A stretch of 64,000 bases of DNA, taken from sequence record SRR2962707_3387; one strand, given 5' to 3'. The notes below the pieces were generated by a model. It was not told the origin of the DNA and ran no database searches. It worked only from the letters and a program-made list of their open reading frames with translations. Every line of letters starts with the position of its first letter. Positions within the stretch are counted from its first letter, which is position 1. The position numbers were made by a program, and so were the translations under genes. Of the stretch, positions 1-64,000 are shown in pieces.

Positions 1-81
1 CCCTTGCTCCAGACTGAACAGAATGGATGTGTTGAAAAGAAGGGCAACATTGTACGGGATGGCGGGGGGAATGGCTATAAA

Positions 82-108
82 GCCCCTACCCTGCCAAAGG
101 ATAGGGGC
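82..108 (-). terminator. Probable intrinsic terminator downstream of fliS
   Basis: Minus strand GCCCCTATCCT-TTGGC-AGGGTAGGGGC stem (one G-U pair) followed by TTTAT, about 25 nt after the fliS stop. Confidence 0.5.
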
Positions 109-132
109 GCCATGGACGACAAAAGTACTGGT

Positions 133-537
133 TTAGCCAGCGGCCTGGGAGTGCTGGGTTACCACTTCTTCGCGGATGCCATCCCAACCTTCTTTGATTG
201 AACGCAAGAGCTCAGCGACCTCATCCAGTTTGGCGGGATCGTTTTTCACATTCGCCTCGAACAGAGTCCGCTCCATATAGTCGTATAGACCTTCCAGACG
301 CTCTGCAAGATCGCCACCCTTCTCGAAATCAAGGAAGCTGCGCAAGCCGCCGATGATTTCAATGGCCTTGCTGATGAGCCGGCCTTTACCCTCAATGTCA
401 TTGGCCTGCATCCGGGCCTTGGCCATATTGATCCTTTCCAGGGCACCGCTGTATAGCAGTTGGATCAGCTTGTGAGGGTCAGCGTCAGTGATGCTGGTTT
501 GAGCGTTTACCCGCTGATATGCCTGTAAACCGTTCAT
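133..537 (-). CDS. fliS: Flagellin export chaperone FliS
   Basis: 134 aa; AYQRV...ADPHKLIQLLYSGAL...KAIEIIGGL...LDFEKGG.LAERL..LYDYM...IKEGW; follows fliD. Confidence 0.96.
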   Translation of the reverse strand: MNGLQAYQRVNAQTSITDADPHKLIQLLYSGALERINMAKARMQANDIEGKGRLISKAIEIIGGLRSFLDFEKGGDLAERLEGLYDYMERTLFEANVKNDPAKLDEVAELLRSIKEGWDGIREEVVTQHSQAAG

Positions 538-570
538 AATAAACCTCTTCGTTACCGGGACTTGCCCCGC

Positions 571-2544
571 TTATCGATTACTGTTGTTCTGCGGAGCCAG
601 TGCCGCAAGCTGCTGTGTCAGGTAATCGCCTGTACTGTTGAGCTGGGAAATCAGGGAATCCGCCGCCGTGAACTGGCTGACCAGCCGCTCACGGTAGGAG
701 GCAATCCTGTCTTCCAGCCGGATCCGTTCCTCCTGAATCCGCTCAAGATCACGGCTCAGGCTATCCGTTTTTGCGTCGAGAATGCCGTCGGCACCCACAA
801 TGTCGGTGACAAGATTAACGGCCTGTTCACCAATACCTTCGATGAAATTTACCCGCCCGAGATCGCCGTCCTTATAGCCGGCAACCTGAAGCTGCATGCC
901 TTTGGCACCGCCCGCGCCAGTGACGGTCAGTACCCGGCCATCACCGGTCGCCTCCTGGCCATTGACCGTACCGGCAACGTCTTTGCCTAAGGTTCCGGTT
1001 TTGGCGGAAAGCCCGAGCGCCGCACCATTTTCCACGGACAGGATGCTGACATTTGAACTACTGCCGAATGCTCCAGAGGTAAACTGGAGTACGCCATTGC
1101 TGTCGAGCCCGACCCGCACAGACTGGCCGGCTGCATTCAAGGCCGAGTTGCTGTCGATCTGGCTCTGGATTTCGGCCACCAGGTCGGCCGCACTTGCGTA
1201 GGTTTGCTGGCTGAGCTGAATAGTAAAGTTGGTGGAACCGTCAACGGTGAACTCGATCTCGTCATTGGTACCATCAATCACCACGCCGTCGGCCAATGCC
1301 GAATCACCCAGCACGCCACCCTGAGTGGCAGCCTGGGTGATATTGATGGCGTAGTTTCCACGGGTTGTCCCGCTGCCAGAGCCAAGGAACTCAACGTCTG
1401 CGCTCGAGGTACGGCCCTGCTCGGCGAACAGCGCAGTCACGTCGTCCGGGTTCTTTTTCAGCTGCTCTTCAAACTTGGCACGATCAAAGCTCAAACCGCC
1501 GGTTTCATAGTCTGTAGTAATGCCGACATCAGCCAGTGTCCGAATACTGGCATTCTCAAGCCCTGGCACCACGCGGCCCAGAACATTGCGCAACTGCGCC
1601 TGGATTGAGCGGATGGTGGTATCACCCGAAAGAATACCGCCTTGCCCCGTCTCGGCATTAAAGCCGGACAACCCTTTGATGGTTGTCTGGAGGGCATTGA
1701 ACTTTTCAACAAACGCTCCGACACGATCCGCTACCGCACCGAAATCCTGCTCGACTTTGATGGTGGAGGTCACACCTTCTGCTTTTGCCTCAAAACTCAG
1801 GCCATCAATAACATCCGTGAAGGAGTTGGTCGAACGGGTAATCTCAATACCGTTGATCTCGACCCTCGCGTCTTTGGCAGCGATGGTCTCCTGCATGTTC
1901 TGGGTGGTGTCGTTAAACACAAACTGGGACAGACCGGCAGCGTCGTCATTGTTACCATCATCATCGGTAACCGAAACGGAAATGGCATTTGCCTCGCCGG
2001 TTTCTTCGGAAGACAATACCAGCCTGAAGCCGCTACCTGTGTCGATAACGCCAGCCGATACGCCAATGCCCGCTTCGTTGATTTCGTCCGCCAGCCCCTG
2101 CAAGGTGTTGTTAGAACCATCGATGGTGAGCGTCGCCGATTTATCACCGGAAGAAATGGTGAACGATCCGGTACCGACCGACGTAGAGTCACGGTCAGCA
2201 AACGTGGAAGACGCCAGGGACTGCGACTGCGCAAGACTCAACACATTGACGTTGTAGGTGCCACGGCTGGCCTTGGTGCTGTCTACCGTAACCGACACAT
2301 CCTCATTTGAAGAGGTTGCCGAAAAGGCTTTCAGATTGTCGGGCGCGCTCAGCTGACGCATCGGCAGCCGAAGCTCCGTGATAGCGCTCTTCAAGGTGCC
2401 ATAGGCAGAAATGAGCAACTCTGCCTTCTGGGTTCGGGTGTCGAGCCGATTCTCTGTAGGCGCACGCTCAGCTTCAACGAGCTGGTCAACCAGATCAGAG
2501 TTCAGAACTCCCGAGCCGATACCTAATGCTGAAATATTTGCCAT
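571..2544 (-). CDS. fliD: Flagellar filament cap protein FliD
   Basis: ISALGIGSG N-terminus, C-terminal RLVSQFTAADSLISQLN; start set at ATG 2544 because GAGGAGG lies 7 nt upstream. Confidence 0.95.
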   Translation of the reverse strand: MANISALGIGSGVLNSDLVDQLVEAERAPTENRLDTRTQKAELLISAYGTLKSAITELRLPMRQLSAPDNLKAFSATSSNEDVSVTVDSTKASRGTYNVNVLSLAQSQSLASSTFADRDSTSVGTGSFTISSGDKSATLTIDGSNNTLQGLADEINEAGIGVSAGVIDTGSGFRLVLSSEETGEANAISVSVTDDDGNNDDAAGLSQFVFNDTTQNMQETIAAKDARVEINGIEITRSTNSFTDVIDGLSFEAKAEGVTSTIKVEQDFGAVADRVGAFVEKFNALQTTIKGLSGFNAETGQGGILSGDTTIRSIQAQLRNVLGRVVPGLENASIRTLADVGITTDYETGGLSFDRAKFEEQLKKNPDDVTALFAEQGRTSSADVEFLGSGSGTTRGNYAINITQAATQGGVLGDSALADGVVIDGTNDEIEFTVDGSTNFTIQLSQQTYASAADLVAEIQSQIDSNSALNAAGQSVRVGLDSNGVLQFTSGAFGSSSNVSILSVENGAALGLSAKTGTLGKDVAGTVNGQEATGDGRVLTVTGAGGAKGMQLQVAGYKDGDLGRVNFIEGIGEQAVNLVTDIVGADGILDAKTDSLSRDLERIQEERIRLEDRIASYRERLVSQFTAADSLISQLNSTGDYLTQQLAALAPQNNSNR

Positions 2545-2585
2545 AACCATGCCTCCTCAAGGGGGCGCTTCGCTTACTTAGTCCT

Positions 2586-2612
2586 TTATCGGCTGCCAGC
2601 GGCAAAACTTTG
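2586..2612 (-). promoter_or_regulatory. sigma28 (FliA) promoter of fliD-fliS
   Basis: Minus strand CAAAGTTT-N11-GCCGATAA versus consensus TAAAGTTT-N11-GCCGATAA. Confidence 0.85.
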
Positions 2613-2686
2613 CCTATATTTCGGCTAACCACTACACCAATTTGTAACACCCTGTAACGAACAGTCTAGCACCGTATAAAGCAGAA

Positions 2687-2717
2687 CACCGCCGGACCCT
2701 GTCAGGGTGCGGCGGTG
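2687..2717 (-). terminator. GC-rich hairpin after flaG, probable terminator
   Basis: CACCGCCG-GACCCT-GTC-AGGGTG-CGGCGGTG inverted repeat between flaG and the fliD promoter. Confidence 0.55.
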
Positions 2718-2760
2718 CTGAAATACCGTTGTCTGGCATCCGCGTAAAAGCGGCAAGCTT

Positions 2761-3195
2761 TTACACTTTGATGTTAAACAACGTCAGCGGTTCATCCTGC
2801 TGCAATTTTTCTGCCAACCTCATTGCCACTTCGTCCGGGATCTGACGGATGACTTCCTGGGTGCTCTGATCAACCACTTTAACAATGGTCTGCCCCATCT
2901 CGTTATCCACCTCAAACTGAAGATCCCGCTGCACATTCTGCACGAAATCATTCAATTGGCTCACCGCATCATTCAATTCATCCCGCTGCGCTTCCGAACG
3001 AGCCTGAAGCTTCTCGGCTCTGGATGTCTCAGTCGCGGCCTGCGGGCTCTGAATGGCTGAGCCACTCGAACCTGAAGCAGCAAGGTCAGGGGCTTTTCCG
3101 CCCTCGGCCTGAGATGACGACAGTGCCTTCCCCGGAGCCTGGGCGTTGGAACGCACCAGCTTGAGATCCGGGTTATTCAGGTTAACGTCATTCAT
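2761..3195 (-). CDS. flaG: Flagellar protein FlaG
   Basis: LNDFVQNVQRDLQFEVD...IVKVVD..T.EVIRQIP.E motif; lies between fliC and fliD. Confidence 0.95.
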   Translation of the reverse strand: MNDVNLNNPDLKLVRSNAQAPGKALSSSQAEGGKAPDLAASGSSGSAIQSPQAATETSRAEKLQARSEAQRDELNDAVSQLNDFVQNVQRDLQFEVDNEMGQTIVKVVDQSTQEVIRQIPDEVAMRLAEKLQQDEPLTLFNIKV

Positions 3196-3228
3196 AGCTT
3201 TACCTCGCTATTCCTCTAACGGCGTAAA

Positions 3229-3250
3229 GCCGGAACCCGAAGGTTCCGGC
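3229..3250 (-). terminator. UUCG-tetraloop hairpin between fliC1 and flaG (leaky terminator or mRNA stabiliser)
   Basis: Minus strand GCCGGAACC-TTCG-GGTTCCGGC followed by TTTAC. Confidence 0.65.
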
Positions 3251-3266
3251 CGTTACCGCCAAGCCC

Positions 3267-4754
3267 TTACTGCAGCAGAGACAGAACCTGCTGAGGACGG
3301 GCGTTCGCCTGAGCCAGGACGGAGATACCGGCCTGCTGCAGCACCTGGGCCTTGGACAGCTTGGCTGTCTCAGCCGCGAAGTCCGCGTCCAGAATCCGGC
3401 TCTGAGCGGCGCTCAGGTTGGTGCTGGTGGACTCCAGGTTGGAGATGGTGCTTTCGAAGCGGCTCTGGATCGCACCAAACTTCGCACGCTGGGAGTTGAT
3501 GGTGTTCAGTGCCGCGTCTACGGTCTTCAGGGCCTGGGTCGCACTCTCGAAAGAGGAGATGTCCAGATCAGACACCTTGCGCAACTCAGAACCAGTATCC
3601 GCGAAGGCATTAGAGCTTGTGACATCGACCGCGAAGGAGCGATCAGAATCCAGCTGCAGATAGCCACTGGTTGCCACATCTTCAGCGGTGGTGTCCGCAG
3701 TCAGGGTTGCCGCAGCACCGGCATCCTGGAGCGCACCCTCGTCATCGCGGTACTGCTTGGTAATAGTCACGTTACCGGCGTTCTGCACCCCAGTATCGCC
3801 AACCACGATATCCGCACCCGTTTCGTTGGTCAGGACGATGGAAGCACCATCCTCGGCAACTTCTGCGGTGATACCGGTCTTGGAAGACTGGTCATTGATC
3901 GCCGCTACCGCAGCAGACAGAGAATCCTGGCCGCTGGTTGCGTCAATGGTGAAGGACACAGACTGAGCTTCGCTGTTGTCCGCAGTCAGATTCAGGGTAT
4001 AGCTACCAGAAGCTGCAAAGGCCAGATCCACTTCGGTACGGGCCGTGGCGGTTACGCCAGTGTCTGCAGTCTTGGAGTTGATATCAGCAGCGATATCCTT
4101 GGATGTCGCGTTGGCCGCAACGCTGATGGTTTCTGAACCCAGGTAGCCGTTGATGGCCACAGAACCGGAAGACACACCATTCACCGCGCCACCACCAGAA
4201 GCGGCTGTGCCAGCTGCTGCACCGCTCGCGATCACCTGGTTGTTACCGTACTTGTCGGTACGCAGGTTGGAGGTAGAGGCAGAAATAGTTTCGTTGGCGT
4301 TGGCACCAACCTGGAACTGGGCGGAGCCGAAAGTACCGTCGAAGAGCTTCTGGCCGTTGAAGTTGGTAGTTGTTGCAATACGATCCAACTCAGAAACCAA
4401 CTGGTTTACTTCGTCCTGCAGAGCCTGACGATCAGAGGAAGAGTTGGAAGCGTTAGCAGACTGAACCGCCAGCTCACGAACACGCTGCAGGATGTTACCT
4501 GCCTCGCCCAAGGCACCTTCTGCGGTCTGCGCCAGAGAGATACCGTCGTTGGCGTTACGGGTTGCCTGGTTCAGACCACGGATCTGAGCTTCGAAGCGGT
4601 TGGAAATCGCCAGACCGGCCGCGTCGTCTTTGGCAGAGTTAATGCGCAGACCTGAGGACAAACGCTCCAGAGCCTGATTGGACTGGTTCTGGGATTTGTT
4701 CAGCTGGTTCTGAGCGGACAATGAAGCAACGTTAGTGTTAATACCGAGAGCCAT
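3267..4754 (-). CDS. fliC: Flagellin 1 (probably major flagellin)
   Basis: 495 aa; [33 protein letters not shown]-terminal [25 protein letters not shown]. Confidence 0.98.
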
Positions 4755-4839
4755 AATGCTTCTCCTTCGACTGATGTCGTTTTCTCTTGAAACGGTCTGG
4801 CGCCCGATTCAAGTTTGGAGCGCCGCCCTGTTATTCCAC

Positions 4840-4866
4840 TTAACGGCACGCTCAGACTCTCCTTTA
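4840..4866 (-). promoter_or_regulatory. sigma28 promoter of flagellin 1
   Basis: Minus strand TAAA-N15-GCCGTTAA, about 85 nt upstream of the ATG. Confidence 0.85.
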
Positions 4867-4904
4867 GAAAAAATTTCGCTTCTTTTGTAAAAAAATGTAA
4901 GACA

Positions 4905-7900
4905 TCAGAATTTAGTCCAGGCATTCAGCCAGAGCGTCAGATTGTCGCCTGACAGCATCCACTTTTCACGCACACTCTGCTTGAGCTTGTCACCCGCCCG
5001 GGCGGTCGCTTTCATATCCGAAAGATGCATTCGAATAGCATCGACCCAATCCTTGAAGCGGTTCTTTACGAGCGTGACCGGCAATCCGTGTGCCCGATAC
5101 GGTTCGACATCGCTGCACACCACAGGATAACCACAGGCACCGTACTCCAGCAGTCTCAGGTTACTCTTGCAACGATTGAACAGGTTGTCTTCCAGTGGCG
5201 CTATAGCCAGATCCAGATTCAAACTGGCCAGCTTTTGCGGATACCGCGAAATCTCGATCCCCTCATGAACCTCTGCGACAAATGGACGAAGCTTGTCCGG
5301 GCACATGCCAAAAAACACCCACTCGACCTCATCAGCCAGTTCCTGCACAACCGCTTCAACCAGTTCGAGGTCACCGGTATGCCCCATACCACCGGCCCAG
5401 CCCACCCTGGGCTTTTCGGACTGGCGCCTCAGGCTTTCCAGATCTCCCCACCACGCCACCGGCAAACAGTTTTCAACCACCTGGATATCCGGGTGCAATC
5501 CGGAAAATGCCTCTGCCAGCGGGTAAGTTGAAACAACAAACCGATCCACATACTTCAAGGAACGACGCAAGGACTTCAATATATCCTTTGGCATGTTTTC
5601 CCGGTACGCACTTTTGATCGGCAAATTCGGTAAATAGTCGTCGAGCTCGAAGACTGTCGGCTTCTTCAGTATCCGACGGGCTGATTGCATGTGCTCCACA
5701 GCCTGATCGGTGATCTGTCGCTGATACACCAGGACATCGGGATCCAACCGGGCCATTTCAGCAATGCTAAGCCAGTCAAAATCCGCCATGCCGCCTGCTA
5801 CGGCTTCTTCTTTCATGGCCAGTAACGGCTGCATGATCCGGTAGTGACCACAGCCCCAGGGATCCGCAGGGTGAGCAAGAATGGTGGAGAGTCCCAGGGC
5901 CTTCTGGGGCTGCCAGTTCAGCTCCACACGATGATCCACCTCAAATCCATTCGCTCTCAACGACAGGTTTCTGTTGAAAGCGGGGTCGTTGCCCATGTAG
6001 GGCAACCAGCGTTGAAACATCGCTTCCTGCTCTTTCTGAAAGCGACGAACCTTGTGCTCGTCGGCTGTTTTATCGACCGAGGTCTGACTGGCATTGGCAA
6101 CATGCATCACCAGCGCATGGGGGGTCCAAACGCTCAGATAACCGGCCTGAGCCACTTTCAGACAGAAATCGATATCGTTGTAGGAGACGGCAAAGGCCTC
6201 CTCGTCCAATCCACCGACCTGCTCGTAAACTGATTTTCTGACCAGCATGCAGGCGCCAGTCACAGCCGAGTAATTCTGGTCGACCATGAGTCGGTTCATA
6301 TAACCGGGGTCATTGGCCTCTGCATCAATACAAATGTGCTCAGCCGGCCCCCGCATGCCCACGACAACGCCAGCGTGTTGAACCTTGCCGTTGGGGAACA
6401 ACAACTTGGCGCCAACAATGCCCACTTCCGGTCTTTGAGCATGGTTCATCAAGGCGTCGAGCCAGTCCTCCTTTATGATTCCTGTGTCGTTATTGAGCAG
6501 CAGAACGTAGTCTCCCCGGCTTTGCGTTACCGCAAAATTGTTGATTGCCGAGAAATTAAAGGGCTTCGGGTAACGAAGCACGCGAAGGTTGGGCAGGCCC
6601 ATACTGTTGAGGCCATCAAGCCACGCGCGCGCTTCAGGCGTTTCGCTGTTGTTGTCCACCACCAGAATTTCGTAATTCGGGTAGGCGGTCTTTTCGAGAA
6701 TAGATTCCACACAGGTTTGCAGCAGATGTAGCTGGTCCTTGGTAGGAATAATGATCGACACAAGGGGCGCGCCGGCATGGGGGTAGCGAACCCGCAGACT
6801 GCTTGAGGTCAAGCCCGGCTCAATTCCGGCACCAGCATACCCTCGGCGTTCCAGATGACTTCGGATCACTGGTACGTATGCGGCCAGGTCGAACGTCTGC
6901 GTACCCGCGTGCAGCAGAAACAGGGGCTCGTCGGTACGGCCGATACAACCGAAACCCCGCTCTTCTATAAGGCGCAGGATGTAACCCAGCTCAAAAGCAC
7001 TGTCATCATTCTTGCTGAACCCTCCAAGCTCGACCAGCGGTGCCCGGCGAAACAGCCAATGCCTGGACATATCGGCCGGCGAACTGAGCAACATATCGAG
7101 GTTCAGGCCTGGTCGGAAATAGCCGCTTTCGGTCTTGCCATTGTGTTCGACCAGCTCATCACCATAGGCGGCATCCAGCGCTGCACCAGAAGACTCAAGC
7201 TCAGCCAACAACAGTACCAGGCCCGCCGGGGTCAACTCGGAAGGCGTTCTGGCCACCACCAACCAGTCACTCTTGAGATCAGAGGCAGCCGCTTCGTTAA
7301 GCACCGAGATCAGGTCTGAACGATCGTATTCGGCAAAGGAAACGTCCTGAAAAAGCTCCTTCCGGTAGAACGACTCATCCGGGGTGAGCACCAGACAAGA
7401 CAGTGAGGGGCAGTAGTAGCGAGCGATCCTGAATGCCAGTACAGAAATATTGAGGTTGTAATCCTCCGGCTTTTCATCGATCAGAACCAGGCACAGGGAT
7501 TGTCGTGCCGCGGTTGTCTCCAGACGTTTGGCCAGAGGAATGGACAACTCACGCTGCCCGTACCAGTTATCGAGACTTATCACGCCGCCTGGGCGACCAC
7601 ACTCTTCGGTACGTCGCTCAAGGTCGGAAAAGGACATCAAACCAGCGTCATCAATACCTCCGGCTTTTTGGTAAAAGCCCTTGAAATCGACTTTCTGGAA
7701 GTTGCTGCTTTGATCCCAAAGAGGTTTGGCCTGAACTTGCCCTTCCGGCTTTATCTCCCCGCCCAGCATTGCGTCCAACTGGGCCAGGAAGGCTTTGCGG
7801 CCATTTTCACCGAGTGTCTGAGCGCTTGCGTGGCGTTGATTCTGACCAGCGTGAATGCGGAAACAGGATAAATGCTCCTGCACGTACCCAAGATCACCCA

Positions 7901-8528
7901 CCATCAATAACCGGGCATAAACAGCCAGGTCGTTGACCGATGTGATCAGGCGATTGTTCAGGGCGCTCAAATGGGGATACGCGCCCAGCAGGTCTCTTCG
8001 GCGAACCATGATAGTACTGGGCTCACCAATGAAATTGATTGGAAACACCCGGAAAAACTCGAGCACGTCTTTTCCAAGTAACCGCGCGTCTTCGCGGACC
8101 GGCATAAGGTTAAAGAGCCGATCCTGAAGCGCATTGCCGGAGTCATCAATCAGCTTCCGCCGGGAGGTAGCCAGAATAACGCCCGGCTGCTCCAGCGCCG
8201 ACCTGAGTCTGACCACGCAGTTTTCCGCCAGCACGTCATCGTCATTGAGGAACTTGATGTAACGCCCACGGCTGAGACGAACGCCGTAATCCATTCCGAC
8301 AAGGCCACCCAATTGTGTTGCGGACTTGATGTAGCGGATGCGAGCGTCATCATAACCAGCGACGACATCAGCCACCGAGTTATCGGCACAGTCATCCATC
8401 ACCAGGATTTCGAAGCCCTCAACGTCTTTCTGAGCGTAGATGGAATCAATGGCCTCTCGCAGAAACCTGGCCTTGAAAGCCGTGATGATAAAACTTACGG
8501 CCAGGGTTTCGTTTTGCTGATCTGTCAT
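4905..8528 (-). CDS. Multi-domain flagellin glycosyltransferase (FgtA/Fgt1-like; GT2 domains plus C-terminal GT-B domain)
   Basis: 1207 aa; N-terminal GT2 (MDDC, FLNDDD), central GT2 (VSIIIPTKD, VVDNNS, LLNNDT, AVTGAC, YNDIDFC), C-terminal KSNLRLLEYGACG; directly upstream of fliC as in Pseudomonas glycosylation islands. Confidence 0.88.
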   Translation of the reverse strand: MTDQQNETLAVSFIITAFKARFLREAIDSIYAQKDVEGFEILVMDDCADNSVADVVAGYDDARIRYIKSATQLGGLVGMDYGVRLSRGRYIKFLNDDDVLAENCVVRLRSALEQPGVILATSRRKLIDDSGNALQDRLFNLMPVREDARLLGKDVLEFFRVFPINFIGEPSTIMVRRRDLLGAYPHLSALNNRLITSVNDLAVYARLLMVGDLGYVQEHLSCFRIHAGQNQRHASAQTLGENGRKAFLAQLDAMLGGEIKPEGQVQAKPLWDQSSNFQKVDFKGFYQKAGGIDDAGLMSFSDLERRTEECGRPGGVISLDNWYGQRELSIPLAKRLETTAARQSLCLVLIDEKPEDYNLNISVLAFRIARYYCPSLSCLVLTPDESFYRKELFQDVSFAEYDRSDLISVLNEAAASDLKSDWLVVARTPSELTPAGLVLLLAELESSGAALDAAYGDELVEHNGKTESGYFRPGLNLDMLLSSPADMSRHWLFRRAPLVELGGFSKNDDSAFELGYILRLIEERGFGCIGRTDEPLFLLHAGTQTFDLAAYVPVIRSHLERRGYAGAGIEPGLTSSSLRVRYPHAGAPLVSIIIPTKDQLHLLQTCVESILEKTAYPNYEILVVDNNSETPEARAWLDGLNSMGLPNLRVLRYPKPFNFSAINNFAVTQSRGDYVLLLNNDTGIIKEDWLDALMNHAQRPEVGIVGAKLLFPNGKVQHAGVVVGMRGPAEHICIDAEANDPGYMNRLMVDQNYSAVTGACMLVRKSVYEQVGGLDEEAFAVSYNDIDFCLKVAQAGYLSVWTPHALVMHVANASQTSVDKTADEHKVRRFQKEQEAMFQRWLPYMGNDPAFNRNLSLRANGFEVDHRVELNWQPQKALGLSTILAHPADPWGCGHYRIMQPLLAMKEEAVAGGMADFDWLSIAEMARLDPDVLVYQRQITDQAVEHMQSARRILKKPTVFELDDYLPNLPIKSAYRENMPKDILKSLRRSLKYVDRFVVSTYPLAEAFSGLHPDIQVVENCLPVAWWGDLESLRRQSEKPRVGWAGGMGHTGDLELVEAVVQELADEVEWVFFGMCPDKLRPFVAEVHEGIEISRYPQKLASLNLDLAIAPLEDNLFNRCKSNLRLLEYGACGYPVVCSDVEPYRAHGLPVTLVKNRFKDWVDAIRMHLSDMKATARAGDKLKQSVREKWMLSGDNLTLWLNAWTKF

Positions 8529-9580
8529 TGGTCACTCTTTTCGGGTTTGGTTACAACGTAAAGAACGCTTTCTTTCTTCAGGCCAAGCGACTGGTAAACG
8601 GCAGCACCAAAATACCCGACATCCAGCAGTTGCAACCTGAACCCCGCGTTCTGTACCCGGGAGACATAGCCCGCCCGGTTATACAGACGAACATGATCGC
8701 CCTGACCAAAGCGCCGCCACCTCTCGGCTTCCCGCTCCTCACCCGGGTCCTCATCAATCTCGTCAAGGTCACAGATAATCGGCACCATCAACAGCGCACT
8801 GCAACCCGGCCTCAGAACGCGAAACAACTCTGACAATGCTTTGGCATCGTCCTGAACGTGCTCCAGAACATGACTGCACACGAAAAAGTCCAGGCTGTTC
8901 GCATCAAAAGGCAGGTCCATCAGATCGACCCTGTGATCCACTCCCTGCATGGCGAAATCCGCCGTCTGGTAATCGGCGAAGCCAATCTGTTTTAACCAGC
9001 GAGAGAAACCCGGTTCCGGCGCGAAATGCATGACGCTGGCATCACGGGACAATTCACCTCGACATAAAAGGGCAGACAGCCAGTACGCATAAAGACGCTC
9101 CCGGTCCGACGCACCGCAAGACGCACAGGTATAGGAATCGTGGGCTGTCATTTCACCCTGGCCAAAATATTTGAAGCCATTGTCCTCGGCATGCTTCCGG
9201 TAGAACTCCGGAAGCGCGTGGAACCCCTGGTTAACGGCATTACACAGGGGGCAATAGCTTTTAGAAAGGTGACGCGCGATCACCTGCTCCGGCGGAATCA
9301 CCGGTGCTTTAGCCGCGCCACGCTCCTTCATGACTTCAACCAGGTTGTCGAGGATCAGGCGAGACGTGTTTGCCTGCAACTCTGACGCTTCTCGGAACTT
9401 ATTGATGGCTGATTCGAAGTCACCATGTTTGAACTGCGCCACCGCGATGTCATTTGACAACGCATCGTAGCTTCCGATGACCGACTCAACCTGCAAAAGA
9501 AGTTCTGCAGCGCGCTTATAGTTGCCAGCTCCGAACTCGCTGTAGGCGCTGGCCTTCAATTGTTCTATTTCAGCGCTCAT
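8525..9580 (-). CDS. TPR-containing class I SAM-dependent methyltransferase
   Basis: N-terminal TPR-like helices, CPLC...CASC, HFAPE, CSHVLEHV.DD..AL.EL.RVLRPG. Confidence 0.8.
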   Translation of the reverse strand: MSAEIEQLKASAYSEFGAGNYKRAAELLLQVESVIGSYDALSNDIAVAQFKHGDFESAINKFREASELQANTSRLILDNLVEVMKERGAAKAPVIPPEQVIARHLSKSYCPLCNAVNQGFHALPEFYRKHAEDNGFKYFGQGEMTAHDSYTCASCGASDRERLYAYWLSALLCRGELSRDASVMHFAPEPGFSRWLKQIGFADYQTADFAMQGVDHRVDLMDLPFDANSLDFFVCSHVLEHVQDDAKALSELFRVLRPGCSALLMVPIICDLDEIDEDPGEEREAERWRRFGQGDHVRLYNRAGYVSRVQNAGFRLQLLDVGYFGAAVYQSLGLKKESVLYVVTKPEKSDQ

Positions 9581-9608
9581 GTCTTACCTCTAGTAATCTT
9601 TGTGGCGG

Positions 9609-10280
9609 CTATGACCAGCCAAGGGAATTTGCCAGATAATCCAGAACCGTTCCGGCCTGTGCTTCCGAATATCGACCGTTGCAAGTGACAAACACCGGTA
9701 CCTGTTTGCGAACACCGTAACTGCTACGAACGTTGCGGGCTCTCTCCGCGAGCTCGTCAGAGTTAAACAGTAATACCGCGCCACCGTGCCTTGTTGGTAA
9801 CTCCAGCAGGACTGGCTCAGGAAAGCCATCGGAAATCCCCTGCTCCGGGCGGTCGCTTGACCAGTCCGGATAATGGACGACAAGCTGCTGCTGGCCCTGA
9901 CCAACCGCTGCACAGTTCAAGTCGCGTTCCTCCCTGAGCGTCCGAAACAGGACATCGGTGCCCTGAACAACACTGTCGGGGTTATCCAGAGCATGAACTG
10001 AAAGACCACTGAACGCCCCTACGTGTACCAGGCACGGATCTTCATCCCCGGGGTAATAGACCAGGCGTGAATGCTGCCTTGTTCGCAACGCAATCAGGGC
10101 CACCAGAAGTCCCAGCTCCAGGCTTCCGACCAACACCGCGTGTCGGGCTCCCATGTGTTCTTCCAGTGTCTGCTCCAGTGCACGGGCAAGAGGCCCATGG
10201 TTCGTAAAATAGCGGTTGGCCAGAATATCGGAAACCACTTTACGGGCATTGTATTCAGCCATCACAACTCCCGGGGACAT
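9609..10280 (-). CDS. Truncated DegT-family aminotransferase-like protein lacking the catalytic Lys
   Basis: 223 aa; YFTNHGPLARALE and NGRYSEAQAG align to the DegT family, but the SFHxxK motif and C-terminal domain are absent. Confidence 0.65.
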   Translation of the reverse strand: MSPGVVMAEYNARKVVSDILANRYFTNHGPLARALEQTLEEHMGARHAVLVGSLELGLLVALIALRTRQHSRLVYYPGDEDPCLVHVGAFSGLSVHALDNPDSVVQGTDVLFRTLREERDLNCAAVGQGQQQLVVHYPDWSSDRPEQGISDGFPEPVLLELPTRHGGAVLLFNSDELAERARNVRSSYGVRKQVPVFVTCNGRYSEAQAGTVLDYLANSLGWS

Positions 10281-11397
10281 CCGATAGTAGAGACTTGATC
10301 ATGGCGACGACATGCGTCACATCCGCTTCAGAGACTCTGAAGCCACAGGGTAGATTGAGCAATGCCCGGGCAGCATGTTCGGTTACGGGAAGAGGCTCCG
10401 GGCACAAAACCGGGTACTCATAGCTTTTGCTATGAAGCGGCGGTGAATAGTGGGCCCGGGCCAGAACGCCAGCCTGATTCAGATTCCGCACAATGCGGTC
10501 TCTCACCTCCCCGCTCACGCCTGGAACCTCAACAACAATATTTTTGAATGACGTTTGCTGAGCCTCATCAAACGCGAGAAGCCGGATACCGGCAACCCCT
10601 TTGAGCTCTCTTTGATACGCCCGGTAAATCCTGCGGTTGTGGCGGACGTTTTCTTCTATTTCGTCCAGTCCGGCAAGGGCAAAAGCAGCATGGATATCGG
10701 GCATGTCCGAAGCGAGCCAGTGCCCGGGTTTCAGACGTCGGGCGTTACTTTTGTCGCGGGATCTGAAATCACGAAGCCTGCCTGCGTAGGCACTGTCGTT
10801 CACACACACGTAGCCGCCCTCCAATCCATTGATCAGCTTGCTCGCGTGCAACGAGAACACCTCGGGCACATCAAAAGACCCTACGCGTTTTCCCTGCCAG
10901 GTTTCGTGAACGGACTCCACGGCATCGATGACCATTGGCACGGCATATTTCGCTGCAATCTCTGTCAGTCGCGAAACATCGCAACAATTCACGATAGGAT
11001 GAACCGCAAGGATGGCTGCGGTGTTTGATCCAATAGCCCGCTCAACTGACTCGGGAGAGATTGCCAGCGTGGACTCATCAATGTCCACGAAACGGGGAAC
11101 CTTACCGGCCCAGAACACAACATCGGCCAGCCGGCGGTAGGTAAACGACGGGATAATAACCTCTGGAGCATCAAGGGCACTTAACCGCAAGCTCGCCACC
11201 AATGACCAGAAACCCGTGGACATGGCCACGCAGTGTTCAGCCTGATGGTACTCACAGAGACGTTTCTCAAGTAACGACACCAGCCAACCCGGACGACTCT
11301 CCCCCCCGTTTTCGAGCCACTGATCTACATACCCCAGAATGCGCTCTTTCTCAGGCTCGTAAAGGTTGGATGTTGAGAGAAAGCCTGTCGAAGACAT
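10255..11397 (-). CDS. DegT/DnrJ/EryC1/StrS-family PLP-dependent aminotransferase (divergent)
   Basis: IIPSFTY, PRFVDID, IDAVES, FSLHASKLINGLEGG (PLP Lys), C-terminal LNLP. Confidence 0.82.
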   Translation of the reverse strand: MSSTGFLSTSNLYEPEKERILGYVDQWLENGGESRPGWLVSLLEKRLCEYHQAEHCVAMSTGFWSLVASLRLSALDAPEVIIPSFTYRRLADVVFWAGKVPRFVDIDESTLAISPESVERAIGSNTAAILAVHPIVNCCDVSRLTEIAAKYAVPMVIDAVESVHETWQGKRVGSFDVPEVFSLHASKLINGLEGGYVCVNDSAYAGRLRDFRSRDKSNARRLKPGHWLASDMPDIHAAFALAGLDEIEENVRHNRRIYRAYQRELKGVAGIRLLAFDEAQQTSFKNIVVEVPGVSGEVRDRIVRNLNQAGVLARAHYSPPLHSKSYEYPVLCPEPLPVTEHAARALLNLPCGFRVSEADVTHVVAMIKSLLSDVPGSCDG

Positions 11398-12089
11398 CAG
11401 ACTCGCCTCGTCATAAGCACATCGAATCGGTAGCCGGCGCCGTAGAAATCATTCGGCATCGTCATGATGTCCACGTTAAAACCGCATGCTTCGCCCAGGG
11501 CAACGAACTCGTCCGCGCTCCACCAGACCCCAATCGGCGACTTCGGGTCGTCCAACCGGTAATCCACGACATTGCGCCGCTGGAAGAAATCGGCCGCCTT
11601 CGTTTTATCCGGTACATTGCCGATAAAGATTCGCTCACAGGCGCTGTACTGACTCCAGATGGTCTTCAACAGCGTGCTCACTGAGTCAGCGGAAAGATAA
11701 GAGATCACGCCGTAGACGAGCACCCGCGTAATTCGGGAAGCCTCAGGAAACTCAAGGGTCGCCTCTACCGCATCCCCACAATAGAAATGCGTTTTGCCCG
11801 GTATCGAAAAGAACTCCCGGGCCACACCAACCAGGTACTCCGAAAAATCTACGCCATGATATTCTGATATCGAATCAAACAGGTAGCTGGCCAGTGCAGC
11901 GTTTCCACATCCCAGGTCGAGGAGAACGTCGCCAGGCCGAAACCGCAGCGCCCCCGATATCTGATCCACGATCATCCGAATATCCTGCTCACTGACAGGC
12001 TTGCCATTCACCGTCCGCTTGATCTGTTGCCAGAACGCGTCGCGATCAAACTGTTTCGGGTATTCCTTGTGCAGATAATCGTCACTCAT
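11397..12089 (-). CDS. Class I SAM-dependent methyltransferase
   Basis: LLDLGCGN motif I, GVDFS; start could alternatively be GTG 12098. Confidence 0.85.
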   Translation of the reverse strand: MSDDYLHKEYPKQFDRDAFWQQIKRTVNGKPVSEQDIRMIVDQISGALRFRPGDVLLDLGCGNAALASYLFDSISEYHGVDFSEYLVGVAREFFSIPGKTHFYCGDAVEATLEFPEASRITRVLVYGVISYLSADSVSTLLKTIWSQYSACERIFIGNVPDKTKAADFFQRRNVVDYRLDDPKSPIGVWWSADEFVALGEACGFNVDIMTMPNDFYGAGYRFDVLMTRRV

Positions 12090-12098
12090 CACTGACAC

Positions 12099-12818
12099 TT
12101 AGGCTGGGTGGAGGGTGAAGTCGTTCAGCAATATGTCTTGCAGCGTCCCCTCATCACACCACATCAAGGCGTCGAGGATGGACAGGTTCGGAACGTAATC
12201 GTAGCCATTCTGAACATACGGGCGAATAGTCGATTCCATAAAGGAGAGACCAATGCCCGCCTCACGGAACTGTGCAGGATCAAACAGAGCCTGCCCCCCC
12301 ATAGGGTTAATGTAGTGCTCCGCCCCCATGGCCCTGGCGATCTTGAGCGCCCACTCCCCGGAATGGGCGACCTGATCGATCCCCAGGTCCAGCTCAGAAT
12401 ACACCAGGATCTTTGTATTGATGCCAAGATGATCAGCCAGTACCTGGAGACTGTGGGTCAGAAATCTGGACAGGACAGCGTTGGGCGTCCCGATGGCTGA
12501 TTCAAAAACCGACATGGTTTTCCGATAGTTCGGCGCACGACGATAATGAACCAGCTTACCTGTGAGGCTTTTACGCCAGTCACTGCTGTCGTCAATCTCA
12601 ATGTCATCAATGAAATCGAAACGCCCCCTTTTGCTCAGGGGTACGGTGATGTACTGCCACCCTTTCTCCGGATTGGGGTGCAAAACACGATTGCGATTGA
12701 CCCACCCCTTGTTCACAAACTGGCAATGATCAAACACAACCCAGGTGTCCGCGTGCGCCATCAGCTGAAAATAGCCCGGATACGGAAAGAAATAGGGTTG
12801 CATAACCGCCAGTTTCAT
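12099..12818 (-). CDS. WbqC-family protein (putative glycyltransferase)
   Basis: MQPYFFPY.GYFQL, GWVNRNR, YINP.GG, LSILD.LM signature. Confidence 0.9.
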   Translation of the reverse strand: MKLAVMQPYFFPYPGYFQLMAHADTWVVFDHCQFVNKGWVNRNRVLHPNPEKGWQYITVPLSKRGRFDFIDDIEIDDSSDWRKSLTGKLVHYRRAPNYRKTMSVFESAIGTPNAVLSRFLTHSLQVLADHLGINTKILVYSELDLGIDQVAHSGEWALKIARAMGAEHYINPMGGQALFDPAQFREAGIGLSFMESTIRPYVQNGYDYVPNLSILDALMWCDEGTLQDILLNDFTLHPA

Positions 12819-13948
12819 TGCCCGCTTCCCGAAGGCCCATGATTGGCATTGGCGGCTTCACGGAGACAGCTTATTATTCGGCCAAAATCCTCATCATTGA
12901 GGTCGCTATAGATTGGCAGACAAAGAATTCGCTGGGCGGTATCTGCGGCATTTTCGAACACCGCCGAAGGGTCAAAGTACATTGGAAAATCGGAGACCAG
13001 CGGATAGAAATAGCGGCGTACCAGAATCCCCTGCTTTCGGAATTCAGAATAAAGGTCATCCCTGGACAGTGGGAAGCTCTCATTTACCAGAACCGGACAG
13101 TAGGAGTAATTCCACTCCGTGTCGACCGGCTCTTCCATCAGTTGCAGGCCTTCAATACCTATGAGTTCCTCACGATATTTCCGGTACACACTCTGCCGGG
13201 CCCGAATGTCGGAATCAATTTTCTCAAGCTGTAACAAGCCCAACGCTGCCTGGAACTCGTTCATCTTGCCGTTGATACCCGGGGCGACCACCGTGGTCTC
13301 GTTGGCAAACCCAAAGTTCTTCAGGTAATCGACCCGCTGCTTCGTTTTCTTGTCCTTGAGTATCAGCGCCCCACCCTCGAAGGTATTGAACACCTTGGTG
13401 GCGTGAAAGCTGAGCACGGAAATATCACCAGCCTCCAGGAGGCTCCGGCCCCTGTATCTGACTGCAAACGCATGGGCCGCATCATATATAACGTGCAACC
13501 CGTAAAGATCGGCGATTCGCTGGATTTCATCAATATTTGCAGGAGTCCCATAGCAGTGTACGGGGAGTATGGCTGTGGTCTCCGGGGTTATCGCGGCTTC
13601 AATTTTTGAGGCGTCGAGGTTAAAGCTATCCGGCTCGATATCCACGAAAACAGGCTTGAGCTTGTTCCATAACAAAGCATGGGGCGTCGCCGCGAAGGTA
13701 TAGGGCGTGGTAATCACCTCCCCGGTAACGCGCATCGCCTGCAAAGCAGTAACCAGAGCAATCGTGCCGTTAGTGAACAGGGACAGATGTTCGACCCCCA
13801 GATACTCGCAAAGGCGGGCTTCCAGTTCCTCATGAAAGCGCCCACCGTTAGTTAACCGCCCGCTTTTCCAGATTTCCTCCAAAAGAGGCTGCAGCTTTTC
13901 AAGATCAGGAAGGCTGGGCCGGGTAACGGTAATCAGGTCATCAGCCAC
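12815..13948 (-). CDS. vioA: dTDP-4-amino-4,6-dideoxy-D-glucose (viosamine) transaminase, VioA-like
   Basis: VTRPSLP, LTNGG, NGTIAL, YDAAHAF, SFHATKVFNTFEGG, GINGKMNEFQAA, RRYFYPL; GTG start with GAGG RBS. Confidence 0.85.
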   Translation of the reverse strand: MADDLITVTRPSLPDLEKLQPLLEEIWKSGRLTNGGRFHEELEARLCEYLGVEHLSLFTNGTIALVTALQAMRVTGEVITTPYTFAATPHALLWNKLKPVFVDIEPDSFNLDASKIEAAITPETTAILPVHCYGTPANIDEIQRIADLYGLHVIYDAAHAFAVRYRGRSLLEAGDISVLSFHATKVFNTFEGGALILKDKKTKQRVDYLKNFGFANETTVVAPGINGKMNEFQAALGLLQLEKIDSDIRARQSVYRKYREELIGIEGLQLMEEPVDTEWNYSYCPVLVNESFPLSRDDLYSEFRKQGILVRRYFYPLVSDFPMYFDPSAVFENAADTAQRILCLPIYSDLNDEDFGRIISCLREAANANHGPSGSGQ

Positions 13949-14154
13949 GTAGGCGTCCTCAAAAAGTCGTTATTGTTCATCTACTTCAATCCTAGCAGTA
14001 AACAGAACCCGGGCTCCAATGAGTTTCTTGTTCACCCATACCGGCAAATCCTTACCTCTCGGCCGGTCATTTTATTGACAACGCGGCAAGAAAACGAAAC
14101 CGGGTCAGCACCATCCATCCTTAAAATTATGTTATTAAAGTATTTTTTTAAACA

Positions 14155-14170
14155 TGGCACGCGCCTGGCT
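14155..14170 (+). promoter_or_regulatory. sigma54 (-24/-12) promoter of flagellin 2
   Basis: TGGCACGCGCCTGGCT, one mismatch to TGGCACG-N4-TTGCW, preceded by an AT-rich tract (14121-14152); no sigma28 box seen. Confidence 0.75.
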
Positions 14171-14275
14171 TTGATCCCTGCAAACGGCAAATTAACGAAT
14201 TCCAGCCGGCAAAGGTTCACCTTCTCGTTTTTCGACGAACCAGCCCCCGGCAAAAGCTGAGCAGGGAGAACAGAC

Positions 14276-15769
14276 ATGCCTCAGATCATCAACACCAACA
14301 TCGCGTCGCTGAACGCTCAACGCAACCTGAACGCCTCTCAGCAGGACGCAAACACAACACTTCAGCGCTTGTCCTCAGGTTTGCGAATTAATTCAGCAAA
14401 AGACGATGCGGCCGGGCTGGCAATTGCGGAACGCTTTACCTCGCAAGTAAAGGGCCTGAACCAGGCTGTACGAAACTCCAATGACGGTGTCTCGCTCGCT
14501 CAAGTAGCTGAGGGCGCGCTGGGGGAATCTGGCAACATCCTTCAACGGATGAGAGAACTGGCCGTGCAGGCTGCGAACGCCACCAACTCTGCTTCAGACA
14601 GGAAAGCCCTGCAGGCCGAGGTGAATCAGCTCAAACAGGAGCTCGAGCGGATCGCAACCACCACAGAATTCAACGGCCTTAAACTTCTCGACGGAACGTT
14701 CCAGGCTCAGAAATTCCAGGCCGGTGCCAACGAAAACCAGACCATTTCTGTGTCGATCACCGGTACCAGAATTGACACTTTGGCAAACAACACGGTCGAG
14801 ACCATCGCCAGCGGTAGCTCCACAGGCTCTATCACCGTAGCCTCAGGTGGTACGGCACCCGCACTGAATGCGATACAGCCTCAGGATATTACGATTTCCA
14901 GTTCGCTTGATGAGCAGACGGTTAACATCACAGCCTCTGGTGCCACAGCAGAATCGATTGCCGCCGAAATCAACAAAGCCGCCGAAACAACCGGTGTCTC
15001 CGCGAGTGCCCGCACCAGCGTTGAGCTGTCCAACCTGAGCGCAAGCGGCACCGTGACAATGAGCCTGTCGACCGGCGATGGCAACAATGCAACTATCTCC
15101 GCCCAGATATCCGACGTTAACGACCTTGAGCCATTAGCCCGCGAGATCAACGCCAGCAGTGGCAAAACCGGCATTACGGCCGAAGTGGATGGCGGAACCA
15201 TCAAGCTCATCCAGGAAAGCGGTAAAGACGTTGTCATTGAAGGCTTTACCAGCAATGGAGCTGGCTCGCCGACGATGGATCTGACCGGCTCCTCCCAGGC
15301 GACAGCCCAGTTGGCCACAGGCGGTAACGACAGCGCCCGGATAGCTGGTGAGATAAACTTTGACTCCGCTTCCAGCTTTGCCGTTTCCTCTACGGTGGCC
15401 GGTGGTGCAGGCGGCATTTTCGCAACCACAGACACCTTTGGCTCCGACCCGGAAAAAGTAGCCGACATCGACATCAGTACTTTCGAGGGCGCCAGCAGTG
15501 CGATGAGAGTGCTCGACTCTGCACTGGAAACCATTAACGGAATCCGCGCAGACCTGGGTGCGGTGCAGAACCGGCTGGAATCTACCATCGCCAACCTGAG
15601 CACCACGTCAGAGAATCTCTCTGCAGCTCGTTCCCGGATCCAGGATGCCGACTTCGCGGCGGAGTCTGCGAACCTTGCCAGAACCCAGGTTCTCCAGCAG
15701 GCCGGCCTCTCAGTTCTGGCTCAGGCCAACGCCCGCCCCCAGCAGGTACTTCAGCTGCTGCAGGGCTAA
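14276..15769 (+). CDS. fliC: Flagellin 2
   Basis: 497 aa; [50 protein letters not shown]. Confidence 0.98.
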   Translation: MPQIINTNIASLNAQRNLNASQQDANTTLQRLSSGLRINSAKDDAAGLAIAERFTSQVKGLNQAVRNSNDGVSLAQVAEGALGESGNILQRMRELAVQAANATNSASDRKALQAEVNQLKQELERIATTTEFNGLKLLDGTFQAQKFQAGANENQTISVSITGTRIDTLANNTVETIASGSSTGSITVASGGTAPALNAIQPQDITISSSLDEQTVNITASGATAESIAAEINKAAETTGVSASARTSVELSNLSASGTVTMSLSTGDGNNATISAQISDVNDLEPLAREINASSGKTGITAEVDGGTIKLIQESGKDVVIEGFTSNGAGSPTMDLTGSSQATAQLATGGNDSARIAGEINFDSASSFAVSSTVAGGAGGIFATTDTFGSDPEKVADIDISTFEGASSAMRVLDSALETINGIRADLGAVQNRLESTIANLSTTSENLSAARSRIQDADFAAESANLARTQVLQQAGLSVLAQANARPQQVLQLLQG

Positions 15770-15792
15770 CACACCAAAACAAATGTCCCAAC

Positions 15793-15820
15793 AAAAAAGC
15801 CAGGGCAACCTGGCTTTTTT
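15793..15820. terminator. Bidirectional intrinsic terminator between flagellin 2 and rmlC
   Basis: AAAAAAGCCAGG-GCAA-CCTGGCTTTTTT between convergent genes. Confidence 0.9.
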
Positions 15821-15835
15821 GTTTCTGCTACAACA

Positions 15836-16378
15836 CTAGGGAAATAATTCCCGGAAAGGCCGGCCCGCAGCGTCTTTCTCAGAAATGATCAACCGACTGG
15901 TTTCGACACACCCCCAGTCGATACCCAGGTTTTCATCATCCCACCGAATACAGCGCTCAAACTCCGGAGCGTAGAAGTCCGTGCACTTGTACTGGAAGTC
16001 CGCCTGCTCGCTCCTGACCAGAAAACCATGCGCAAACCCAGGAGGGATCCACATCATCCGGTGATTGGTATCGGACAGCACTTCGGACACCCATTGCCCG
16101 AACGTCGTGGAATCCGGACGAATATCCACGGCCACATCCAGCACCTCTCCCTGGCTCACCCAGACAAGCTTGCCTTGTGGTCGTTCGCATTGATAGTGCA
16201 GGCCCCGCAACGTGTTCCGGCAGGAGCGGCTGAAATTGTCCTGTACGAAGGAAAGGTTCAGTCCCAGCTTTTCCAGCTGTCGCTGATTCCAGGTTTCCTT
16301 GAAGAACCCCCGGCTGTCCCCGAACACCCGGGGTACCAGCACTTTTACATCGGGTATCTTGGTTTCAATGATATCCAT
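15836..16378 (-). CDS. rmlC: dTDP-4-dehydrorhamnose 3,5-epimerase
   Basis: FGDSRGFFKE, QDNFSRS, LRGLHYQ, QGKLV, PGFAHGF. Confidence 0.96.
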   Translation of the reverse strand: MDIIETKIPDVKVLVPRVFGDSRGFFKETWNQRQLEKLGLNLSFVQDNFSRSCRNTLRGLHYQCERPQGKLVWVSQGEVLDVAVDIRPDSTTFGQWVSEVLSDTNHRMMWIPPGFAHGFLVRSEQADFQYKCTDFYAPEFERCIRWDDENLGIDWGCVETSRLIISEKDAAGRPFRELFP

Positions 16379-16395
16379 GGTCGCCTTGTTGTCTT

Positions 16396-17259
16396 CTATT
16401 GCGCGAGTCGTCTGAGGTAGTGGCCATAACTGTTTTTATCAAGCTTATCCGCCTGAGCCAGCAACTGATCACGGTCTATGTAACCCATTCGAAAAGCAAC
16501 CTCCTCAAGACAGGCAATCTTCAGTCCCTGCCGCTTCTCAAGCGTTTCAATAAAACCGGACGCTTCATAAAGAGAGTCAAACGTTCCCGTATCTAACCAG
16601 GCAAAACCACGACCAAGGAGCTCCACGTTCAATTTCCCGGAGGCCAGATACGCCTGGTTTACCGCAGTGATCTCAAGCTCTCCACGCGCCGAAGGCGAAA
16701 TGCTCCTGGCAATCGAAACCACATCGTTATCGTAAAAATACAGACCCGTGACCGCATAGTCGGACTTTGGCACCGCGGGCTTTTCCTCAATGGAAACCGC
16801 TCGCCCCTCCTCGTCGAATTCAACAACGCCAAACCGCTCGGGATCTTTCACCTGATAGCCGAAAATCGTAGCACCGGAGTCAAGCGAGGCCGCCCGCTGA
16901 AGTTTCTGGCTCAAGCCCTGGCCGTAATAGATGTTGTCCCCTAACACCAGGCACACGCTCTCTGCACCAATAAACGACGCACCAATAAGAAATGCCTGGG
17001 CGATACCCTCTGGCCTGGGTTGAACCGCGTACTCGATCTCGATGCCAAAGTGGCTGCCATCGCCCAGCAGCCTTCGGAATGTGGAACTATCCTCAGGTGT
17101 GGTGATAATCAGGATTTCCCGAATACCCGCCAGCATCAGTATCGACAGCGGGTAATAGATCATGGGTTTGTCGTAAACCGGCAACAGTTGTTTAGACACG
17201 CCCTGAGTAATGGGGTACAGCCGGGTTCCGGATCCACCAGCCAACACGATACCTTTCAC
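16396..17259 (-). CDS. rmlA: Glucose-1-phosphate thymidylyltransferase
   Basis: [38 protein letters not shown] start at 17259 with GGAGG RBS. Confidence 0.97.
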
Positions 17260-18167
17260 AGCTGCCTCCGTTTCTCGAAATAAAGCCCTTCGTCGACAAC
17301 CCGAATCACGCCCGTGGTCCAATCCGGAAGCTCCAGATCAAAAGCCTTTTCAAGCCGGGACGTATTCAGGCAGGAATTCTTCGGTCGCAAAACCTCGGAG
17401 CCATAAACCGCAGCCGTTACCGGGACAATGGCCGCATCGTCAATCACCTGCCCGGCCGATCGCTCCCTTAACAGGTCTGCAATCAGACAGCTATAGCCGT
17501 ACCAAGACGTTGCCCCACTCGCAGTCAAGTGATAAAGCCCGCCTAACGCACGATCTGGGTAGGTGCGGGCAACAGCATGAGCAGTCACGTCCGCCAGCAG
17601 CTCTGCCGAGGTCGGCGCACCCCGCTGATCATCAACCACCGTTAGCCGGTCTCTCTCACGCAAGAGCTTCAGCATCGTTGTCAGGAAATTCTTGCCACGG
17701 ACGGAGTAGACCCAACTGGTCCGGAAAATAAGGTAGTCGCAACCTGACGCCATAACTCGACGGTCACCGTCGAACTTGCTCTCACCATAGACATTCAAGG
17801 GCTGTGCAACGTCCGTCTCGGAATAGGCGTCATCAGACTGGCCGTCGTATACGTAATCGGTTGAATAGTGAACCATCAAGGCACCACAGCGCGCCGCCTC
17901 CTGCGCCATGGCTTCAGGCGCCAGAGCATTGATGGCAAAAGCCCGCGCCCGTTCGTGCTCCGCTGCCGGCACATCGGTGTAGGCGGCGGCATTCACCACC
18001 ACATCCGGACAATGGCGCCGAATGGTTTGCCTCAGGCCCTCCAGGTCACCTAAATCACCACCCGCTCCCGGCTTTCTGGCAGGTACCACCAGCTGCCCGA
18101 GAACCGACAACGCACGCCTCAACTCCCAGCCAACCTGGCCCTCACCACCAAACAGAAGAATGCGCAT
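17256..18167 (-). CDS. rmlD: dTDP-4-dehydrorhamnose reductase
   Basis: [35 protein letters not shown]. Confidence 0.95.
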
Positions 18168-19252
18168 CAAACGCTCCCCGACCGATAACTGCCGTCCGCA
18201 ATTCGCTCGCACCAGTTCTGGTTATCCAGATACCAATACACTGTTTTCCGAAGCCCGGAGGTGAGGGTTTCTTTTGGTTCCCACGCCAGATCACGGCGGA
18301 TCTTGGAAGCATCGATAGCATAGTGCAAGTCGTGCCCGGGCCTGTCCTCAACGAAGGTGATCAGGTCTTCAAAACGCCGAACTCCTTGCGGTTTCTCGGG
18401 AACAACATCCTCCAGTACATCACACAAAGCACGAACCAGATCGATATTCCTCATCTCGGCATTACCGCCAATGTTGTAGGCCTCGTTCGCACTGGCTTTC
18501 GTGAGCACTCGATAGAGAGCTTCAGCATGATCCTCAACGTAGAGCCAGTCCCGGATCTGACGCCCGTCACCGTATACCGGCAAAGGTTTACCTGCCAGCG
18601 CGTTGGTAATCATCAGCGGTATGATTTTTTCTGGAAACTGAAACGGCCCATAATTGTTGGAGCAATTGGTAATAAGAATCGGCAGGCCATAGGTTCGGCT
18701 CCAGGCCCGAACCAGGTGATCCGAGCTGGCTTTGCTTGCACTGTAGGGGCTACTCGGGGAGTAAGGCGTTTGCTCGGTGAAGGCGGTTTCTCCTGTCCGT
18801 GAATCCGCCAGATCACCAAACACCTCATCGGTGCTGACATGGTGGAACCGAAACATCTGGCGCTCACCTTCCTCAAGCCGGCCCCAGTATGCGCGGGCAG
18901 CCTCGAGCAGGGTATAGGTTCCAATGATGTTGGTCTCAATGAAAACTGCAGGCCCCTCAATAGACCTGTCTACATGGCTCTCGGCAGCCAGGTGCAGCAC
19001 AGCAGAAGGCCGGTACCGTTCCAACAGACGATCCACCAGCTCACGGTCACAGATATCGCCCTTTTCAAACACAAAACGAGGATGGCCCTGGAGCCCGGCC
19101 AGATTGTCCAGATTGCCGCAATAGGTGAGCTTGTCCAGCACCACAACGCTATCGTCAGTACGCTCAATAATGAACCGTGCAACGGCTGAGCCAATAAACC
19201 CTGCCCCACCTGTTACGAGAATTGTTCTCGTCATGCTATTGCTTCCCGTCAT
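18167..19252 (-). CDS. rmlB: dTDP-glucose 4,6-dehydratase
   Basis: [46 protein letters not shown]; start 19252 or 19234. Confidence 0.97.
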
Positions 19253-19351
19253 AAGTTCCCGGCGTCTCTTTTCCTGGCATAGAGGCCCGAGTATAACCAA
19301 AACCTTCAACTCGTCGCTGTAAACAGAGACGACTATGGACAAAACTGAAAC

Positions 19352-19367
19352 TGGCACACCTTTCGCA
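19352..19367 (+). promoter_or_regulatory. sigma54 promoter upstream of the TPR gene
   Basis: TGGCACACCTTTCGCA with correctly spaced GG(-24)/GC(-12), about 80 nt upstream of ATG 19450. Confidence 0.7.
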
Positions 19368-19449
19368 ACTCCTCCCTCAAACCCCGGCAAACCGTCAAAA
19401 AACTGCAGACCTTTGCCGCATCGGATAATGGCTGGTAACGAGGTGTTCC

Positions 19450-21453
19450 ATGCAAGTACAACATCATAACGCGCATCTTTCCCGCTCCGTTCAGGCTCAG
19501 GTCGCGCGCCTGGTGCTCCAGGCAAACCTGGCGTATGGCGAGTCCAACAGCAACGGGCTCTCCTACATTCAGCGGCTGAAAGCGCGCAATGAATGCCGGG
19601 AATACCTGAATCAGGCGTTGGCGCTGGAGGCCGATCACGCAGCGGCCCTTGGCCTGCTCGGCCGAGTGGAGATGGACGACGGCCAGCTTGAAAAGGCCCA
19701 CGCCCTGTTCAATGCCAGTCTCAATCGGCAACCGGCGCAGGCCCAGCAATACTGCAACCTGGGCTATTGGGCACTGAAGAGCGAGCGCCCCGCCCTGGCG
19801 GAGGAGTATTTCCTGCAGGCACTGGAATGCGACCGGCAATCTGCCGCCGCTTTCTGCGGCGTTGCTCATGCCAAACAGCTGCAAGGCCAGTTTGATGTTG
19901 CCTACCTGCACTACCGCAAGTTACTCCAAAGCGGATCGGAATGGGACTCTGTCTATTCCGGCATGCTCTCGTGTGCGCAGCACCTTCAGGTTCACAAAGC
20001 CGACAGCGATCTGGCGCTGGACGCCATTGCCCTGCTTCGGCAGGAAGGTCTGCCACACCAGGAAATCGGCCACTTTGTCGGCGCAATCATCCAGCAACAA
20101 TACGACCTGGATAACCCCAACGCCGAAATCTTCCTGGATGCCGCGGCAGAAGATGAATTGCTGATCCTGGCGCTCCAGAAAACTCTGATGCCCAATGCCG
20201 CTGTGGAAGAACTGGTGGTGCTACTGCGCCGCGCCATTATGGCGGAGGTCGCTCAAACGGCCAGCCTGAGGGACGAACTGCAGCCCCTCTGCCTGGCCAT
20301 CGCGGAATACGCCGACCGCACCGGCTTCGCGCTGGCCGCAGAAGACGATGAGGAACGCCTGGCGGCCACCATCAATGAAAGCATCATGGCGCAATTTGCC
20401 GTGGGCGAACCTCAAGAGGCCCTGATTGGCTCGCTGATGATCAGCGCCATGTATGGTGCGCTTTTCCACCAGAACTTTGCAGTTCAACTCGGCCAATGGA
20501 ACCTGGTGGACTGGCCACTGGCCATGCAACCCATTATGGCAGCCAGCTACTACAACCGGGCAGAAGAAGAGGCCATCAAGCAGAATTTTGACGAAAAAGC
20601 CGAGGAACTCTGCCTGGAGAAAACCGATGTGCCCCAGGCATGGCCGGCCTGGAGCCAGCTGGCCTATCGGACGGAGACCAGCCTGAAAGCCGTGATGGCG
20701 CAGGAACTTGGCCTGAACACCGACAACCTCCCCGCCACGTTTCGGATTTTGGTGTGCGGCGCTCAGTCTGGCCAGCGAGCCATGGAGCTGGCGCAATACC
20801 TGAACGATGTGGAAGTGATTGCAGTTGATGAATCCCTGGCCAATATCGCTAAAGGCACCCGTATGGCCCAGAGCCTGAACATGGACAACATCGTGTTCTG
20901 GCCCTGGTCCATCGCACAGCGTTTTGTGGCCGATGGTCACAAGGTCCATTGGGTGGAAGTGGGCCGTGTGCCCTCACCGGCCATGACCGAGCTTTCTCTG
21001 GCCGCACTCATCAATAGTGCCTCGAACACCGGTGCCATTGTGCACATGCATACGGCGCTGGCCGAGCAAACCCAGGGCGACAAACAGATTCGCCGCCTGG
21101 TCGCGGAGCACAATCTGCAGCCCACTCGTACCGCCCTGCGTCAACTTCGCAGGATGGTATTGGCCAACCGGCAAGATACCCTCTGGACAGAGCTGCTGAA
21201 GGACGAGGACTTCTACAGCCTGGGCGGCTGCCGCGATCGATGGTTCCGGCCGCAAGACGCCAACCAGCTCAAAGAGCTGCTGGCCCTGGTGAGCAATGAA
21301 GTAGAGTGGAAGCTGATTAAAGCCCGGGATGAAGATGGCCACAGCCTGGCCACCGGCCCGGTACAGCGCCAGATCCAGGCGGAAGCCCTGGGTAGTGAAG
21401 TTCAAAGCCTGATGGGGCAGAACCTGAGCGTGTATTTCCAGCGCCGACGCTAA
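19450..21453 (+). CDS. TPR-repeat protein with degenerate C-terminal methyltransferase-like domain
   Basis: 667 aa; about four TPRs ([29 protein letters not shown]); C-terminal [13 protein letters not shown]...VIAVDES resembles a SAM-binding fold. Confidence 0.75.
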
Positions 21454-21464
21454 TCGGAGCTGCC

Positions 21465-21506
21465 CAGATCCCGGGACAATCCTGACGAGAGGATGCCCGG
21501 GGTCTG
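21465..21506. terminator. Imperfect hairpin between convergent TPR gene and sbcB
   Basis: CAGATCCCGGG...ATCCT...AGGAT...CCCGGGGTCTG; no U-tract. Confidence 0.4.
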
Positions 21507-21513
21507 CGATTCG

Positions 21514-22962
21514 CTACAGGTAGGGAATCAAAGATTCACCGTACAGATGCAGATCTTCCAGAACCTGCTGTTTCTTCGGCGTTAGCTCGGGATCCGAGGC
21601 CAACCTCTGAAGTTCACGGCCATAAGCTTCCAGCGACCGCCATCCTTTTTTAGGCTGCATCAGCCGCTCGGTACGAAACTGCTCCCAACGCTCCATTTCC
21701 TCGCCAATCAGGGTATCCGGGTAGTTGCGGGCACGGTAACGGAACAGCATCTCCGGCAGGCGCGCGTCTTCAAACCTCACTTCCTGCTCGGCCAGGGTAT
21801 CCACGGGTTGAGCCAGCAACCAGTTGAGTTTCTCCCGGTCGGTTTTGCTGATAAACCCGCCCGCGTACAGTTGCTCGTCGGGATCGGTCAGGTCGCTGCC
21901 CTGGAAATCCTGTTCGAAGGCCTGGGCAATGCGGGCGGGCAGATCTGGTGCTTTGCGCAGTTTGGCCAGGTTGGCCCGCAGTACGTCCCCATCCAGCTCC
22001 AGCTCGGCCAACCGCTCCTTCGACAGCGTGGAGAGCATGGTCGCCGGCGCCAATACCGGGCACTTGTTCAGTTGCACACCTTTCAGCGGGAACCGGCTAA
22101 CGCCCTCCCCCAGTTCCGCCTGAGACGTAAATACCCGCTCACGGATCTCCTCGACCGAGGCGTTGATCAGCGCCTCCGGGTCTTCCCGAAGATCGTAAAC
22201 GATCACCTGGTTTTTATTGCTCAGGCTCTCTGCCAACGGCGCCACCAACGCGCAACACCCCCTTGTTGCCGGGTACTTGGCGGAAATATGAAACACCGGC
22301 TTCATAGCGGCGGTATCCAGCATTTGCCGTGCGGAGTGTTTGTCTTTGTTGTTCAGAACGAAATCAAACAGTTTGGGCTGTTTTTCCTTGATCAGCTTTG
22401 CCACGGCAATGGTGGCCAGCACATCCGACATGGCATCGTGGGCAGCCTCATGAGCAATGCCATTGGCCACCGTCAGCTCTTCCAACCTGAAACTCGGGCT
22501 GCCATCTTCTTTGCGGGGCCAATTGATACCGTCCGGCCGCAAGGCATAGGTCAGCCGCACCATATCAATGATGTCCCAGCGAGAGTTCCCGTTCTGCCAT
22601 TCCCTGGCGTAGGGATCCCGGAGATTGCGATACAGCGTATGCCGGGTAACTTCATCATCAAACCGCAGGCTGTTGTAGCCCACAGCGCAGGTACCGGGCT
22701 GGCTGAAAGCCTCATTAATCTGGGCGATAAACTCGGCTTCCGGAAATCCGTCCTCCAGCGCTTTCTGGGGAGTAATACCAGTAATCAGGCAGGCTTCGGG
22801 GGCTGGCAGGTAATCGTCGGCTGGCTTGCAATAGATGACCAGCGGGTCTTCGATGATATTCAGATCCGCATCGGTGCGCACACCCGCAAACTGGGAGGGC
22901 CGGTCATGAACCGGGTCTACGCCAAAGGTTTCGTAATCGTGCCAGTAGAAAGAGCGGATCAA
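21514..22962 (-). CDS. sbcB: Exodeoxyribonuclease I
   Basis: WHDYETFG..P..DRPSQFAG.RTD, GYNSLRFDDEVTR, AHDAMSDV, NKCPVLAP, LFRYRARN. Confidence 0.97.
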   Translation of the reverse strand: MIRSFYWHDYETFGVDPVHDRPSQFAGVRTDADLNIIEDPLVIYCKPADDYLPAPEACLITGITPQKALEDGFPEAEFIAQINEAFSQPGTCAVGYNSLRFDDEVTRHTLYRNLRDPYAREWQNGNSRWDIIDMVRLTYALRPDGINWPRKEDGSPSFRLEELTVANGIAHEAAHDAMSDVLATIAVAKLIKEKQPKLFDFVLNNKDKHSARQMLDTAAMKPVFHISAKYPATRGCCALVAPLAESLSNKNQVIVYDLREDPEALINASVEEIRERVFTSQAELGEGVSRFPLKGVQLNKCPVLAPATMLSTLSKERLAELELDGDVLRANLAKLRKAPDLPARIAQAFEQDFQGSDLTDPDEQLYAGGFISKTDREKLNWLLAQPVDTLAEQEVRFEDARLPEMLFRYRARNYPDTLIGEEMERWEQFRTERLMQPKKGWRSLEAYGRELQRLASDPELTPKKQQVLEDLHLYGESLIPYL

Positions 22963-23007
22963 AGGAAGACTCCTGCATGTTGGTTCAGAGGCAGGAGTCT
23001 AGCAAAA

Positions 23008-23886
23008 TCAAAACAGCTTGGTACCCATATCCGTCTGATGGGTGCGCAGGCGGTCAATGCCGTCCGGGCCAACCAGTTGGCTCAGATCCACGGTCATGTT
23101 GGTAGGCAGGTTAATAAATACCCCTTTCCCAACACTGATGGTGTTGGCACCGTCCAGCGTTTGCCAGGCTACGCCGTCATCGCGCTGAAAACCGACGAAA
23201 AACGCATCTGTAAACCCGATAGTGCCATCAGCACTGCCATTATCCTCGCCTACGGTCAGTGATTGCAGGTGGGTAAGTGGCGTGCAGTTAGCTCCGGAAA
23301 CACAGGAGTTGGGATCAATACCAATGTGAGAGGCACGGTAGTTGGTGGCCGCGCCACCATCGCCATCAAACAGATAGGTATCGTAAACGGCACCGGTTGA
23401 ATCCTGTACTTTCAGGCCGATGTCGCCGCTGAAGCTGGTGGTATGGGACGACACCGAGCCCCTTGCCTGCCCGAAACCCATGCGGAATCCGGCAAGGCCC
23501 GCGGCATCTTCCGCCAGTTCGATATAGGGCATGCGCGCTTCGAAAGGAATTTCATCCCCGGCATTGTAGGTCTTGCCATTGAAGACCTCGCCGTCGTTAC
23601 GGGCGATATGACCAAGGGCCAGGTGGGTGGCAGAGAAGTCCGTGCCGCCATTGATCTGGCCGGCCTGAATATCGTCAATATTCACACGGGTCTCTACATC
23701 CATGGTCAGCGTCATGCGCGTGAACTCATGGTTCTGGCCGGGGATGTTTTCAATCTGCATAAAGGCCTGCCCGGTTACCTCGCCCATCGCATTGTCTGAA
23801 ATGGGCTCCAGTTCTGCCTGGGAAACGGGCGAAATACCCAGGCAGAGCATGGCAAGGGCAGCGCATCCGTACGCTTGCGTTGTCAT
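23008..23886 (-). CDS. Secreted DUF6160/FilA-like protein
   Basis: Signal peptide ending SQA, followed by ELEPISDNAMGEVTGQA typical of DUF6160/FilA-type proteins; start 23886 or 23937. Confidence 0.6.
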   Translation of the reverse strand: MTTQAYGCAALAMLCLGISPVSQAELEPISDNAMGEVTGQAFMQIENIPGQNHEFTRMTLTMDVETRVNIDDIQAGQINGGTDFSATHLALGHIARNDGEVFNGKTYNAGDEIPFEARMPYIELAEDAAGLAGFRMGFGQARGSVSSHTTSFSGDIGLKVQDSTGAVYDTYLFDGDGGAATNYRASHIGIDPNSCVSGANCTPLTHLQSLTVGEDNGSADGTIGFTDAFFVGFQRDDGVAWQTLDGANTISVGKGVFINLPTNMTVDLSQLVGPDGIDRLRTHQTDMGTKLF

Positions 23887-24238
23887 AGATTGTGTCTCTG
23901 ATTGTTTTAGTGAGTCAGTTTCGACACCCGACTCCATGCCTGCCCGCTGGTTTTATTATTTCGGTGCTGGCATGCGGCCCGTTATTCTTTGTAACAAACT
24001 GTTTCTTTTTGACCGCAACACGACTATATCCGACCGAGCCTCGTACATTGAGTGAGGTACATCACATTCATTCATTACCTGGCCGTCATTTGTTGTTCAA
24101 GCTTGATGTTCGTCACAGGACTAAACTAACTTAGGAACCAATATGTAGCTTAGCGAACTTGTAATGTAGCCCGCATATACACAACGCTTGAGATTGGTAT
24201 ACTTACGCCCTTTCGTTAAAGGCCCCAAACGGCACTCC

Positions 24239-25267
24239 ATGACCACCAGAATATTGATCTGCGACGACTCTGCACTGGCGCGCAAACAAATGGCCAAAGC
24301 TCTGCCACCCGGCCTGGCAGACGACATCCTCTTCGCCGGAGATGGCAAGGAGGCGCTAACCATACTTCGCGATCAGAAAGCCGAGCTGTTATTTCTGGAT
24401 CTGAACATGCCGGAACTCGACGGCTATCAGGTGCTGGAACACATCCGCTCCGAGGATCTTCCGGTTCTGACCATCGTGGTCTCGGGCGACATTCAGCCGG
24501 AAGCCCGGGAACGTGTGCGCAAACTGGGCGCCATCGACTTCATCAAAAAGCCAACCGACACCGGCGTTGTTTCCCGATTGCTTGAAGAGTACGGTTTCTA
24601 TCGCCCTTCCGAACTCGAAGACACTGCCCTTAACGACGCCAGCCTTCATACCCGGGAGGCGGCCAGTCCGGAAATATCGGTAAGCCTGAGTGATTACCTG
24701 CAGGAGATATCCAACGTTGCCATGGGGCGCTCCTCCGACTTGCTGGCCCGGCTGCTGAAGGTATTTGTCAAACAACCTATCCCCAAAGTTGCGTTTATCG
24801 CCAACTCCGAGCTGCACATGGCAATATCGGCTGCGCAGCGAGCAGAAGACTACTCAGCCGTTTGCCAGGGCTTTACCGGCGCCGGTATCGCAGGCGAGGC
24901 CCTCCTGCTGTTTGAAGACGCCAGTTTCCGGGAAATGGCCGAACTGCTTCACTATGACGTGCTGGAAGGCGAATCCGTGAACGTGGAAGTGCTCATGGAT
25001 ATGTCGAGCATCTTGTTTGGCGCGTTCATCAACGGTATTGGTGATCAGCTCGACCTGAAGCTGGGCCTGGGTCATCCGACCGTTCTCGGCCAGCACCGCC
25101 CGGTTAACGAACTGTTGGATCATCACAGCAAGCGGGAAGAACAGCTGCTGTGTATTGAGATCAGCTATGCTCTGGAAAACCGGGATATCCGCTGCAACAT
25201 GCTGATCCTGCTAACCGAGGACTCCATCCCATTTCTTGAAAAACGCCTCGCGTATCTGGTAGATTGA
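24239..25267 (+). CDS. Response regulator: REC domain plus CheC-like phosphatase domain
   Basis: ILICDDS, LFLDLNMP, VVSGD, FIKKP; C-terminal LQEISNVAMG (CheC ExxN). Confidence 0.88.
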   Translation: MTTRILICDDSALARKQMAKALPPGLADDILFAGDGKEALTILRDQKAELLFLDLNMPELDGYQVLEHIRSEDLPVLTIVVSGDIQPEARERVRKLGAIDFIKKPTDTGVVSRLLEEYGFYRPSELEDTALNDASLHTREAASPEISVSLSDYLQEISNVAMGRSSDLLARLLKVFVKQPIPKVAFIANSELHMAISAAQRAEDYSAVCQGFTGAGIAGEALLLFEDASFREMAELLHYDVLEGESVNVEVLMDMSSILFGAFINGIGDQLDLKLGLGHPTVLGQHRPVNELLDHHSKREEQLLCIEISYALENRDIRCNMLILLTEDSIPFLEKRLAYLVD

Positions 25268-25269
25268 CT

Positions 25270-26220
25270 ATGGCCTTTAATCAGGACGCCAACGAATTCC
25301 ATTGGCTGATGGACATGCTCGAATCCGTCGAGGTGGGGCTGGTCGTGCTGGACCTGGATTTCCACGTCCAGGCATGGAACGGCTTCATGGAACACCACAG
25401 TGGCATTACCGCCAGCCAGATTCAGGACAAGGTTTTGTTCGAAACCTTTCCGGACATCCCGGAAGCCTGGCTTACCCGAAAGGTAGACGCCGTCGCCATG
25501 CTGAACACCCGGGCTTTTACTTCCTGGGAACAGCGCCCTTACCTGTTCAAGTTCCGGAATACACGCCCGATCACGGGCACTGAAGAATACATGTTCCAGA
25601 ACCTGACCATCAGCCCGATCACCGCTCCGAACGGTGAGGTGGAGAAGGTGTGCCTGCTGATCTACGACGTAACCGAATTCGCCAGCAGCAAACGGGCCCT
25701 GGAACGTGCAAACGAACAGCTGGCGAAACTCAGCATGACAGATCGGCTAACGGGGCTGCTGAACCGGGGCACCTGGGAAAACCTGGTGGATGCCGAATAT
25801 GAACGTTTCCGGCGCTATGGCCAGGCCACAAGCCTGGTGATGTTCGATATCGACCACTTCAAACCGGTGAATGACACCTACGGCCACCTGGCTGGAGACG
25901 AGGTGATTCGCCATACCGCCGAAGTCACTCGCAATAACATCCGGCAATCGGACAGCGCCGGCCGTTATGGCGGTGAAGAATTCGGCATTATTTTGCCAGA
26001 AACCGATGCCGAGAGTGCCCGGGTCATTTGCGAGCGCATTCGTGAGGCGATTGAGAACAGCACGGTTAGCACAACCGCAGGCGATATTCGCTACACAGTG
26101 AGCATGGGCATCGCGCAATTAACTGAAACGCCAGAGAACTATATGCAGTGGATGCAAAAGGCAGATGAGGCTTTGTATAAAGCCAAGGAAAACGGGCGGA
26201 ACAAAGTCGTAGTCAGTTAA
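25270..26220 (+). CDS. PAS-GGDEF diguanylate cyclase
   Basis: N-terminal PAS; TDRLTGLLNR, DIDHFK.VNDTYGH..GD, RQSD I-site, GGEEF. Confidence 0.93.
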   Translation: MAFNQDANEFHWLMDMLESVEVGLVVLDLDFHVQAWNGFMEHHSGITASQIQDKVLFETFPDIPEAWLTRKVDAVAMLNTRAFTSWEQRPYLFKFRNTRPITGTEEYMFQNLTISPITAPNGEVEKVCLLIYDVTEFASSKRALERANEQLAKLSMTDRLTGLLNRGTWENLVDAEYERFRRYGQATSLVMFDIDHFKPVNDTYGHLAGDEVIRHTAEVTRNNIRQSDSAGRYGGEEFGIILPETDAESARVICERIREAIENSTVSTTAGDIRYTVSMGIAQLTETPENYMQWMQKADEALYKAKENGRNKVVVS

Positions 26221-26259
26221 TACCCCCCTCCCTCTATTGAGAGAGAGGGGAATGGGCAG

Positions 26260-26628
26260 TTAATCCTGCTGCCAGCTCTGTACCGCTTCCTTACCGTGCT
26301 TTTCACGCCACTCATTCAGAGTCTTGTGATTACCACCGCGGGTTTTTACCACTTCACCGGTGTGCGGGTTTTTATAGGTTTTCAGCGGACGCTTGGCACG
26401 GGTACCGGTTGAAGTCTCGGCCTTGGCGCCAGCGATAGAAGGATCAATAGCAGACAGAATCTGCAGAACGTCCTTCGGTGATTTGTCATACTCTTTCATC
26501 AAATCACGAACTTTGTTTTCGAATTCCAGTTCGCTTTTCAGTGCCTGGTCCTTTTCGAGCTTCTCCAGCTCGGCGGCCAGCTTTTCCATCAGCTGCTTCT
26601 TCTGGTAATAATCATTAATCTTTGCCAT
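26260..26628 (-). CDS. mvaT: MvaT/MvaU-family H-NS-like nucleoid protein
   Basis: YKNPHTGEVVKTRGGNHKTLNEWREKHG signature; N-terminal coiled coil. Confidence 0.93.
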   Translation of the reverse strand: MAKINDYYQKKQLMEKLAAELEKLEKDQALKSELEFENKVRDLMKEYDKSPKDVLQILSAIDPSIAGAKAETSTGTRAKRPLKTYKNPHTGEVVKTRGGNHKTLNEWREKHGKEAVQSWQQD

Positions 26629-26746
26629 GGAAATAAAACCTTTTATCGTGGGGTTTTAAATACTGATTGAATATGACCGAAAGTCGAAACAAATAATAAT
26701 AGAGAAACCGAAACGAGGCAAAATAAATTACTTAAATCCACTTAAC

Positions 26747-26773
26747 AAAAAAGCCGGCACAATGGCCGGCTTT
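26747..26773 (-). terminator. Intrinsic terminator closing the polysaccharide locus
   Basis: Minus strand AAAGCCGGC-CATTGT-GCCGGCTTTTTT just after the dehydrogenase stop. Confidence 0.85.
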
Positions 26774-26789
26774 GTATTTCACCTAAAGA

Positions 26790-28052
26790 TCAAAGGCGTA
26801 AATCAGCCTGCCCTAACGGCAACACACCCTTCAAATCAAATAAAACGCCGTTGCTATTGGTATAAGCACGCAGTTGCTCCGCAGAAAGACCGGCATATTC
26901 GCGGTGCGGTACCGCAAGAAATACCGCATCATATTCACCGGCTTTCGGTTCCGGGACCAGAGAAATACCATACTCATGTTCGGCTTCTTCATTATTGGCC
27001 CAGCAATCGGTGACATCCACCTGACAACCAAAATCCTTTAACTCATTAACCACATCAATAACGCGGGTATTACGCAAATCCGGGCAGTTCTCCTTGAACG
27101 TTAGCCCCATTACCAATACACGCGAATTGGCAATGGTATGCCCCCTCTTGATCATCGCTTTGACCAGTTCAGCGGCTGCGTATGGCCCCATATTGTCGTT
27201 CACACGGCGGCCAGCAAGAATAATCTCTGGATGATAACCAATGGCCTGGGCTTTATGGGTGAGGTAATACGGATCTACACCAATACAATGTCCGCCGACC
27301 AATCCAGGTTTGAACGGCAGGAAATTCCATTTAGTACCAGCAGCGGCCAACACTTCATGGGTATCGATCCCAATGCGGGCAAAAATCATCGACAGCTCAT
27401 TCATCAGCGCAATATTCAAATCCCGCTGAGTATTTTCAATGACCTTTGCCGCTTCCGCTACCTTGATGGAACTGGCCTTATGGGTTCCCGCAGTAATGAT
27501 GCCGGCGTAAAGATCATTTACCTCATCGGCAATCTCGGGCGTGGAGCCGGAGGTTACCTTCATAATGGTGGTAACGCGGTGTTCCTTATCGCCCGGGTTG
27601 ATACGCTCCGGACTGTAACCGGCAAAGAAATCCTGATTGAACTTGAGGCCGGACATCTTTTCCAGAACCGGCACACAGACTTCTTCAGTCGCACCGGGGA
27701 ACACCGTCGATTCATAAACAACGATGTCACCCTTCTTGAGGACTTTACCCACACTCTCACTGGCCTTTACCAACGGGGTAAGGTCTGGCGATTTGTATTC
27801 GTCAATCGGGGTTGGCACGGTCACGATGTAGACCTGGGAATCGGCAATGCCATCCAGAGAATCCGTAAACGACAGTTTCGACGACGCCGCCAGTTCATCC
27901 CGGCTCACCTCGCGCGTGAAATCAATGCCATCCTTCAGCTCGGCAATCCGTTTGGGGTTGATATCAAAGCCAACCACCTCACGCTTTTCGCCGAATGCAG
28001 CCGCCAATGGTAAGCCCACGTAACCAAGGCCGATTACCGCAATCCTTTTCAT
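26790..28052 (-). CDS. UDP-N-acetyl-hexosamine 6-dehydrogenase (TviB/WbpO family)
   Basis: [59 protein letters not shown]. Confidence 0.92.
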
Positions 28053-28123
28053 ATATTCTCCTGCCTTAAATAAGGTCTAAGCGCTTGGGCGAACGGTCGC
28101 ATGATCAGCGCATGCTCACCCCG

Positions 28124-29545
28124 TTATCCTACTGGAATCAGAATATCAGAATCCGGCGCCATTGCCTCCAACGCCAGCTTAAAAGCGCGCTTGGCACCCG
28201 AATCGCCATGGACAACGCGAATTTCGGCGGGCGTCTCAGGAATACCTGCAATGAACCGAAGCAAATCATCCTGCCCGGCGTGAGCAGAATAACCACCGAC
28301 TGTGTGAACGCGAGCCGAAATGCCATATCGTTCTCCGTCCAGCTCCACCCATCCACCACGCGGCCCGTAATTCAGAATATCCCGCCCTGGCGTTCCAGCC
28401 GCCTGATACCCCACAAAAACCACATCATTTCGGGCATCGCCCAGCATCGCCTTGAGGTAATTCACCACCCTTCCACCAGCGCACATACCAGACCCCGCAA
28501 TAACCACGCAGGGACGATGAGTACGAGCCAAATACTCAACCGCATTCAAATGGTCCTCGTGGGAATTGATCACCGTGAGCTGCTCAAACGACAGAGGATG
28601 CCGGCCGGCACTGACAAGTTCCCGGGCCTCGTCATCCCAAAATGGCTTGAGATCCCGATAGATTCGGGTGAATTCAGCGGCCAGCGGCGAATCCACAACA
28701 ATTTCCAGATTCTGCCATCGGAGTGGTCCAGAGGAGTCTTCTGCACTCGACTGCGAAATCTCAGTCTCCCCAAACTCGGCAATCAGTCCTTCGATCTCAT
28801 AAAGCAGATCCTGGGTGCGCCCGATACTGAATGCCGGAATCAGCACCGTACCGCCGTCTTCCAGGGCATGCTCAAGAACCGATTTCAATCGATAGCGGCG
28901 GCTTTCCCGGTCTTCGTGGTTCTTATCGCCGTATGTGCTTTCGATGATCAGGCGATCAGCCTTCTCAGGTGATAACGGCTCGGGCAGGAGTGGTGCGTGA
29001 CTCGCGCCAAGATCCCCGCTGAAAACAATACGTTCGTTGCGATGGCCATCGTGGAGCTCGCATTCCACATAGGCAGAACCGAGAATATGCCCGGCCCTCT
29101 GCAACCTGATTCTCAGTGCAGCATCGCCCTCAGAAACCAGCTCATGCCACTGACCATAGGGCAGCGGCACCAGTTTGCTGCGTATACGGTCCAAAACCCG
29201 GGTAATCAAAGCCCGATCCCGCGTAAAGCCGATCTTCAGCGCGTCTTCGAGGATTTCCGGCAGCATAATGGCTGAGGGTTCAGAGCAGACAATGGGCCCC
29301 TCAAATCCAGCTGCCAGAAGATAGGGAATCCGCCCAACGTGATCAATATGGACGTGAGTGACCACAAGTGCGCGGATATGATCAATGGGGAAGTCTATCG
29401 CCAGCTCCGTGGCGGAAGAGGCCGCGCCTTTCTCCTTCCCCTGGAAAAGACCGCAATCAATCAGAATACCAAAGTCCGAGACCTGGAGCTCATGGCAGGA
29501 GCCAGTGACGCCATTCACAGCACCGTGGTGTTTTATCTCAATCAT
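28124..29545 (-). CDS. MBL-fold beta-CASP ribonuclease-like protein
   Basis: VTGSCH, THVHIDHVG, AGHILGS, FSGDLG, ESTYG, PAFSIGRTQ, SGMCAGGR, YSAHA. Confidence 0.9.
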   Translation of the reverse strand: MIEIKHHGAVNGVTGSCHELQVSDFGILIDCGLFQGKEKGAASSATELAIDFPIDHIRALVVTHVHIDHVGRIPYLLAAGFEGPIVCSEPSAIMLPEILEDALKIGFTRDRALITRVLDRIRSKLVPLPYGQWHELVSEGDAALRIRLQRAGHILGSAYVECELHDGHRNERIVFSGDLGASHAPLLPEPLSPEKADRLIIESTYGDKNHEDRESRRYRLKSVLEHALEDGGTVLIPAFSIGRTQDLLYEIEGLIAEFGETEISQSSAEDSSGPLRWQNLEIVVDSPLAAEFTRIYRDLKPFWDDEARELVSAGRHPLSFEQLTVINSHEDHLNAVEYLARTHRPCVVIAGSGMCAGGRVVNYLKAMLGDARNDVVFVGYQAAGTPGRDILNYGPRGGWVELDGERYGISARVHTVGGYSAHAGQDDLLRFIAGIPETPAEIRVVHGDSGAKRAFKLALEAMAPDSDILIPVG

Positions 29546-29589
29546 TCAACAATCCTTGTTAATGTCTCTGGCGGAACGCTTCCATGCAG

Positions 29590-31539
29590 TCAGCTCAAGC
29601 GAAGGACTTTGCCATCTTTATCGTGGTGTTCAGGAATTGCCGCCCCGGTTTTACACCAAACCAGATCAGCCACATCACCGTTAGGCGCATAGGCCGTTCG
29701 GGCTTCTATTAAAATATTCAATGCGGCTTTACAGTCAAAGCTCTGGCTGGCTCTTGTGAGTCGCCCCAGATACTCCTCAACTTCCTCCCATGTCAATGAC
29801 ACTTCGCGCGCCATCAATATTCTTGGGTGAGCCGTACCCTGGGGGTTATCGCCTATCAGCAATTCCTCGAAAAGCTTTTCCCCCGGCCGTAACCCGGTAT
29901 AGACAATCTCAATATCGCCGCCCGGAGATTCTGAAGTTTTCTCTTCAAGCCCCATCAAGTGGATCATCTTACGGGCAAGGTCGGCTATTCTTACCGGCTC
30001 TCCCATATCCAACACGTAAACCTCTCCCCCCTGCCCCATGCTACCAGCCTGCAGCACCAACTGGCTGGCTTCCGGAATGGTCATGAAGTAGCGGATGATA
30101 TCCGGGTGCGTCACGGTGACTGGCCCACCATCACGAATCTGGTCTCGAAAAAGAGGTACCACAGATCCAGACGACCCCAGCACGTTCCCGAAACGAACCA
30201 TAGAAAAAACAGTCTGGCTCTGGCGTTGCGACAAGCCCTGCAGCACAAGCTCTGCCATACGCTTGGTCGCACCCATCACATTGGTTGGGCGAACGGCCTT
30301 ATCTGTTGAGATCAACACAAATCGCTCGACACCTGCTGCTATGGCCGCTTCGGCCGTATGCCAGGTACCAAACACATTATTCTGTATGCCTTCGATGACG
30401 TTATGCTCTACCAAAGGCACGTGCTTGTATGCAGCCGCATGATAGACCGCTTGCACACCAAAAGCCTTCAAAACGGCCTCACACCGCCTTCTATGGGTCA
30501 CACTTCCAAGAATCGCGTGTATGGTCACATCAAGATTTTCGATCTGACTGATCGACCGAAGTTCTCGCTCAATGGAGTACAGTGAAAACTCAGATTGTTC
30601 AAACAGAACCAACATTCTGGGCTTGTGCCGGATAATCTGTCGACACAACTCAGAGCCGATGGAACCACCGGCGCCGGTTACCATCACCGATTTTCCGTAA
30701 AGGCTCTCAGATACAATTGCCGTATCAGGCCGAACAGGATCACGCCCCAATAGGTCCTCAATCTCCAAATCCCTGATGTCGTTAATTCGTGCCTGACCGG
30801 CAACGAGTTCGGACATAGACGGGACTGTCTGAACCGGAATGGACAATTTTTCCAAAGACGCGAGTAACTGCTTCCTGTTTACTGGTATCGCATCCTCTAG
30901 AGCCAGTAACGCCCGGGATGCATCAAGCTCCCTTACAGCCTTGTCCAGATGTTCAACCGAATAGACCGGTAATCCACCGATAACCGAGCGGTGATTCCCT
31001 TTGAGCAATGAAACAAATCCAACCGGCCGATACTCAACACCCTGCGCGAGAGCGGAAGCCAACTGCATGCCCTTTGCGCCAGCTCCTACAATTAAAACGC
31101 TATTCTTTGCCTTTTCTCGTGGGCGTCTCACAACAGACCTGATCGTGAAACGCGTCCCGGCCACAAGCAGAAACGCAAAGGCTCCATATATGACTGGAAC
31201 AGAACGCGGAACCAGAGCTTGAAATAGAAAACCACAGACAATCAATGACACACTGGAGAAAGCAACACCAATGATAATGGCCAGAAAAGCGTGCTCGCTA
31301 AGATAACGGATAACCGCTCGATACAAACCCAACTTAACAAAGGCGCCAATGGTAACGAAGACCGTAGCCAAAGAAACTGCCAGTTGTTTGCTGTCTGGCA
31401 ACCAGGTACTTGATTCAAATCTAAGTGCAAACGCACCCCAAATAGCGACCGATAATAAGACAAAATCGACTACCACAGATACAGAACGCTTCTGGGGCCG
31501 AGACCAATTCAACACAGCTTCAATGATTCTACTAGCCAA
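29590..31539 (-). CDS. Membrane-anchored UDP-GlcNAc 4,6-dehydratase (WbpM/PglF/CapD family)
   Basis: Four N-terminal TM segments, IEDLLGR, VTGAGGSIGSEL, HAAAYKHVP, STDKAVRPTNVMGATKR, VRFGNVLGSSGSV; TTG start at 31539 chosen on GGAGG RBS. Confidence 0.92.
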   Translation of the reverse strand: MASRIIEAVLNWSRPQKRSVSVVVDFVLLSVAIWGAFALRFESSTWLPDSKQLAVSLATVFVTIGAFVKLGLYRAVIRYLSEHAFLAIIIGVAFSSVSLIVCGFLFQALVPRSVPVIYGAFAFLLVAGTRFTIRSVVRRPREKAKNSVLIVGAGAKGMQLASALAQGVEYRPVGFVSLLKGNHRSVIGGLPVYSVEHLDKAVRELDASRALLALEDAIPVNRKQLLASLEKLSIPVQTVPSMSELVAGQARINDIRDLEIEDLLGRDPVRPDTAIVSESLYGKSVMVTGAGGSIGSELCRQIIRHKPRMLVLFEQSEFSLYSIERELRSISQIENLDVTIHAILGSVTHRRRCEAVLKAFGVQAVYHAAAYKHVPLVEHNVIEGIQNNVFGTWHTAEAAIAAGVERFVLISTDKAVRPTNVMGATKRMAELVLQGLSQRQSQTVFSMVRFGNVLGSSGSVVPLFRDQIRDGGPVTVTHPDIIRYFMTIPEASQLVLQAGSMGQGGEVYVLDMGEPVRIADLARKMIHLMGLEEKTSESPGGDIEIVYTGLRPGEKLFEELLIGDNPQGTAHPRILMAREVSLTWEEVEEYLGRLTRASQSFDCKAALNILIEARTAYAPNGDVADLVWCKTGAAIPEHHDKDGKVLRLS

Positions 31540-31543
31540 GTTT

Positions 31544-32101
31544 TTAGCCTCCACGACGTACCCGATCACCTGCTCCCTTTCCTGAAACAGTCTGGATGAT
31601 GTAGGCAAAGTACTTCCCGACACTCAACGATTGGAGCATCTCCGAGTCAGTCTTGGCCAGAAGCTCGGGCGTTGACATGTCAATACCACTGACTTGAGCG
31701 AGACCGGTGATCCCGGGCCTAGCGTCCAGCACACCTCGTTTTTCGCGCTCCTGAATCAACTCCTGCTGACTAAACAAACAAGGCCTGGGACCAACAAGAC
31801 TCATATCACCTTTCAGTACATTCCATAACTGAGGAAGCTCATCCAACTTCGAGCCTCGCAGAAATCGGCCAAAACGGGTTATGTCATCAACATTGGCCAA
31901 ATGCGTGGCAACGGAAGCCGCGGTCTTCCTCATCGTCCGAAATTTAACGAGCCTAAAAGGCTTCCCGTGACGTCCTACCCGCTCCTGAACAAAAATTGGT
32001 GACCCGGTGTCAAGCAAGCCTACCAAGTACAAAAGTACCATGATTGGAAAGCCAACAATCAGTCCCACAAAAGCGATCCAAATATCCAAAAGCCGTATCA
32101 C
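31544..32101 (-). CDS. Initiating phosphoglycosyl transferase (PglC-like sugar transferase)
   Basis: KFRTM, LRGSKLDELPQLWNVLKGDMSLVGPRP, RPGITGLAQV. Confidence 0.92.
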   Translation of the reverse strand: MIRLLDIWIAFVGLIVGFPIMVLLYLVGLLDTGSPIFVQERVGRHGKPFRLVKFRTMRKTAASVATHLANVDDITRFGRFLRGSKLDELPQLWNVLKGDMSLVGPRPCLFSQQELIQEREKRGVLDARPGITGLAQVSGIDMSTPELLAKTDSEMLQSLSVGKYFAYIIQTVSGKGAGDRVRRGG

Positions 32102-33054
32102 AGGGACACCTCCTCACGCCCAAGCCTTTTTACCTCGTCCAGTGTATTTGCCACGTTTTGCCACCCTAATTCTCGAACGGCTTTACCGGCATCTACAACA
32201 AGATCGCCAAAAAGTTGTTGATATATCGGGCGTTTCCCTAATAACAAAAACGTTGATCTAGCTAGAGTTCTTGGAAAGGGGAAGACCCCCGGCCTTTTAT
32301 TCATCCCCGATCTGATGGATACAATCAGATCCTTTGTAGAAACAGGGTATTTATCAGCAGCAACATATACCTGGTTCTTGGCCGCCTTTTGTTCCATACA
32401 AAGAACAATAAGATCAATGAGGCTGTTAACGGAGACAAAACTTCTACGATTAGTTGCCATTCCCAACGGCAACATAATTGGACTGCGACATGCCTTGATC
32501 AATCGCGCAAAGTTACCTGGAGCATTCACTCCATATACCAAGGTCGGCCTAATGATTGCGTAGCTCGTTTCCTGGTCCGCCAAAGCATCTTGAAGTGCCT
32601 GCTCGGCCAATACCTTAGACTCAGCGTAATTGGCGTGTGGCTTCAGCTCGCTGTCCTCTCTAAGAGGCTGTCCTTCGCTTTTGTCTCCATGCACCCCGAT
32701 AGAACTCAACAGCACAAACCGACAAGCTTTTGCCGTCGCCGCAGCCTCAGCCAAAGCGCGTGTCGGATCAACATTACTTTTCACAAATGACTGAAGGGTC
32801 TGCTCAGCTTTGCCACCTTTGCCATGAGCTCGACCAGCAAGATGAACTACGTAGCAAACATCCCGAACCAAGTCTTGTACATCTGTCGTTGTTTCCAGAT
32901 CTAGTGCCACATAGGACACGCCTTGCACTGGCTCATCGCCACCTGGACGAATAACAGCACGAACTAAAAACCCTTGATCCACCAGTCGCTTACACAACGC
33001 ACGACCAATAAACCCTGATGCACCAGTGACCAAGACTCTTTTTGGCGCCCCCAT
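32098..33054 (-). CDS. NAD-dependent epimerase/reductase (WbpV-like)
   Basis: VTGASGFIG, HLAGRAH, LSSIGV.G, YAESK, RPTLVYG. Confidence 0.85.
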   Translation of the reverse strand: MGAPKRVLVTGASGFIGRALCKRLVDQGFLVRAVIRPGGDEPVQGVSYVALDLETTTDVQDLVRDVCYVVHLAGRAHGKGGKAEQTLQSFVKSNVDPTRALAEAAATAKACRFVLLSSIGVHGDKSEGQPLREDSELKPHANYAESKVLAEQALQDALADQETSYAIIRPTLVYGVNAPGNFARLIKACRSPIMLPLGMATNRRSFVSVNSLIDLIVLCMEQKAAKNQVYVAADKYPVSTKDLIVSIRSGMNKRPGVFPFPRTLARSTFLLLGKRPIYQQLFGDLVVDAGKAVRELGWQNVANTLDEVKRLGREEVSL

Positions 33055-33057
33055 ATA

Positions 33058-34005
33058 TCAGTCAAGGTCCGCTATTTTTAAAAGCTCATCAAAATAAGAT
33101 ATGGTTTTGGTAAGTCCTTCGTCCAACTCAATGGTCGGGGACCACTTGAGCCGATCTTTTGCCAAGGAAATATCAGGTTGCCTCTGCTTGGGGTCGTCCT
33201 CTGGCAGGGGCTTAAAAATGAGCGTCGAGGAAGAACCTGTTAACTCTATGACTCGCTCTGCAAGTTCCCGTATCGTAAACTCATTCGGATTTCCAAGATT
33301 AACCGGCCCAGTCAAATCTTCCGGCGCATTCATGAGCCTGACAAATCCCTCAATCAAGTCGTCAACATAGCAGAAACTACGGGTTTGCTGACCTTCACCA
33401 TAGATCGTTATGTTTTCTCCACGCAATGCTTGAACAACAAAGTTGCTGACAACCCGGCCATCGTTCGGATGCATTCGCGGACCATACGTATTAAATATGC
33501 GAGCAACTTTGATTGAGAGGTTGTGCTGACGGTAGTAGTCGAAGAACAACGTTTCAGCACAGCGCTTCCCCTCGTCATAACAAGAACGGATTCCTATCGG
33601 GTTTACCTTACCCCAGTACCCTTCCGATTGCGGATGTACCTCAGGATCCCCGTAAACTTCGCTTGTAGAGGCCTGAAAAATTCTCGCACCCAACCGCTTG
33701 GCAAGACCAAGCATGTTTATAGCCCCGTGAACACTCGTTTTCGTGGTCTGGACTGGATCGTGCTGATAGTGAACAGGAGAAGCAGGGCAGGCAAGGTTGT
33801 AAATCTGATCAACCTCGACGTACAACGGAAAGGTGACGTCATGGCGCATCACCTCAAAATAGGGATTGCTCATCAAATGAGCAATATTGCGTTTTCGCCC
33901 TGTGAAAAAGTTGTCAACACACAAGACATCATGCCCTTCGGAGAGCAGCCGTTCGCACAAGTGGGAGCCGAGAAAGCCCGCACCACCAGTTACCAGAATC
34001 CGCAT
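33058..34005 (-). CDS. uxs: UDP-glucuronate decarboxylase (UDP-xylose synthase)
   Basis: [54 protein letters not shown]. Confidence 0.9.
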
Positions 34006-34006
34006 A

Positions 34007-34798
34007 TCACATACCCTTCTTTAAAAATCGGAAGTAAAAACCACCCAGAACGTGCGTAAAAGTGAAGGCCAACGCAGCGATGCGAGAGCGCCCCGGGTAC
34101 TCCCGATGAACCATCAAAACCTTTTTCATCATCATCAGCTTGGAGCCGGAAATCTGACCCTCGCTTCTGCGGTAATAAAGCAGCGGAACCTGAAGTTTCA
34201 CGCAGACACCGACCATTTGCAGCACTTGCAACCAGCAATGATAGTCCTCGACCGCTTTGTAATCCGAGTCCTCCCTGAACGGAGCTCGCATCAACAACGC
34301 TTTAGACGCAATTACACTCGAAGTAGGAATCTGAGCTCTGACAGTCTGGCTCCAATAGGTCACCTTGGTCTGCTCCACATTATCGATGGAGGGAAATGAC
34401 AGATGACTCTCATCAACAAAATCGGTCATTGCGGTGCAAACAAACGCGGCCTCAGTATTATTGATCACTTCGAGCTGAAGCCGTAGTTTTTCTGGATGCC
34501 AGATATCATCTGAGTCCAGGAACGCGACAAGGTCAGCACGAGCTGCCTTGACCCCGACATTCCGTGGCCCTGCCGGGCCACCGAAGTTCTTCTCCAGCGC
34601 AATCAGGCGAATACGGGAATCTTCGTTAGATAAAGCCGTCACTACCTCTCGGGTGTTATCTGTTGAGCAATCATCGACAACAATCAACTCCCAGTCTTCA
34701 TCGGATTGCCCCAACACTGATTGAATGGTCTCGGCAATGAAAGCACTGGCGTTATAGGCCGGCATAACGACAGACACTCTTGGTTGACTACTTATCAT
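34007..34798 (-). CDS. GT2 glycosyltransferase
   Basis: [30 protein letters not shown]. Confidence 0.92.
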
Positions 34799-36351
34799 TG
34801 CGCCCGGTCTCCTCTAGCGAACTTTGCCCTCAAGCAGTCAATCCAGCGAAAGCCCGGGCGTCTTTTAATAGATAGCGGTTCCCCCGGCTCAATTGGAACC
34901 GAGTAATCAGCCAATTTTCCCCAATCTGCCTGTTCCATTGCCTGAACTACCTCATTCTCGCCGACATCCGATTCGGCAAACTGCGGATCGTCTGGTTCGA
35001 TTCGTCCCTGCTTGAACATCTCGATGACGACAGATGCATCCGCACCCTTGAAATACCTGTATTTAGTCGTTTCAATCGCCTTCACAAATGGCACAAACTG
35101 CGGAAACCTATGCGATCGAACGTATAAAAATCTCAATGTCTTTCGACGAATCAACTCGGGATCCAGGTCAAGCTGGGAACTGCTGTTGAACAGCTCGTTT
35201 CTCGAGCGAAAAACGTGAACGAAACCGGCATCCTGATATGTTGATGGCCCGAGACAGACGACCTGTTTGCCACACGCACCGGCCTCGACAGAAGAACTTC
35301 CTCCATTGAGAACAACGATGTCTGCCTGTTGAATCAGGTCGTAAGTATTTGCCTTCTCCTCACTGCGAATACAATAGATCCCCCTTTTTTCGGCCCACTG
35401 GGTATAAAGCCGGAGAGATCGATCACCATCCACGTTGCCGATCTTCTCCCCCCAGTTGGGATGGCAACGGAGAACGACTTGACCAGCCCGAATCCCGAAA
35501 GCATCAAAGAAATCGTCTAATGCCTCGGTATTATCTTTCCACTCGGTAAGCCACTCATCATGACCAGCGAACTCATTCTTGCTACTGGGGAGCACCAACA
35601 CTCTTTTGCCATCAGACTTCAGTGGCCAAGGGGCCGGCTCTGGGTTCTTATTGTAAAGTCGCCACTCAAGGGAGTTTCTCTGTAAGAATCTGGAACCGAT
35701 GAGTTTTCCGGCATAAGCCGCCTGGGAAGCAGTCAGCGGCTTATCGTCAAATTCCCTTACCAATTCTCCGAGTGCTCTTAACGACAGGCAGTTTCCATTG
35801 GGAATCAACTGAATTCCATCCCCAAACCAGGTCCTTTCATGCGTAATAAAAGGCACGCCCATACTTTCGCATGCATAGGTCACCGCACGGGGCAGGTCCA
35901 TTCTGCCGTTAAAACAAATAACCCCTTCAATCTGCTCGTCCTTGATCCATTTTCGCGCGCTCTGGTAGACCTGCTTGATGGGACCTGCCAGTCTCGCTCT
36001 AATCTCGCGAACCTCCGGCTCACCCCATTCAAGCTCCGACTCAGTTCTCGTCAGCGTTGCCGAGCTGGACAAGGCCAAATCGTCAACTTCAGAATCCGTC
36101 AATACACCTTGATCCTTGCCCACCGAAGTCACGCCAGCTGTACGGTAACTACGGACACCACCGGCAATACACTGCGCGCATTCCCGGAGCCGTGACCGAT
36201 TGCGGAGCTCTCGGATATAACAGGTTTCAACCGCAGAGTCGCAAGTAAAGAAGACGACCTCATGACCAGCCTCCTCCAGCAATTGAGCCAAAAACTCCAA
36301 ATGCTCAACATGCGGCCTGAACGAGAAAAGATTGGTGAGACCTATTTTCAT
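34795..36351 (-). CDS. Capsule-biosynthesis (KpsS-like) protein, candidate ulosonic acid transferase
   Basis: 518 aa; CFNGRM, THER, LRCHPN, YDLIQQADIVV..GGSSSVEAGACGKQVV resembles the Capsule_synth fold. Confidence 0.6.
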   Translation of the reverse strand: MKIGLTNLFSFRPHVEHLEFLAQLLEEAGHEVVFFTCDSAVETCYIRELRNRSRLRECAQCIAGGVRSYRTAGVTSVGKDQGVLTDSEVDDLALSSSATLTRTESELEWGEPEVREIRARLAGPIKQVYQSARKWIKDEQIEGVICFNGRMDLPRAVTYACESMGVPFITHERTWFGDGIQLIPNGNCLSLRALGELVREFDDKPLTASQAAYAGKLIGSRFLQRNSLEWRLYNKNPEPAPWPLKSDGKRVLVLPSSKNEFAGHDEWLTEWKDNTEALDDFFDAFGIRAGQVVLRCHPNWGEKIGNVDGDRSLRLYTQWAEKRGIYCIRSEEKANTYDLIQQADIVVLNGGSSSVEAGACGKQVVCLGPSTYQDAGFVHVFRSRNELFNSSSQLDLDPELIRRKTLRFLYVRSHRFPQFVPFVKAIETTKYRYFKGADASVVIEMFKQGRIEPDDPQFAESDVGENEVVQAMEQADWGKLADYSVPIEPGEPLSIKRRPGFRWIDCLRAKFARGDRAQ

Positions 36352-37610
36352 GAAAACCTTGTATTAACCAATTGTTTTAACGTAGCGGCCATCAGAAAGA
36401 GTCCGCCTAAAAAAAAGCCAAGCAAGACCGCCAGAAGAAGGCCGGGCAAGTTAAACGGGAAAATCAAGAATGATAACAGCCAGAGTGCAATCAGGAATAC
36501 GGTAGAATACACCGCGAACCCCATATCCCCCACCCTTAAATGCCGGATACTGCCCGCAGCCAGCACTCCAAAAGCAGTAGAAACGCTCAACATGCCAACA
36601 ATGCCAAAATCACTCGTCAAAGATCCTGCCGCGGGAATCCAATATCCCTCAAAGGCAGACTGCGGGGCATCGAATCCAAAGCGCGAGAAAAAGACAGCAA
36701 AAAGCCCCTGTGGTGTAACCAAACTTTCAGGGTAGCTTGATGAGATAACAGATTCACTGAACCACACACCATGCGTTCCGTAGAGCATGACCAGATGGAA
36801 ATAATTTGAGATATCTTTCCAAGGCCCAGATTCAACGCCAAAATCACAGGCTAGATTCGTACCCTTGGTAAGATGCCCACATATATTCAGATAATATAAA
36901 TACGAATTACCACTGCCGAAGGCGACACTTCGGAACCAGAAAAACAACCCGAAAGTCAGTAGTGCCAAGACCCCAATAACAGTTAGTCTCAGAGGAGTAA
37001 AAAAGGAAGGTCGATAACTCTTACCCAGGAAATGCCGTGTAACGAAGCTCGCCAAACCGACCATAATCGTTAATAGGATTGCGGTTCGGCCACCCATTAA
37101 AAAAGAAACCGCCGCTAATTCAACAAAAACAGACACCAAGATGAAACGCAGGGTTTGAGGCTGTCGCTCTTCCCATTGAATAATCGAGCGGATTAAGGGA
37201 AAAAGATAGGAATAAAGAAAGAAGTTACCGAACACACCATAAACTGTGCTGGCGTGAACTCCTTCGTTGAGCAAAGACCGACTTTTTGCAATACCAACAG
37301 AAAAGTAATCAATTCCTCTTAAATAGTAGCGATCGTAAAACAAAGCAGCAATTGCAAGGGCACCCAACAAAAGGGCGAACAAGTCCCACCTGATACTTAC
37401 CGGCGTTGGCCAACGAGCCTCGCGATGCGGATGATGTGGCAAGACCTGCACGGTAAAACCGAAACCCACAACAAAGGCGATCACCCAAGCCAACATAAGA
37501 CCGAGATAGCCCCAATGATAATCTTCAAACACCCAACCCGTGTATCCGAAAGCGCCCAAAACGGCAACCATCGGGAACACTAGCCAAGCCAGCCCGTACC
37601 GGAACGTCAT
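36348..37610 (-). CDS. wzy: Wzy-like oligosaccharide repeat-unit polymerase
   Basis: About 10 hydrophobic segments, MGGRT motif, large periplasmic loop, SDFGIVG; follows the wzz-like gene. Confidence 0.7.
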   Translation of the reverse strand: MTFRYGLAWLVFPMVAVLGAFGYTGWVFEDYHWGYLGLMLAWVIAFVVGFGFTVQVLPHHPHREARWPTPVSIRWDLFALLLGALAIAALFYDRYYLRGIDYFSVGIAKSRSLLNEGVHASTVYGVFGNFFLYSYLFPLIRSIIQWEERQPQTLRFILVSVFVELAAVSFLMGGRTAILLTIMVGLASFVTRHFLGKSYRPSFFTPLRLTVIGVLALLTFGLFFWFRSVAFGSGNSYLYYLNICGHLTKGTNLACDFGVESGPWKDISNYFHLVMLYGTHGVWFSESVISSSYPESLVTPQGLFAVFFSRFGFDAPQSAFEGYWIPAAGSLTSDFGIVGMLSVSTAFGVLAAGSIRHLRVGDMGFAVYSTVFLIALWLLSFLIFPFNLPGLLLAVLLGFFLGGLFLMAATLKQLVNTRFS

Positions 37611-37634
37611 GTCACGCACCCAACGTACCGGAGA

Positions 37635-38372
37635 TTAAGGATTATTCTCATCCTTAACCAACTCAGCAACTTGGCGGACAAAGTAGTACGCAAGCACAAC
37701 CATTACAGATGCGACGAATGCGAAAAACACAACCAGTCCTAGTCGAACCCATAACCCAAGCCCCAGCGGCTCATCTTTCCGCTGAGCTATCACCCTGACG
37801 TCTGCGGCACGTAAGCCAGCGAGTTTCCCCTCAAGTGATATCAGTGACTCGAAAAGACCAGTACCGGGCGACGATGGGTCGTCCGGTGCGCCAGGTGCTT
37901 CGAGCGCCCTTTTTGCGAGAGCAACCTGCGATTCGAGCTTCGTTCTGGCTCTTTGTTCCAGCTCAGCCTGACGTTCGGTTAATTTTCTTGTAACATTTGA
38001 GTGGAACCAATCTATTTCTTCTTCAGTGCGTTCTTTACCATACGAATAGAGCAACACGTACCCTCCGTCAATAACATCCACACTTAAACCAAAGTCCGGA
38101 GGGTGGCCCCATTCATGCAAAAATTCTCTACGGATTTCCGGAAGCCACTGGTTGTTCATGGAGGAGACAATGGCCGGGCCAGGCTGAAGCAAACTACCCT
38201 CACCGTCTTGCGCTACCTCAACAAGGGTGACGAACTTATACGTCGGTGCAGACAACAGTTGATATCCGCCTCCCAAGACAAGTAGCGACAACAAGCTAAT
38301 GCAGAAGATTCCTTTTTTCCTGACCAAAGCCGCAGTCAGCTCTACGAGGAAGAATCGCTCAGAAGTTGACAT
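37635..38372 (-). CDS. Wzz-like chain-length determinant
   Basis: Two terminal TM helices flanking a periplasmic coiled-coil region. Confidence 0.6.
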   Translation of the reverse strand: MSTSERFFLVELTAALVRKKGIFCISLLSLLVLGGGYQLLSAPTYKFVTLVEVAQDGEGSLLQPGPAIVSSMNNQWLPEIRREFLHEWGHPPDFGLSVDVIDGGYVLLYSYGKERTEEEIDWFHSNVTRKLTERQAELEQRARTKLESQVALAKRALEAPGAPDDPSSPGTGLFESLISLEGKLAGLRAADVRVIAQRKDEPLGLGLWVRLGLVVFFAFVASVMVVLAYYFVRQVAELVKDENNP

Positions 38373-38490
38373 CAAAATCCCTAGTTAGGATGTAATTACC
38401 GCCGAGATTGCAGAAATACGCTAACTTCGGCCGAGATCGATAGACGGGAGATCATTTTACGGCAAGATGTCGTGGTTTTCAGTAACGAAA

Positions 38491-38528
38491 ATGTAAGAAC
38501 CCCCGAAGGAGCTCGGGGGTTCTTACAT
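38491..38528. terminator. Perfect 16-bp inverted repeat after pseI, probable terminator
   Basis: ATGTAAGAACCCCCGA-AGGAGC-TCGGGGGTTCTTACAT, followed on the minus strand by TTTCGTT. Confidence 0.8.
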
Positions 38529-38554
38529 GACAACCGCACATCCCTACCAGTGCG

Positions 38555-39613
38555 TCAGGTATCCGAAAGCAGCTCAAACGAAACTGGCGAATTACAGGTC
38601 ACATCCACCTTCAAGCGCTTTCCAATAACCTCATCCATATACTTCGGCGCAACGCCGTAGCCAGGTCTTACACTTCTGATTGCGGCAACGTCGACAACAT
38701 CTCCTGCCTTCAGATCTTTTACAAAATACAGTGAACGTCGAAACTGCGCATTACCCTGCTCACTGGATTTCCGGCCATAATCTACCTCACCAAGAGCTTT
38801 CCAGGCAGTTTTGCTATCTCGACATAATGCAGTCAGATCCTCAGGTTCGAGGGAGAAGCTATCATCCGGCCCTCCGCCATTCCGATCGAGTGTGAAGTGC
38901 TTTTCAATAATCGAGGCACCCAAAACGACACTTGCAATCGCAGTAGTATTGTCCAGCGTATGATCCGATAACCCTGTTACCAATCCGAAGCGCTCGATCA
39001 TGTCTGGAATCGTACGCAGATTATAGTCCTCGGCTGGCGCAGGATAGCCGCTCACGCAGTGGAGAATCGCTAATTCCTTGCACCCACCCTCTCGAGCCGC
39101 TTCGATAGCCTCCTGAATTTCCTCTGCATCGGCCATGCCGGTCGAGATGATCATGGGCTTACCGGTACTGGCGACATACCGAATGAGCGGAAGATCTACA
39201 GCCTCAAACGATGCAATCTTGTAGGCCGGTGCATTGAGATTTTCCAGCAAATCCACCGCTGAAGTATCAAAAGGAGAACTGAAAATAGGGATACCGAGTT
39301 CTCTGGCGCGCTTGAACAGAGGTTCATGCCACTCCCAGGGCATGTGGGCTTCCTCATATAATTCATAAAGAGTACGGCCATCCCACAATCCACCCTTAAT
39401 TCGAAAATCTTCAGCAGTGGAATCCAGAGTAATAGTGTCTGGACGGTATGTTTGCAGCTTCACCGCATCAGCTCCGGCTCGAGCCGCTTCCTCAATAATC
39501 TGCAAAGCCGTTTCGAGCCGTCCGTTATGGTTCGCCGAGAGTTCCGCAATGATATAGGGCGAATGATTACGTGAAATCTGTCGACCTGCGATCGAGATTA
39601 CCGGATTACTCAT
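38555..39613 (-). CDS. pseI: Pseudaminic acid synthase
   Basis: IAELSANHNG, KLQTY.PDTIT, YKIASFE, GLSDHT, IEKHFTL, FRRSLY; last gene of the pse cluster. Confidence 0.95.
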   Translation of the reverse strand: MSNPVISIAGRQISRNHSPYIIAELSANHNGRLETALQIIEEAARAGADAVKLQTYRPDTITLDSTAEDFRIKGGLWDGRTLYELYEEAHMPWEWHEPLFKRARELGIPIFSSPFDTSAVDLLENLNAPAYKIASFEAVDLPLIRYVASTGKPMIISTGMADAEEIQEAIEAAREGGCKELAILHCVSGYPAPAEDYNLRTIPDMIERFGLVTGLSDHTLDNTTAIASVVLGASIIEKHFTLDRNGGGPDDSFSLEPEDLTALCRDSKTAWKALGEVDYGRKSSEQGNAQFRRSLYFVKDLKAGDVVDVAAIRSVRPGYGVAPKYMDEVIGKRLKVDVTCNSPVSFELLSDT

Positions 39614-39624
39614 CTTTGAATTCC

Positions 39625-40131
39625 TTAAATGTTTGCCTGCCACTCGTGCTCCAGCAACCCGAAGCACACGACATCATGATAAACGGCACCGTCATAATGC
39701 TGCTCTCTCAGCACACCTTCCTGCCTGAAGCCCAGCCGACGGTGGAAGGCGATCGATTTTTCGTTAAACGAAAGCGCCTGACCGCAGAGCTTATGCAGAC
39801 GCAAATCACCAAACGCAAACGATAATGCTGCGCTCCCCAGCAGTTTCCCCATACCTTTTGGAGCGTCCGGAGACATATAAAACCCCCAATCGGCTACTGA
39901 ATCACACCGACCTTGAGTGATGTTCACGAACCCAAGATCTCGCCCATCATGCTCATAGATCATCAGGTGCACGGCCGGGTTTTCTCTCGCTTTGGCATAC
40001 CATGCAGAATGCTCCTTGAGCTCAATCTCATGAGTCGTATACATGTAGCGGCGGACGTTGGGGTGATTTCTCCATGCAAGCACCAACTCGAGATCTGAAG
40101 CCTGCATTTTTCTGAGCCTATCGCTCTCCAC
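39625..40131 (-). CDS. pseH: UDP-4-amino-4,6-dideoxy-N-acetyl-beta-L-altrosamine N-acetyltransferase
   Basis: WRNHPNVRRYMYT.HEI, WGFY, FH.RLGF..EG GNAT fold; position in cluster. Confidence 0.9.
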   Translation of the reverse strand: MESDRLRKMQASDLELVLAWRNHPNVRRYMYTTHEIELKEHSAWYAKARENPAVHLMIYEHDGRDLGFVNITQGRCDSVADWGFYMSPDAPKGMGKLLGSAALSFAFGDLRLHKLCGQALSFNEKSIAFHRRLGFRQEGVLREQHYDGAVYHDVVCFGLLEHEWQANI

Positions 40132-41237
40132 TAGTGTTCCTCCGAGCAGAGCATCATTTTTTCAAGCACCGATTCAACTCCGTTGCCTTCTGTGACTGAC
40201 GAGGCCATTTGCCCAATCTCAGAAAGCTCATGAGAACCCAAAAGCCGGTCAACGACGCTCCCCAACGCGTCAAGGCTTTCACCTTCGCGCCGGACCACAA
40301 TTGCCGCACCCACATCGCCGAGAGCCTTGGCTCCCCCCTCCTGATTCTCTGCCAAAACCAGCAGGACTGTCGGTAAACCAAGACAACAGCGCTCCCAAGA
40401 CGTGCCTCCAGCAGCTCCTATACAAAGGTCCGCCAGACACATACGTTCGGCCATGTCGCTCACGTTCACGCTCACCGTCGCCCTGAACGGGAGTTTGCTT
40501 GCCTGAACTCGAACAGAGTCCAGACCGGGAGCAGATGCGCCCATCACAATGTCCAACTCGGTTTCCGGAGGCAAACGGCTGCGAGACAGTACTCTCAGTA
40601 CTTCACCAGTAACGTTCTCCCGATCTACCCCCCCAAGAGTAATCAGGATTCGCCTTACTTCTGGCGATCTCCTTCTCTCAAGACTGAGCTTCCGCATAGC
40701 CGCGAACTCGGGCCGCAGAAGCGCATAGCGTGGGCCACAGAGCCGGATACAGTCAGGCTTGGTCAGACCATCATAATCTTCTGGTTGCCGACCAAGATTC
40801 TGATCCAGCAATAAACGGCAGTGGTGGTTTCTGTCGGCCAGATCATCAATAACCATAACCTTCGCTCCCACCTGGGATACTTCCTGTTCCCAGCGAGCAT
40901 CGAGAGCATAGTGATCTACAACGACCCAATCAACCTGCCTTCCGCCCACAATATTCCGGGTTTGGTCTGCATCGAAATGCCAGGGAACGCCCAGCCAATC
41001 AGAATGAGCCGGCACGCTTTCCTGCTCGGGGATTAGCGCATCGGAGCGTCCTGGCGCCAACAAGTGAACTTCAAATCCCTTTTGCCGAATCAATGCTTCA
41101 AGGTTACCGGGGTGATCGCGACCGATGAACAGACACTCATGCCCCCTGCTGCGCAGCGCTTCCGCCAGCGTCAGACAACGCATAACGTGGCCGGTACCAA
41201 TATCGATTGAAGCATCCGCACGAAACGCAATACGCAT
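40131..41237 (-). CDS. pseG: UDP-2,4-diacetamido-2,4,6-trideoxy-beta-L-altropyranose hydrolase
   Basis: FRADAS..IGTGHVMRCLTLA, VDHY, IDDLADR, YALLRPEF, GAAGGTSWERCCLG, AENQ. Confidence 0.93.
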   Translation of the reverse strand: MRIAFRADASIDIGTGHVMRCLTLAEALRSRGHECLFIGRDHPGNLEALIRQKGFEVHLLAPGRSDALIPEQESVPAHSDWLGVPWHFDADQTRNIVGGRQVDWVVVDHYALDARWEQEVSQVGAKVMVIDDLADRNHHCRLLLDQNLGRQPEDYDGLTKPDCIRLCGPRYALLRPEFAAMRKLSLERRRSPEVRRILITLGGVDRENVTGEVLRVLSRSRLPPETELDIVMGASAPGLDSVRVQASKLPFRATVSVNVSDMAERMCLADLCIGAAGGTSWERCCLGLPTVLLVLAENQEGGAKALGDVGAAIVVRREGESLDALGSVVDRLLGSHELSEIGQMASSVTEGNGVESVLEKMMLCSEEH

Positions 41238-41938
41238 CAACTTGCACCTTGCTCCCGCATAGCGCGGAACAACCATTCTGCTCGATCCCAGTCTTCCGGC
41301 GTATCAATATCCTGAACCCGATGCCTGGGTAAGATAACCGGTACGGCGTCTTCTGAAAAAATCGGCCGACCTTCCCTCCATGCCTCAGCTGTACCCCAAT
41401 AGAACTGGCCCGCATCATGCCAGGCCTCTTCCAAATCCTGAGAACGAGTTTGAAAGTGCTCGGGGCTGAACATCGCTATTCGACCATCATCCTTGATTCG
41501 AATGGCCCGCTGGATAGGAAATGCGTAACTGGTTACCGAGAACGCATAGCTGCAACCCTCACCAACCAGTAACTCCTGCCCCCGTATGAGATCATCTGAG
41601 CTCACAAATGGAGCCGTAGCGTACAGGCAGCAAACCCGAGACACCGGAACTCCAGTGGACGCCAGCCATGCGACAGCATGCTGAATCACCGGGATCGTGC
41701 CGGTATAGTCATCGGAAAGATCTGCTGGACGCATGAAAGGCGTTTCTGCACCGTATTCCCTTGCAACCGCAGCGATTTCTTCGTCATCGGTCGAAACGAT
41801 GATTCGTTCGAAACACCCGCTCTTAAGCGCAGCCTCAATCGACCAGGCAATCATTGGCTTACCGAAGAAAGCTCTGACGTTTTTCCGGGGTATACGTTTG
41901 CTGCCACCTCGGGCGGGTATGATCGCTACTGACGTCAT
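41237..41938 (-). CDS. pseF: Pseudaminic acid cytidylyltransferase
   Basis: IIPARGGSKRIPRKN, CCLYATAPF, RSQDL...HDAGQFYWG, QDIDT.EDW. Confidence 0.95.
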   Translation of the reverse strand: MTSVAIIPARGGSKRIPRKNVRAFFGKPMIAWSIEAALKSGCFERIIVSTDDEEIAAVAREYGAETPFMRPADLSDDYTGTIPVIQHAVAWLASTGVPVSRVCCLYATAPFVSSDDLIRGQELLVGEGCSYAFSVTSYAFPIQRAIRIKDDGRIAMFSPEHFQTRSQDLEEAWHDAGQFYWGTAEAWREGRPIFSEDAVPVILPRHRVQDIDTPEDWDRAEWLFRAMREQGAS

Positions 41939-41940
41939 GA

Positions 41941-43104
41941 TCACTCTCCCGCCAGAGCCACTCGGAGTGCCTCAACTACTTCGTCTTGCTGATCATCAGT
42001 TAATCCCTGAAACATAGGGAGGCTGATCGCTTCGCGGTAGTAAGCCATTGATTGAGGAAACGCTTCAGCCTCAAAGCCCATGGACTCATAAAATGGCTGC
42101 GTATGTACCGGAATGTAGTGCAGATTGACCCCAATTCCCTGTTCCCGCAAAGACTCGAACACCTCCCGGTGAGTTCGGGAAATGACATCCAGCTTCAGGC
42201 GGACAACGTAGAGGTGAAGTCCAGAATAGCTGTCTGGATGCTGCCAGGGCAATACAACAGGCAAATCGCTCAACAGTCTATCGTATCTTTTTGCCAACTG
42301 ATGCCGGCGGGCCACAAAAGCATCAAGCCGGTCCATTTGGCTAACGCCGAGCGCTGCCTGTAGCTCGGTCATCCGGTAGTTGAAACCCAAGTCCACCTGC
42401 TGGTAGTACCAGGGGCCGTCTGGCTCACGCGTCATCAAGGCGGGGTCTCGGGTAACACCATGACTACGGAGCAGGTTCATTTTTTCCGCCAGCTCTGCGC
42501 TATTGGTTACGGCCATACCACCTTCAGCCGTAGTCACGATCTTCACCGGATGGAAACTGAAGACGGTTATATCGCTATACCGACAACTGCCAATGAATTC
42601 GCCCTGATACTTACCGCCAATCGCATGGGAGGCGTCTTCGATCAGCTTGAAACCATACTCTTTCGCCAAGCCGTCGATCGCTTGCATATCGCAAGGTTGG
42701 CCGCACAAATGAACGGCCACTACCACTTTGGGCAATCGGTTTGACTGCTTTGCCGACTCAAGCTTCGCCTTCAACGCCTCTGGACAAAGGTTGTAGGTTT
42801 TGGGATCGATGTCGACAAAATCCACATTTGCGCCACAATACAAACCGCAGTTAGCAGACGCCACGAAAGTCACGGGGGTCGTCCATAGCCAGTCGCCTTT
42901 ACCAAGGCCCAATGCCAGGCAGGCGATGTGCAACGCGGACGTCGCACTATTCACCGCCAGAGCGTGGCTGGCGCCAACGTGGCTTGCCACGGCCTGCTCA
43001 AACCTGGGTACCATTGGGCCCTGAGTCAGAAAGTCTGACTCTAAAACACCCAAAACCGCATCAATATCGGCTTGGCTAATATCCTGTTTTCCGTAGGGAA
43101 TCAT
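41941..43104 (-). CDS. pseC: UDP-4-amino-4,6-dideoxy-N-acetyl-beta-L-altrosamine transaminase
   Basis: IPYGKQ.I, SDFLTQGP, NSATSALH, FSFHPVKIVTTAEGG, LGFNYRMT. Confidence 0.95.
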   Translation of the reverse strand: MIPYGKQDISQADIDAVLGVLESDFLTQGPMVPRFEQAVASHVGASHALAVNSATSALHIACLALGLGKGDWLWTTPVTFVASANCGLYCGANVDFVDIDPKTYNLCPEALKAKLESAKQSNRLPKVVVAVHLCGQPCDMQAIDGLAKEYGFKLIEDASHAIGGKYQGEFIGSCRYSDITVFSFHPVKIVTTAEGGMAVTNSAELAEKMNLLRSHGVTRDPALMTREPDGPWYYQQVDLGFNYRMTELQAALGVSQMDRLDAFVARRHQLAKRYDRLLSDLPVVLPWQHPDSYSGLHLYVVRLKLDVISRTHREVFESLREQGIGVNLHYIPVHTQPFYESMGFEAEAFPQSMAYYREAISLPMFQGLTDDQQDEVVEALRVALAGE

Positions 43105-43106
43105 GA

Positions 43107-44105
43107 TCAAATCTTGCCAATTTCGCTGTTATGACGGTCGATCCAAGCTTGCAGCTCAGCATCACTCATCCACTCATCATTATTGTCACTGGCGTAGACA
43201 AACCCTTCCGGAACACGCTTACCGTCTTTAATCCGGTCTTTGCAGGTTCCCCAATCATTAATGTTGGGCAGAATTTTGAAGTGTTCGGGATACTCGTAAG
43301 TGAAATAAGAGTCTTCCGCGCCAATCATCTGCTCATGCAGTTTTTCACCCGGCCGAATACCTACCACTTCCTGCTTGGCTTCTGGTGCAACAACGCGAGC
43401 CAGGTCGGTCACCTTCATGGAAGGAATCTTCTTCACATAAATCTCGCCACCAACCATATCTTCAAAGGCATGCCAAACCAGCTCAACGCCCTGCTCCAAG
43501 CTGATCATGAAACGCGTCATACGTGGGTCTGTAATCGGCAGAACCCCTTTATCTTTGATGGACATAAAGAACGGGATAACCGATCCCCGCGAGCCCATAA
43601 CATTACCGTAGCGCACGACTGAGAACTTGGTTTGATGGCCACCAGCGTATGAATTCCCCGCCACAAACAATTTGTCTGAGGCCAGCTTGGTGGCACCATA
43701 CAGGTTGATCGGGCTGCTTGCCTTATCCGTCGAGAGCGCCACAACGCCTTTGATACCCTTATCAATGGCAGCATCAATCAAATTCATGGCGCCATGGATA
43801 TTGGTCTTTACACACTCGAACGGATTGTACTCTGCGGTGGGAACAATCTTCGTGGCGGCCGCATGCACTACGTAATCGACTCCATCCAAAGCCCTGTAAA
43901 GACGGTCTCTGTCACGGACATCACCAATAAAGAACCGAAGACGATCGTCACCCTGGAACAGCTTGGCCATCTCCCACTGTTTCATCTCGTCTCGGGAGAA
44001 GACAATGATTTTCTTCGGGTTATACTTTTCCAGAGTCATCGGAATGAACTTGTGGCCAAAAGATCCAGTGCCGCCAGTGACCAGAATAGTTTTACCTTGC
44101 AACAT
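43107..44105 (-). CDS. pseB: UDP-GlcNAc 4,6-dehydratase (inverting)
   Basis: TGGTGSFG, SRDEMKQ, K.VP.AEYNPFEC, NLYGATKLASDKLF, RYGNVMGSRGSV. Confidence 0.96.
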   Translation of the reverse strand: MLQGKTILVTGGTGSFGHKFIPMTLEKYNPKKIIVFSRDEMKQWEMAKLFQGDDRLRFFIGDVRDRDRLYRALDGVDYVVHAAATKIVPTAEYNPFECVKTNIHGAMNLIDAAIDKGIKGVVALSTDKASSPINLYGATKLASDKLFVAGNSYAGGHQTKFSVVRYGNVMGSRGSVIPFFMSIKDKGVLPITDPRMTRFMISLEQGVELVWHAFEDMVGGEIYVKKIPSMKVTDLARVVAPEAKQEVVGIRPGEKLHEQMIGAEDSYFTYEYPEHFKILPNINDWGTCKDRIKDGKRVPEGFVYASDNNDEWMSDAELQAWIDRHNSEIGKI

Positions 44106-44128
44106 AAGCTTTCAATATCCTCAATTGA

Positions 44129-45388
44129 TCAACTTAGAGTATGAGTGATTCCCATCGCTCGGAATACCCGGGCGCATGAAACCTGTTTAATTATCCCGAT
44201 TGCCAGCGATGCGCCTCCGAACGCCAGAATCACAGCCCATTCCGGGCTTGCCTGACCAAGAACCAACACCAGCAAAACAAACACCAAGAGCCCAATAAGA
44301 TGGGCTGCAATGATGGGTTTATCGCGGGAAACCGCGTAGAGGCCGTAATGAGGGATCATCCCTACTACAAAAAGCCCCATGGAGACCAAAACCCCTACGA
44401 ACATTGGCCAATGGTCAAAATAGATTGCGTTGGGCAGAAAACTAAACAAAACGGGCCCTGCCACTGACCCGCCGAGCACCAAAACCATCGACCAGACCAA
44501 CGTGTGTTTCTTCAGAGTCGCCCTCGCTGACAGAAACCCAGACAGGTCTTCGCTATTGTGAGCTGTGATCATACGTGGATAGAGGAACGCGAATACGCCG
44601 GCATCCATAAACGCCAACACGGCCCCCGCCATGCCCATGAACAGGCTGTATACGCCAAGAAGATCCGGCCCATTCAATGCCTCAAAGGCAAATCGATCTA
44701 CCGTCATGATGCCTCGCAAGGCAAGCGTGGCAATCAGCAACGGCAACGCAACGAGCACGCCTTTTTTCAACCACGCCCACTCAACGCCGAGATTGCGCCA
44801 GTTGATAGAACGCAACAGCAGCCCACCCATCAGCACACTCAACACCGAACCTGCAGCCCAAAAGGGCAGTAAAACAGCCAAAGATCGATAGGATTCGGAG
44901 TAAACCAGGCAGACCATAAACAGCAAAGCCCAGATACCCTGCCTGAAAAACACCATGAGTGAAGCAAATACTGGGCGCCCCATGGCAATGGCCAGACGCG
45001 ATACTTCCTGAGCCAGATGCTCGGAGACAATCAACAGCATTACCCACCCCGCCAGCCACCAGGGAAGCAAGCCAAAAACGAATAAGAGAAGAGATACCGG
45101 CAGCATCAGGGCGTACAGCCCACCAAAAAACACACCCTGTGAAAACAACAACCGCCCCCACTGATCGGCTGGTCGATTCAGCAGATCTCGCGTACTGAAG
45201 GTGTAGAAATCAAAACCAACAAAATACAGGGCATAGCTGACCGTGACCACGATCAAACCGTACAAGCCAACTTCAGACGGCGGGAGATAGATCGCGAGAA
45301 TAAAGATCAAGCCAAACCGTATGGCCAGCGTGACCGCGCGGATTGCGACGTTCAATAGTTTAGGATTGGCAAAAACTGATACCAACAA
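44129..45388 (-). CDS. wzx: Wzx-like polysaccharide flippase
   Basis: 419 aa, about 12 TM segments, GLYGL in the first loop, DR motif near the middle. Confidence 0.78.
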   Translation of the reverse strand: MLVSVFANPKLLNVAIRAVTLAIRFGLIFILAIYLPPSEVGLYGLIVVTVSYALYFVGFDFYTFSTRDLLNRPADQWGRLLFSQGVFFGGLYALMLPVSLLLFVFGLLPWWLAGWVMLLIVSEHLAQEVSRLAIAMGRPVFASLMVFFRQGIWALLFMVCLVYSESYRSLAVLLPFWAAGSVLSVLMGGLLLRSINWRNLGVEWAWLKKGVLVALPLLIATLALRGIMTVDRFAFEALNGPDLLGVYSLFMGMAGAVLAFMDAGVFAFLYPRMITAHNSEDLSGFLSARATLKKHTLVWSMVLVLGGSVAGPVLFSFLPNAIYFDHWPMFVGVLVSMGLFVVGMIPHYGLYAVSRDKPIIAAHLIGLLVFVLLVLVLGQASPEWAVILAFGGASLAIGIIKQVSCARVFRAMGITHTLS

Positions 45389-45389
45389 C

Positions 45390-47384
45390 TTAGAAGCGCC
45401 ACATAAATCGCAGATAACGGGAAATTTGTGTTCTGACCCGCTGTAGAATAGTCACTTCAGCCCGGGCTAGTTGAATCTCATCCAACACCCTCTCAACACT
45501 GGTAAAATAACCACTTGAGCTACTCACATATGTTGGGTACAGAATCAACGCAGCCGCAACCAGCTCTGGAAGCGAACGCGGGCGAGTTCGACGTGCAACG
45601 GGCTCCTTATCTTCCGTCAATCCCCAACCGCAATAAAACGGTTGCCCATAACAGACGACTCTTTTCCCTCTGATTAAACCCTCAAACCCTGCCAATGAGG
45701 TCATGGTGTGGACCTCATCGACCTGCATTAACATATGATGCATGTCCTGATCCGTGACGACCTCATCATACAGATCTTCTTCCAATCGCCGCTTACCCTT
45801 GCGCATGCCTGCAGCAACATCGGGATGGACTTTATAGACAATCCATGCGTCGGGATTATCGCCTCTAACCGCAGCTAAAAGATCAGCATTTGTCTTTATC
45901 TTAGGGGAGCCAAACCTAACAGAGGCATCGGACTCTACTTGCCCTGGAACCAAAATGACCCTTTTACGATTCGGAGGCCTTACCCAGTCCCTCAACCCTA
46001 CATTGTATTTCGTAGCTCCAACCTTGCACAGGCGTTCAATGAGTGCCTTACCTCTCTCAACAGTGGTTTGATCAATCTCGGAAAACTGCAGTATTTGCTC
46101 AAGATCTGAGGGTTTGGACGAGTCGTAGTAGATTCCCCTTGTATCCAGCACCCATGATTGGGGAGCTACGAGGTCGACACCAAGTCCAGCCGAACGGATG
46201 AACCCGTCTTCGACTCTGATGACCTGTCTGTGGCGATCACCCTCAGGCACGTTACTCATACCCCAAACTACAATAGGTGCGTTAGGGTCCGAGCAATTCT
46301 CAACTAGCTCAGACCCCAAAAAGAATTTTTTTAGATGAAGCCTTTTCCATCGGGGGAAACGTGCAACCTTCAGTGTCGCACCAAATCGCTCCATCATTTT
46401 GCGCTGCAGTCCCATCCACGAAATCGCACGCTCAGGATCACAACGCTCGCCAGTTTCAGGATCAACATATCTGCAGTAGTCGACCAACGCTGAGTGTATC
46501 AATTGCTCAATGGTACAGGGGCATCGAAAGGAAGGCGCTGGTAATCGATCTATTGTTAAACCCCTACCGGCGTAAAACGGCATACCAAAACAATATACCG
46601 GCTTACCCCAGATTAATGCTTCGAACCCCATTTGAGAAGTAACGCAGAAGACAGCAGCGGTGTCATTTAATAAAGCTGGGGGATGGACATCATGTGAAAG
46701 TAGAATCACCCGTTCGTCTGAAAGCAACGGATGACCAGTCAAATAACCTTGCTTTTTTCCTGACACCACTTCTGGATGAGTTTTGACCAAAACCGTATGA
46801 TTTGGATAGCTACGAAAGGCATCGGAAAGCATATCATCGAAACTAGATTGGGTAGCCGATCCATACTTTACTGAAGCGTCTCCATAGGTCTGATCAACAA
46901 CTAAGACAAAGGGTTTATAGACCGTAAATAATTTTCTCGGCGCATGATTGTATTTGGACACGAGCTGAGACTGCCATAAGCACGTTAATTCTTTAGAGCG
47001 AGAGCTCTCATGCAAACTCAAGGGCCTTTTCGTCAACTGATCTAAATAACTGCATACATGTGCGTCATAATAGATCCCATAGAAATCAACGACAAACGAT
47101 AACTCTCTCTGATCTTGACCGGGAAAAACCGATCGAAGGAATCCATCTTCAACCCTTAAAATACGAAACTTGTATTTTCTGGATAATTTATCATCAACAA
47201 ACGAAGACTTTTTTTTCCCCCAAACGACCAAACAAACCGAAGGATCTTCCTTCAAGGATAACCGGCTAATGAGATCAATAAATGATACTTTTCGACCCAA
47301 GGCTCGATGGAGCAAGCTATGGCGCGATAAGTATTTTGATGAGGTGCAATAGCCCACAATATTAAAAGACCGCCTTTTCGCCAC
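45390..47384 (-). CDS. kpsC: Two-domain KpsC capsule biosynthesis protein (beta-Kdo transferase family)
   Basis: Two repeats of EDGF(L/I)RS...SKYN/TKYN...Q..D.S...K.HP...TS..GFE.L...PFY.G.GLT.D. Confidence 0.9.
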   Translation of the reverse strand: MAKRRSFNIVGYCTSSKYLSRHSLLHRALGRKVSFIDLISRLSLKEDPSVCLVVWGKKKSSFVDDKLSRKYKFRILRVEDGFLRSVFPGQDQRELSFVVDFYGIYYDAHVCSYLDQLTKRPLSLHESSRSKELTCLWQSQLVSKYNHAPRKLFTVYKPFVLVVDQTYGDASVKYGSATQSSFDDMLSDAFRSYPNHTVLVKTHPEVVSGKKQGYLTGHPLLSDERVILLSHDVHPPALLNDTAAVFCVTSQMGFEALIWGKPVYCFGMPFYAGRGLTIDRLPAPSFRCPCTIEQLIHSALVDYCRYVDPETGERCDPERAISWMGLQRKMMERFGATLKVARFPRWKRLHLKKFFLGSELVENCSDPNAPIVVWGMSNVPEGDRHRQVIRVEDGFIRSAGLGVDLVAPQSWVLDTRGIYYDSSKPSDLEQILQFSEIDQTTVERGKALIERLCKVGATKYNVGLRDWVRPPNRKRVILVPGQVESDASVRFGSPKIKTNADLLAAVRGDNPDAWIVYKVHPDVAAGMRKGKRRLEEDLYDEVVTDQDMHHMLMQVDEVHTMTSLAGFEGLIRGKRVVCYGQPFYCGWGLTEDKEPVARRTRPRSLPELVAAALILYPTYVSSSSGYFTSVERVLDEIQLARAEVTILQRVRTQISRYLRFMWRF

Positions 47385-50300
47385 TTTCTACCGAAACTTT
47401 AAACTCGTTTACTCTTTTAGATAGCAAATCTGCAATTCTATTAACCAACTCGGATTTATCGCCTTTCGGCTCCAGATCGACAATCGATACAGAGCTATGC
47501 CAAACATCTTTTCCAGAGTCGTTAACCTTGCGCCAATCTAACTCTGAGGAGTTTGAAAAAAGCCAGGTTTCAACGCCGACCGCTCCCGCAAGTTCGACAA
47601 CAGTAGTAGCCGGACTAATAATCATATCCATACAGGACATGAGAGCTGCCACACCGTCGAAATCGTTATACTGATCCAGGTCTTCAAAATTGATTAATCT
47701 GCCTGGATAATTATCCTCAACCCATTGCAACTCTTCACTACAATCGTCATATTGCAAATTAACGAATTGAATACCATCAACCTCAAAAATAGGACGCAAG
47801 TCAGAAACATCCAGATAATGCTCGTTCCTGCCTGCTGTTTGCACACTACTTCGCCAACTGATTCCAACCAATATATCTTTAGCACCCAACCTCTTTTTAA
47901 AGTTAGATATGCGCTCATCACACGGAATTAAATAGGGAACACCAGGAAAATCAATATAATCTGTTCGATAAGTAGCGAGTAAGTCAGTAACCAACACCGA
48001 TGTTTCCGATCGAGTGATCGCAGAGACCGCCTCGTTATTGACTATGCCTACGATGTCCGAACCTGGGACATTGGAGCAAGCATCCAAATCGATCACGTCA
48101 CTGTGTCGAGGCTTTGGTGTACTAACAAAAGAGATATAAGGAAATGATCTCTTGAACAAACTCTCCAATTTTGGAGAAACTGTTATAACGACCGGCGCAC
48201 GGGAACCAAAATCTTTATAAATTTCCTCATAAATCGAAGAAAACCTTATCTCATCTCCTGGCCCAAATATCGATAACGCACAAATACCGCCTTTATCAGA
48301 GACAAGAACCTTATCGTTTTTCGAAAAGTCCCAGAACTTATCGGGAAAATATTTGCACAATGCCGAACGGATTTCGAGTTCCCTAAACGTCTCATGTGCA
48401 AGCTTAATCATTCTATTCCCAAAGAAGAGCTTACGCCTATGCATCTCTCCGACTTTAATTTTATTTGAGAGACAGAATTGATAAAGCTCAAGACTACGTT
48501 TATAGTCGCAGGCCTGAATATATAATCTGAAGGCTTCCGCAATATACATTTCTTTGGGCGCGACTTTGATCGCCGACTCGATCACTTCAACTGCATCATG
48601 AAGTCTACCGCGGTGCGATAGGACCTGAGAGTACAATACTCTTGAATGGTCACTGCGATCCCCGGAGAGAATGAGCTTTTGAATTTCGGTTTGAGCTCTT
48701 TCAAACAACCCCAATTCGATATAGTATTTTATTTTTCTAAAATTCAGATCTCGATCAAGGCGCCCTTGTGCAACAAGACATCTAAAAACATCTTCTGAAT
48801 ATTGAGCATCAGACAGTCCTTCAAGAGCAAATCTTATATTTACAATTTGATCAGGCTTATATAAAACGAACTTACTTAGCCAGCTCATATTAAGCAAGGA
48901 TTTTTTAGCTAGACTTTTTCGAGACCTGAAATTAGACAAAATTGCATATCTATTGGACCCGTATGGATCAATACCATACATTATGTCAGACAAAAGTATC
49001 GCCGACTCATAGTCGAATTTATATATCGCGACCTGAATCAGAGACCTAATCGCTCCAACTACACTTTTACCACTGAGCAAGATTATTTCGGCTGTCTCTA
49101 GAGACTGATCAAATTGACGCACTTCTATTGAATAATTAAGTGCATGCGCCATCGAATCAAGGTCACAGTCAATACCCAAACGATTATCTACATTTGAGCT
49201 AAGGTTCCGTGCAGCCTTAACTTTCTCCTCTATATACTTACGAACAAATGGAACCTTGTCGTTTCTAACAACCAGCCAATCAATATTATTTTGGATAGTC
49301 TTGTCGGCAACCCAACCGGAGCAAGTAATCAGGATTTCATTATATAACTTTGGCTCAATATACTCCCTGACCCTCTTAAGAAAAAGATCAATCAAGCCTT
49401 CATCTTTCAATTGCCCAATACAAAAAAAGACTAGCGCCCTAACGCCAAGCTCGTTAGGATCGCAAGAAAAAACTCGCCCAAAATCAAAGCTCTTAACAAA
49501 TTCAGAACGGGCATTTAAATCCTCTCTATCCTGCATTAACAGCGCCGGCCAAAAATGAGTATTGACGAACTGCCGCCCCTCAGCGTTTTCCTTCCTACAA
49601 GAATCATAAAGGAGAACTTCTTGGTCTGCCGAAATCCTTGAGCAAGCAGCTAGTAAGCCATTCGCAGAATCATTTAGGTCTGCTAGATACTTGGGATAGA
49701 GCAAATATGAAGCAGCAAATAGCTCATCTAACGTCAACTGTCTGCCTCTGTGCGTTATTTCCGACCGGTCATCGGTTAACCCCCAGCCCGCATAGAAGGG
49801 TATGCCAACGACAGTAACCCCCTTACCTCGCAGCAAAAATTCGAAGCCGCTTAAAGAAGAAATAGTGTAACAATGATCAACACTTTCGACGAAATCGACG
49901 AAAGAGCTTGAAGGTGGGCAAATAGTTGCAAACTTTTCAACATGTCGTCTTTTAAGAGTGCTTTTCTGAAATCCACGATATACCTCCGGGTGCGGTCTAT
50001 ATATAATCTCTGCCCCAGGATTCTCGCTGTAAGCTAGTTTAATTAGATCAAAAGCTGTCCACTTTTTTGGATTTCCATACTTTATGGAAGCATCAGATTC
50101 TACTTGACCAAGAACCGCAATACGTTTTTTTATCTTTATATCACTACCAACAGTTATTGCAGGCGGATTATATTTGGAAAGTCTAGATCTAATTATAAAC
50201 TCTTTTAACTCAACTGCTTGATCGAGCAAATTTGGATCCGATGAAAAGTCATACTCTAAGAGTATTTTTTCCAAATCTGATCCAGATCTCGGATCATAGT

Positions 50301-50871
50301 ATATACCCGACGTATCAATCGCCAACGAGTATGGCGTAGAATGAGCAGCACCCAACTCGGCCGAGCGAATAAAGCCATCTTCAACACGCCAGACTTTGAT
50401 TTTTTTTCTTTTTAATCTCTGCCGAAGGACAGCGCTTTCAGTGTATCCCCAAATAGCAACTTGTTTTACTGGCTCGTCAAGTTCCGATATCATTTTAAAT
50501 GCACGGTAACTAGATATTTTTCGAGGCGCAAACGCTACTCGATGCTCTGGGAAATAGTCTGCCAAGAACCCGTATTTCCAGTCATTACAACCAAAAAATG
50601 GAAGGATTGGTGCAGATGGTTTATCTCGCCAGTTTTCACCCACCAGGCAATAGCTATCCAAGAACTCCAAATCCGGTGCGACTATTTCTCGCACTTCCTC
50701 AACATAAGGATACGGGTGTTTAAGTGAAGAGGAAATTTTCTTTTTTTCTCGACCTATTACATTAGAAACATCGCGAATTTCCGAGGTAAGCATAAGACTT
50801 GCAGCGCGTTTTAGACGATCTCTTGTTCTTTTTCCACGAAATCTTGAAACTTTACGAAAAATATCAAACAT
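47362..50871 (-). CDS. Large fusion protein: KpsC-like domain, TPR-like helical region and GT9/FlmG-like glycosyltransferase domain
   Basis: 1169 aa; N-terminal EDGFIRS, SKYN, GQVESDAS, YRPHPE, PFYAGWGLTDD; C-terminal GPGDEI, LFKRSFP, VGISWRS, FVNLQY, AALMSCMDMIIS..TTVVELAGAVG. Confidence 0.75.
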   Translation of the reverse strand: MFDIFRKVSRFRGKRTRDRLKRAASLMLTSEIRDVSNVIGREKKKISSSLKHPYPYVEEVREIVAPDLEFLDSYCLVGENWRDKPSAPILPFFGCNDWKYGFLADYFPEHRVAFAPRKISSYRAFKMISELDEPVKQVAIWGYTESAVLRQRLKRKKIKVWRVEDGFIRSAELGAAHSTPYSLAIDTSGIYYDPRSGSDLEKILLEYDFSSDPNLLDQAVELKEFIIRSRLSKYNPPAITVGSDIKIKKRIAVLGQVESDASIKYGNPKKWTAFDLIKLAYSENPGAEIIYRPHPEVYRGFQKSTLKRRHVEKFATICPPSSSFVDFVESVDHCYTISSLSGFEFLLRGKGVTVVGIPFYAGWGLTDDRSEITHRGRQLTLDELFAASYLLYPKYLADLNDSANGLLAACSRISADQEVLLYDSCRKENAEGRQFVNTHFWPALLMQDREDLNARSEFVKSFDFGRVFSCDPNELGVRALVFFCIGQLKDEGLIDLFLKRVREYIEPKLYNEILITCSGWVADKTIQNNIDWLVVRNDKVPFVRKYIEEKVKAARNLSSNVDNRLGIDCDLDSMAHALNYSIEVRQFDQSLETAEIILLSGKSVVGAIRSLIQVAIYKFDYESAILLSDIMYGIDPYGSNRYAILSNFRSRKSLAKKSLLNMSWLSKFVLYKPDQIVNIRFALEGLSDAQYSEDVFRCLVAQGRLDRDLNFRKIKYYIELGLFERAQTEIQKLILSGDRSDHSRVLYSQVLSHRGRLHDAVEVIESAIKVAPKEMYIAEAFRLYIQACDYKRSLELYQFCLSNKIKVGEMHRRKLFFGNRMIKLAHETFRELEIRSALCKYFPDKFWDFSKNDKVLVSDKGGICALSIFGPGDEIRFSSIYEEIYKDFGSRAPVVITVSPKLESLFKRSFPYISFVSTPKPRHSDVIDLDACSNVPGSDIVGIVNNEAVSAITRSETSVLVTDLLATYRTDYIDFPGVPYLIPCDERISNFKKRLGAKDILVGISWRSSVQTAGRNEHYLDVSDLRPIFEVDGIQFVNLQYDDCSEELQWVEDNYPGRLINFEDLDQYNDFDGVAALMSCMDMIISPATTVVELAGAVGVETWLFSNSSELDWRKVNDSGKDVWHSSVSIVDLEPKGDKSELVNRIADLLSKRVNEFKVSVESGEKAVF

Positions 50872-50877
50872 AATTCT

Positions 50878-52164
50878 TCATACACCCTTAAACTTGGACT
50901 TTTTCAGTCCAAATGAAGTCCGGCTTTCATTAAAATTAATTCTTATAGAATACATAATTCTGGCATTAACTTTCAGCACATCAAACCTTTCTTCAGCCAA
51001 TAACCTGCTTCTTTCGCCGAATCTAATTATCGATTCTGGCTTTTCAATTAGATCTTTCATTGATTCAATCATTTCTTCGATTCTGTAAGGTGGCACCAAG
51101 TAACCATTTACACCATTTATTACGGTAGACCTACACCCTGCAGTGTCCGTTGTTATTATTGCCCGCCCCATAGCCAATGCCTCTTGAGTACTTCTTGGGA
51201 CTCCCTCCCGATAGTAACTAGGCAAAACAAATACGCTACTTCTCGCAAGCCAAGGCCTTACATCTTTTACTGGCCCGGGATAGGTAATAATCCCGTCCTC
51301 CACAAGCTGCTCAAGCTGGGGCCGAGTGATTGCCCCACGGTTATTATCTACAGCCCCTACAATGATGAATTCGGTATTGGGGTATAGCGGCTTTATAGCT
51401 TTTGCAGCCTCAATAAAGTATTCGATGCCTTTTTCTTTCAGCAAACGGCCGACAAAGATAAATCGTATTGGATCTGTGCTTGGTGGGGTGTAACAGTAGC
51501 GGTCCAGGTCTACTCCAATACCGTTAATCACAACTGGCTCTGGCTTGCGCACACCAAAGCTGAGCAATGAACGCTTATCGTCTTCGTTAAGGACTATAAT
51601 ATGATTCGCCAAAGGCAAGGACATCCGAAACAGACACTTCATAACCCATGCCACGACCTTTTTCTTCCAACTTTGGCCATTGGGTCCTACGGTAAAAACG
51701 CGGCCTAGCCCCTCAATTTTGGCCACCCTTGTTGGAACCTTAGCGAGGTAGGCGGCAACGGTTCCATAGATGGCGGGCTTGGAAAAATAGCAATAGCTAA
51801 GATCAATTCGGTGGGCTCGAAACAATCGATATAACTGGTAACCGGAAGCTAATTCTGCGAACGGATTAAGGCTGAATTGCCCCATACGGTAAGCCACTGG
51901 CGTCGCACCGATCTCCCTGATCTGTTGCGAACTCTGTTCCGTATAATCCGTTGCAAAGGCGAATACCTCGTGCCCCTGTTTGACAAGGTCTTTGATGAGT
52001 TCGCCCCGGAACCCGAGCATTGTCTCAGCCAGAGTACCAACAATCGCTATGCGTTTTGGTTCCGGCGTAGCCCTGAAGTGTGCAATGCCTATGGCGCTCT
52101 CCTTATTATCCCAACCGCCCGCCTTGCGCTCCGTTTCAACAACCGTCTCCAGCCTTGCACCCAT
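50878..52164 (-). CDS. GT4 glycosyltransferase
   Basis: KP.IYG, GIGVDL, FVGRLLKEKGI, FVLPSYYREGVPRSTQEALAMG; start uncertain. Confidence 0.92.
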   Translation of the reverse strand: MGARLETVVETERKAGGWDNKESAIGIAHFRATPEPKRIAIVGTLAETMLGFRGELIKDLVKQGHEVFAFATDYTEQSSQQIREIGATPVAYRMGQFSLNPFAELASGYQLYRLFRAHRIDLSYCYFSKPAIYGTVAAYLAKVPTRVAKIEGLGRVFTVGPNGQSWKKKVVAWVMKCLFRMSLPLANHIIVLNEDDKRSLLSFGVRKPEPVVINGIGVDLDRYCYTPPSTDPIRFIFVGRLLKEKGIEYFIEAAKAIKPLYPNTEFIIVGAVDNNRGAITRPQLEQLVEDGIITYPGPVKDVRPWLARSSVFVLPSYYREGVPRSTQEALAMGRAIITTDTAGCRSTVINGVNGYLVPPYRIEEMIESMKDLIEKPESIIRFGERSRLLAEERFDVLKVNARIMYSIRINFNESRTSFGLKKSKFKGV

Positions 52165-53171
52165 GATCGTTCCCTCACCTTCTGTCGCTGAATTTCATTC
52201 AACACTTGCTCAGGTGTTATGGGCATACCTGATTCCAGGCTTACGTAGAATGGATACTGAATCAGGACTGCGTGCGCCAATTCTGATAAATGTAGTTCGC
52301 GATTACGCCGGCTGCTTACCTTATCCTCAGTAAGCCCCCAGCCTGCATAAAAGGGTAAACCGTAACAGGTTACCGGTTTGTGTCTGATTAACGCTTCGAA
52401 GCCGGCCAGCGAGGTGAGGGTGTGTACTTCATCAACCTGTTCCAACATTGGTCCAATGGCGGCGTTTATGACAATCTCATTGGCGTAATCAGACGCTGCC
52501 GCTTCGCCTTCTCCAACACGTCTGGCACCGGCCACGACATCCGGGTGGGGCTTATAAACGATCCAAGCGGTTGGATTTTGTTGCCGTACTTGCTGCAGAA
52601 GGCCGAGGTTAGTTCGAATTTCCCCGCAACCATATTCAATTGAGGCGTCCGTCTCTACCTGCCCCGGCACGAGGATAACCTTCTCTTTTCCCACTGGCGC
52701 TCGCCAATCGTCCCCGTTGAGATTATATTTGCTAATGTTCCTGTTTCGGATGTCCTGGAGCAGCCGTTCGGCACGAGCTCTTTCACTATCCGTAAAATGA
52801 TGGGAGGCAAGGAGTGTTTCCAGCCTTGATTCACCTCGTGCACTGAAGTAAAGGTGCTCAAAGTCGGCGACCCAGGACAACGGCTGCTGAAACTCCGCGC
52901 CCAGCCCTACGGATCTAAGAAACCCGTCTTCCAACCGCACCAAAGTGATGTCCTGGCCCTCGCCAGGCATCAGGCGCTGCCCCCAAACAACGGCGACCTG
53001 GCGGTCTGGGACTTTCTCTACCCTATTAACGTGGGTGATACTGGCCCCTTGCAGGAACCGGTGAAGCGCCGGCCGCCAGTGCCAATTAAAACCCACCGCG
53101 TAGACGTGGTTCGGGATATTGTATGCTTGGCAGAAATCGCTCCAGGTAAATGGAGCTTGCTCAGATAGCAT
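52089..53171 (-). CDS. Single-domain KpsC-like capsule biosynthesis protein
   Basis: LEDGFLRSVGLG, ISKYN, GQVETDASI, YKPHPD, TSLAGFEAL, PFYAGWGLTED; TGATG coupling to kpsE. Confidence 0.85.
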   Translation of the reverse strand: MLSEQAPFTWSDFCQAYNIPNHVYAVGFNWHWRPALHRFLQGASITHVNRVEKVPDRQVAVVWGQRLMPGEGQDITLVRLEDGFLRSVGLGAEFQQPLSWVADFEHLYFSARGESRLETLLASHHFTDSERARAERLLQDIRNRNISKYNLNGDDWRAPVGKEKVILVPGQVETDASIEYGCGEIRTNLGLLQQVRQQNPTAWIVYKPHPDVVAGARRVGEGEAAASDYANEIVINAAIGPMLEQVDEVHTLTSLAGFEALIRHKPVTCYGLPFYAGWGLTEDKVSSRRNRELHLSELAHAVLIQYPFYVSLESGMPITPEQVLNEIQRQKVRERSWVQGWRRLLKRSARRAVGIIRRAP

Positions 53172-54256
53172 CAATCTCGGTGGTCCCTGATCACCGCAAT
53201 CACAAGCTGTCCTATCGCGGCGAAAAGAAGGGCAAAAACCGTCACCACCGCTATATTGTATAAGCGTTCCGGTTTCTCTGGATACTGAGCCAGGGTGGGG
53301 TACTCTAAAATTGAGACCTGTTTGAGTTTACGGGCCGCTTCTACTCGAGTGCTTTCTAGGGAGGTCAGTGCGCTTGAGTAAAGATCCAAGGCAAATTTCG
53401 CTTTCAGCTGAAGAGTTTCATATTCCGCAGAAACCCGATTAAGAGCGTTTCCTCCAGTCGTAGCCAGCTTTGCTTTTTCAATTTCAATCTGTTGTGCCAG
53501 GGCGTCCGCCTCGGACTGCATTCGCCTAACGGTAGGCGATTGACTACTTTGATAGGTTTTCTGTGACTTGATTTGTGCCCTCAACACCGCCAACTCGGCT
53601 TCCAAGCGAGAAACCGTTGAGAAAATTGCTTCAACAGTCTGGGTGGGGGCTACCAGTCCTTTTTCATTCTGATAGTGCAGCAAAGCTTCCCTTGCAGAAA
53701 GCAAACGTTCTTCAAGAGTCTGCACTTGTTTATCGATGAAGGCGACCTGCTCCTGTGCCAATCGCTGGCCCATCAAGTTCATGTGTCGCTCCCCCTCGTC
53801 AAGAAGGGCCTGTGTTATTGCTTGGGCAGTTTCTGGATCGTAAGCCTGAACCTCAATCCGTAACACTTTCGAATAATCATCGAACGTGATGGCCACGCGC
53901 TTATTCATATAGTCGTGAAAAGCTTCAATTGGCACATCCGCAGACTCCAACCGGGACCACCGATCAATCTCAGGATTCGAGTAATGTTCTCTTAGATTCA
54001 TACTTCCTTGCAGTTTTTGTAGCATCGAGACCGACTGCAAATGCTCCCTCAGAAGCAATAAATCCCCCGATCCCGATGTTCCTGACAGAATGGAAGATAC
54101 GTTAAGGCCGCTGGGAATAATCTCAGAGCTCTGCAACACGATGTGGGCTCTTGATACATAGCGGTCTGAGGCCAGGAACCCCCAATAGACAACGACAGTA
54201 AGAATAACCAAACCAGCAACAATCCAGGTCGGATTACGCTTCAGAAATCGACTCAT
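53171..54256 (-). CDS. kpsE: Capsule export inner-membrane protein KpsE (PCP-3)
   Basis: ASDRYVS, coiled coil, EAARKLK, P.L...P..P.RL before the C-terminal TM. Confidence 0.9.
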   Translation of the reverse strand: MSRFLKRNPTWIVAGLVILTVVVYWGFLASDRYVSRAHIVLQSSEIIPSGLNVSSILSGTSGSGDLLLLREHLQSVSMLQKLQGSMNLREHYSNPEIDRWSRLESADVPIEAFHDYMNKRVAITFDDYSKVLRIEVQAYDPETAQAITQALLDEGERHMNLMGQRLAQEQVAFIDKQVQTLEERLLSAREALLHYQNEKGLVAPTQTVEAIFSTVSRLEAELAVLRAQIKSQKTYQSSQSPTVRRMQSEADALAQQIEIEKAKLATTGGNALNRVSAEYETLQLKAKFALDLYSSALTSLESTRVEAARKLKQVSILEYPTLAQYPEKPERLYNIAVVTVFALLFAAIGQLVIAVIRDHRD

Positions 54257-54915
54257 TTACCAATGCTCTTGTGATAGCTTTTGATGGCTTCGTGCACGTC
54301 GTCGAACCAGACGGCTTCACCATCATTGATCCATATTCCGGCCTGACACAGGTCTTTCAGAATACCGGTTTGATGAGACACCATGATCAAGCTGGACTTA
54401 CCAACCCGATCATGGAATGCTTTTTTCGCTTTCTCTTTGAACGAAGCGTCACCTACGGCTGTCGCCTCATCTGAGATATAGACGTCAAAGTTGAACGCAA
54501 ACGACAAACCAAATGCCAGACGGCTTTTCATACCAGAGGAATAGGTCTTCACTGGTTGGTCAAATGCCTTTCCAATCTCCGCAAACTCCTGAACCTGTTC
54601 AATGATCTCAGGGATGCGGTGCCCTCCGCCTTGCACTCGTGCTACAAACTTGACGTTCTGGCGGCCCGTCATGGAACCCTGCAAGCCTCCGCCAAGGCCT
54701 ATCGGCCATGATATTCTGCAATTCTTTTCAACTGTCCCCCGGTCAGGAGTATCCATCCCACCGATGATTCTCAGCAGAGTAGATTTGCCTGCTCCGTTTT
54801 TACCAACGAGGCCAACACTTACGTTGCGGGGAATGGTGAAGCTGACGTCCCGAAGCACCCAATCTCCACCGAACGGACCGTGATATCGTTTGTATACATT
54901 CCGAACATCAATCAC
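54253..54915 (-). CDS. kpsT: Capsule ABC transporter ATP-binding protein
   Basis: GKNGAGKSTLL, ISWP.G..GG.QGS.TGR.N, YSSGMKSRL.FGLS, DE.TAVGD. Confidence 0.94.
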   Translation of the reverse strand: MIDVRNVYKRYHGPFGGDWVLRDVSFTIPRNVSVGLVGKNGAGKSTLLRIIGGMDTPDRGTVEKNCRISWPIGLGGGLQGSMTGRQNVKFVARVQGGGHRIPEIIEQVQEFAEIGKAFDQPVKTYSSGMKSRLAFGLSFAFNFDVYISDEATAVGDASFKEKAKKAFHDRVGKSSLIMVSHQTGILKDLCQAGIWINDGEAVWFDDVHEAIKSYHKSIGK

Positions 54916-55706
54916 TTGGCAATCAACCTGGCTTTAAACCGTATGTGCAATAGAAACCCGAGGGTAATACTCGTGGTTGTCCAGCCGAGAAGATAGACGT
55001 AGCTAACACCCTCAACAGCTCGATAGCCCTCAAAATAGGCGAGCCTGATGAGTTCCACTGCGTGAAGCATGGGGTTATACAGCAGGTATTTCTGGAGGTC
55101 GTGGGGAAAGTATTGAACGGGAATCATCACCCCGGAAAGGAAATAGAGGGGAAACATGGCCATTTTGATAAACTTAGATGCCTCCTGCGCGGCGGTTACC
55201 ACAGTAGAAAAGACCAAGGCAACGCCCATTCCGAATGCAAAGACCGTAAACCACACAACCAGTGCTCCCAGCGGCCGACCTGGGGTCATGTCGTAACCCA
55301 GCAACTTCAAGCCCAAAAGCAACATCAATACGACCAGGGAACTCAGGACTCCCTCCAAAGAACAGCGCACCAGAACCGTGTCTATGGGTAGCACCTGTCG
55401 ATAGGCAAACAGGGCCTTATTGGCATTCACCGCTTCCATACCCCGATTGACCTGATTGCGGAAAAGAATGAAGAGTGTGATACCGATAATAAGCCAAGGA
55501 ATAAACTCGGCACCGGGTATCACCCTTACCCGTCCCAGAAGCGTCCGTACCCAAACCAGCAAGGCAACATGAGCAATTGGCTCAGCCAGTAGCCACAGCC
55601 AGGCAATACGATCTGCACTCAGACGGGCTACCGCCTCACGAAGGAATAGCCCCTCCCAGACATTCAGAGTAATACGCAACGGTGTTCGGGTACCGAGTGT
55701 CGTCAC
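54912..55706 (-). CDS. kpsM: Capsule ABC transporter permease
   Basis: LFLRE...R, W...EP, LFAYRQV.PID, PLYFLSG, NP.LHAVEL.R. Confidence 0.93.
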   Translation of the reverse strand: MTTLGTRTPLRITLNVWEGLFLREAVARLSADRIAWLWLLAEPIAHVALLVWVRTLLGRVRVIPGAEFIPWLIIGITLFILFRNQVNRGMEAVNANKALFAYRQVLPIDTVLVRCSLEGVLSSLVVLMLLLGLKLLGYDMTPGRPLGALVVWFTVFAFGMGVALVFSTVVTAAQEASKFIKMAMFPLYFLSGVMIPVQYFPHDLQKYLLYNPMLHAVELIRLAYFEGYRAVEGVSYVYLLGWTTTSITLGFLLHIRFKARLIAK

Positions 55707-57451
55707 TACAGATCCAGCGCCACTTTTGTTGCTACAGCAATCTGATAGAGAATCTGGGTAACCGTAGACGCAATCTGCAGATTCTTGGTCTCTACCTTCG
55801 GTAGGACCAGTATCTGATCCCCCGGCAGGAGCTGCACCTCACCCGCGTCCCTTACCTCACCATTCTGGCGGGCAATCAGAATATGGTCAGGGTTGGCATG
55901 CTGGCTGAAGCCGCCGGCTGCATCAATGTAATCGCGAGCGCTGCGGCCCGGGATATACACCAGGGATTGCGGAATATAGACCTCACCGGACACGAGGATG
56001 GCATCCGTGCGCTGTGGTAGCGTAATGGTGTCGCCATCCTGCAGCCGCACATCTACCAGCTTCCCTTGGTGGGCCACCACCAGGCGTCCATTGGGCTCCA
56101 CCTTGCGGGCTTCTTCCACGAAGCGAGAGATCAATTCCGCCTCCTGTACCCGGATGGCAGATTCTTCTGCAGTGGATGATGAGGCACCAAGGTAGGTGGT
56201 CTCCAGCCGGCGCAGGCTGTCGTTCAGAGCTTCCTTCTGGCGTTCAGCCACGGTTTCCCGGCGCAGCGAGATGCTTTCCCAGGCGGTTTCTTCCGGGTTG
56301 ATGGCAATTTCGTTCAGCAATTCGTGAAGCGATGTGCCTTTGGGTACCACATAGTAAGATTTGCCCAGGTAGGCGCCCTCTAACTGAACCACAAGATTCT
56401 GGGAGCGCTGATCAGCCAGAAACAGGACTTCATCGCCGTTGGCGAGTTCAGCAGATTCAAAACGCTCAAGAGGTAAATATTCGGAATAAGGCGCAGTACC
56501 GCGCTTTCCACGAATCAGGGCGTGGGAAACACCGGGACGCAACGGCGCCAGCTCACTAAGCATGGAGCCTGTAAGAGGGCCTGGGGATAGTTCGAAAAGA
56601 TAGGGTTTGCTGACATCTCCCAATGCGGTGATGGCGGGGCCACGCTTTTCAACCAGCAGGGTGTCGCCTTCCTGCAACTGTGGGTGGTTCAGCGTGCCTT
56701 GAAGTAGAAAATCGTATAGATCGATCCGGGCGATAACTTCGCCATTTCTGCTCAGTTTGATGTCCCGATAGCTACCCAGCTCCTCATCTATACCAGAGGC
56801 CTGATCCAGCAGGTAAAGGATAGAATCACTAGGCACACCCACATACCGGCCCGGTTTGTTGACGTAGCCAGTCACGAATACCGAGACGGGCTGAACGCCC
56901 TGCAGGTTGGTGTAAACATTCACATTGTCCGGATAGACACGGCGCACAGCACTTTTCACAACGGAATCCAGCTGGCTATGGCTGACTCCCTCGACCTGAA
57001 CGGGGCCGACCGCAGGAATGAATATGTTGCCTTGTGCGTCTACCGGGAGCACTCGATCCATCTCGACAGCGCCCCAAAGGCGAAGCGTTACCTGGTCGCC
57101 CGGCAGAACGCGGTAGTCTGGATTGAGCCCGTCTGAACGTAAGCCTCGAAAGCCACCGGCGAACAGCTCCGCACCGAAAGGCTGCAGCTCCTCTTGCTGT
57201 TGTTCCGTCAGTATCGGGCCGTAAGTACCCGTAGACCTCAGGGTTCTAGCCTGGCGTTCCTGGTCTGCGGTATCTGCTTCGGAAGGGCCACTGCCCGCGT
57301 TTTCCGTTGCCGCCTGGATTTGAGGCATCAGGCGCTCACGCTGGCTTGCGGGTATATCACCGATGCTTTGAGCGCTCACACCCACACTCACTATGGAAGT
57401 GACTACAAATAACAACGCCGTCACCACGGAGGCAAAATGACGAGTGATCAT
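55706..57451 (-). CDS. kpsD: Polysaccharide export OPX protein (KpsD-type)
   Basis: Signal peptide, PFG..LF.GGF, NPDYRVLPGD, VD.QGNIFIP.VGP, SLBB repeats. Confidence 0.88.
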   Translation of the reverse strand: MITRHFASVVTALLFVVTSIVSVGVSAQSIGDIPASQRERLMPQIQAATENAGSGPSEADTADQERQARTLRSTGTYGPILTEQQQEELQPFGAELFAGGFRGLRSDGLNPDYRVLPGDQVTLRLWGAVEMDRVLPVDAQGNIFIPAVGPVQVEGVSHSQLDSVVKSAVRRVYPDNVNVYTNLQGVQPVSVFVTGYVNKPGRYVGVPSDSILYLLDQASGIDEELGSYRDIKLSRNGEVIARIDLYDFLLQGTLNHPQLQEGDTLLVEKRGPAITALGDVSKPYLFELSPGPLTGSMLSELAPLRPGVSHALIRGKRGTAPYSEYLPLERFESAELANGDEVLFLADQRSQNLVVQLEGAYLGKSYYVVPKGTSLHELLNEIAINPEETAWESISLRRETVAERQKEALNDSLRRLETTYLGASSSTAEESAIRVQEAELISRFVEEARKVEPNGRLVVAHQGKLVDVRLQDGDTITLPQRTDAILVSGEVYIPQSLVYIPGRSARDYIDAAGGFSQHANPDHILIARQNGEVRDAGEVQLLPGDQILVLPKVETKNLQIASTVTQILYQIAVATKVALDL

Positions 57452-57879
57452 TGCACACCTCCGATTTCCTGGTCTTGAACCGCCTCTTGTTCTGCAGTGT
57501 AAGACCGGGTTACTCCCCAGTTGCCTTCAGGGTACTCGCATACCGTTGCGGGCAGATTCCCTTCCGAGCCTACGATGCTGGTAATAAAGCAGGATTTACC
57601 GGTAGCAGAGAAGTACCGCTCGCCGACCCGTAGCTGTGCATTCTCGCCCCACGGCGAAGCTCCCAGCTTTACGGTCTCTCCGGTTCTGGCGTTATCGATC
57701 TGCTGAGAATGCTGGTCTGAAAGGAAGGTTACAGTGTTTTTGGTGTTTAACCACTGCGGAACTGGAATCGTTTTAGCCGTGTTGATCTGCCCACTGCTCG
57801 CACAACCGGCTAATACAGCAACGAAGGCCATCAGCGGAGCGGTCTTCACTGCGGCTTTCGCTTGGTGATGTCTATTCAT
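57448..57879 (-). CDS. Small outer-membrane lipoprotein (DVU3141-like)
   Basis: Lipobox VLAGC; YFSATG..C...C....G.W; overlaps the kpsD start. Confidence 0.7.
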   Translation of the reverse strand: MNRHHQAKAAVKTAPLMAFVAVLAGCASSGQINTAKTIPVPQWLNTKNTVTFLSDQHSQQIDNARTGETVKLGASPWGENAQLRVGERYFSATGKSCFITSIVGSEGNLPATVCEYPEGNWGVTRSYTAEQEAVQDQEIGGVQ

Positions 57880-57897
57880 TCAATCTTGCCTGAATTA

Positions 57898-59301
57898 TCA
57901 GAATCCATAAGACCACCGCGCAGAGAGAGACCACTGGTCCAACTCTCGCGAGCGTACTGCAATTTTATCTTCCGCGATCTGGCCAGAGAGCCTGACCTTA
58001 CCGTATTCCGTCCCAAACTCCCAAAAGCCGCCGAACAACATGACAGCCTGATCTCTTGAGGAATAGAAGTATGTTACGTCCGAATCTGGCACAGTAACTC
58101 TGGAAGGGGGATTGCCAGTAAAATCAACATAACTGACAGAAGCGCCGATGGTATTGCCATCCGACAGAAAATCGAAATAGCCCAGAGTGAGAATCTGGCT
58201 GTCTGAGTCTATGCTTGCGGCGAGGTTACGGCCCTTGTAGCGGTAGCCCGTGCGATAAACCCGGTGTTCGTACGCTATGTCTTCCATCGGCGAACCAAAC
58301 AGGTTATCAGCTAGCGTGTCTGCTCCCTCCAGATACCAACGCTGCTCCCTGCCCCACAAGCTGGTGGTTGCATCTGCGCCTAATAGCCAGGATTTCCGGG
58401 ACGGAAAGCCGCCCGCCTCGTCTTCGCCCATCATCTGGCCGTAAATCGAGGCGGTTTGCTCGCCTATTTCAAAGCCGTATCTAACGTCCACTGCCCCGAG
58501 CTGATTGCTCGGGTCCTCGGCGGCATCCCTTGGGTTGTCATTACCGGCAAAGGCATCCCAGAACGTAGAGAAAGAGGCAGACCGGCCATCCCCGCCAAAA
58601 ATAAATGTGCGTGTAAGGCCGATATCCAGCCCTTCGATCGGTCTGAATGTTCCGCGAAATCCAACCAGGAGTGGATCGGCCACTTCACGCTCACCTTCAA
58701 GCTGGCTCACGGTGGCGGTGATTTGCCAGGGACCGAGCCAAGATAGCCAGGGCGTCTCAAATGGCGTTTCACGATGGCGGCTTAACCAAACGCCAGGTGC
58801 AGGCCGAGCATTATTCGAAAGAATCAGACTGCTCTGCCAACCTGGTCCCCACCATCTTTCCACGGCGCCTGCCCCCAGGACCCAGTTGCCCGGAAACAGA
58901 GCCAGGTAACTACCATCGAGGCGTGCTGCATCGTCGTCGCTTGGATTGGCAACCAGTTGCGCATTGATTCCTGCAGCCCACCAGTTAGCATCATACTCCG
59001 CCCTGGCTGCAAGCATGCCTTCCTGAGACTCCGCGCTGGCGTAGTCGGTAATAAACTCGTTCTCTGTGCTGCCCGAGATCGCCAAACCAGCAGACAGGCC
59101 GTTATTGCGAGCCATGCCAACAGAGCCTTTCATAACTGGCCAGGTCGTAACGGTATGGTTCAAAGAACCTGAATCCGCTCGTTTCTGGAGTTGATGGCGC
59201 TCATAAGCATCGCCAACGGTTGTCCACGGTGCAGCATCGACTGTGCTAACGCTAAGGCACGCTACCGCCCCACCGACCAGGGCCCAGTGTTTTGAGGTCA
59301 T
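57898..59301 (-). CDS. wzi: Capsule assembly Wzi-family outer-membrane protein
   Basis: Signal peptide; TTWP, LDGSY, RWWGPGWQSSLILSNNARP.P, PFETPWLSWLGPW, GEDEAG; C-terminal Phe. Confidence 0.92.
   Translation of the reverse strand: MTSKHWALVGGAVACLSVSTVDAAPWTTVGDAYERHQLQKRADSGSLNHTVTTWPVMKGSVGMARNNGLSAGLAISGSTENEFITDYASAESQEGMLAARAEYDANWWAAGINAQLVANPSDDDAARLDGSYLALFPGNWVLGAGAVERWWGPGWQSSLILSNNARPAPGVWLSRHRETPFETPWLSWLGPWQITATVSQLEGEREVADPLLVGFRGTFRPIEGLDIGLTRTFIFGGDGRSASFSTFWDAFAGNDNPRDAAEDPSNQLGAVDVRYGFEIGEQTASIYGQMMGEDEAGGFPSRKSWLLGADATTSLWGREQRWYLEGADTLADNLFGSPMEDIAYEHRVYRTGYRYKGRNLAASIDSDSQILTLGYFDFLSDGNTIGASVSYVDFTGNPPSRVTVPDSDVTYFYSSRDQAVMLFGGFWEFGTEYGKVRLSGQIAEDKIAVRSRELDQWSLSARWSYGF
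59259..59269 (-). promoter_or_regulatory. ops element (RfaH loading site)
   Basis: Minus strand GGGGCGGTAGCGTG, exact ops consensus, at the head of the polysaccharide operon with rfaH adjacent. Confidence 0.8.
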
Positions 59302-59405
59302 AGGATTTGATTTTCTGAGGACAAGGATAGAACGGCTACAACGGGAGAGAAGTTCCCAACAGCTTCCTTGTCAGGGAATGAATGAAGTATTTCAAAAGCG
59401 TGACG

Positions 59406-59433
59406 ATTCTACGGCATGGGGTATGACACGCAA
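59406..59433 (-). promoter_or_regulatory. Candidate sigma70-type promoter of the capsule operon
   Basis: TTGCGT-N16-TAGAAT about 105 nt upstream of the wzi ATG. Confidence 0.4.
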
Positions 59434-59539
59434 GTGACAAAAAGTCTGACACTTCAACAATCAGGGCGTTATGGCAGTAAACATTTGTTAAACATTAGAA
59501 AGTGCAGCTAATCAGGTCACATTTTCGCCATCAGGCTTT

Positions 59540-60019
59540 TCAGGATCTGATGACGGAAACAGGCACCTTTACTTGCTGCTGCGTCTGCATAAACGAAATC
59601 AGCACAATCGCCCGCTCTTCACCATCATAGGCCTGGAATATCGCGCTAATGCCTTTAAACGGCCCATCATCCAGCTCTATGGGCTGACCGGGCTTGATGC
59701 CGCCCTGCTCTGCCACCTTATCCATACTACTTTTAATGTGGGCGATCACTTCATCGTCAATCGGTGCTGGCCGGTTGGCAAAGCTGACAATGCGCAGCAC
59801 GCCCCGGGTGGACCGGAGCTTTGCCCACATCGGGTCGGTTTGCTCCAGGTTCACAAATACGTACCCCGGAAACAGGGGCTCCAGTTTTCTGGTGCGTTTA
59901 CCTGCCTTGATCTTCTCCACCTCGATTTTCGGGTAGAAGCAGGCGATATCCTGATTCTGCAGGTGCTGGACCGCCCGGTCGCCCTGGGCCGGCTTGTGTT
60001 GTAGTGCGTACCAGGTCAT
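59540..60019 (-). CDS. rfaH: Transcription antitermination factor RfaH
   Basis: WY...KP....RA..HL..Q, EPLFPGYVF, STRGV, KOW GPFKG, GEER. Confidence 0.94.
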   Translation of the reverse strand: MTWYALQHKPAQGDRAVQHLQNQDIACFYPKIEVEKIKAGKRTRKLEPLFPGYVFVNLEQTDPMWAKLRSTRGVLRIVSFANRPAPIDDEVIAHIKSSMDKVAEQGGIKPGQPIELDDGPFKGISAIFQAYDGEERAIVLISFMQTQQQVKVPVSVIRS

Positions 60020-60022
60020 GGG

Positions 60023-60790
60023 TTAGAAATACCAGTTTCCCGCGGCAATGAAATTAGGGTTCAGGATGTTTTCTTTTCCGTAAACCAAGGGCTGGCCCTC
60101 CGGCGTTTGCACCTTCCCCCCTGCGGCGACTAGCACCGCGTGGGCGGCTGCGGTATCCCACTCGCTGGTCGGGCCCATTCGCGGATAAATATCAGCATGA
60201 CCCTCGGCAATTCGGCAGAATTTCAGGGAGCTGCCAGCCTGGACGGTTTCGTGTGCGCCGAGGGTGTCGATAAAGGCGCGGGTTTCTTCATTCAGGTGGT
60301 TTTTGCTGGCGACCACCCGCAACGTGTCTTTGGGTTCTGCCACCCGTATGCGGTGCACCCTGCCAGTGCGGTCCCGCATGTGAGCACCCTCACCCTTGAT
60401 GCCCCAGAAAGCTTCTTTCAGGGCCGGAGCGGTGACCACGCCCATTACAGGCTCGCCGTCTTCAATCATGGCGATGTTGACGGTGAATTCGCCCGTGCGC
60501 TGGGTAAAATCCTTGGTGCCATCGATGGGGTCAATCAGCCAGAATCGCCGCCACTTCTTACGCTCTTCCCAGGGAATTTCCGCGCCCTCTTCCGAGAGTA
60601 TTGGAATGTCCCGGCTGATTTGGCGCAGCCCCTTAACAATGATGTCGTGGCTGGCAATGTCTGCAGCGGTGATTGGTGAGTGATCTTCCTTATAATTTAC
60701 TTTGAAATCAGACTGGTAGATATGCAGCACTTTTTCGCTGGCTTCATCGGCAATTTTGATCACATCTGGCAGTATGGAACTGTAGTGCAT
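60023..60790 (-). CDS. cysQ: 3'(2'),5'-bisphosphate nucleotidase CysQ
   Basis: SP.T.AD, LSEEG, WLIDPIDGTKDF, EFTVNIA, GSSLKFC, EWDTAAAHA. Confidence 0.95.
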   Translation of the reverse strand: MHYSSILPDVIKIADEASEKVLHIYQSDFKVNYKEDHSPITAADIASHDIIVKGLRQISRDIPILSEEGAEIPWEERKKWRRFWLIDPIDGTKDFTQRTGEFTVNIAMIEDGEPVMGVVTAPALKEAFWGIKGEGAHMRDRTGRVHRIRVAEPKDTLRVVASKNHLNEETRAFIDTLGAHETVQAGSSLKFCRIAEGHADIYPRMGPTSEWDTAAAHAVLVAAGGKVQTPEGQPLVYGKENILNPNFIAAGNWYF

Positions 60791-62151
60791 CAGATCTCTA
60801 CCTCTTCGAACAAATCCGGTACCTCGGCATCCCATCCGAACTTTTCCGAGATGCGCTTGCGCATGGTATCACTGGCTACCGCTTCGCCGTGAGTCACGTA
60901 CACCTTTTCGGGCTTCAGATTACCTTGTTCCAGCCAGTGCAGGATTTCCCGATAGTCGCCATGAGCACTCATGGAATCCATGTTATGGATCTCTGCTTTC
61001 ACCGGCCAGTACTCACCATGAATCTTGACCGATTCGGCACCATGCACCAAGACATCGCCGCGTGTGCCAGGTGCCTGGAAGCCGGCAAAGACCACGCTGT
61101 TTCTGGGATTTGGCAGCAGGGTTTTAAGGTGGTGCAACACCCGGCCGCCCGAGGCCATTCCACTGGCTGAGATGATCACGCAGGGATATCTCACGGCATC
61201 CAGCTCAATGGATTCCTCGACGGTGCGAACGAACTCTGTTTTGTCGTCGATCAGCTCGCACTGGGCGCCGTTAAGCTTGTGTTCTTTGTGATGTTTGCAG
61301 AAAATTTCCGTGGCTTTGATGGCCATGGGGCTGTTGAGATACACCGGCAGTTTGGGAATTCGCCCCTGCCCCATAAGTTTGTGCACAACGTACAACAACA
61401 TCTGGGCCCGGCCAACGGCGAAAGCGGGCATCAATACGATCCCGCCGCGGCCCGCAGTTTTGGTGATGATCTCCTCCAGGTCCTTTTCTGGATCGGTTTC
61501 ACCATGGGTACGGTCGCCGTAAGTGGATTCACACACCAAAACATCGGCATGACTGATGGGCTCTGGTGGGCGCATGATGATGTCGTCCTGGCGCCCTACA
61601 TCGCCACTGAACACCACGGTGCGGGATGAACTCTTGTGCGTAACGTGCACGCAGGAGGAGCCCAGGATATGCCCGGCCGGGGTGAACTGAACCTCAAAAC
61701 CCTTCACCGGCTCGAACTTCTCGTGGTAGTGCAACGATTCAAAGTGTTTCAGAGCTTCCCAGGCGTCTTTCTCGGTAAACAGAGGTTCCGGTTTTTCGTG
61801 CTTTGAGAACTTTTTCCGGAAGGCGTACTTGGCATCCTCTTCCTGCAGGAACCCGGCATCGGGCAGCAGTACTTTGCAGAGCTCATGAGTGGCTTTGGTG
61901 CAGTAGATCTTGCCTTTAAACCCGTTCTTGACCAATGCAGGAAGGTAACCGGAATGGTCAATGTGCGCGTGGGTAAGCACCACCGCATCGATAGTTGAAG
62001 GATCTACCGGAAACTTGGCCCAGTTTCGGCGGCGCAGGGTTTTCACGCCCTGGTACATGCCACAATCCACCAGCATGCGGTGATTGTCGTCGGAAAGCAG
62101 ATAACGGGAGCCGGTGACGGTGCCTGTACCACCGAGGAAGCGGAGTTTCAT
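60790..62151 (-). CDS. MBL-fold beta-CASP ribonuclease-like protein
   Basis: FLGGTGTVTGSRY, THAHIDHSG, AGHILGS, FSGDVGR, ESTYG, PAFAVGRAQ, SGMASGGR, SAHGD, VTHGE. Confidence 0.92.
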   Translation of the reverse strand: MKLRFLGGTGTVTGSRYLLSDDNHRMLVDCGMYQGVKTLRRRNWAKFPVDPSTIDAVVLTHAHIDHSGYLPALVKNGFKGKIYCTKATHELCKVLLPDAGFLQEEDAKYAFRKKFSKHEKPEPLFTEKDAWEALKHFESLHYHEKFEPVKGFEVQFTPAGHILGSSCVHVTHKSSSRTVVFSGDVGRQDDIIMRPPEPISHADVLVCESTYGDRTHGETDPEKDLEEIITKTAGRGGIVLMPAFAVGRAQMLLYVVHKLMGQGRIPKLPVYLNSPMAIKATEIFCKHHKEHKLNGAQCELIDDKTEFVRTVEESIELDAVRYPCVIISASGMASGGRVLHHLKTLLPNPRNSVVFAGFQAPGTRGDVLVHGAESVKIHGEYWPVKAEIHNMDSMSAHGDYREILHWLEQGNLKPEKVYVTHGEAVASDTMRKRISEKFGWDAEVPDLFEEVEI

Positions 62152-62346
62152 AGGCGCGTAAGTCCTTGTCTGGTTGGCGATAGACAAAGCTTAACGCAAA
62201 AACCGTGGGTGAGTGAGGGGCTATGGACCGGAATTTACACACCCTCAAGACGGAACACCGCCCGATTCGCGTTTTTTTGATCTTTGGCAAGATCAGTTGC
62301 TGGCCCCCCGATTATTCTCTGGCCTTTCCGAAGAAGTAGGTGGCTT

Positions 62347-62988
62347 ATGCTGGGTAGTTCGCACTTGAGGAAACTGATGATCGTCGTAGGCCTGGCGGCC
62401 GGTTCAGTGGTTTCAGCCAGCCCTGCCGACGATGCGATGTCACAACTGAACGCCATCGTGGCCGACGACGCCAAGCGCCAGGCCAGCTACGAGGCCGGTC
62501 ACGAGCGCATCCGCTTTTGCGGCTATTGTCACGGCGAGGACGGCAACAGCAAGCGCGAGTACATACCCAACCTGGCCGCCCAACATCCGCTCTACCTGTT
62601 CAACCAGTTCGAGAAATTCCGCGACGGTACCCGTGAGGACTACGTGATGTCCAAACTGGCGAAAACACTGTCATTGGAGGAGCGAATCAATATTGCGGTT
62701 TATTACAGCCAGCAAACGGCAAAGCCCCGCACTGGCGGCGACCCCACCAAGGCTGACGCTGGCGAGAAGCTGTTTGCTGTGCGCTGTGCCGGTTGCCACG
62801 GTGACAAGGCACAAGGTTTCAGGGATATGCCCCGCCTGGCCGGGCAACCGGCTGAATATCTTGGGATTGCCCTGAGACGGTTCAAGGAGATGGACCCGAC
62901 TAAACACAGTACGCCGATGATTGGGGTGGCTGGAGTTTTGTCGGAGGGCCAGATTGAGGCATTAACCTCTTACCTGACCCACCAATAG
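62347..62988 (+). CDS. Diheme cytochrome c4-type protein
   Basis: Signal peptide, CGYCH and CAGCH heme motifs, PNLAAQ and PRLAGQ. Confidence 0.9.
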   Translation: MLGSSHLRKLMIVVGLAAGSVVSASPADDAMSQLNAIVADDAKRQASYEAGHERIRFCGYCHGEDGNSKREYIPNLAAQHPLYLFNQFEKFRDGTREDYVMSKLAKTLSLEERINIAVYYSQQTAKPRTGGDPTKADAGEKLFAVRCAGCHGDKAQGFRDMPRLAGQPAEYLGIALRRFKEMDPTKHSTPMIGVAGVLSEGQIEALTSYLTHQ

Positions 62989-62997
62989 GCCCTTCTA

Positions 62998-63447
62998 TCA
63001 GATCTCAGTGCAACCGGGCGGCAGCAGGCGAGACTGCCAGTTTGGCGCAGCGGTTCTGTCTATAACGCAAGCCCAGGCACCACCAATGCTCCGCTCGTAT
63101 CGAATCACGATGCCCGCCAAATTTGGGTGAGCATTGCCGCCCATGGTCACCTCGATATGCCCAGAACCGTCAGGGTTAACCGTTGCAATTTCAATTGCGG
63201 AGCTTCCAACCGTCATTGCGGATGGAGAGTAACCCAAGGTTTCATTGTTGACCGGCGTGGAAGCAGAGAGGTTCGCCTCAAACGCCGATCGGTACGACGC
63301 AAGCTCCGCCGCAGCACGATTGATTTGGGATTTCATGGTGTTAGCCTGAAGAAAAGGCAGCGACACAGCCGCAAGAATGCCAATAACGGCAACAACAATC
63401 ATCAATTCTATCAGGGTAAAACCGTCGCTATTACGAACCATGGCCAT
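62998..63447 (-). CDS. pilA: Type IVa pilin
   Basis: G|FTLIELMIVVAVIGILAA prepilin cleavage site with Glu5; C-terminal W.C...P.GC disulfide loop. Confidence 0.9.
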   Translation of the reverse strand: MAMVRNSDGFTLIELMIVVAVIGILAAVSLPFLQANTMKSQINRAAAELASYRSAFEANLSASTPVNNETLGYSPSAMTVGSSAIEIATVNPDGSGHIEVTMGGNAHPNLAGIVIRYERSIGGAWACVIDRTAAPNWQSRLLPPGCTEI

Positions 63448-63478
63448 GCCTCACTCAATACATCTTGGCATTTAGTAA

Positions 63479-63494
63479 GGCAAAAAACAGGCCA
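63479..63494 (-). promoter_or_regulatory. sigma54 promoter of the pilin gene
   Basis: Minus strand TGGCCTGTTTTTTGCC with GG(-24)/TTGC(-12), 31 nt upstream of the ATG. Confidence 0.72.
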
Positions 63495-63522
63495 TCAGCG
63501 TCAACTTAACAAGGCGATCACT

Positions 63523-63999
63523 TCAACTTCCTATGTCATTGCGCGGGAAATAACCATGCAACCAGAATCGGGGAAGAGCTCGCTCCCTCAAGACTTGGTA
63601 ATAATAGGACTCGTCCTCTCTCATATCGAGATAATACTTCCTCACCTCAACCGCCCAGGCGCCCCAGAGCAAAAAGACAAGCGTGGCGATTACGGCCGCC
63701 TGAAGGGCTTTTCTCAAGGGTCGCGAGGCATCGTTCTTATATCTCTTCCCCTTAAGGGTACCCGGAACAATAAACCCCAAAAAAACAGGCATGATCAACA
63801 GCCCCACGAGCATCGAGCCAGGTGCGATAAAGACCGCTGATACGCCCGCATGAATTAAGGCCCCGACAATAGAAGCCAACAGAGCCGCAAGAACAATCGC
63901 CTCGGTTGAACTCTCACTCACCTTTATGACTTTGCAGCGAGCATAGAGAAACGAAGCAACCTGAAAAGCCCCCCAGAGCAATGTCAGAACAAGCAGCCA
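63523..63999 (-). CDS. O-antigen ligase/oligosaccharyltransferase-like membrane protein (3' part; runs off the window)
   Basis: Frame open to the window edge; TM helices, IHAGVS, C-terminal LPRFWLHG; adjacent to pilin. Confidence 0.55.
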   Translation of the reverse strand, partial: WLLVLTLLWGAFQVASFLYARCKVIKVSESSTEAIVLAALLASIVGALIHAGVSAVFIAPGSMLVGLLIMPVFLGFIVPGTLKGKRYKNDASRPLRKALQAAVIATLVFLLWGAWAVEVRKYYLDMREDESYYYQVLRERALPRFWLHGYFPRNDIGS

Positions 64000-64000
64000 C

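Follow-up and report, generated by a model that had tools for sequence, protein, structure and literature searches.

The window, a stretch of 64,000 nt from sequence record SRR2962707_3387 (Marinobacter), contains at positions 9609–11397 of the minus strand two overlapping genes, designated here LONG and SHORT, which belong to a conserved module made of a methyltransferase, LONG, its partner gene and a WbqC-like protein. Here the module is located inside a flagellin glycosylation island, beside rmlABCD (Table 1). The rml homologues would supply the precursor dTDP-4-keto-6-deoxyglucose, and the multi-domain glycosyltransferase is probably a flagellin glycosyltransferase. Homologues of MT1 and of the WbqC-like protein were found in 63 and 57 of 81 loci, respectively, and homologues of the 351-aa TPR and methyltransferase protein in 31 loci. 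A sequence search for solved relatives of the WbqC-like protein gave no match, and the search of solved structures with MT1 gave a single marginal one. Likewise, judging by titles and the openings of abstracts, we found in the literature no functional study of WbqC, no Marinobacter flagellin glycan and, in works on flagellin glycosylation and viosamine, no paired DegT genes.

Table 1. Genes and features around the LONG/SHORT pair (coordinates refer to the window).
Feature	Coordinates	Strand	Description
Flagellin gene	3267..4754	-	Island border, one side
Multi-domain glycosyltransferase	4905..8528	-	1207 aa; two GT2 domains and a GT1-type C-terminus
TPR + methyltransferase protein	8525..9580	-	351 aa, downstream of SHORT
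SHORT	9609..10280	-	223-aa ORF, probably 217 aa; proposed non-catalytic subunit
LONG/SHORT overlap	10255..10262	-	LONG stop 10257-10255, probable SHORT ATG 10262-10260
LONG	10255..11397	-	380 aa, full-length DegT-type; proposed catalytic subunit
MT1	11397..12098	-	233 aa; SAM-dependent methyltransferase (class I) immediately 5' of LONG; member of the conserved module
WbqC-like protein (PF08889)	12099..12818	-	239 aa, E 2.3e-62; member of the conserved module
VioA-like DegT aminotransferase, stand-alone	12815..13948	-	377 aa, every motif intact
Second flagellin gene	14276..15769	+	Island border, opposite side
RmlC, RmlA, RmlD and RmlB homologues	15836..19525	-	dTDP-6-deoxyhexose pathway

The LONG and SHORT ORFs as annotated overlap by 26 nt. 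There is, however, a second ATG for SHORT at 10262, with GGGAG ahead of it (5-nt spacer), and a start at this ATG leads to a product of 217 aa, the same length as that of the nearest database cluster (P0001); because of this, the true overlap is probably 8 nt. The position of the GGGAG sequence, 5 nt before the start, suggests that translation of SHORT is coupled to that of LONG. As it occurs here, the LONG and partner genes abut or share a few bases in the related loci.

All the motifs quoted in the initial annotation were found in the translations of the LONG, SHORT and VioA-like ORFs, and the complementary loss of motifs that it described, with LONG keeping the PLP lysine and aspartate and SHORT keeping only the TNxG and N-x-K/R elements, was confirmed. 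The VioA-like protein contains LTNGG, DAAHA, SFHATK and NFG...GINGKMNEFQAA. LONG contains IDAVES (with Asp158), SLHASK (with Lys187), a phosphate loop S60-T61-G62 and Glu193; it lacks both the N-terminal TNxG, with ENGGESRPG at the expected position, and the N-x-K/R loop, with WLASDM (from WLASDMPDIH) at the N-x-K position. SHORT contains YFTNHGP (FTNHGP, residues 25–30) and SSYG...CNGRYSEAQAG (RNVRSSYG...TCNGRYSEAQAG, residues 182–210). The loop that DegT enzymes give in trans (Asn-x-Arg/Lys) is thus absent from the Marinobacter LONG, whereas SHORT has it together with TNxG but has no site of its own.

LONG matches the Pfam DegT profile (PF01041) from positions 4 to 359 of 360 (234.4 bits, E 2.9e-69) and has the lysine and aspartate typical of this family in one chain (K187, D158). 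SHORT does not, and its match to PF01041 comprises only residues 13–69, aligned to profile positions 8–63 (28.4 bits with a cut-off of 19.8, E 1.3e-6). Alignments and an AlphaFold2 model (mean pLDDT 86.4) indicate that SHORT has neither the Schiff-base lysine, nor the PLP aspartate, nor the C-terminal small domain, and that it ends past the helix that follows NGR; the model has a query-normalised TM-score of about 0.7 to DegT large domains in the PDB. SHORT is, by descent and predicted fold, a member of the DegT family, and by its residues a catalytically incompetent one. LONG has DesI (2po3) as its best solved relative, but scores 217.4 bits against TIGR04427 (DesI; equivalog cut-off 650) and is under the cut-off for every NCBIfam equivalog listed, as is the VioA-like protein (292 bits).

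A search with a LONG-family profile retrieved 80 loci. In 78 of them, which are all those where the partner could be assessed, the LONG homologue is followed immediately downstream by sequence homologous to the partner; the other two (L038, L076) stop at a contig edge. The LONG family spans at least 80 species, distributed over Pseudomonadota, Planctomycetota, Actinomycetota, Verrucomicrobiota and Bacteroidota, plus one archaeal bin; pairing of the LONG/SHORT type recurs in many bacteria. The SHORT motif set is common to at least 217 representative proteins, the family that it defines, and the LONG/SHORT motif pattern, as judged from these sequences, is far beyond chance. Additionally, we found 12 natural fusions of LONG and partner, 10 of them database proteins and two of them loci encoding 768-aa fusions (L007, L067). 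All 10 proteins of at least 528 aa among 150 listed relatives of SHORT contain a LONG-like domain (34–56% identity) followed by a partner-like domain, and P0156 and P0161 also begin with an MT1-like domain (47–48% identity), which reproduces the order of the genes in the window. Short-type second domains occur among these fusions, and an AlphaFold2 model of one fusion, P0131, has a pTM of 0.82.

DegT-type sugar aminotransferases are currently annotated and studied as self-sufficient homodimers. Nevertheless, heteromers of this family in which a short subunit is dead are not without precedent: one was solved in 2024, the only heteromeric DegT-type aminotransferase that we found in the literature, namely SerTA (Ser5/Ser4) from Serratia sp. 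ATCC 39006 (PDB 8Y96–8Y98; PMC11726168, FEBS Lett 2024). According to that paper, SerTA is a heterotetramer of two heterodimers, each of its chains is insoluble alone, and the lysine-less, short Ser4 reaches the PLP phosphate of Ser5 with its residues Asn189* and Arg191*, with mutation R191*A abolishing activity. Both systems are encoded by gene pairs in tandem that carry the annotation of sugar (DegT-type) aminotransferases; in both, one chain is full-length, carries the PLP lysine and aspartate, and has its own inter-subunit loop shortened, while the other chain has about 210–220 aa, no lysine or small domain, and an Asn-x-Arg motif, whose SerTA version is a trans ligand of the PLP phosphate. 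A further likeness, which for LONG/SHORT we propose from sequence and model, would be that each heterodimer has just one active site.

In spite of this, LONG/SHORT is not detectably orthologous to SerTA: Ser5 (8y96_A) matched the LONG profile at 5e-17 and ranked 54th among 58 PDB matches, as compared to 9.4e-57 for DesI, and Ser4 did not match SHORT at E ≤10 or the short-family profile at E ≤0.01. Likewise, no chain of 8Y96–98 was among the matches of SHORT or of its profile, and Serratia was absent from the few named sequences among the 204 matches (E ≤1e-10) of the short-family profile in a set of 5.8 billion proteins. The N-terminal region is missing from Ser4 but present in SHORT, with an invariant TNHGP, and the LONG/SHORT family includes full-length, lysine-bearing partners and natural fusions. 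According to the same source, SerTA belongs to an amino-group-carrier-protein (AmCP) cluster and used N2-acetyl-ornithine/lysine in vitro; conversely, the loci of LONG/SHORT are concerned with dTDP-sugars and flagellin glycans and also encode a methyltransferase and a WbqC-like protein, and no AmCP context was found for the pair among ORFs of at least 60 aa, its neighbors being flagellins, rml genes, glycosyltransferases, methyltransferases and the WbqC-like gene.

The canonical DegT/DnrJ/EryC1/StrS enzymes (DesI 2po3, GDP-perosamine synthase 3bn1/3dr7, ArnB, WbpE, PseC) share with LONG the fold and the PLP-binding residues, but they are symmetric homodimers whose two chains provide each other with the loop Asn/Arg; in LONG/SHORT, the sequences and the model suggest that the giving and receiving roles are divided over two genes, with one site left. 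Such a division exists in other enzyme-pseudoenzyme pairs of fold-type I PLP enzymes, among them eukaryotic serine palmitoyltransferase, where a lysine-less and a lysine-bearing paralogue (LCB1/LCB2) form a single site at their interface. Serine palmitoyltransferase is, however, a membrane-bound, eukaryotic member of the alpha-oxoamine synthase family, and to our knowledge it has no sequence relation with LONG/SHORT beyond the fold type.

Comparison of the two families revealed a coordinated pattern of motif loss. The rows were scored for three states: lysine plus aspartate in the partner, N-x-K/R in the loop of LONG, and T/S-N in the N-terminal region of LONG. Among 76 rows, 38 lacked the three (0,0,0), 35 had the three (1,1,1) and 3 were discordant (L019, L021, L071), with agreement between the partner's site and the LONG trans motifs in 73; lysine and aspartate were kept together in 36 partners. 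Additionally, a stand-alone VioA/DesI-like DegT gene accompanies 35 of the 40 rows with a dead partner site vs. 1 of the 36 with an intact site; it was not found in the dead-site rows L012, L013, L048, L055, and L069, several of which have short flanks. These correlations rest on few independent events, with five changes of partner state on the tree and three well-supported independent contrasts (five over all branches), all in the predicted direction (sign test p about 0.25), and the formal contrast test of both is underpowered with three supported pairs. From the DegT tree (139 rows, quick search, LG+G4), LONG and partner constitute distinct DegT clades of old origin, whose members occur as pairs in several phyla. 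The third, VioA-like DegT is not a recent duplicate of the partner, as the partners group in a single clade (support 99), outside of which the third DegTs are found in separate clades.

The predicted complex of LONG and SHORT scored 0.92, a mark met by 51 of 78 solved complexes and by 2 of 108 mismatched pairs, whereas the best of three controls scored 0.00; this score may stem from solved DegT homodimers and SerTA already being familiar to the predictor, in which case the pass would denote likeness to such complexes and not binding by these particular copies. The prediction made no use of the alignments supplied, the runs share at least 91% of contacts, and the pLDDT of the partner is at least 79. 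The predicted interface corresponds to the usual DegT dimer interface and comprises residues 25–27, 52–56, 197–203, and 205–208 of SHORT and 60–64, 88–96, 184–186, and 190–193 of LONG. Within it, SHORT 197–203, which holds N201-G-R203, occurs alongside LONG 60–64 and 184–186, in a model of the two protein chains.

Conservation is concentrated in the same elements. The lysine and aspartate of LONG are invariant in all 81 family rows, and the Asn and Arg of the partner NGR are present in all 76 rows that cover this region. The invariant or nearly invariant columns of the short family are T26, N27, H28, G29, and P30 towards the N-terminus, R182, N183, R185, S186, S187, Y188, and G189, and N201, G202, R203, S205, E206, and Q208 towards the C-terminus. 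Conversely, an Asn occupies the loop position in 52 of 81 LONG relatives, and the loss of the LONG loop is thus complete in some clades only, including Marinobacter.

SHORT could be thought of as the decaying pseudogene of a once full-length paralogue, with LONG acting alone as a conventional homodimer, since the lysine, the aspartate and all of the C-terminal domain are gone from it, as are parts of the central domain; it also evolves faster than LONG (48% vs. 65–69% identity across Marinobacter species), and the partner appears split in 3 of 78 loci (L047, L052, L079), all from metagenome bins, through either decay or assembly error. However, dN/dS values are 0.12–0.32 for SHORT (vs. 0.17–0.31 for LONG in the close pairs), and the SHORT ORF is intact in the window and in five out of five Marinobacter loci in spite of a 52% protein divergence. 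Moreover, 41 short-form sequences of 185–250 aa (37 representatives at 50% identity plus four nearer relatives) have a common end point after the NGR helix and the invariant motifs; the partner was truncated on at least two to three occasions, each time with retention of the same two elements; and LONG is also found fused to short-type second domains. Also against decay, the Marinobacter LONG has neither the loop Asn nor the Arg/Lys, the equivalent Arg being essential in SerTA (PMC11726168). On the dN/dS values, the size of the family and the common end point, we reject the pseudogene interpretation as almost certainly wrong. This agrees with the initial annotation, which had proposed a subfunctionalised pair instead of a gene plus a pseudogene; yet the pair is neither specific to Marinobacter nor composed of recent paralogues. 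As judged from the alignments, the Marinobacter SHORT is instead the reduced end-state of a partner that elsewhere is full-length and often lysine-bearing.

That reduction bears on the possibility that LONG and partner are independent homodimers for consecutive steps, adjacent through operon organization only and with motif differences that reflect their substrates. Elsewhere, 41 of 74 intact partners are full-length and have lysine at the aligned position, the 36 rows with lysine and aspartate together are potentially active enzymes, and adjacency or fusion is common for enzymes of successive steps. Still, this is impossible for the Marinobacter SHORT, and for the family it is very improbable: TNHGP and NGR outlast the loss of the lysine in 26 full-length partners, the LONG trans motifs disappear together with the lysine site of the partner, and LONG is never without partner in the 78 assessable loci. 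Somewhat less improbable, though still unlikely, is a SHORT that is functional without complementing LONG in trans, be it a scaffold or adaptor between LONG and the methyltransferase, the WbqC-like protein or a carrier, a regulatory or chaperone-like subunit, or a partner for the VioA-like protein. The conserved module and the triple methyltransferase-LONG-partner fusions would fit a multi-enzyme assembly, an extra docking role was proposed for the short chain of SerTA by its authors (PMC11726168), and the complex model cannot say which family member binds. Nevertheless, the strongest constraint in the short family falls on the trans-active-site elements of DegT enzymes and not on a new surface, and the constrained residues are in the predicted interface, beside the phosphate loop and the residues flanking Lys187 of LONG. 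The agreement of partner and LONG states in 73 of 76 rows is what would be expected from mutual building of sites, and the VioA-like protein has all of its own elements.

We thus favor that LONG and SHORT most likely constitute one obligate heteromeric DegT-type PLP aminotransferase with a single composite site per heterodimer, because of the linkage, the fusions, the motif conservation, the purifying selection and the complex model. The composite active site put forward in the initial annotation gains support from these same lines and from the likeness to SerTA; of the checks suggested with it, co-occurrence of both genes in other genomes, selection on the short gene and a model of the heterodimer with controls came out in its favor. 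LONG would bind PLP by means of Lys187, Asp158 and its STG phosphate loop, and contribute the C-terminal small domain, whereas SHORT would be a pseudoenzyme, a cut-down large domain that packs onto LONG over the usual DegT dimer interface and gives in trans the elements missing from it. The Asn201-Gly-Arg203 loop of SHORT would point to the PLP phosphate of LONG, and its Thr26-Asn27-His28 turn to the substrate pocket. The mirror-image site, built from the lysine and aspartate of the partner and the trans elements of LONG, apparently remains whole in roughly half of the related loci and would have been lost as a unit in Marinobacter; its probable job, a VioA-type 4-amination of dTDP-4-keto-6-deoxyglucose, may now be done by the stand-alone VioA-like enzyme. 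The physical binding of LONG and SHORT, the trans role of Asn201 and Arg203, catalysis at a single site and the link with VioA are what we infer from the comparisons. Our guess is that the substrate is a keto intermediate of a modified amino-6-deoxyhexose, or of its N-acyl group, and that the new amino group is then methylated by the fused or adjacent methyltransferase.

If the heteromer is obligate, LONG-family genes expressed alone would probably yield inactive or insoluble proteins, the short genes, often labelled as hypothetical or truncated aminotransferases, would not be junk, and reconstructions of flagellin and O-antigen sugar pathways in these organisms would lack a step. More tentatively, and with rather less than even confidence, we propose that LONG-partner was ancestrally a two-site heterodimer for two different aminations, part of an assembly with the methyltransferase and the WbqC-like protein that makes a new modified amino-6-deoxyhexose for flagellins and other surface glycans. 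One site, with half of it in each gene, would have been given up on several independent occasions, always by both genes together and with a stand-alone VioA-like enzyme present, and the origin of the pair would be independent from that of SerTA. Should this be true, these loci would be a natural, replicated series of the birth of a pseudoenzyme subunit, and heteromeric DegT enzymes would be recurrent and not a one-off. The family would also be an independent and much larger counterpart to SerTA, the single published heteromeric aminotransferase of this type, and its members, which go from two-site to one-site full-length, one-site truncated and fused forms, make a graded natural series that can be used to study the evolution of pseudoenzyme subunits.

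All motif strings that the initial annotation had cited for LONG (the 380-aa DegT-type gene), SHORT (the DegT-like gene overlapping its 3' end) and the stand-alone VioA-like DegT were found in the window translations, and these, together with an alignment, bore out its observation that the two adjacent genes have lost complementary motifs. LONG matches the Pfam DegT model from end to end (2.9e-69), and the match of SHORT, which exceeds the gathering score, is confined to residues 13–69 (1.3e-6); neither reaches the NCBIfam equivalog cut-offs. From a three-way alignment and an AlphaFold2 model (mean pLDDT 86.4, pTM 0.86; 40-sequence alignment), SHORT lacks the Schiff-base lysine and the PLP aspartate and is a reduced DegT large domain, ending just past the helix after the NGR loop. 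Using Foldseek, this model fits the large domains of KabA, NtdA, perosamine synthase, ArnB, WbpE, DesI and PseC (TM ~0.7 on the query). The true start of SHORT is probably a second ATG at 10262, with GGGAG five bases ahead; from there the product has 217 aa, the same length as the nearest database cluster (P0001), and the overlap with the LONG stop codon is 8 nt.

Features of the window, in order of position
Feature	Coordinates	Strand	Size and position
FliD	571–2550		first in island order
First flagellin	3267–4754		next to FliD
Multi-domain glycosyltransferase			1207 aa; between first flagellin and TPR-methyltransferase
TPR-methyltransferase			between glycosyltransferase and SHORT
SHORT	9609–10280	minus	223 aa (ORF listing); overlaps LONG by 26 nt
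LONG	10255–11397	minus	380 aa (ORF listing)
MT1, SAM-dependent methyltransferase	11397–12098	minus	233 aa; between LONG and WbqC-like protein
WbqC-like protein			between MT1 and VioA-like aminotransferase
VioA-like aminotransferase	12815–13948	minus	377 aa (ORF listing); two genes upstream of LONG, before second flagellin
Second flagellin	14276–15769		after VioA-like aminotransferase
RmlC, RmlA, RmlD, RmlB			after second flagellin, in that order
ORF	19450–21453	plus	667 aa; between rml genes and exonuclease gene
UDP-glucose dehydrogenase, PglF/CapD-like dehydratase	within 26790–59301	minus	
NeuB	38555–39667	minus	nonulosonic-acid gene
Cytidylyltransferase	41237–41944	minus	nonulosonic-acid gene
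Fourth DegT	41941–43110	minus	nonulosonic-acid gene
PseB-like	43107–44105	minus	nonulosonic-acid gene
KpsC/KpsS-like Capsule_synth proteins	45390–53174	minus	one of 1169 aa
ABC transporter, Poly_export, Wzi	within 26790–59301	minus	

A word-indexed search found relatives of SHORT in Marinobacter (212–221 aa, 49–50% identity), and exhaustive HMMER comparison with 1.84 billion representatives retrieved 217 proteins at E ≤0.001, 94 at E ≤1e-10, in three length groups (~190–245, ~340–410 and 528–902 aa). We aligned 41 short forms of 185–250 aa (37 representatives at 50% identity and 4 nearer relatives); all of them end at a common point shortly past the NGR helix, and the lysine motif is absent from every one. 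The two elements noted as kept in SHORT, TNHGP and NGR, turned out to be exactly its conserved columns in the 40-row alignment A3: G29, R182, R185, S186, S187, G189, V196, N201, R203 and Q208 are invariant, and T26, N27, H28, P30, N183, Y188, T199, G202, S205, E206 and A209 are at least 90% conserved. The short gene is under purifying selection in the window plus five Marinobacter loci, with dN/dS of 0.12–0.32; LONG gave 0.17–0.31 in the same set, counting only pairs with unsaturated dS. Overall, SHORT evolves faster than LONG (48% versus 65–69% protein identity between species groups).

LONG forms a DegT clade of its own, with 699 matches at E ≤1e-30 among 8000 candidates scored and DesI (2po3) as its closest solved relative (5e-40 with the single sequence, 9.4e-57 with the profile). 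Residues H51, P83, T86, Y87, R88, R89, D158, V160, E161, S162, K187, N190, G191, E193, G194, G195 and Y196 are invariant in a 91-row alignment, giving the signature DAVES.HET ... S(L/F/M)HASKL.NG.EGGY. The T-Y-R-R stretch at residues 86–89, invariant in the family (alignment A2), follows the PLP-stacking aromatic and is aligned to T-F-A-A in the VioA-like protein of the window; both its arginines fall in the predicted LONG–SHORT interface. The presence of two fixed arginines at the entrance to the site hints at a substrate with an acidic group, carboxylate or phosphate.

Searching one genome for each GTDB species with the LONG profile, we obtained 80 loci (Pseudomonadota, Planctomycetota, Actinomycetota, Verrucomicrobiota, Bacteroidota and a single Halobacteria bin) and examined them with HMMs built for the LONG and partner families, the partner being the SHORT homolog directly downstream of LONG. 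Both genes co-occurred in 78 of the 80 loci; in the other two (L038, L076) LONG lies at a contig end. The partner is intact and full-length with its lysine in 41 of these 78 loci, among them two single 768-aa LONG–partner fusions (L007, L067), intact and full-length without the lysine in 25, and intact and short (212–231 aa) in 8 (L001–L005 Marinobacter, L010, L011 Opitutus, and L036); a contig end cuts it in one (L055), and it is split into pieces in three metagenome bins (L047, L052, L079). Likewise, all 10 proteins of at least 528 aa among the matches listed consist of a LONG-like domain (34–56% identity) and, after it, a partner-like one. P0156 and P0161 have, in addition, an MT1-like domain (47–48% identity) ahead of LONG–partner, that is, the gene order of the window within one polypeptide. 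For fusion P0131, the AlphaFold2 model (pTM 0.82, 10-row alignment) is consistent with a defined packing of both halves. Residues 224–273 of P0131 are a 50-residue insertion, predicted to be disordered (pLDDT 25–44; model m741c6acd9474), at the LONG-domain loop that matches the lost trans loop.

Lysine and aspartate of LONG are kept in 81/81 rows, and Asn and Arg of the partner NGR in the 76/76 rows covering the motif. The partner can do without a lysine of its own: on the LONG tree (quick search, LG+G4) its state changed at least six times, at least three of them forced by well-supported branches, and the short state arose or was lost at least three times, at least two of them forced. Loss of the trans elements of LONG is not uniform among loci. 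Where the partner has Lys and Asp, LONG reads YTN.GP and G.NAKLNE; where the partner site is dead, examples of its sequence are GGESRPG with WLASDM in Marinobacter, and YTDHG with IDAKQNE. We scored partner Lys+Asp, the LONG loop N-x-K/R and the LONG N-terminal T/S-N as kept (1) or not (0) in 76 rows, leaving out the contig-end loci L038 and L076 as well as the split loci L047, L052 and L079. The states, in that order, were 0,0,0 in 38 rows, 1,1,1 in 35, 0,1,0 in two (L019, L071) and 1,1,0 in one (L021). Such pairing is expected if both chains build each other's sites. Judging from sequence, a putative site A, made of LONG Lys/Asp and partner TNHGP/NGR, would be universal, and a putative site B, of partner Lys/Asp and LONG TN/N-x-K, would be optional and lost from both genes together. 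The partner state changed only five times on a tree made without the trait columns, and there are only three well-supported independent contrasts (five on all branches); all went as predicted, but the sign test gave p ~0.25.

A third DegT, defined as stand-alone, at least 300 aa long and scoring 130 or more with the LONG HMM (DesI/VioA type), was found in 35 of 40 rows with a dead partner site, the exceptions being L012, L013, L048, L055 and L069, several with short flanks, and in 1 of 36 rows with an intact site (L030). In eight of the rows with an intact site the third DegT is a more distant one, and six of those loci also have an FdtA-like gene. Here too independent contrasts were few: three were supported, all in the predicted direction, with p ~0.25. 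That the third DegT is a recent copy of the partner can be rejected, because the joint tree groups the partners in a single clade (support 99) that excludes the third DegTs, and these are therefore recruits. Site B may have performed a VioA-type amination until a separate enzyme took over, leaving the partner free to shrink to the needs of site A.

The LONG + SHORT complex model, made without alignments from this analysis, scored 0.92 (runs 0.92, 0.92 and 0.93), with 0.00 for the best of three controls; contact agreement between the runs was at least 91% and partner pLDDT at least 79. The predicted interface comprises SHORT residues 12–27 (including F25-T26-N27), 52–56, 82–92, 163–165, 187, 197–203 (V-T-C-N-G-R) and 205–208, and LONG residues 10–36, 60–64 (the S-T-G phosphate loop), 88–96, 184–186 (beside K187), 190–193 (including E193) and 216–239, and it corresponds to the canonical DegT dimer interface. 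In calibration, the mark passed by the pair is reached by 51 of the 78 complexes with solved structures and by 2 of the 108 mismatched pairs. Since DegT homodimers and SerTA, the Ser5/Ser4 aminotransferase, are already solved, the pass may derive from those structures, and it signifies likeness rather than proof that this copy binds.

Our full-text literature search found one relevant precedent, SerTA (PMC11726168, FEBS Lett 2024), termed by its authors the first heterooligomeric aminotransferase. According to PMC11726168, Ser5 is a full-length chain that carries Lys211 and Asp182, and Ser4 is short and has no lysine; Ser4 and Ser5 are each insoluble alone and purify together as a heterotetramer built from two heterodimers, each with a single active site; the PLP phosphate is bound by Ser4 Asn189* and Arg191*, both held by Ser5 Glu218; and R191*A abolishes activity whereas N189*A leaves 60%. 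LONG and SHORT are proposed to work on this same principle, and E193 of LONG is, by its position after the lysine, the counterpart of Glu218. By orthology the pair does not belong to the SerTA family: Ser5 (8y96_A) ranks only 54th of 58 against the LONG profile (5e-17), and Ser4 was matched neither by the SHORT sequence nor by the short-family profile. SHORT also keeps an N-terminal arm, unlike the SerTA architecture, and the context is one of dTDP-sugar and flagellin loci instead of a carrier-protein cluster. The heteromeric principle is therefore not new as a concept, having been shown once in this unrelated pair. Linkage, fusions, complementary conservation and the complex model together support the earlier proposal of a composite site, and LONG and SHORT most likely form a DegT aminotransferase that is obligately heteromeric and has a pseudoenzyme as one of its subunits. 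The pair in the window represents a reduced form within a family of paired DegT genes that is widespread and apparently undescribed.

In the 81 loci formed by the 80 plus the window, LONG and partner are accompanied by MT1 (63), a WbqC-like protein (57) and a TPR-methyltransferase (31); further neighbors are TPR-GT41 glycosyltransferases, flagellin, FlhA, RmlA, RmlB, FdtA, a sulfotransferase and GT2. Three database proteins combine the methyltransferase with LONG in one chain: P0156 and P0161, with the methyltransferase ahead of LONG, and P0042 (619 aa), with methyltransferase and DegT domains; these fusions support amination and methylation as putative consecutive steps. A sulfotransferase-family gene (~277 aa) lies between methyltransferase and LONG in 12 of the 13 loci carrying it (L024, L030–L032, L034, L038, L039, L045, L053, L054, L060, L073), an insertion that hints at a sulfated product in some lineages. 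LONG and partner are almost identical in L054 (Polaribacter bin) and L060 (Francisellaceae bin) despite their assignment to different phyla (end branches 0.008 and 0, LONG tree), which would point either to very recent transfer or to mis-binning of the same contig population. In L013, a contig assigned to a Halobacteria archaeon bin, the pair (8735–11256) has a full-length partner without lysine, and genes for a methyltransferase and a sulfotransferase-like protein lie close by.

The loci nearest to the window are those of Marinobacter nauticus DSM 50418 and M. fuscus (97% LONG identity), and LONG and SHORT sit inside a flagellin glycosylation island. The 667-aa ORF beyond the rml genes had no Pfam match at E ≤1e-5 and is possibly no real gene, because minus-strand ORFs overlap it. 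A second surface-polysaccharide region occupies 26790–59301; GC drops to 0.39–0.43 at 47–51 kb, which suggests a horizontally acquired segment.
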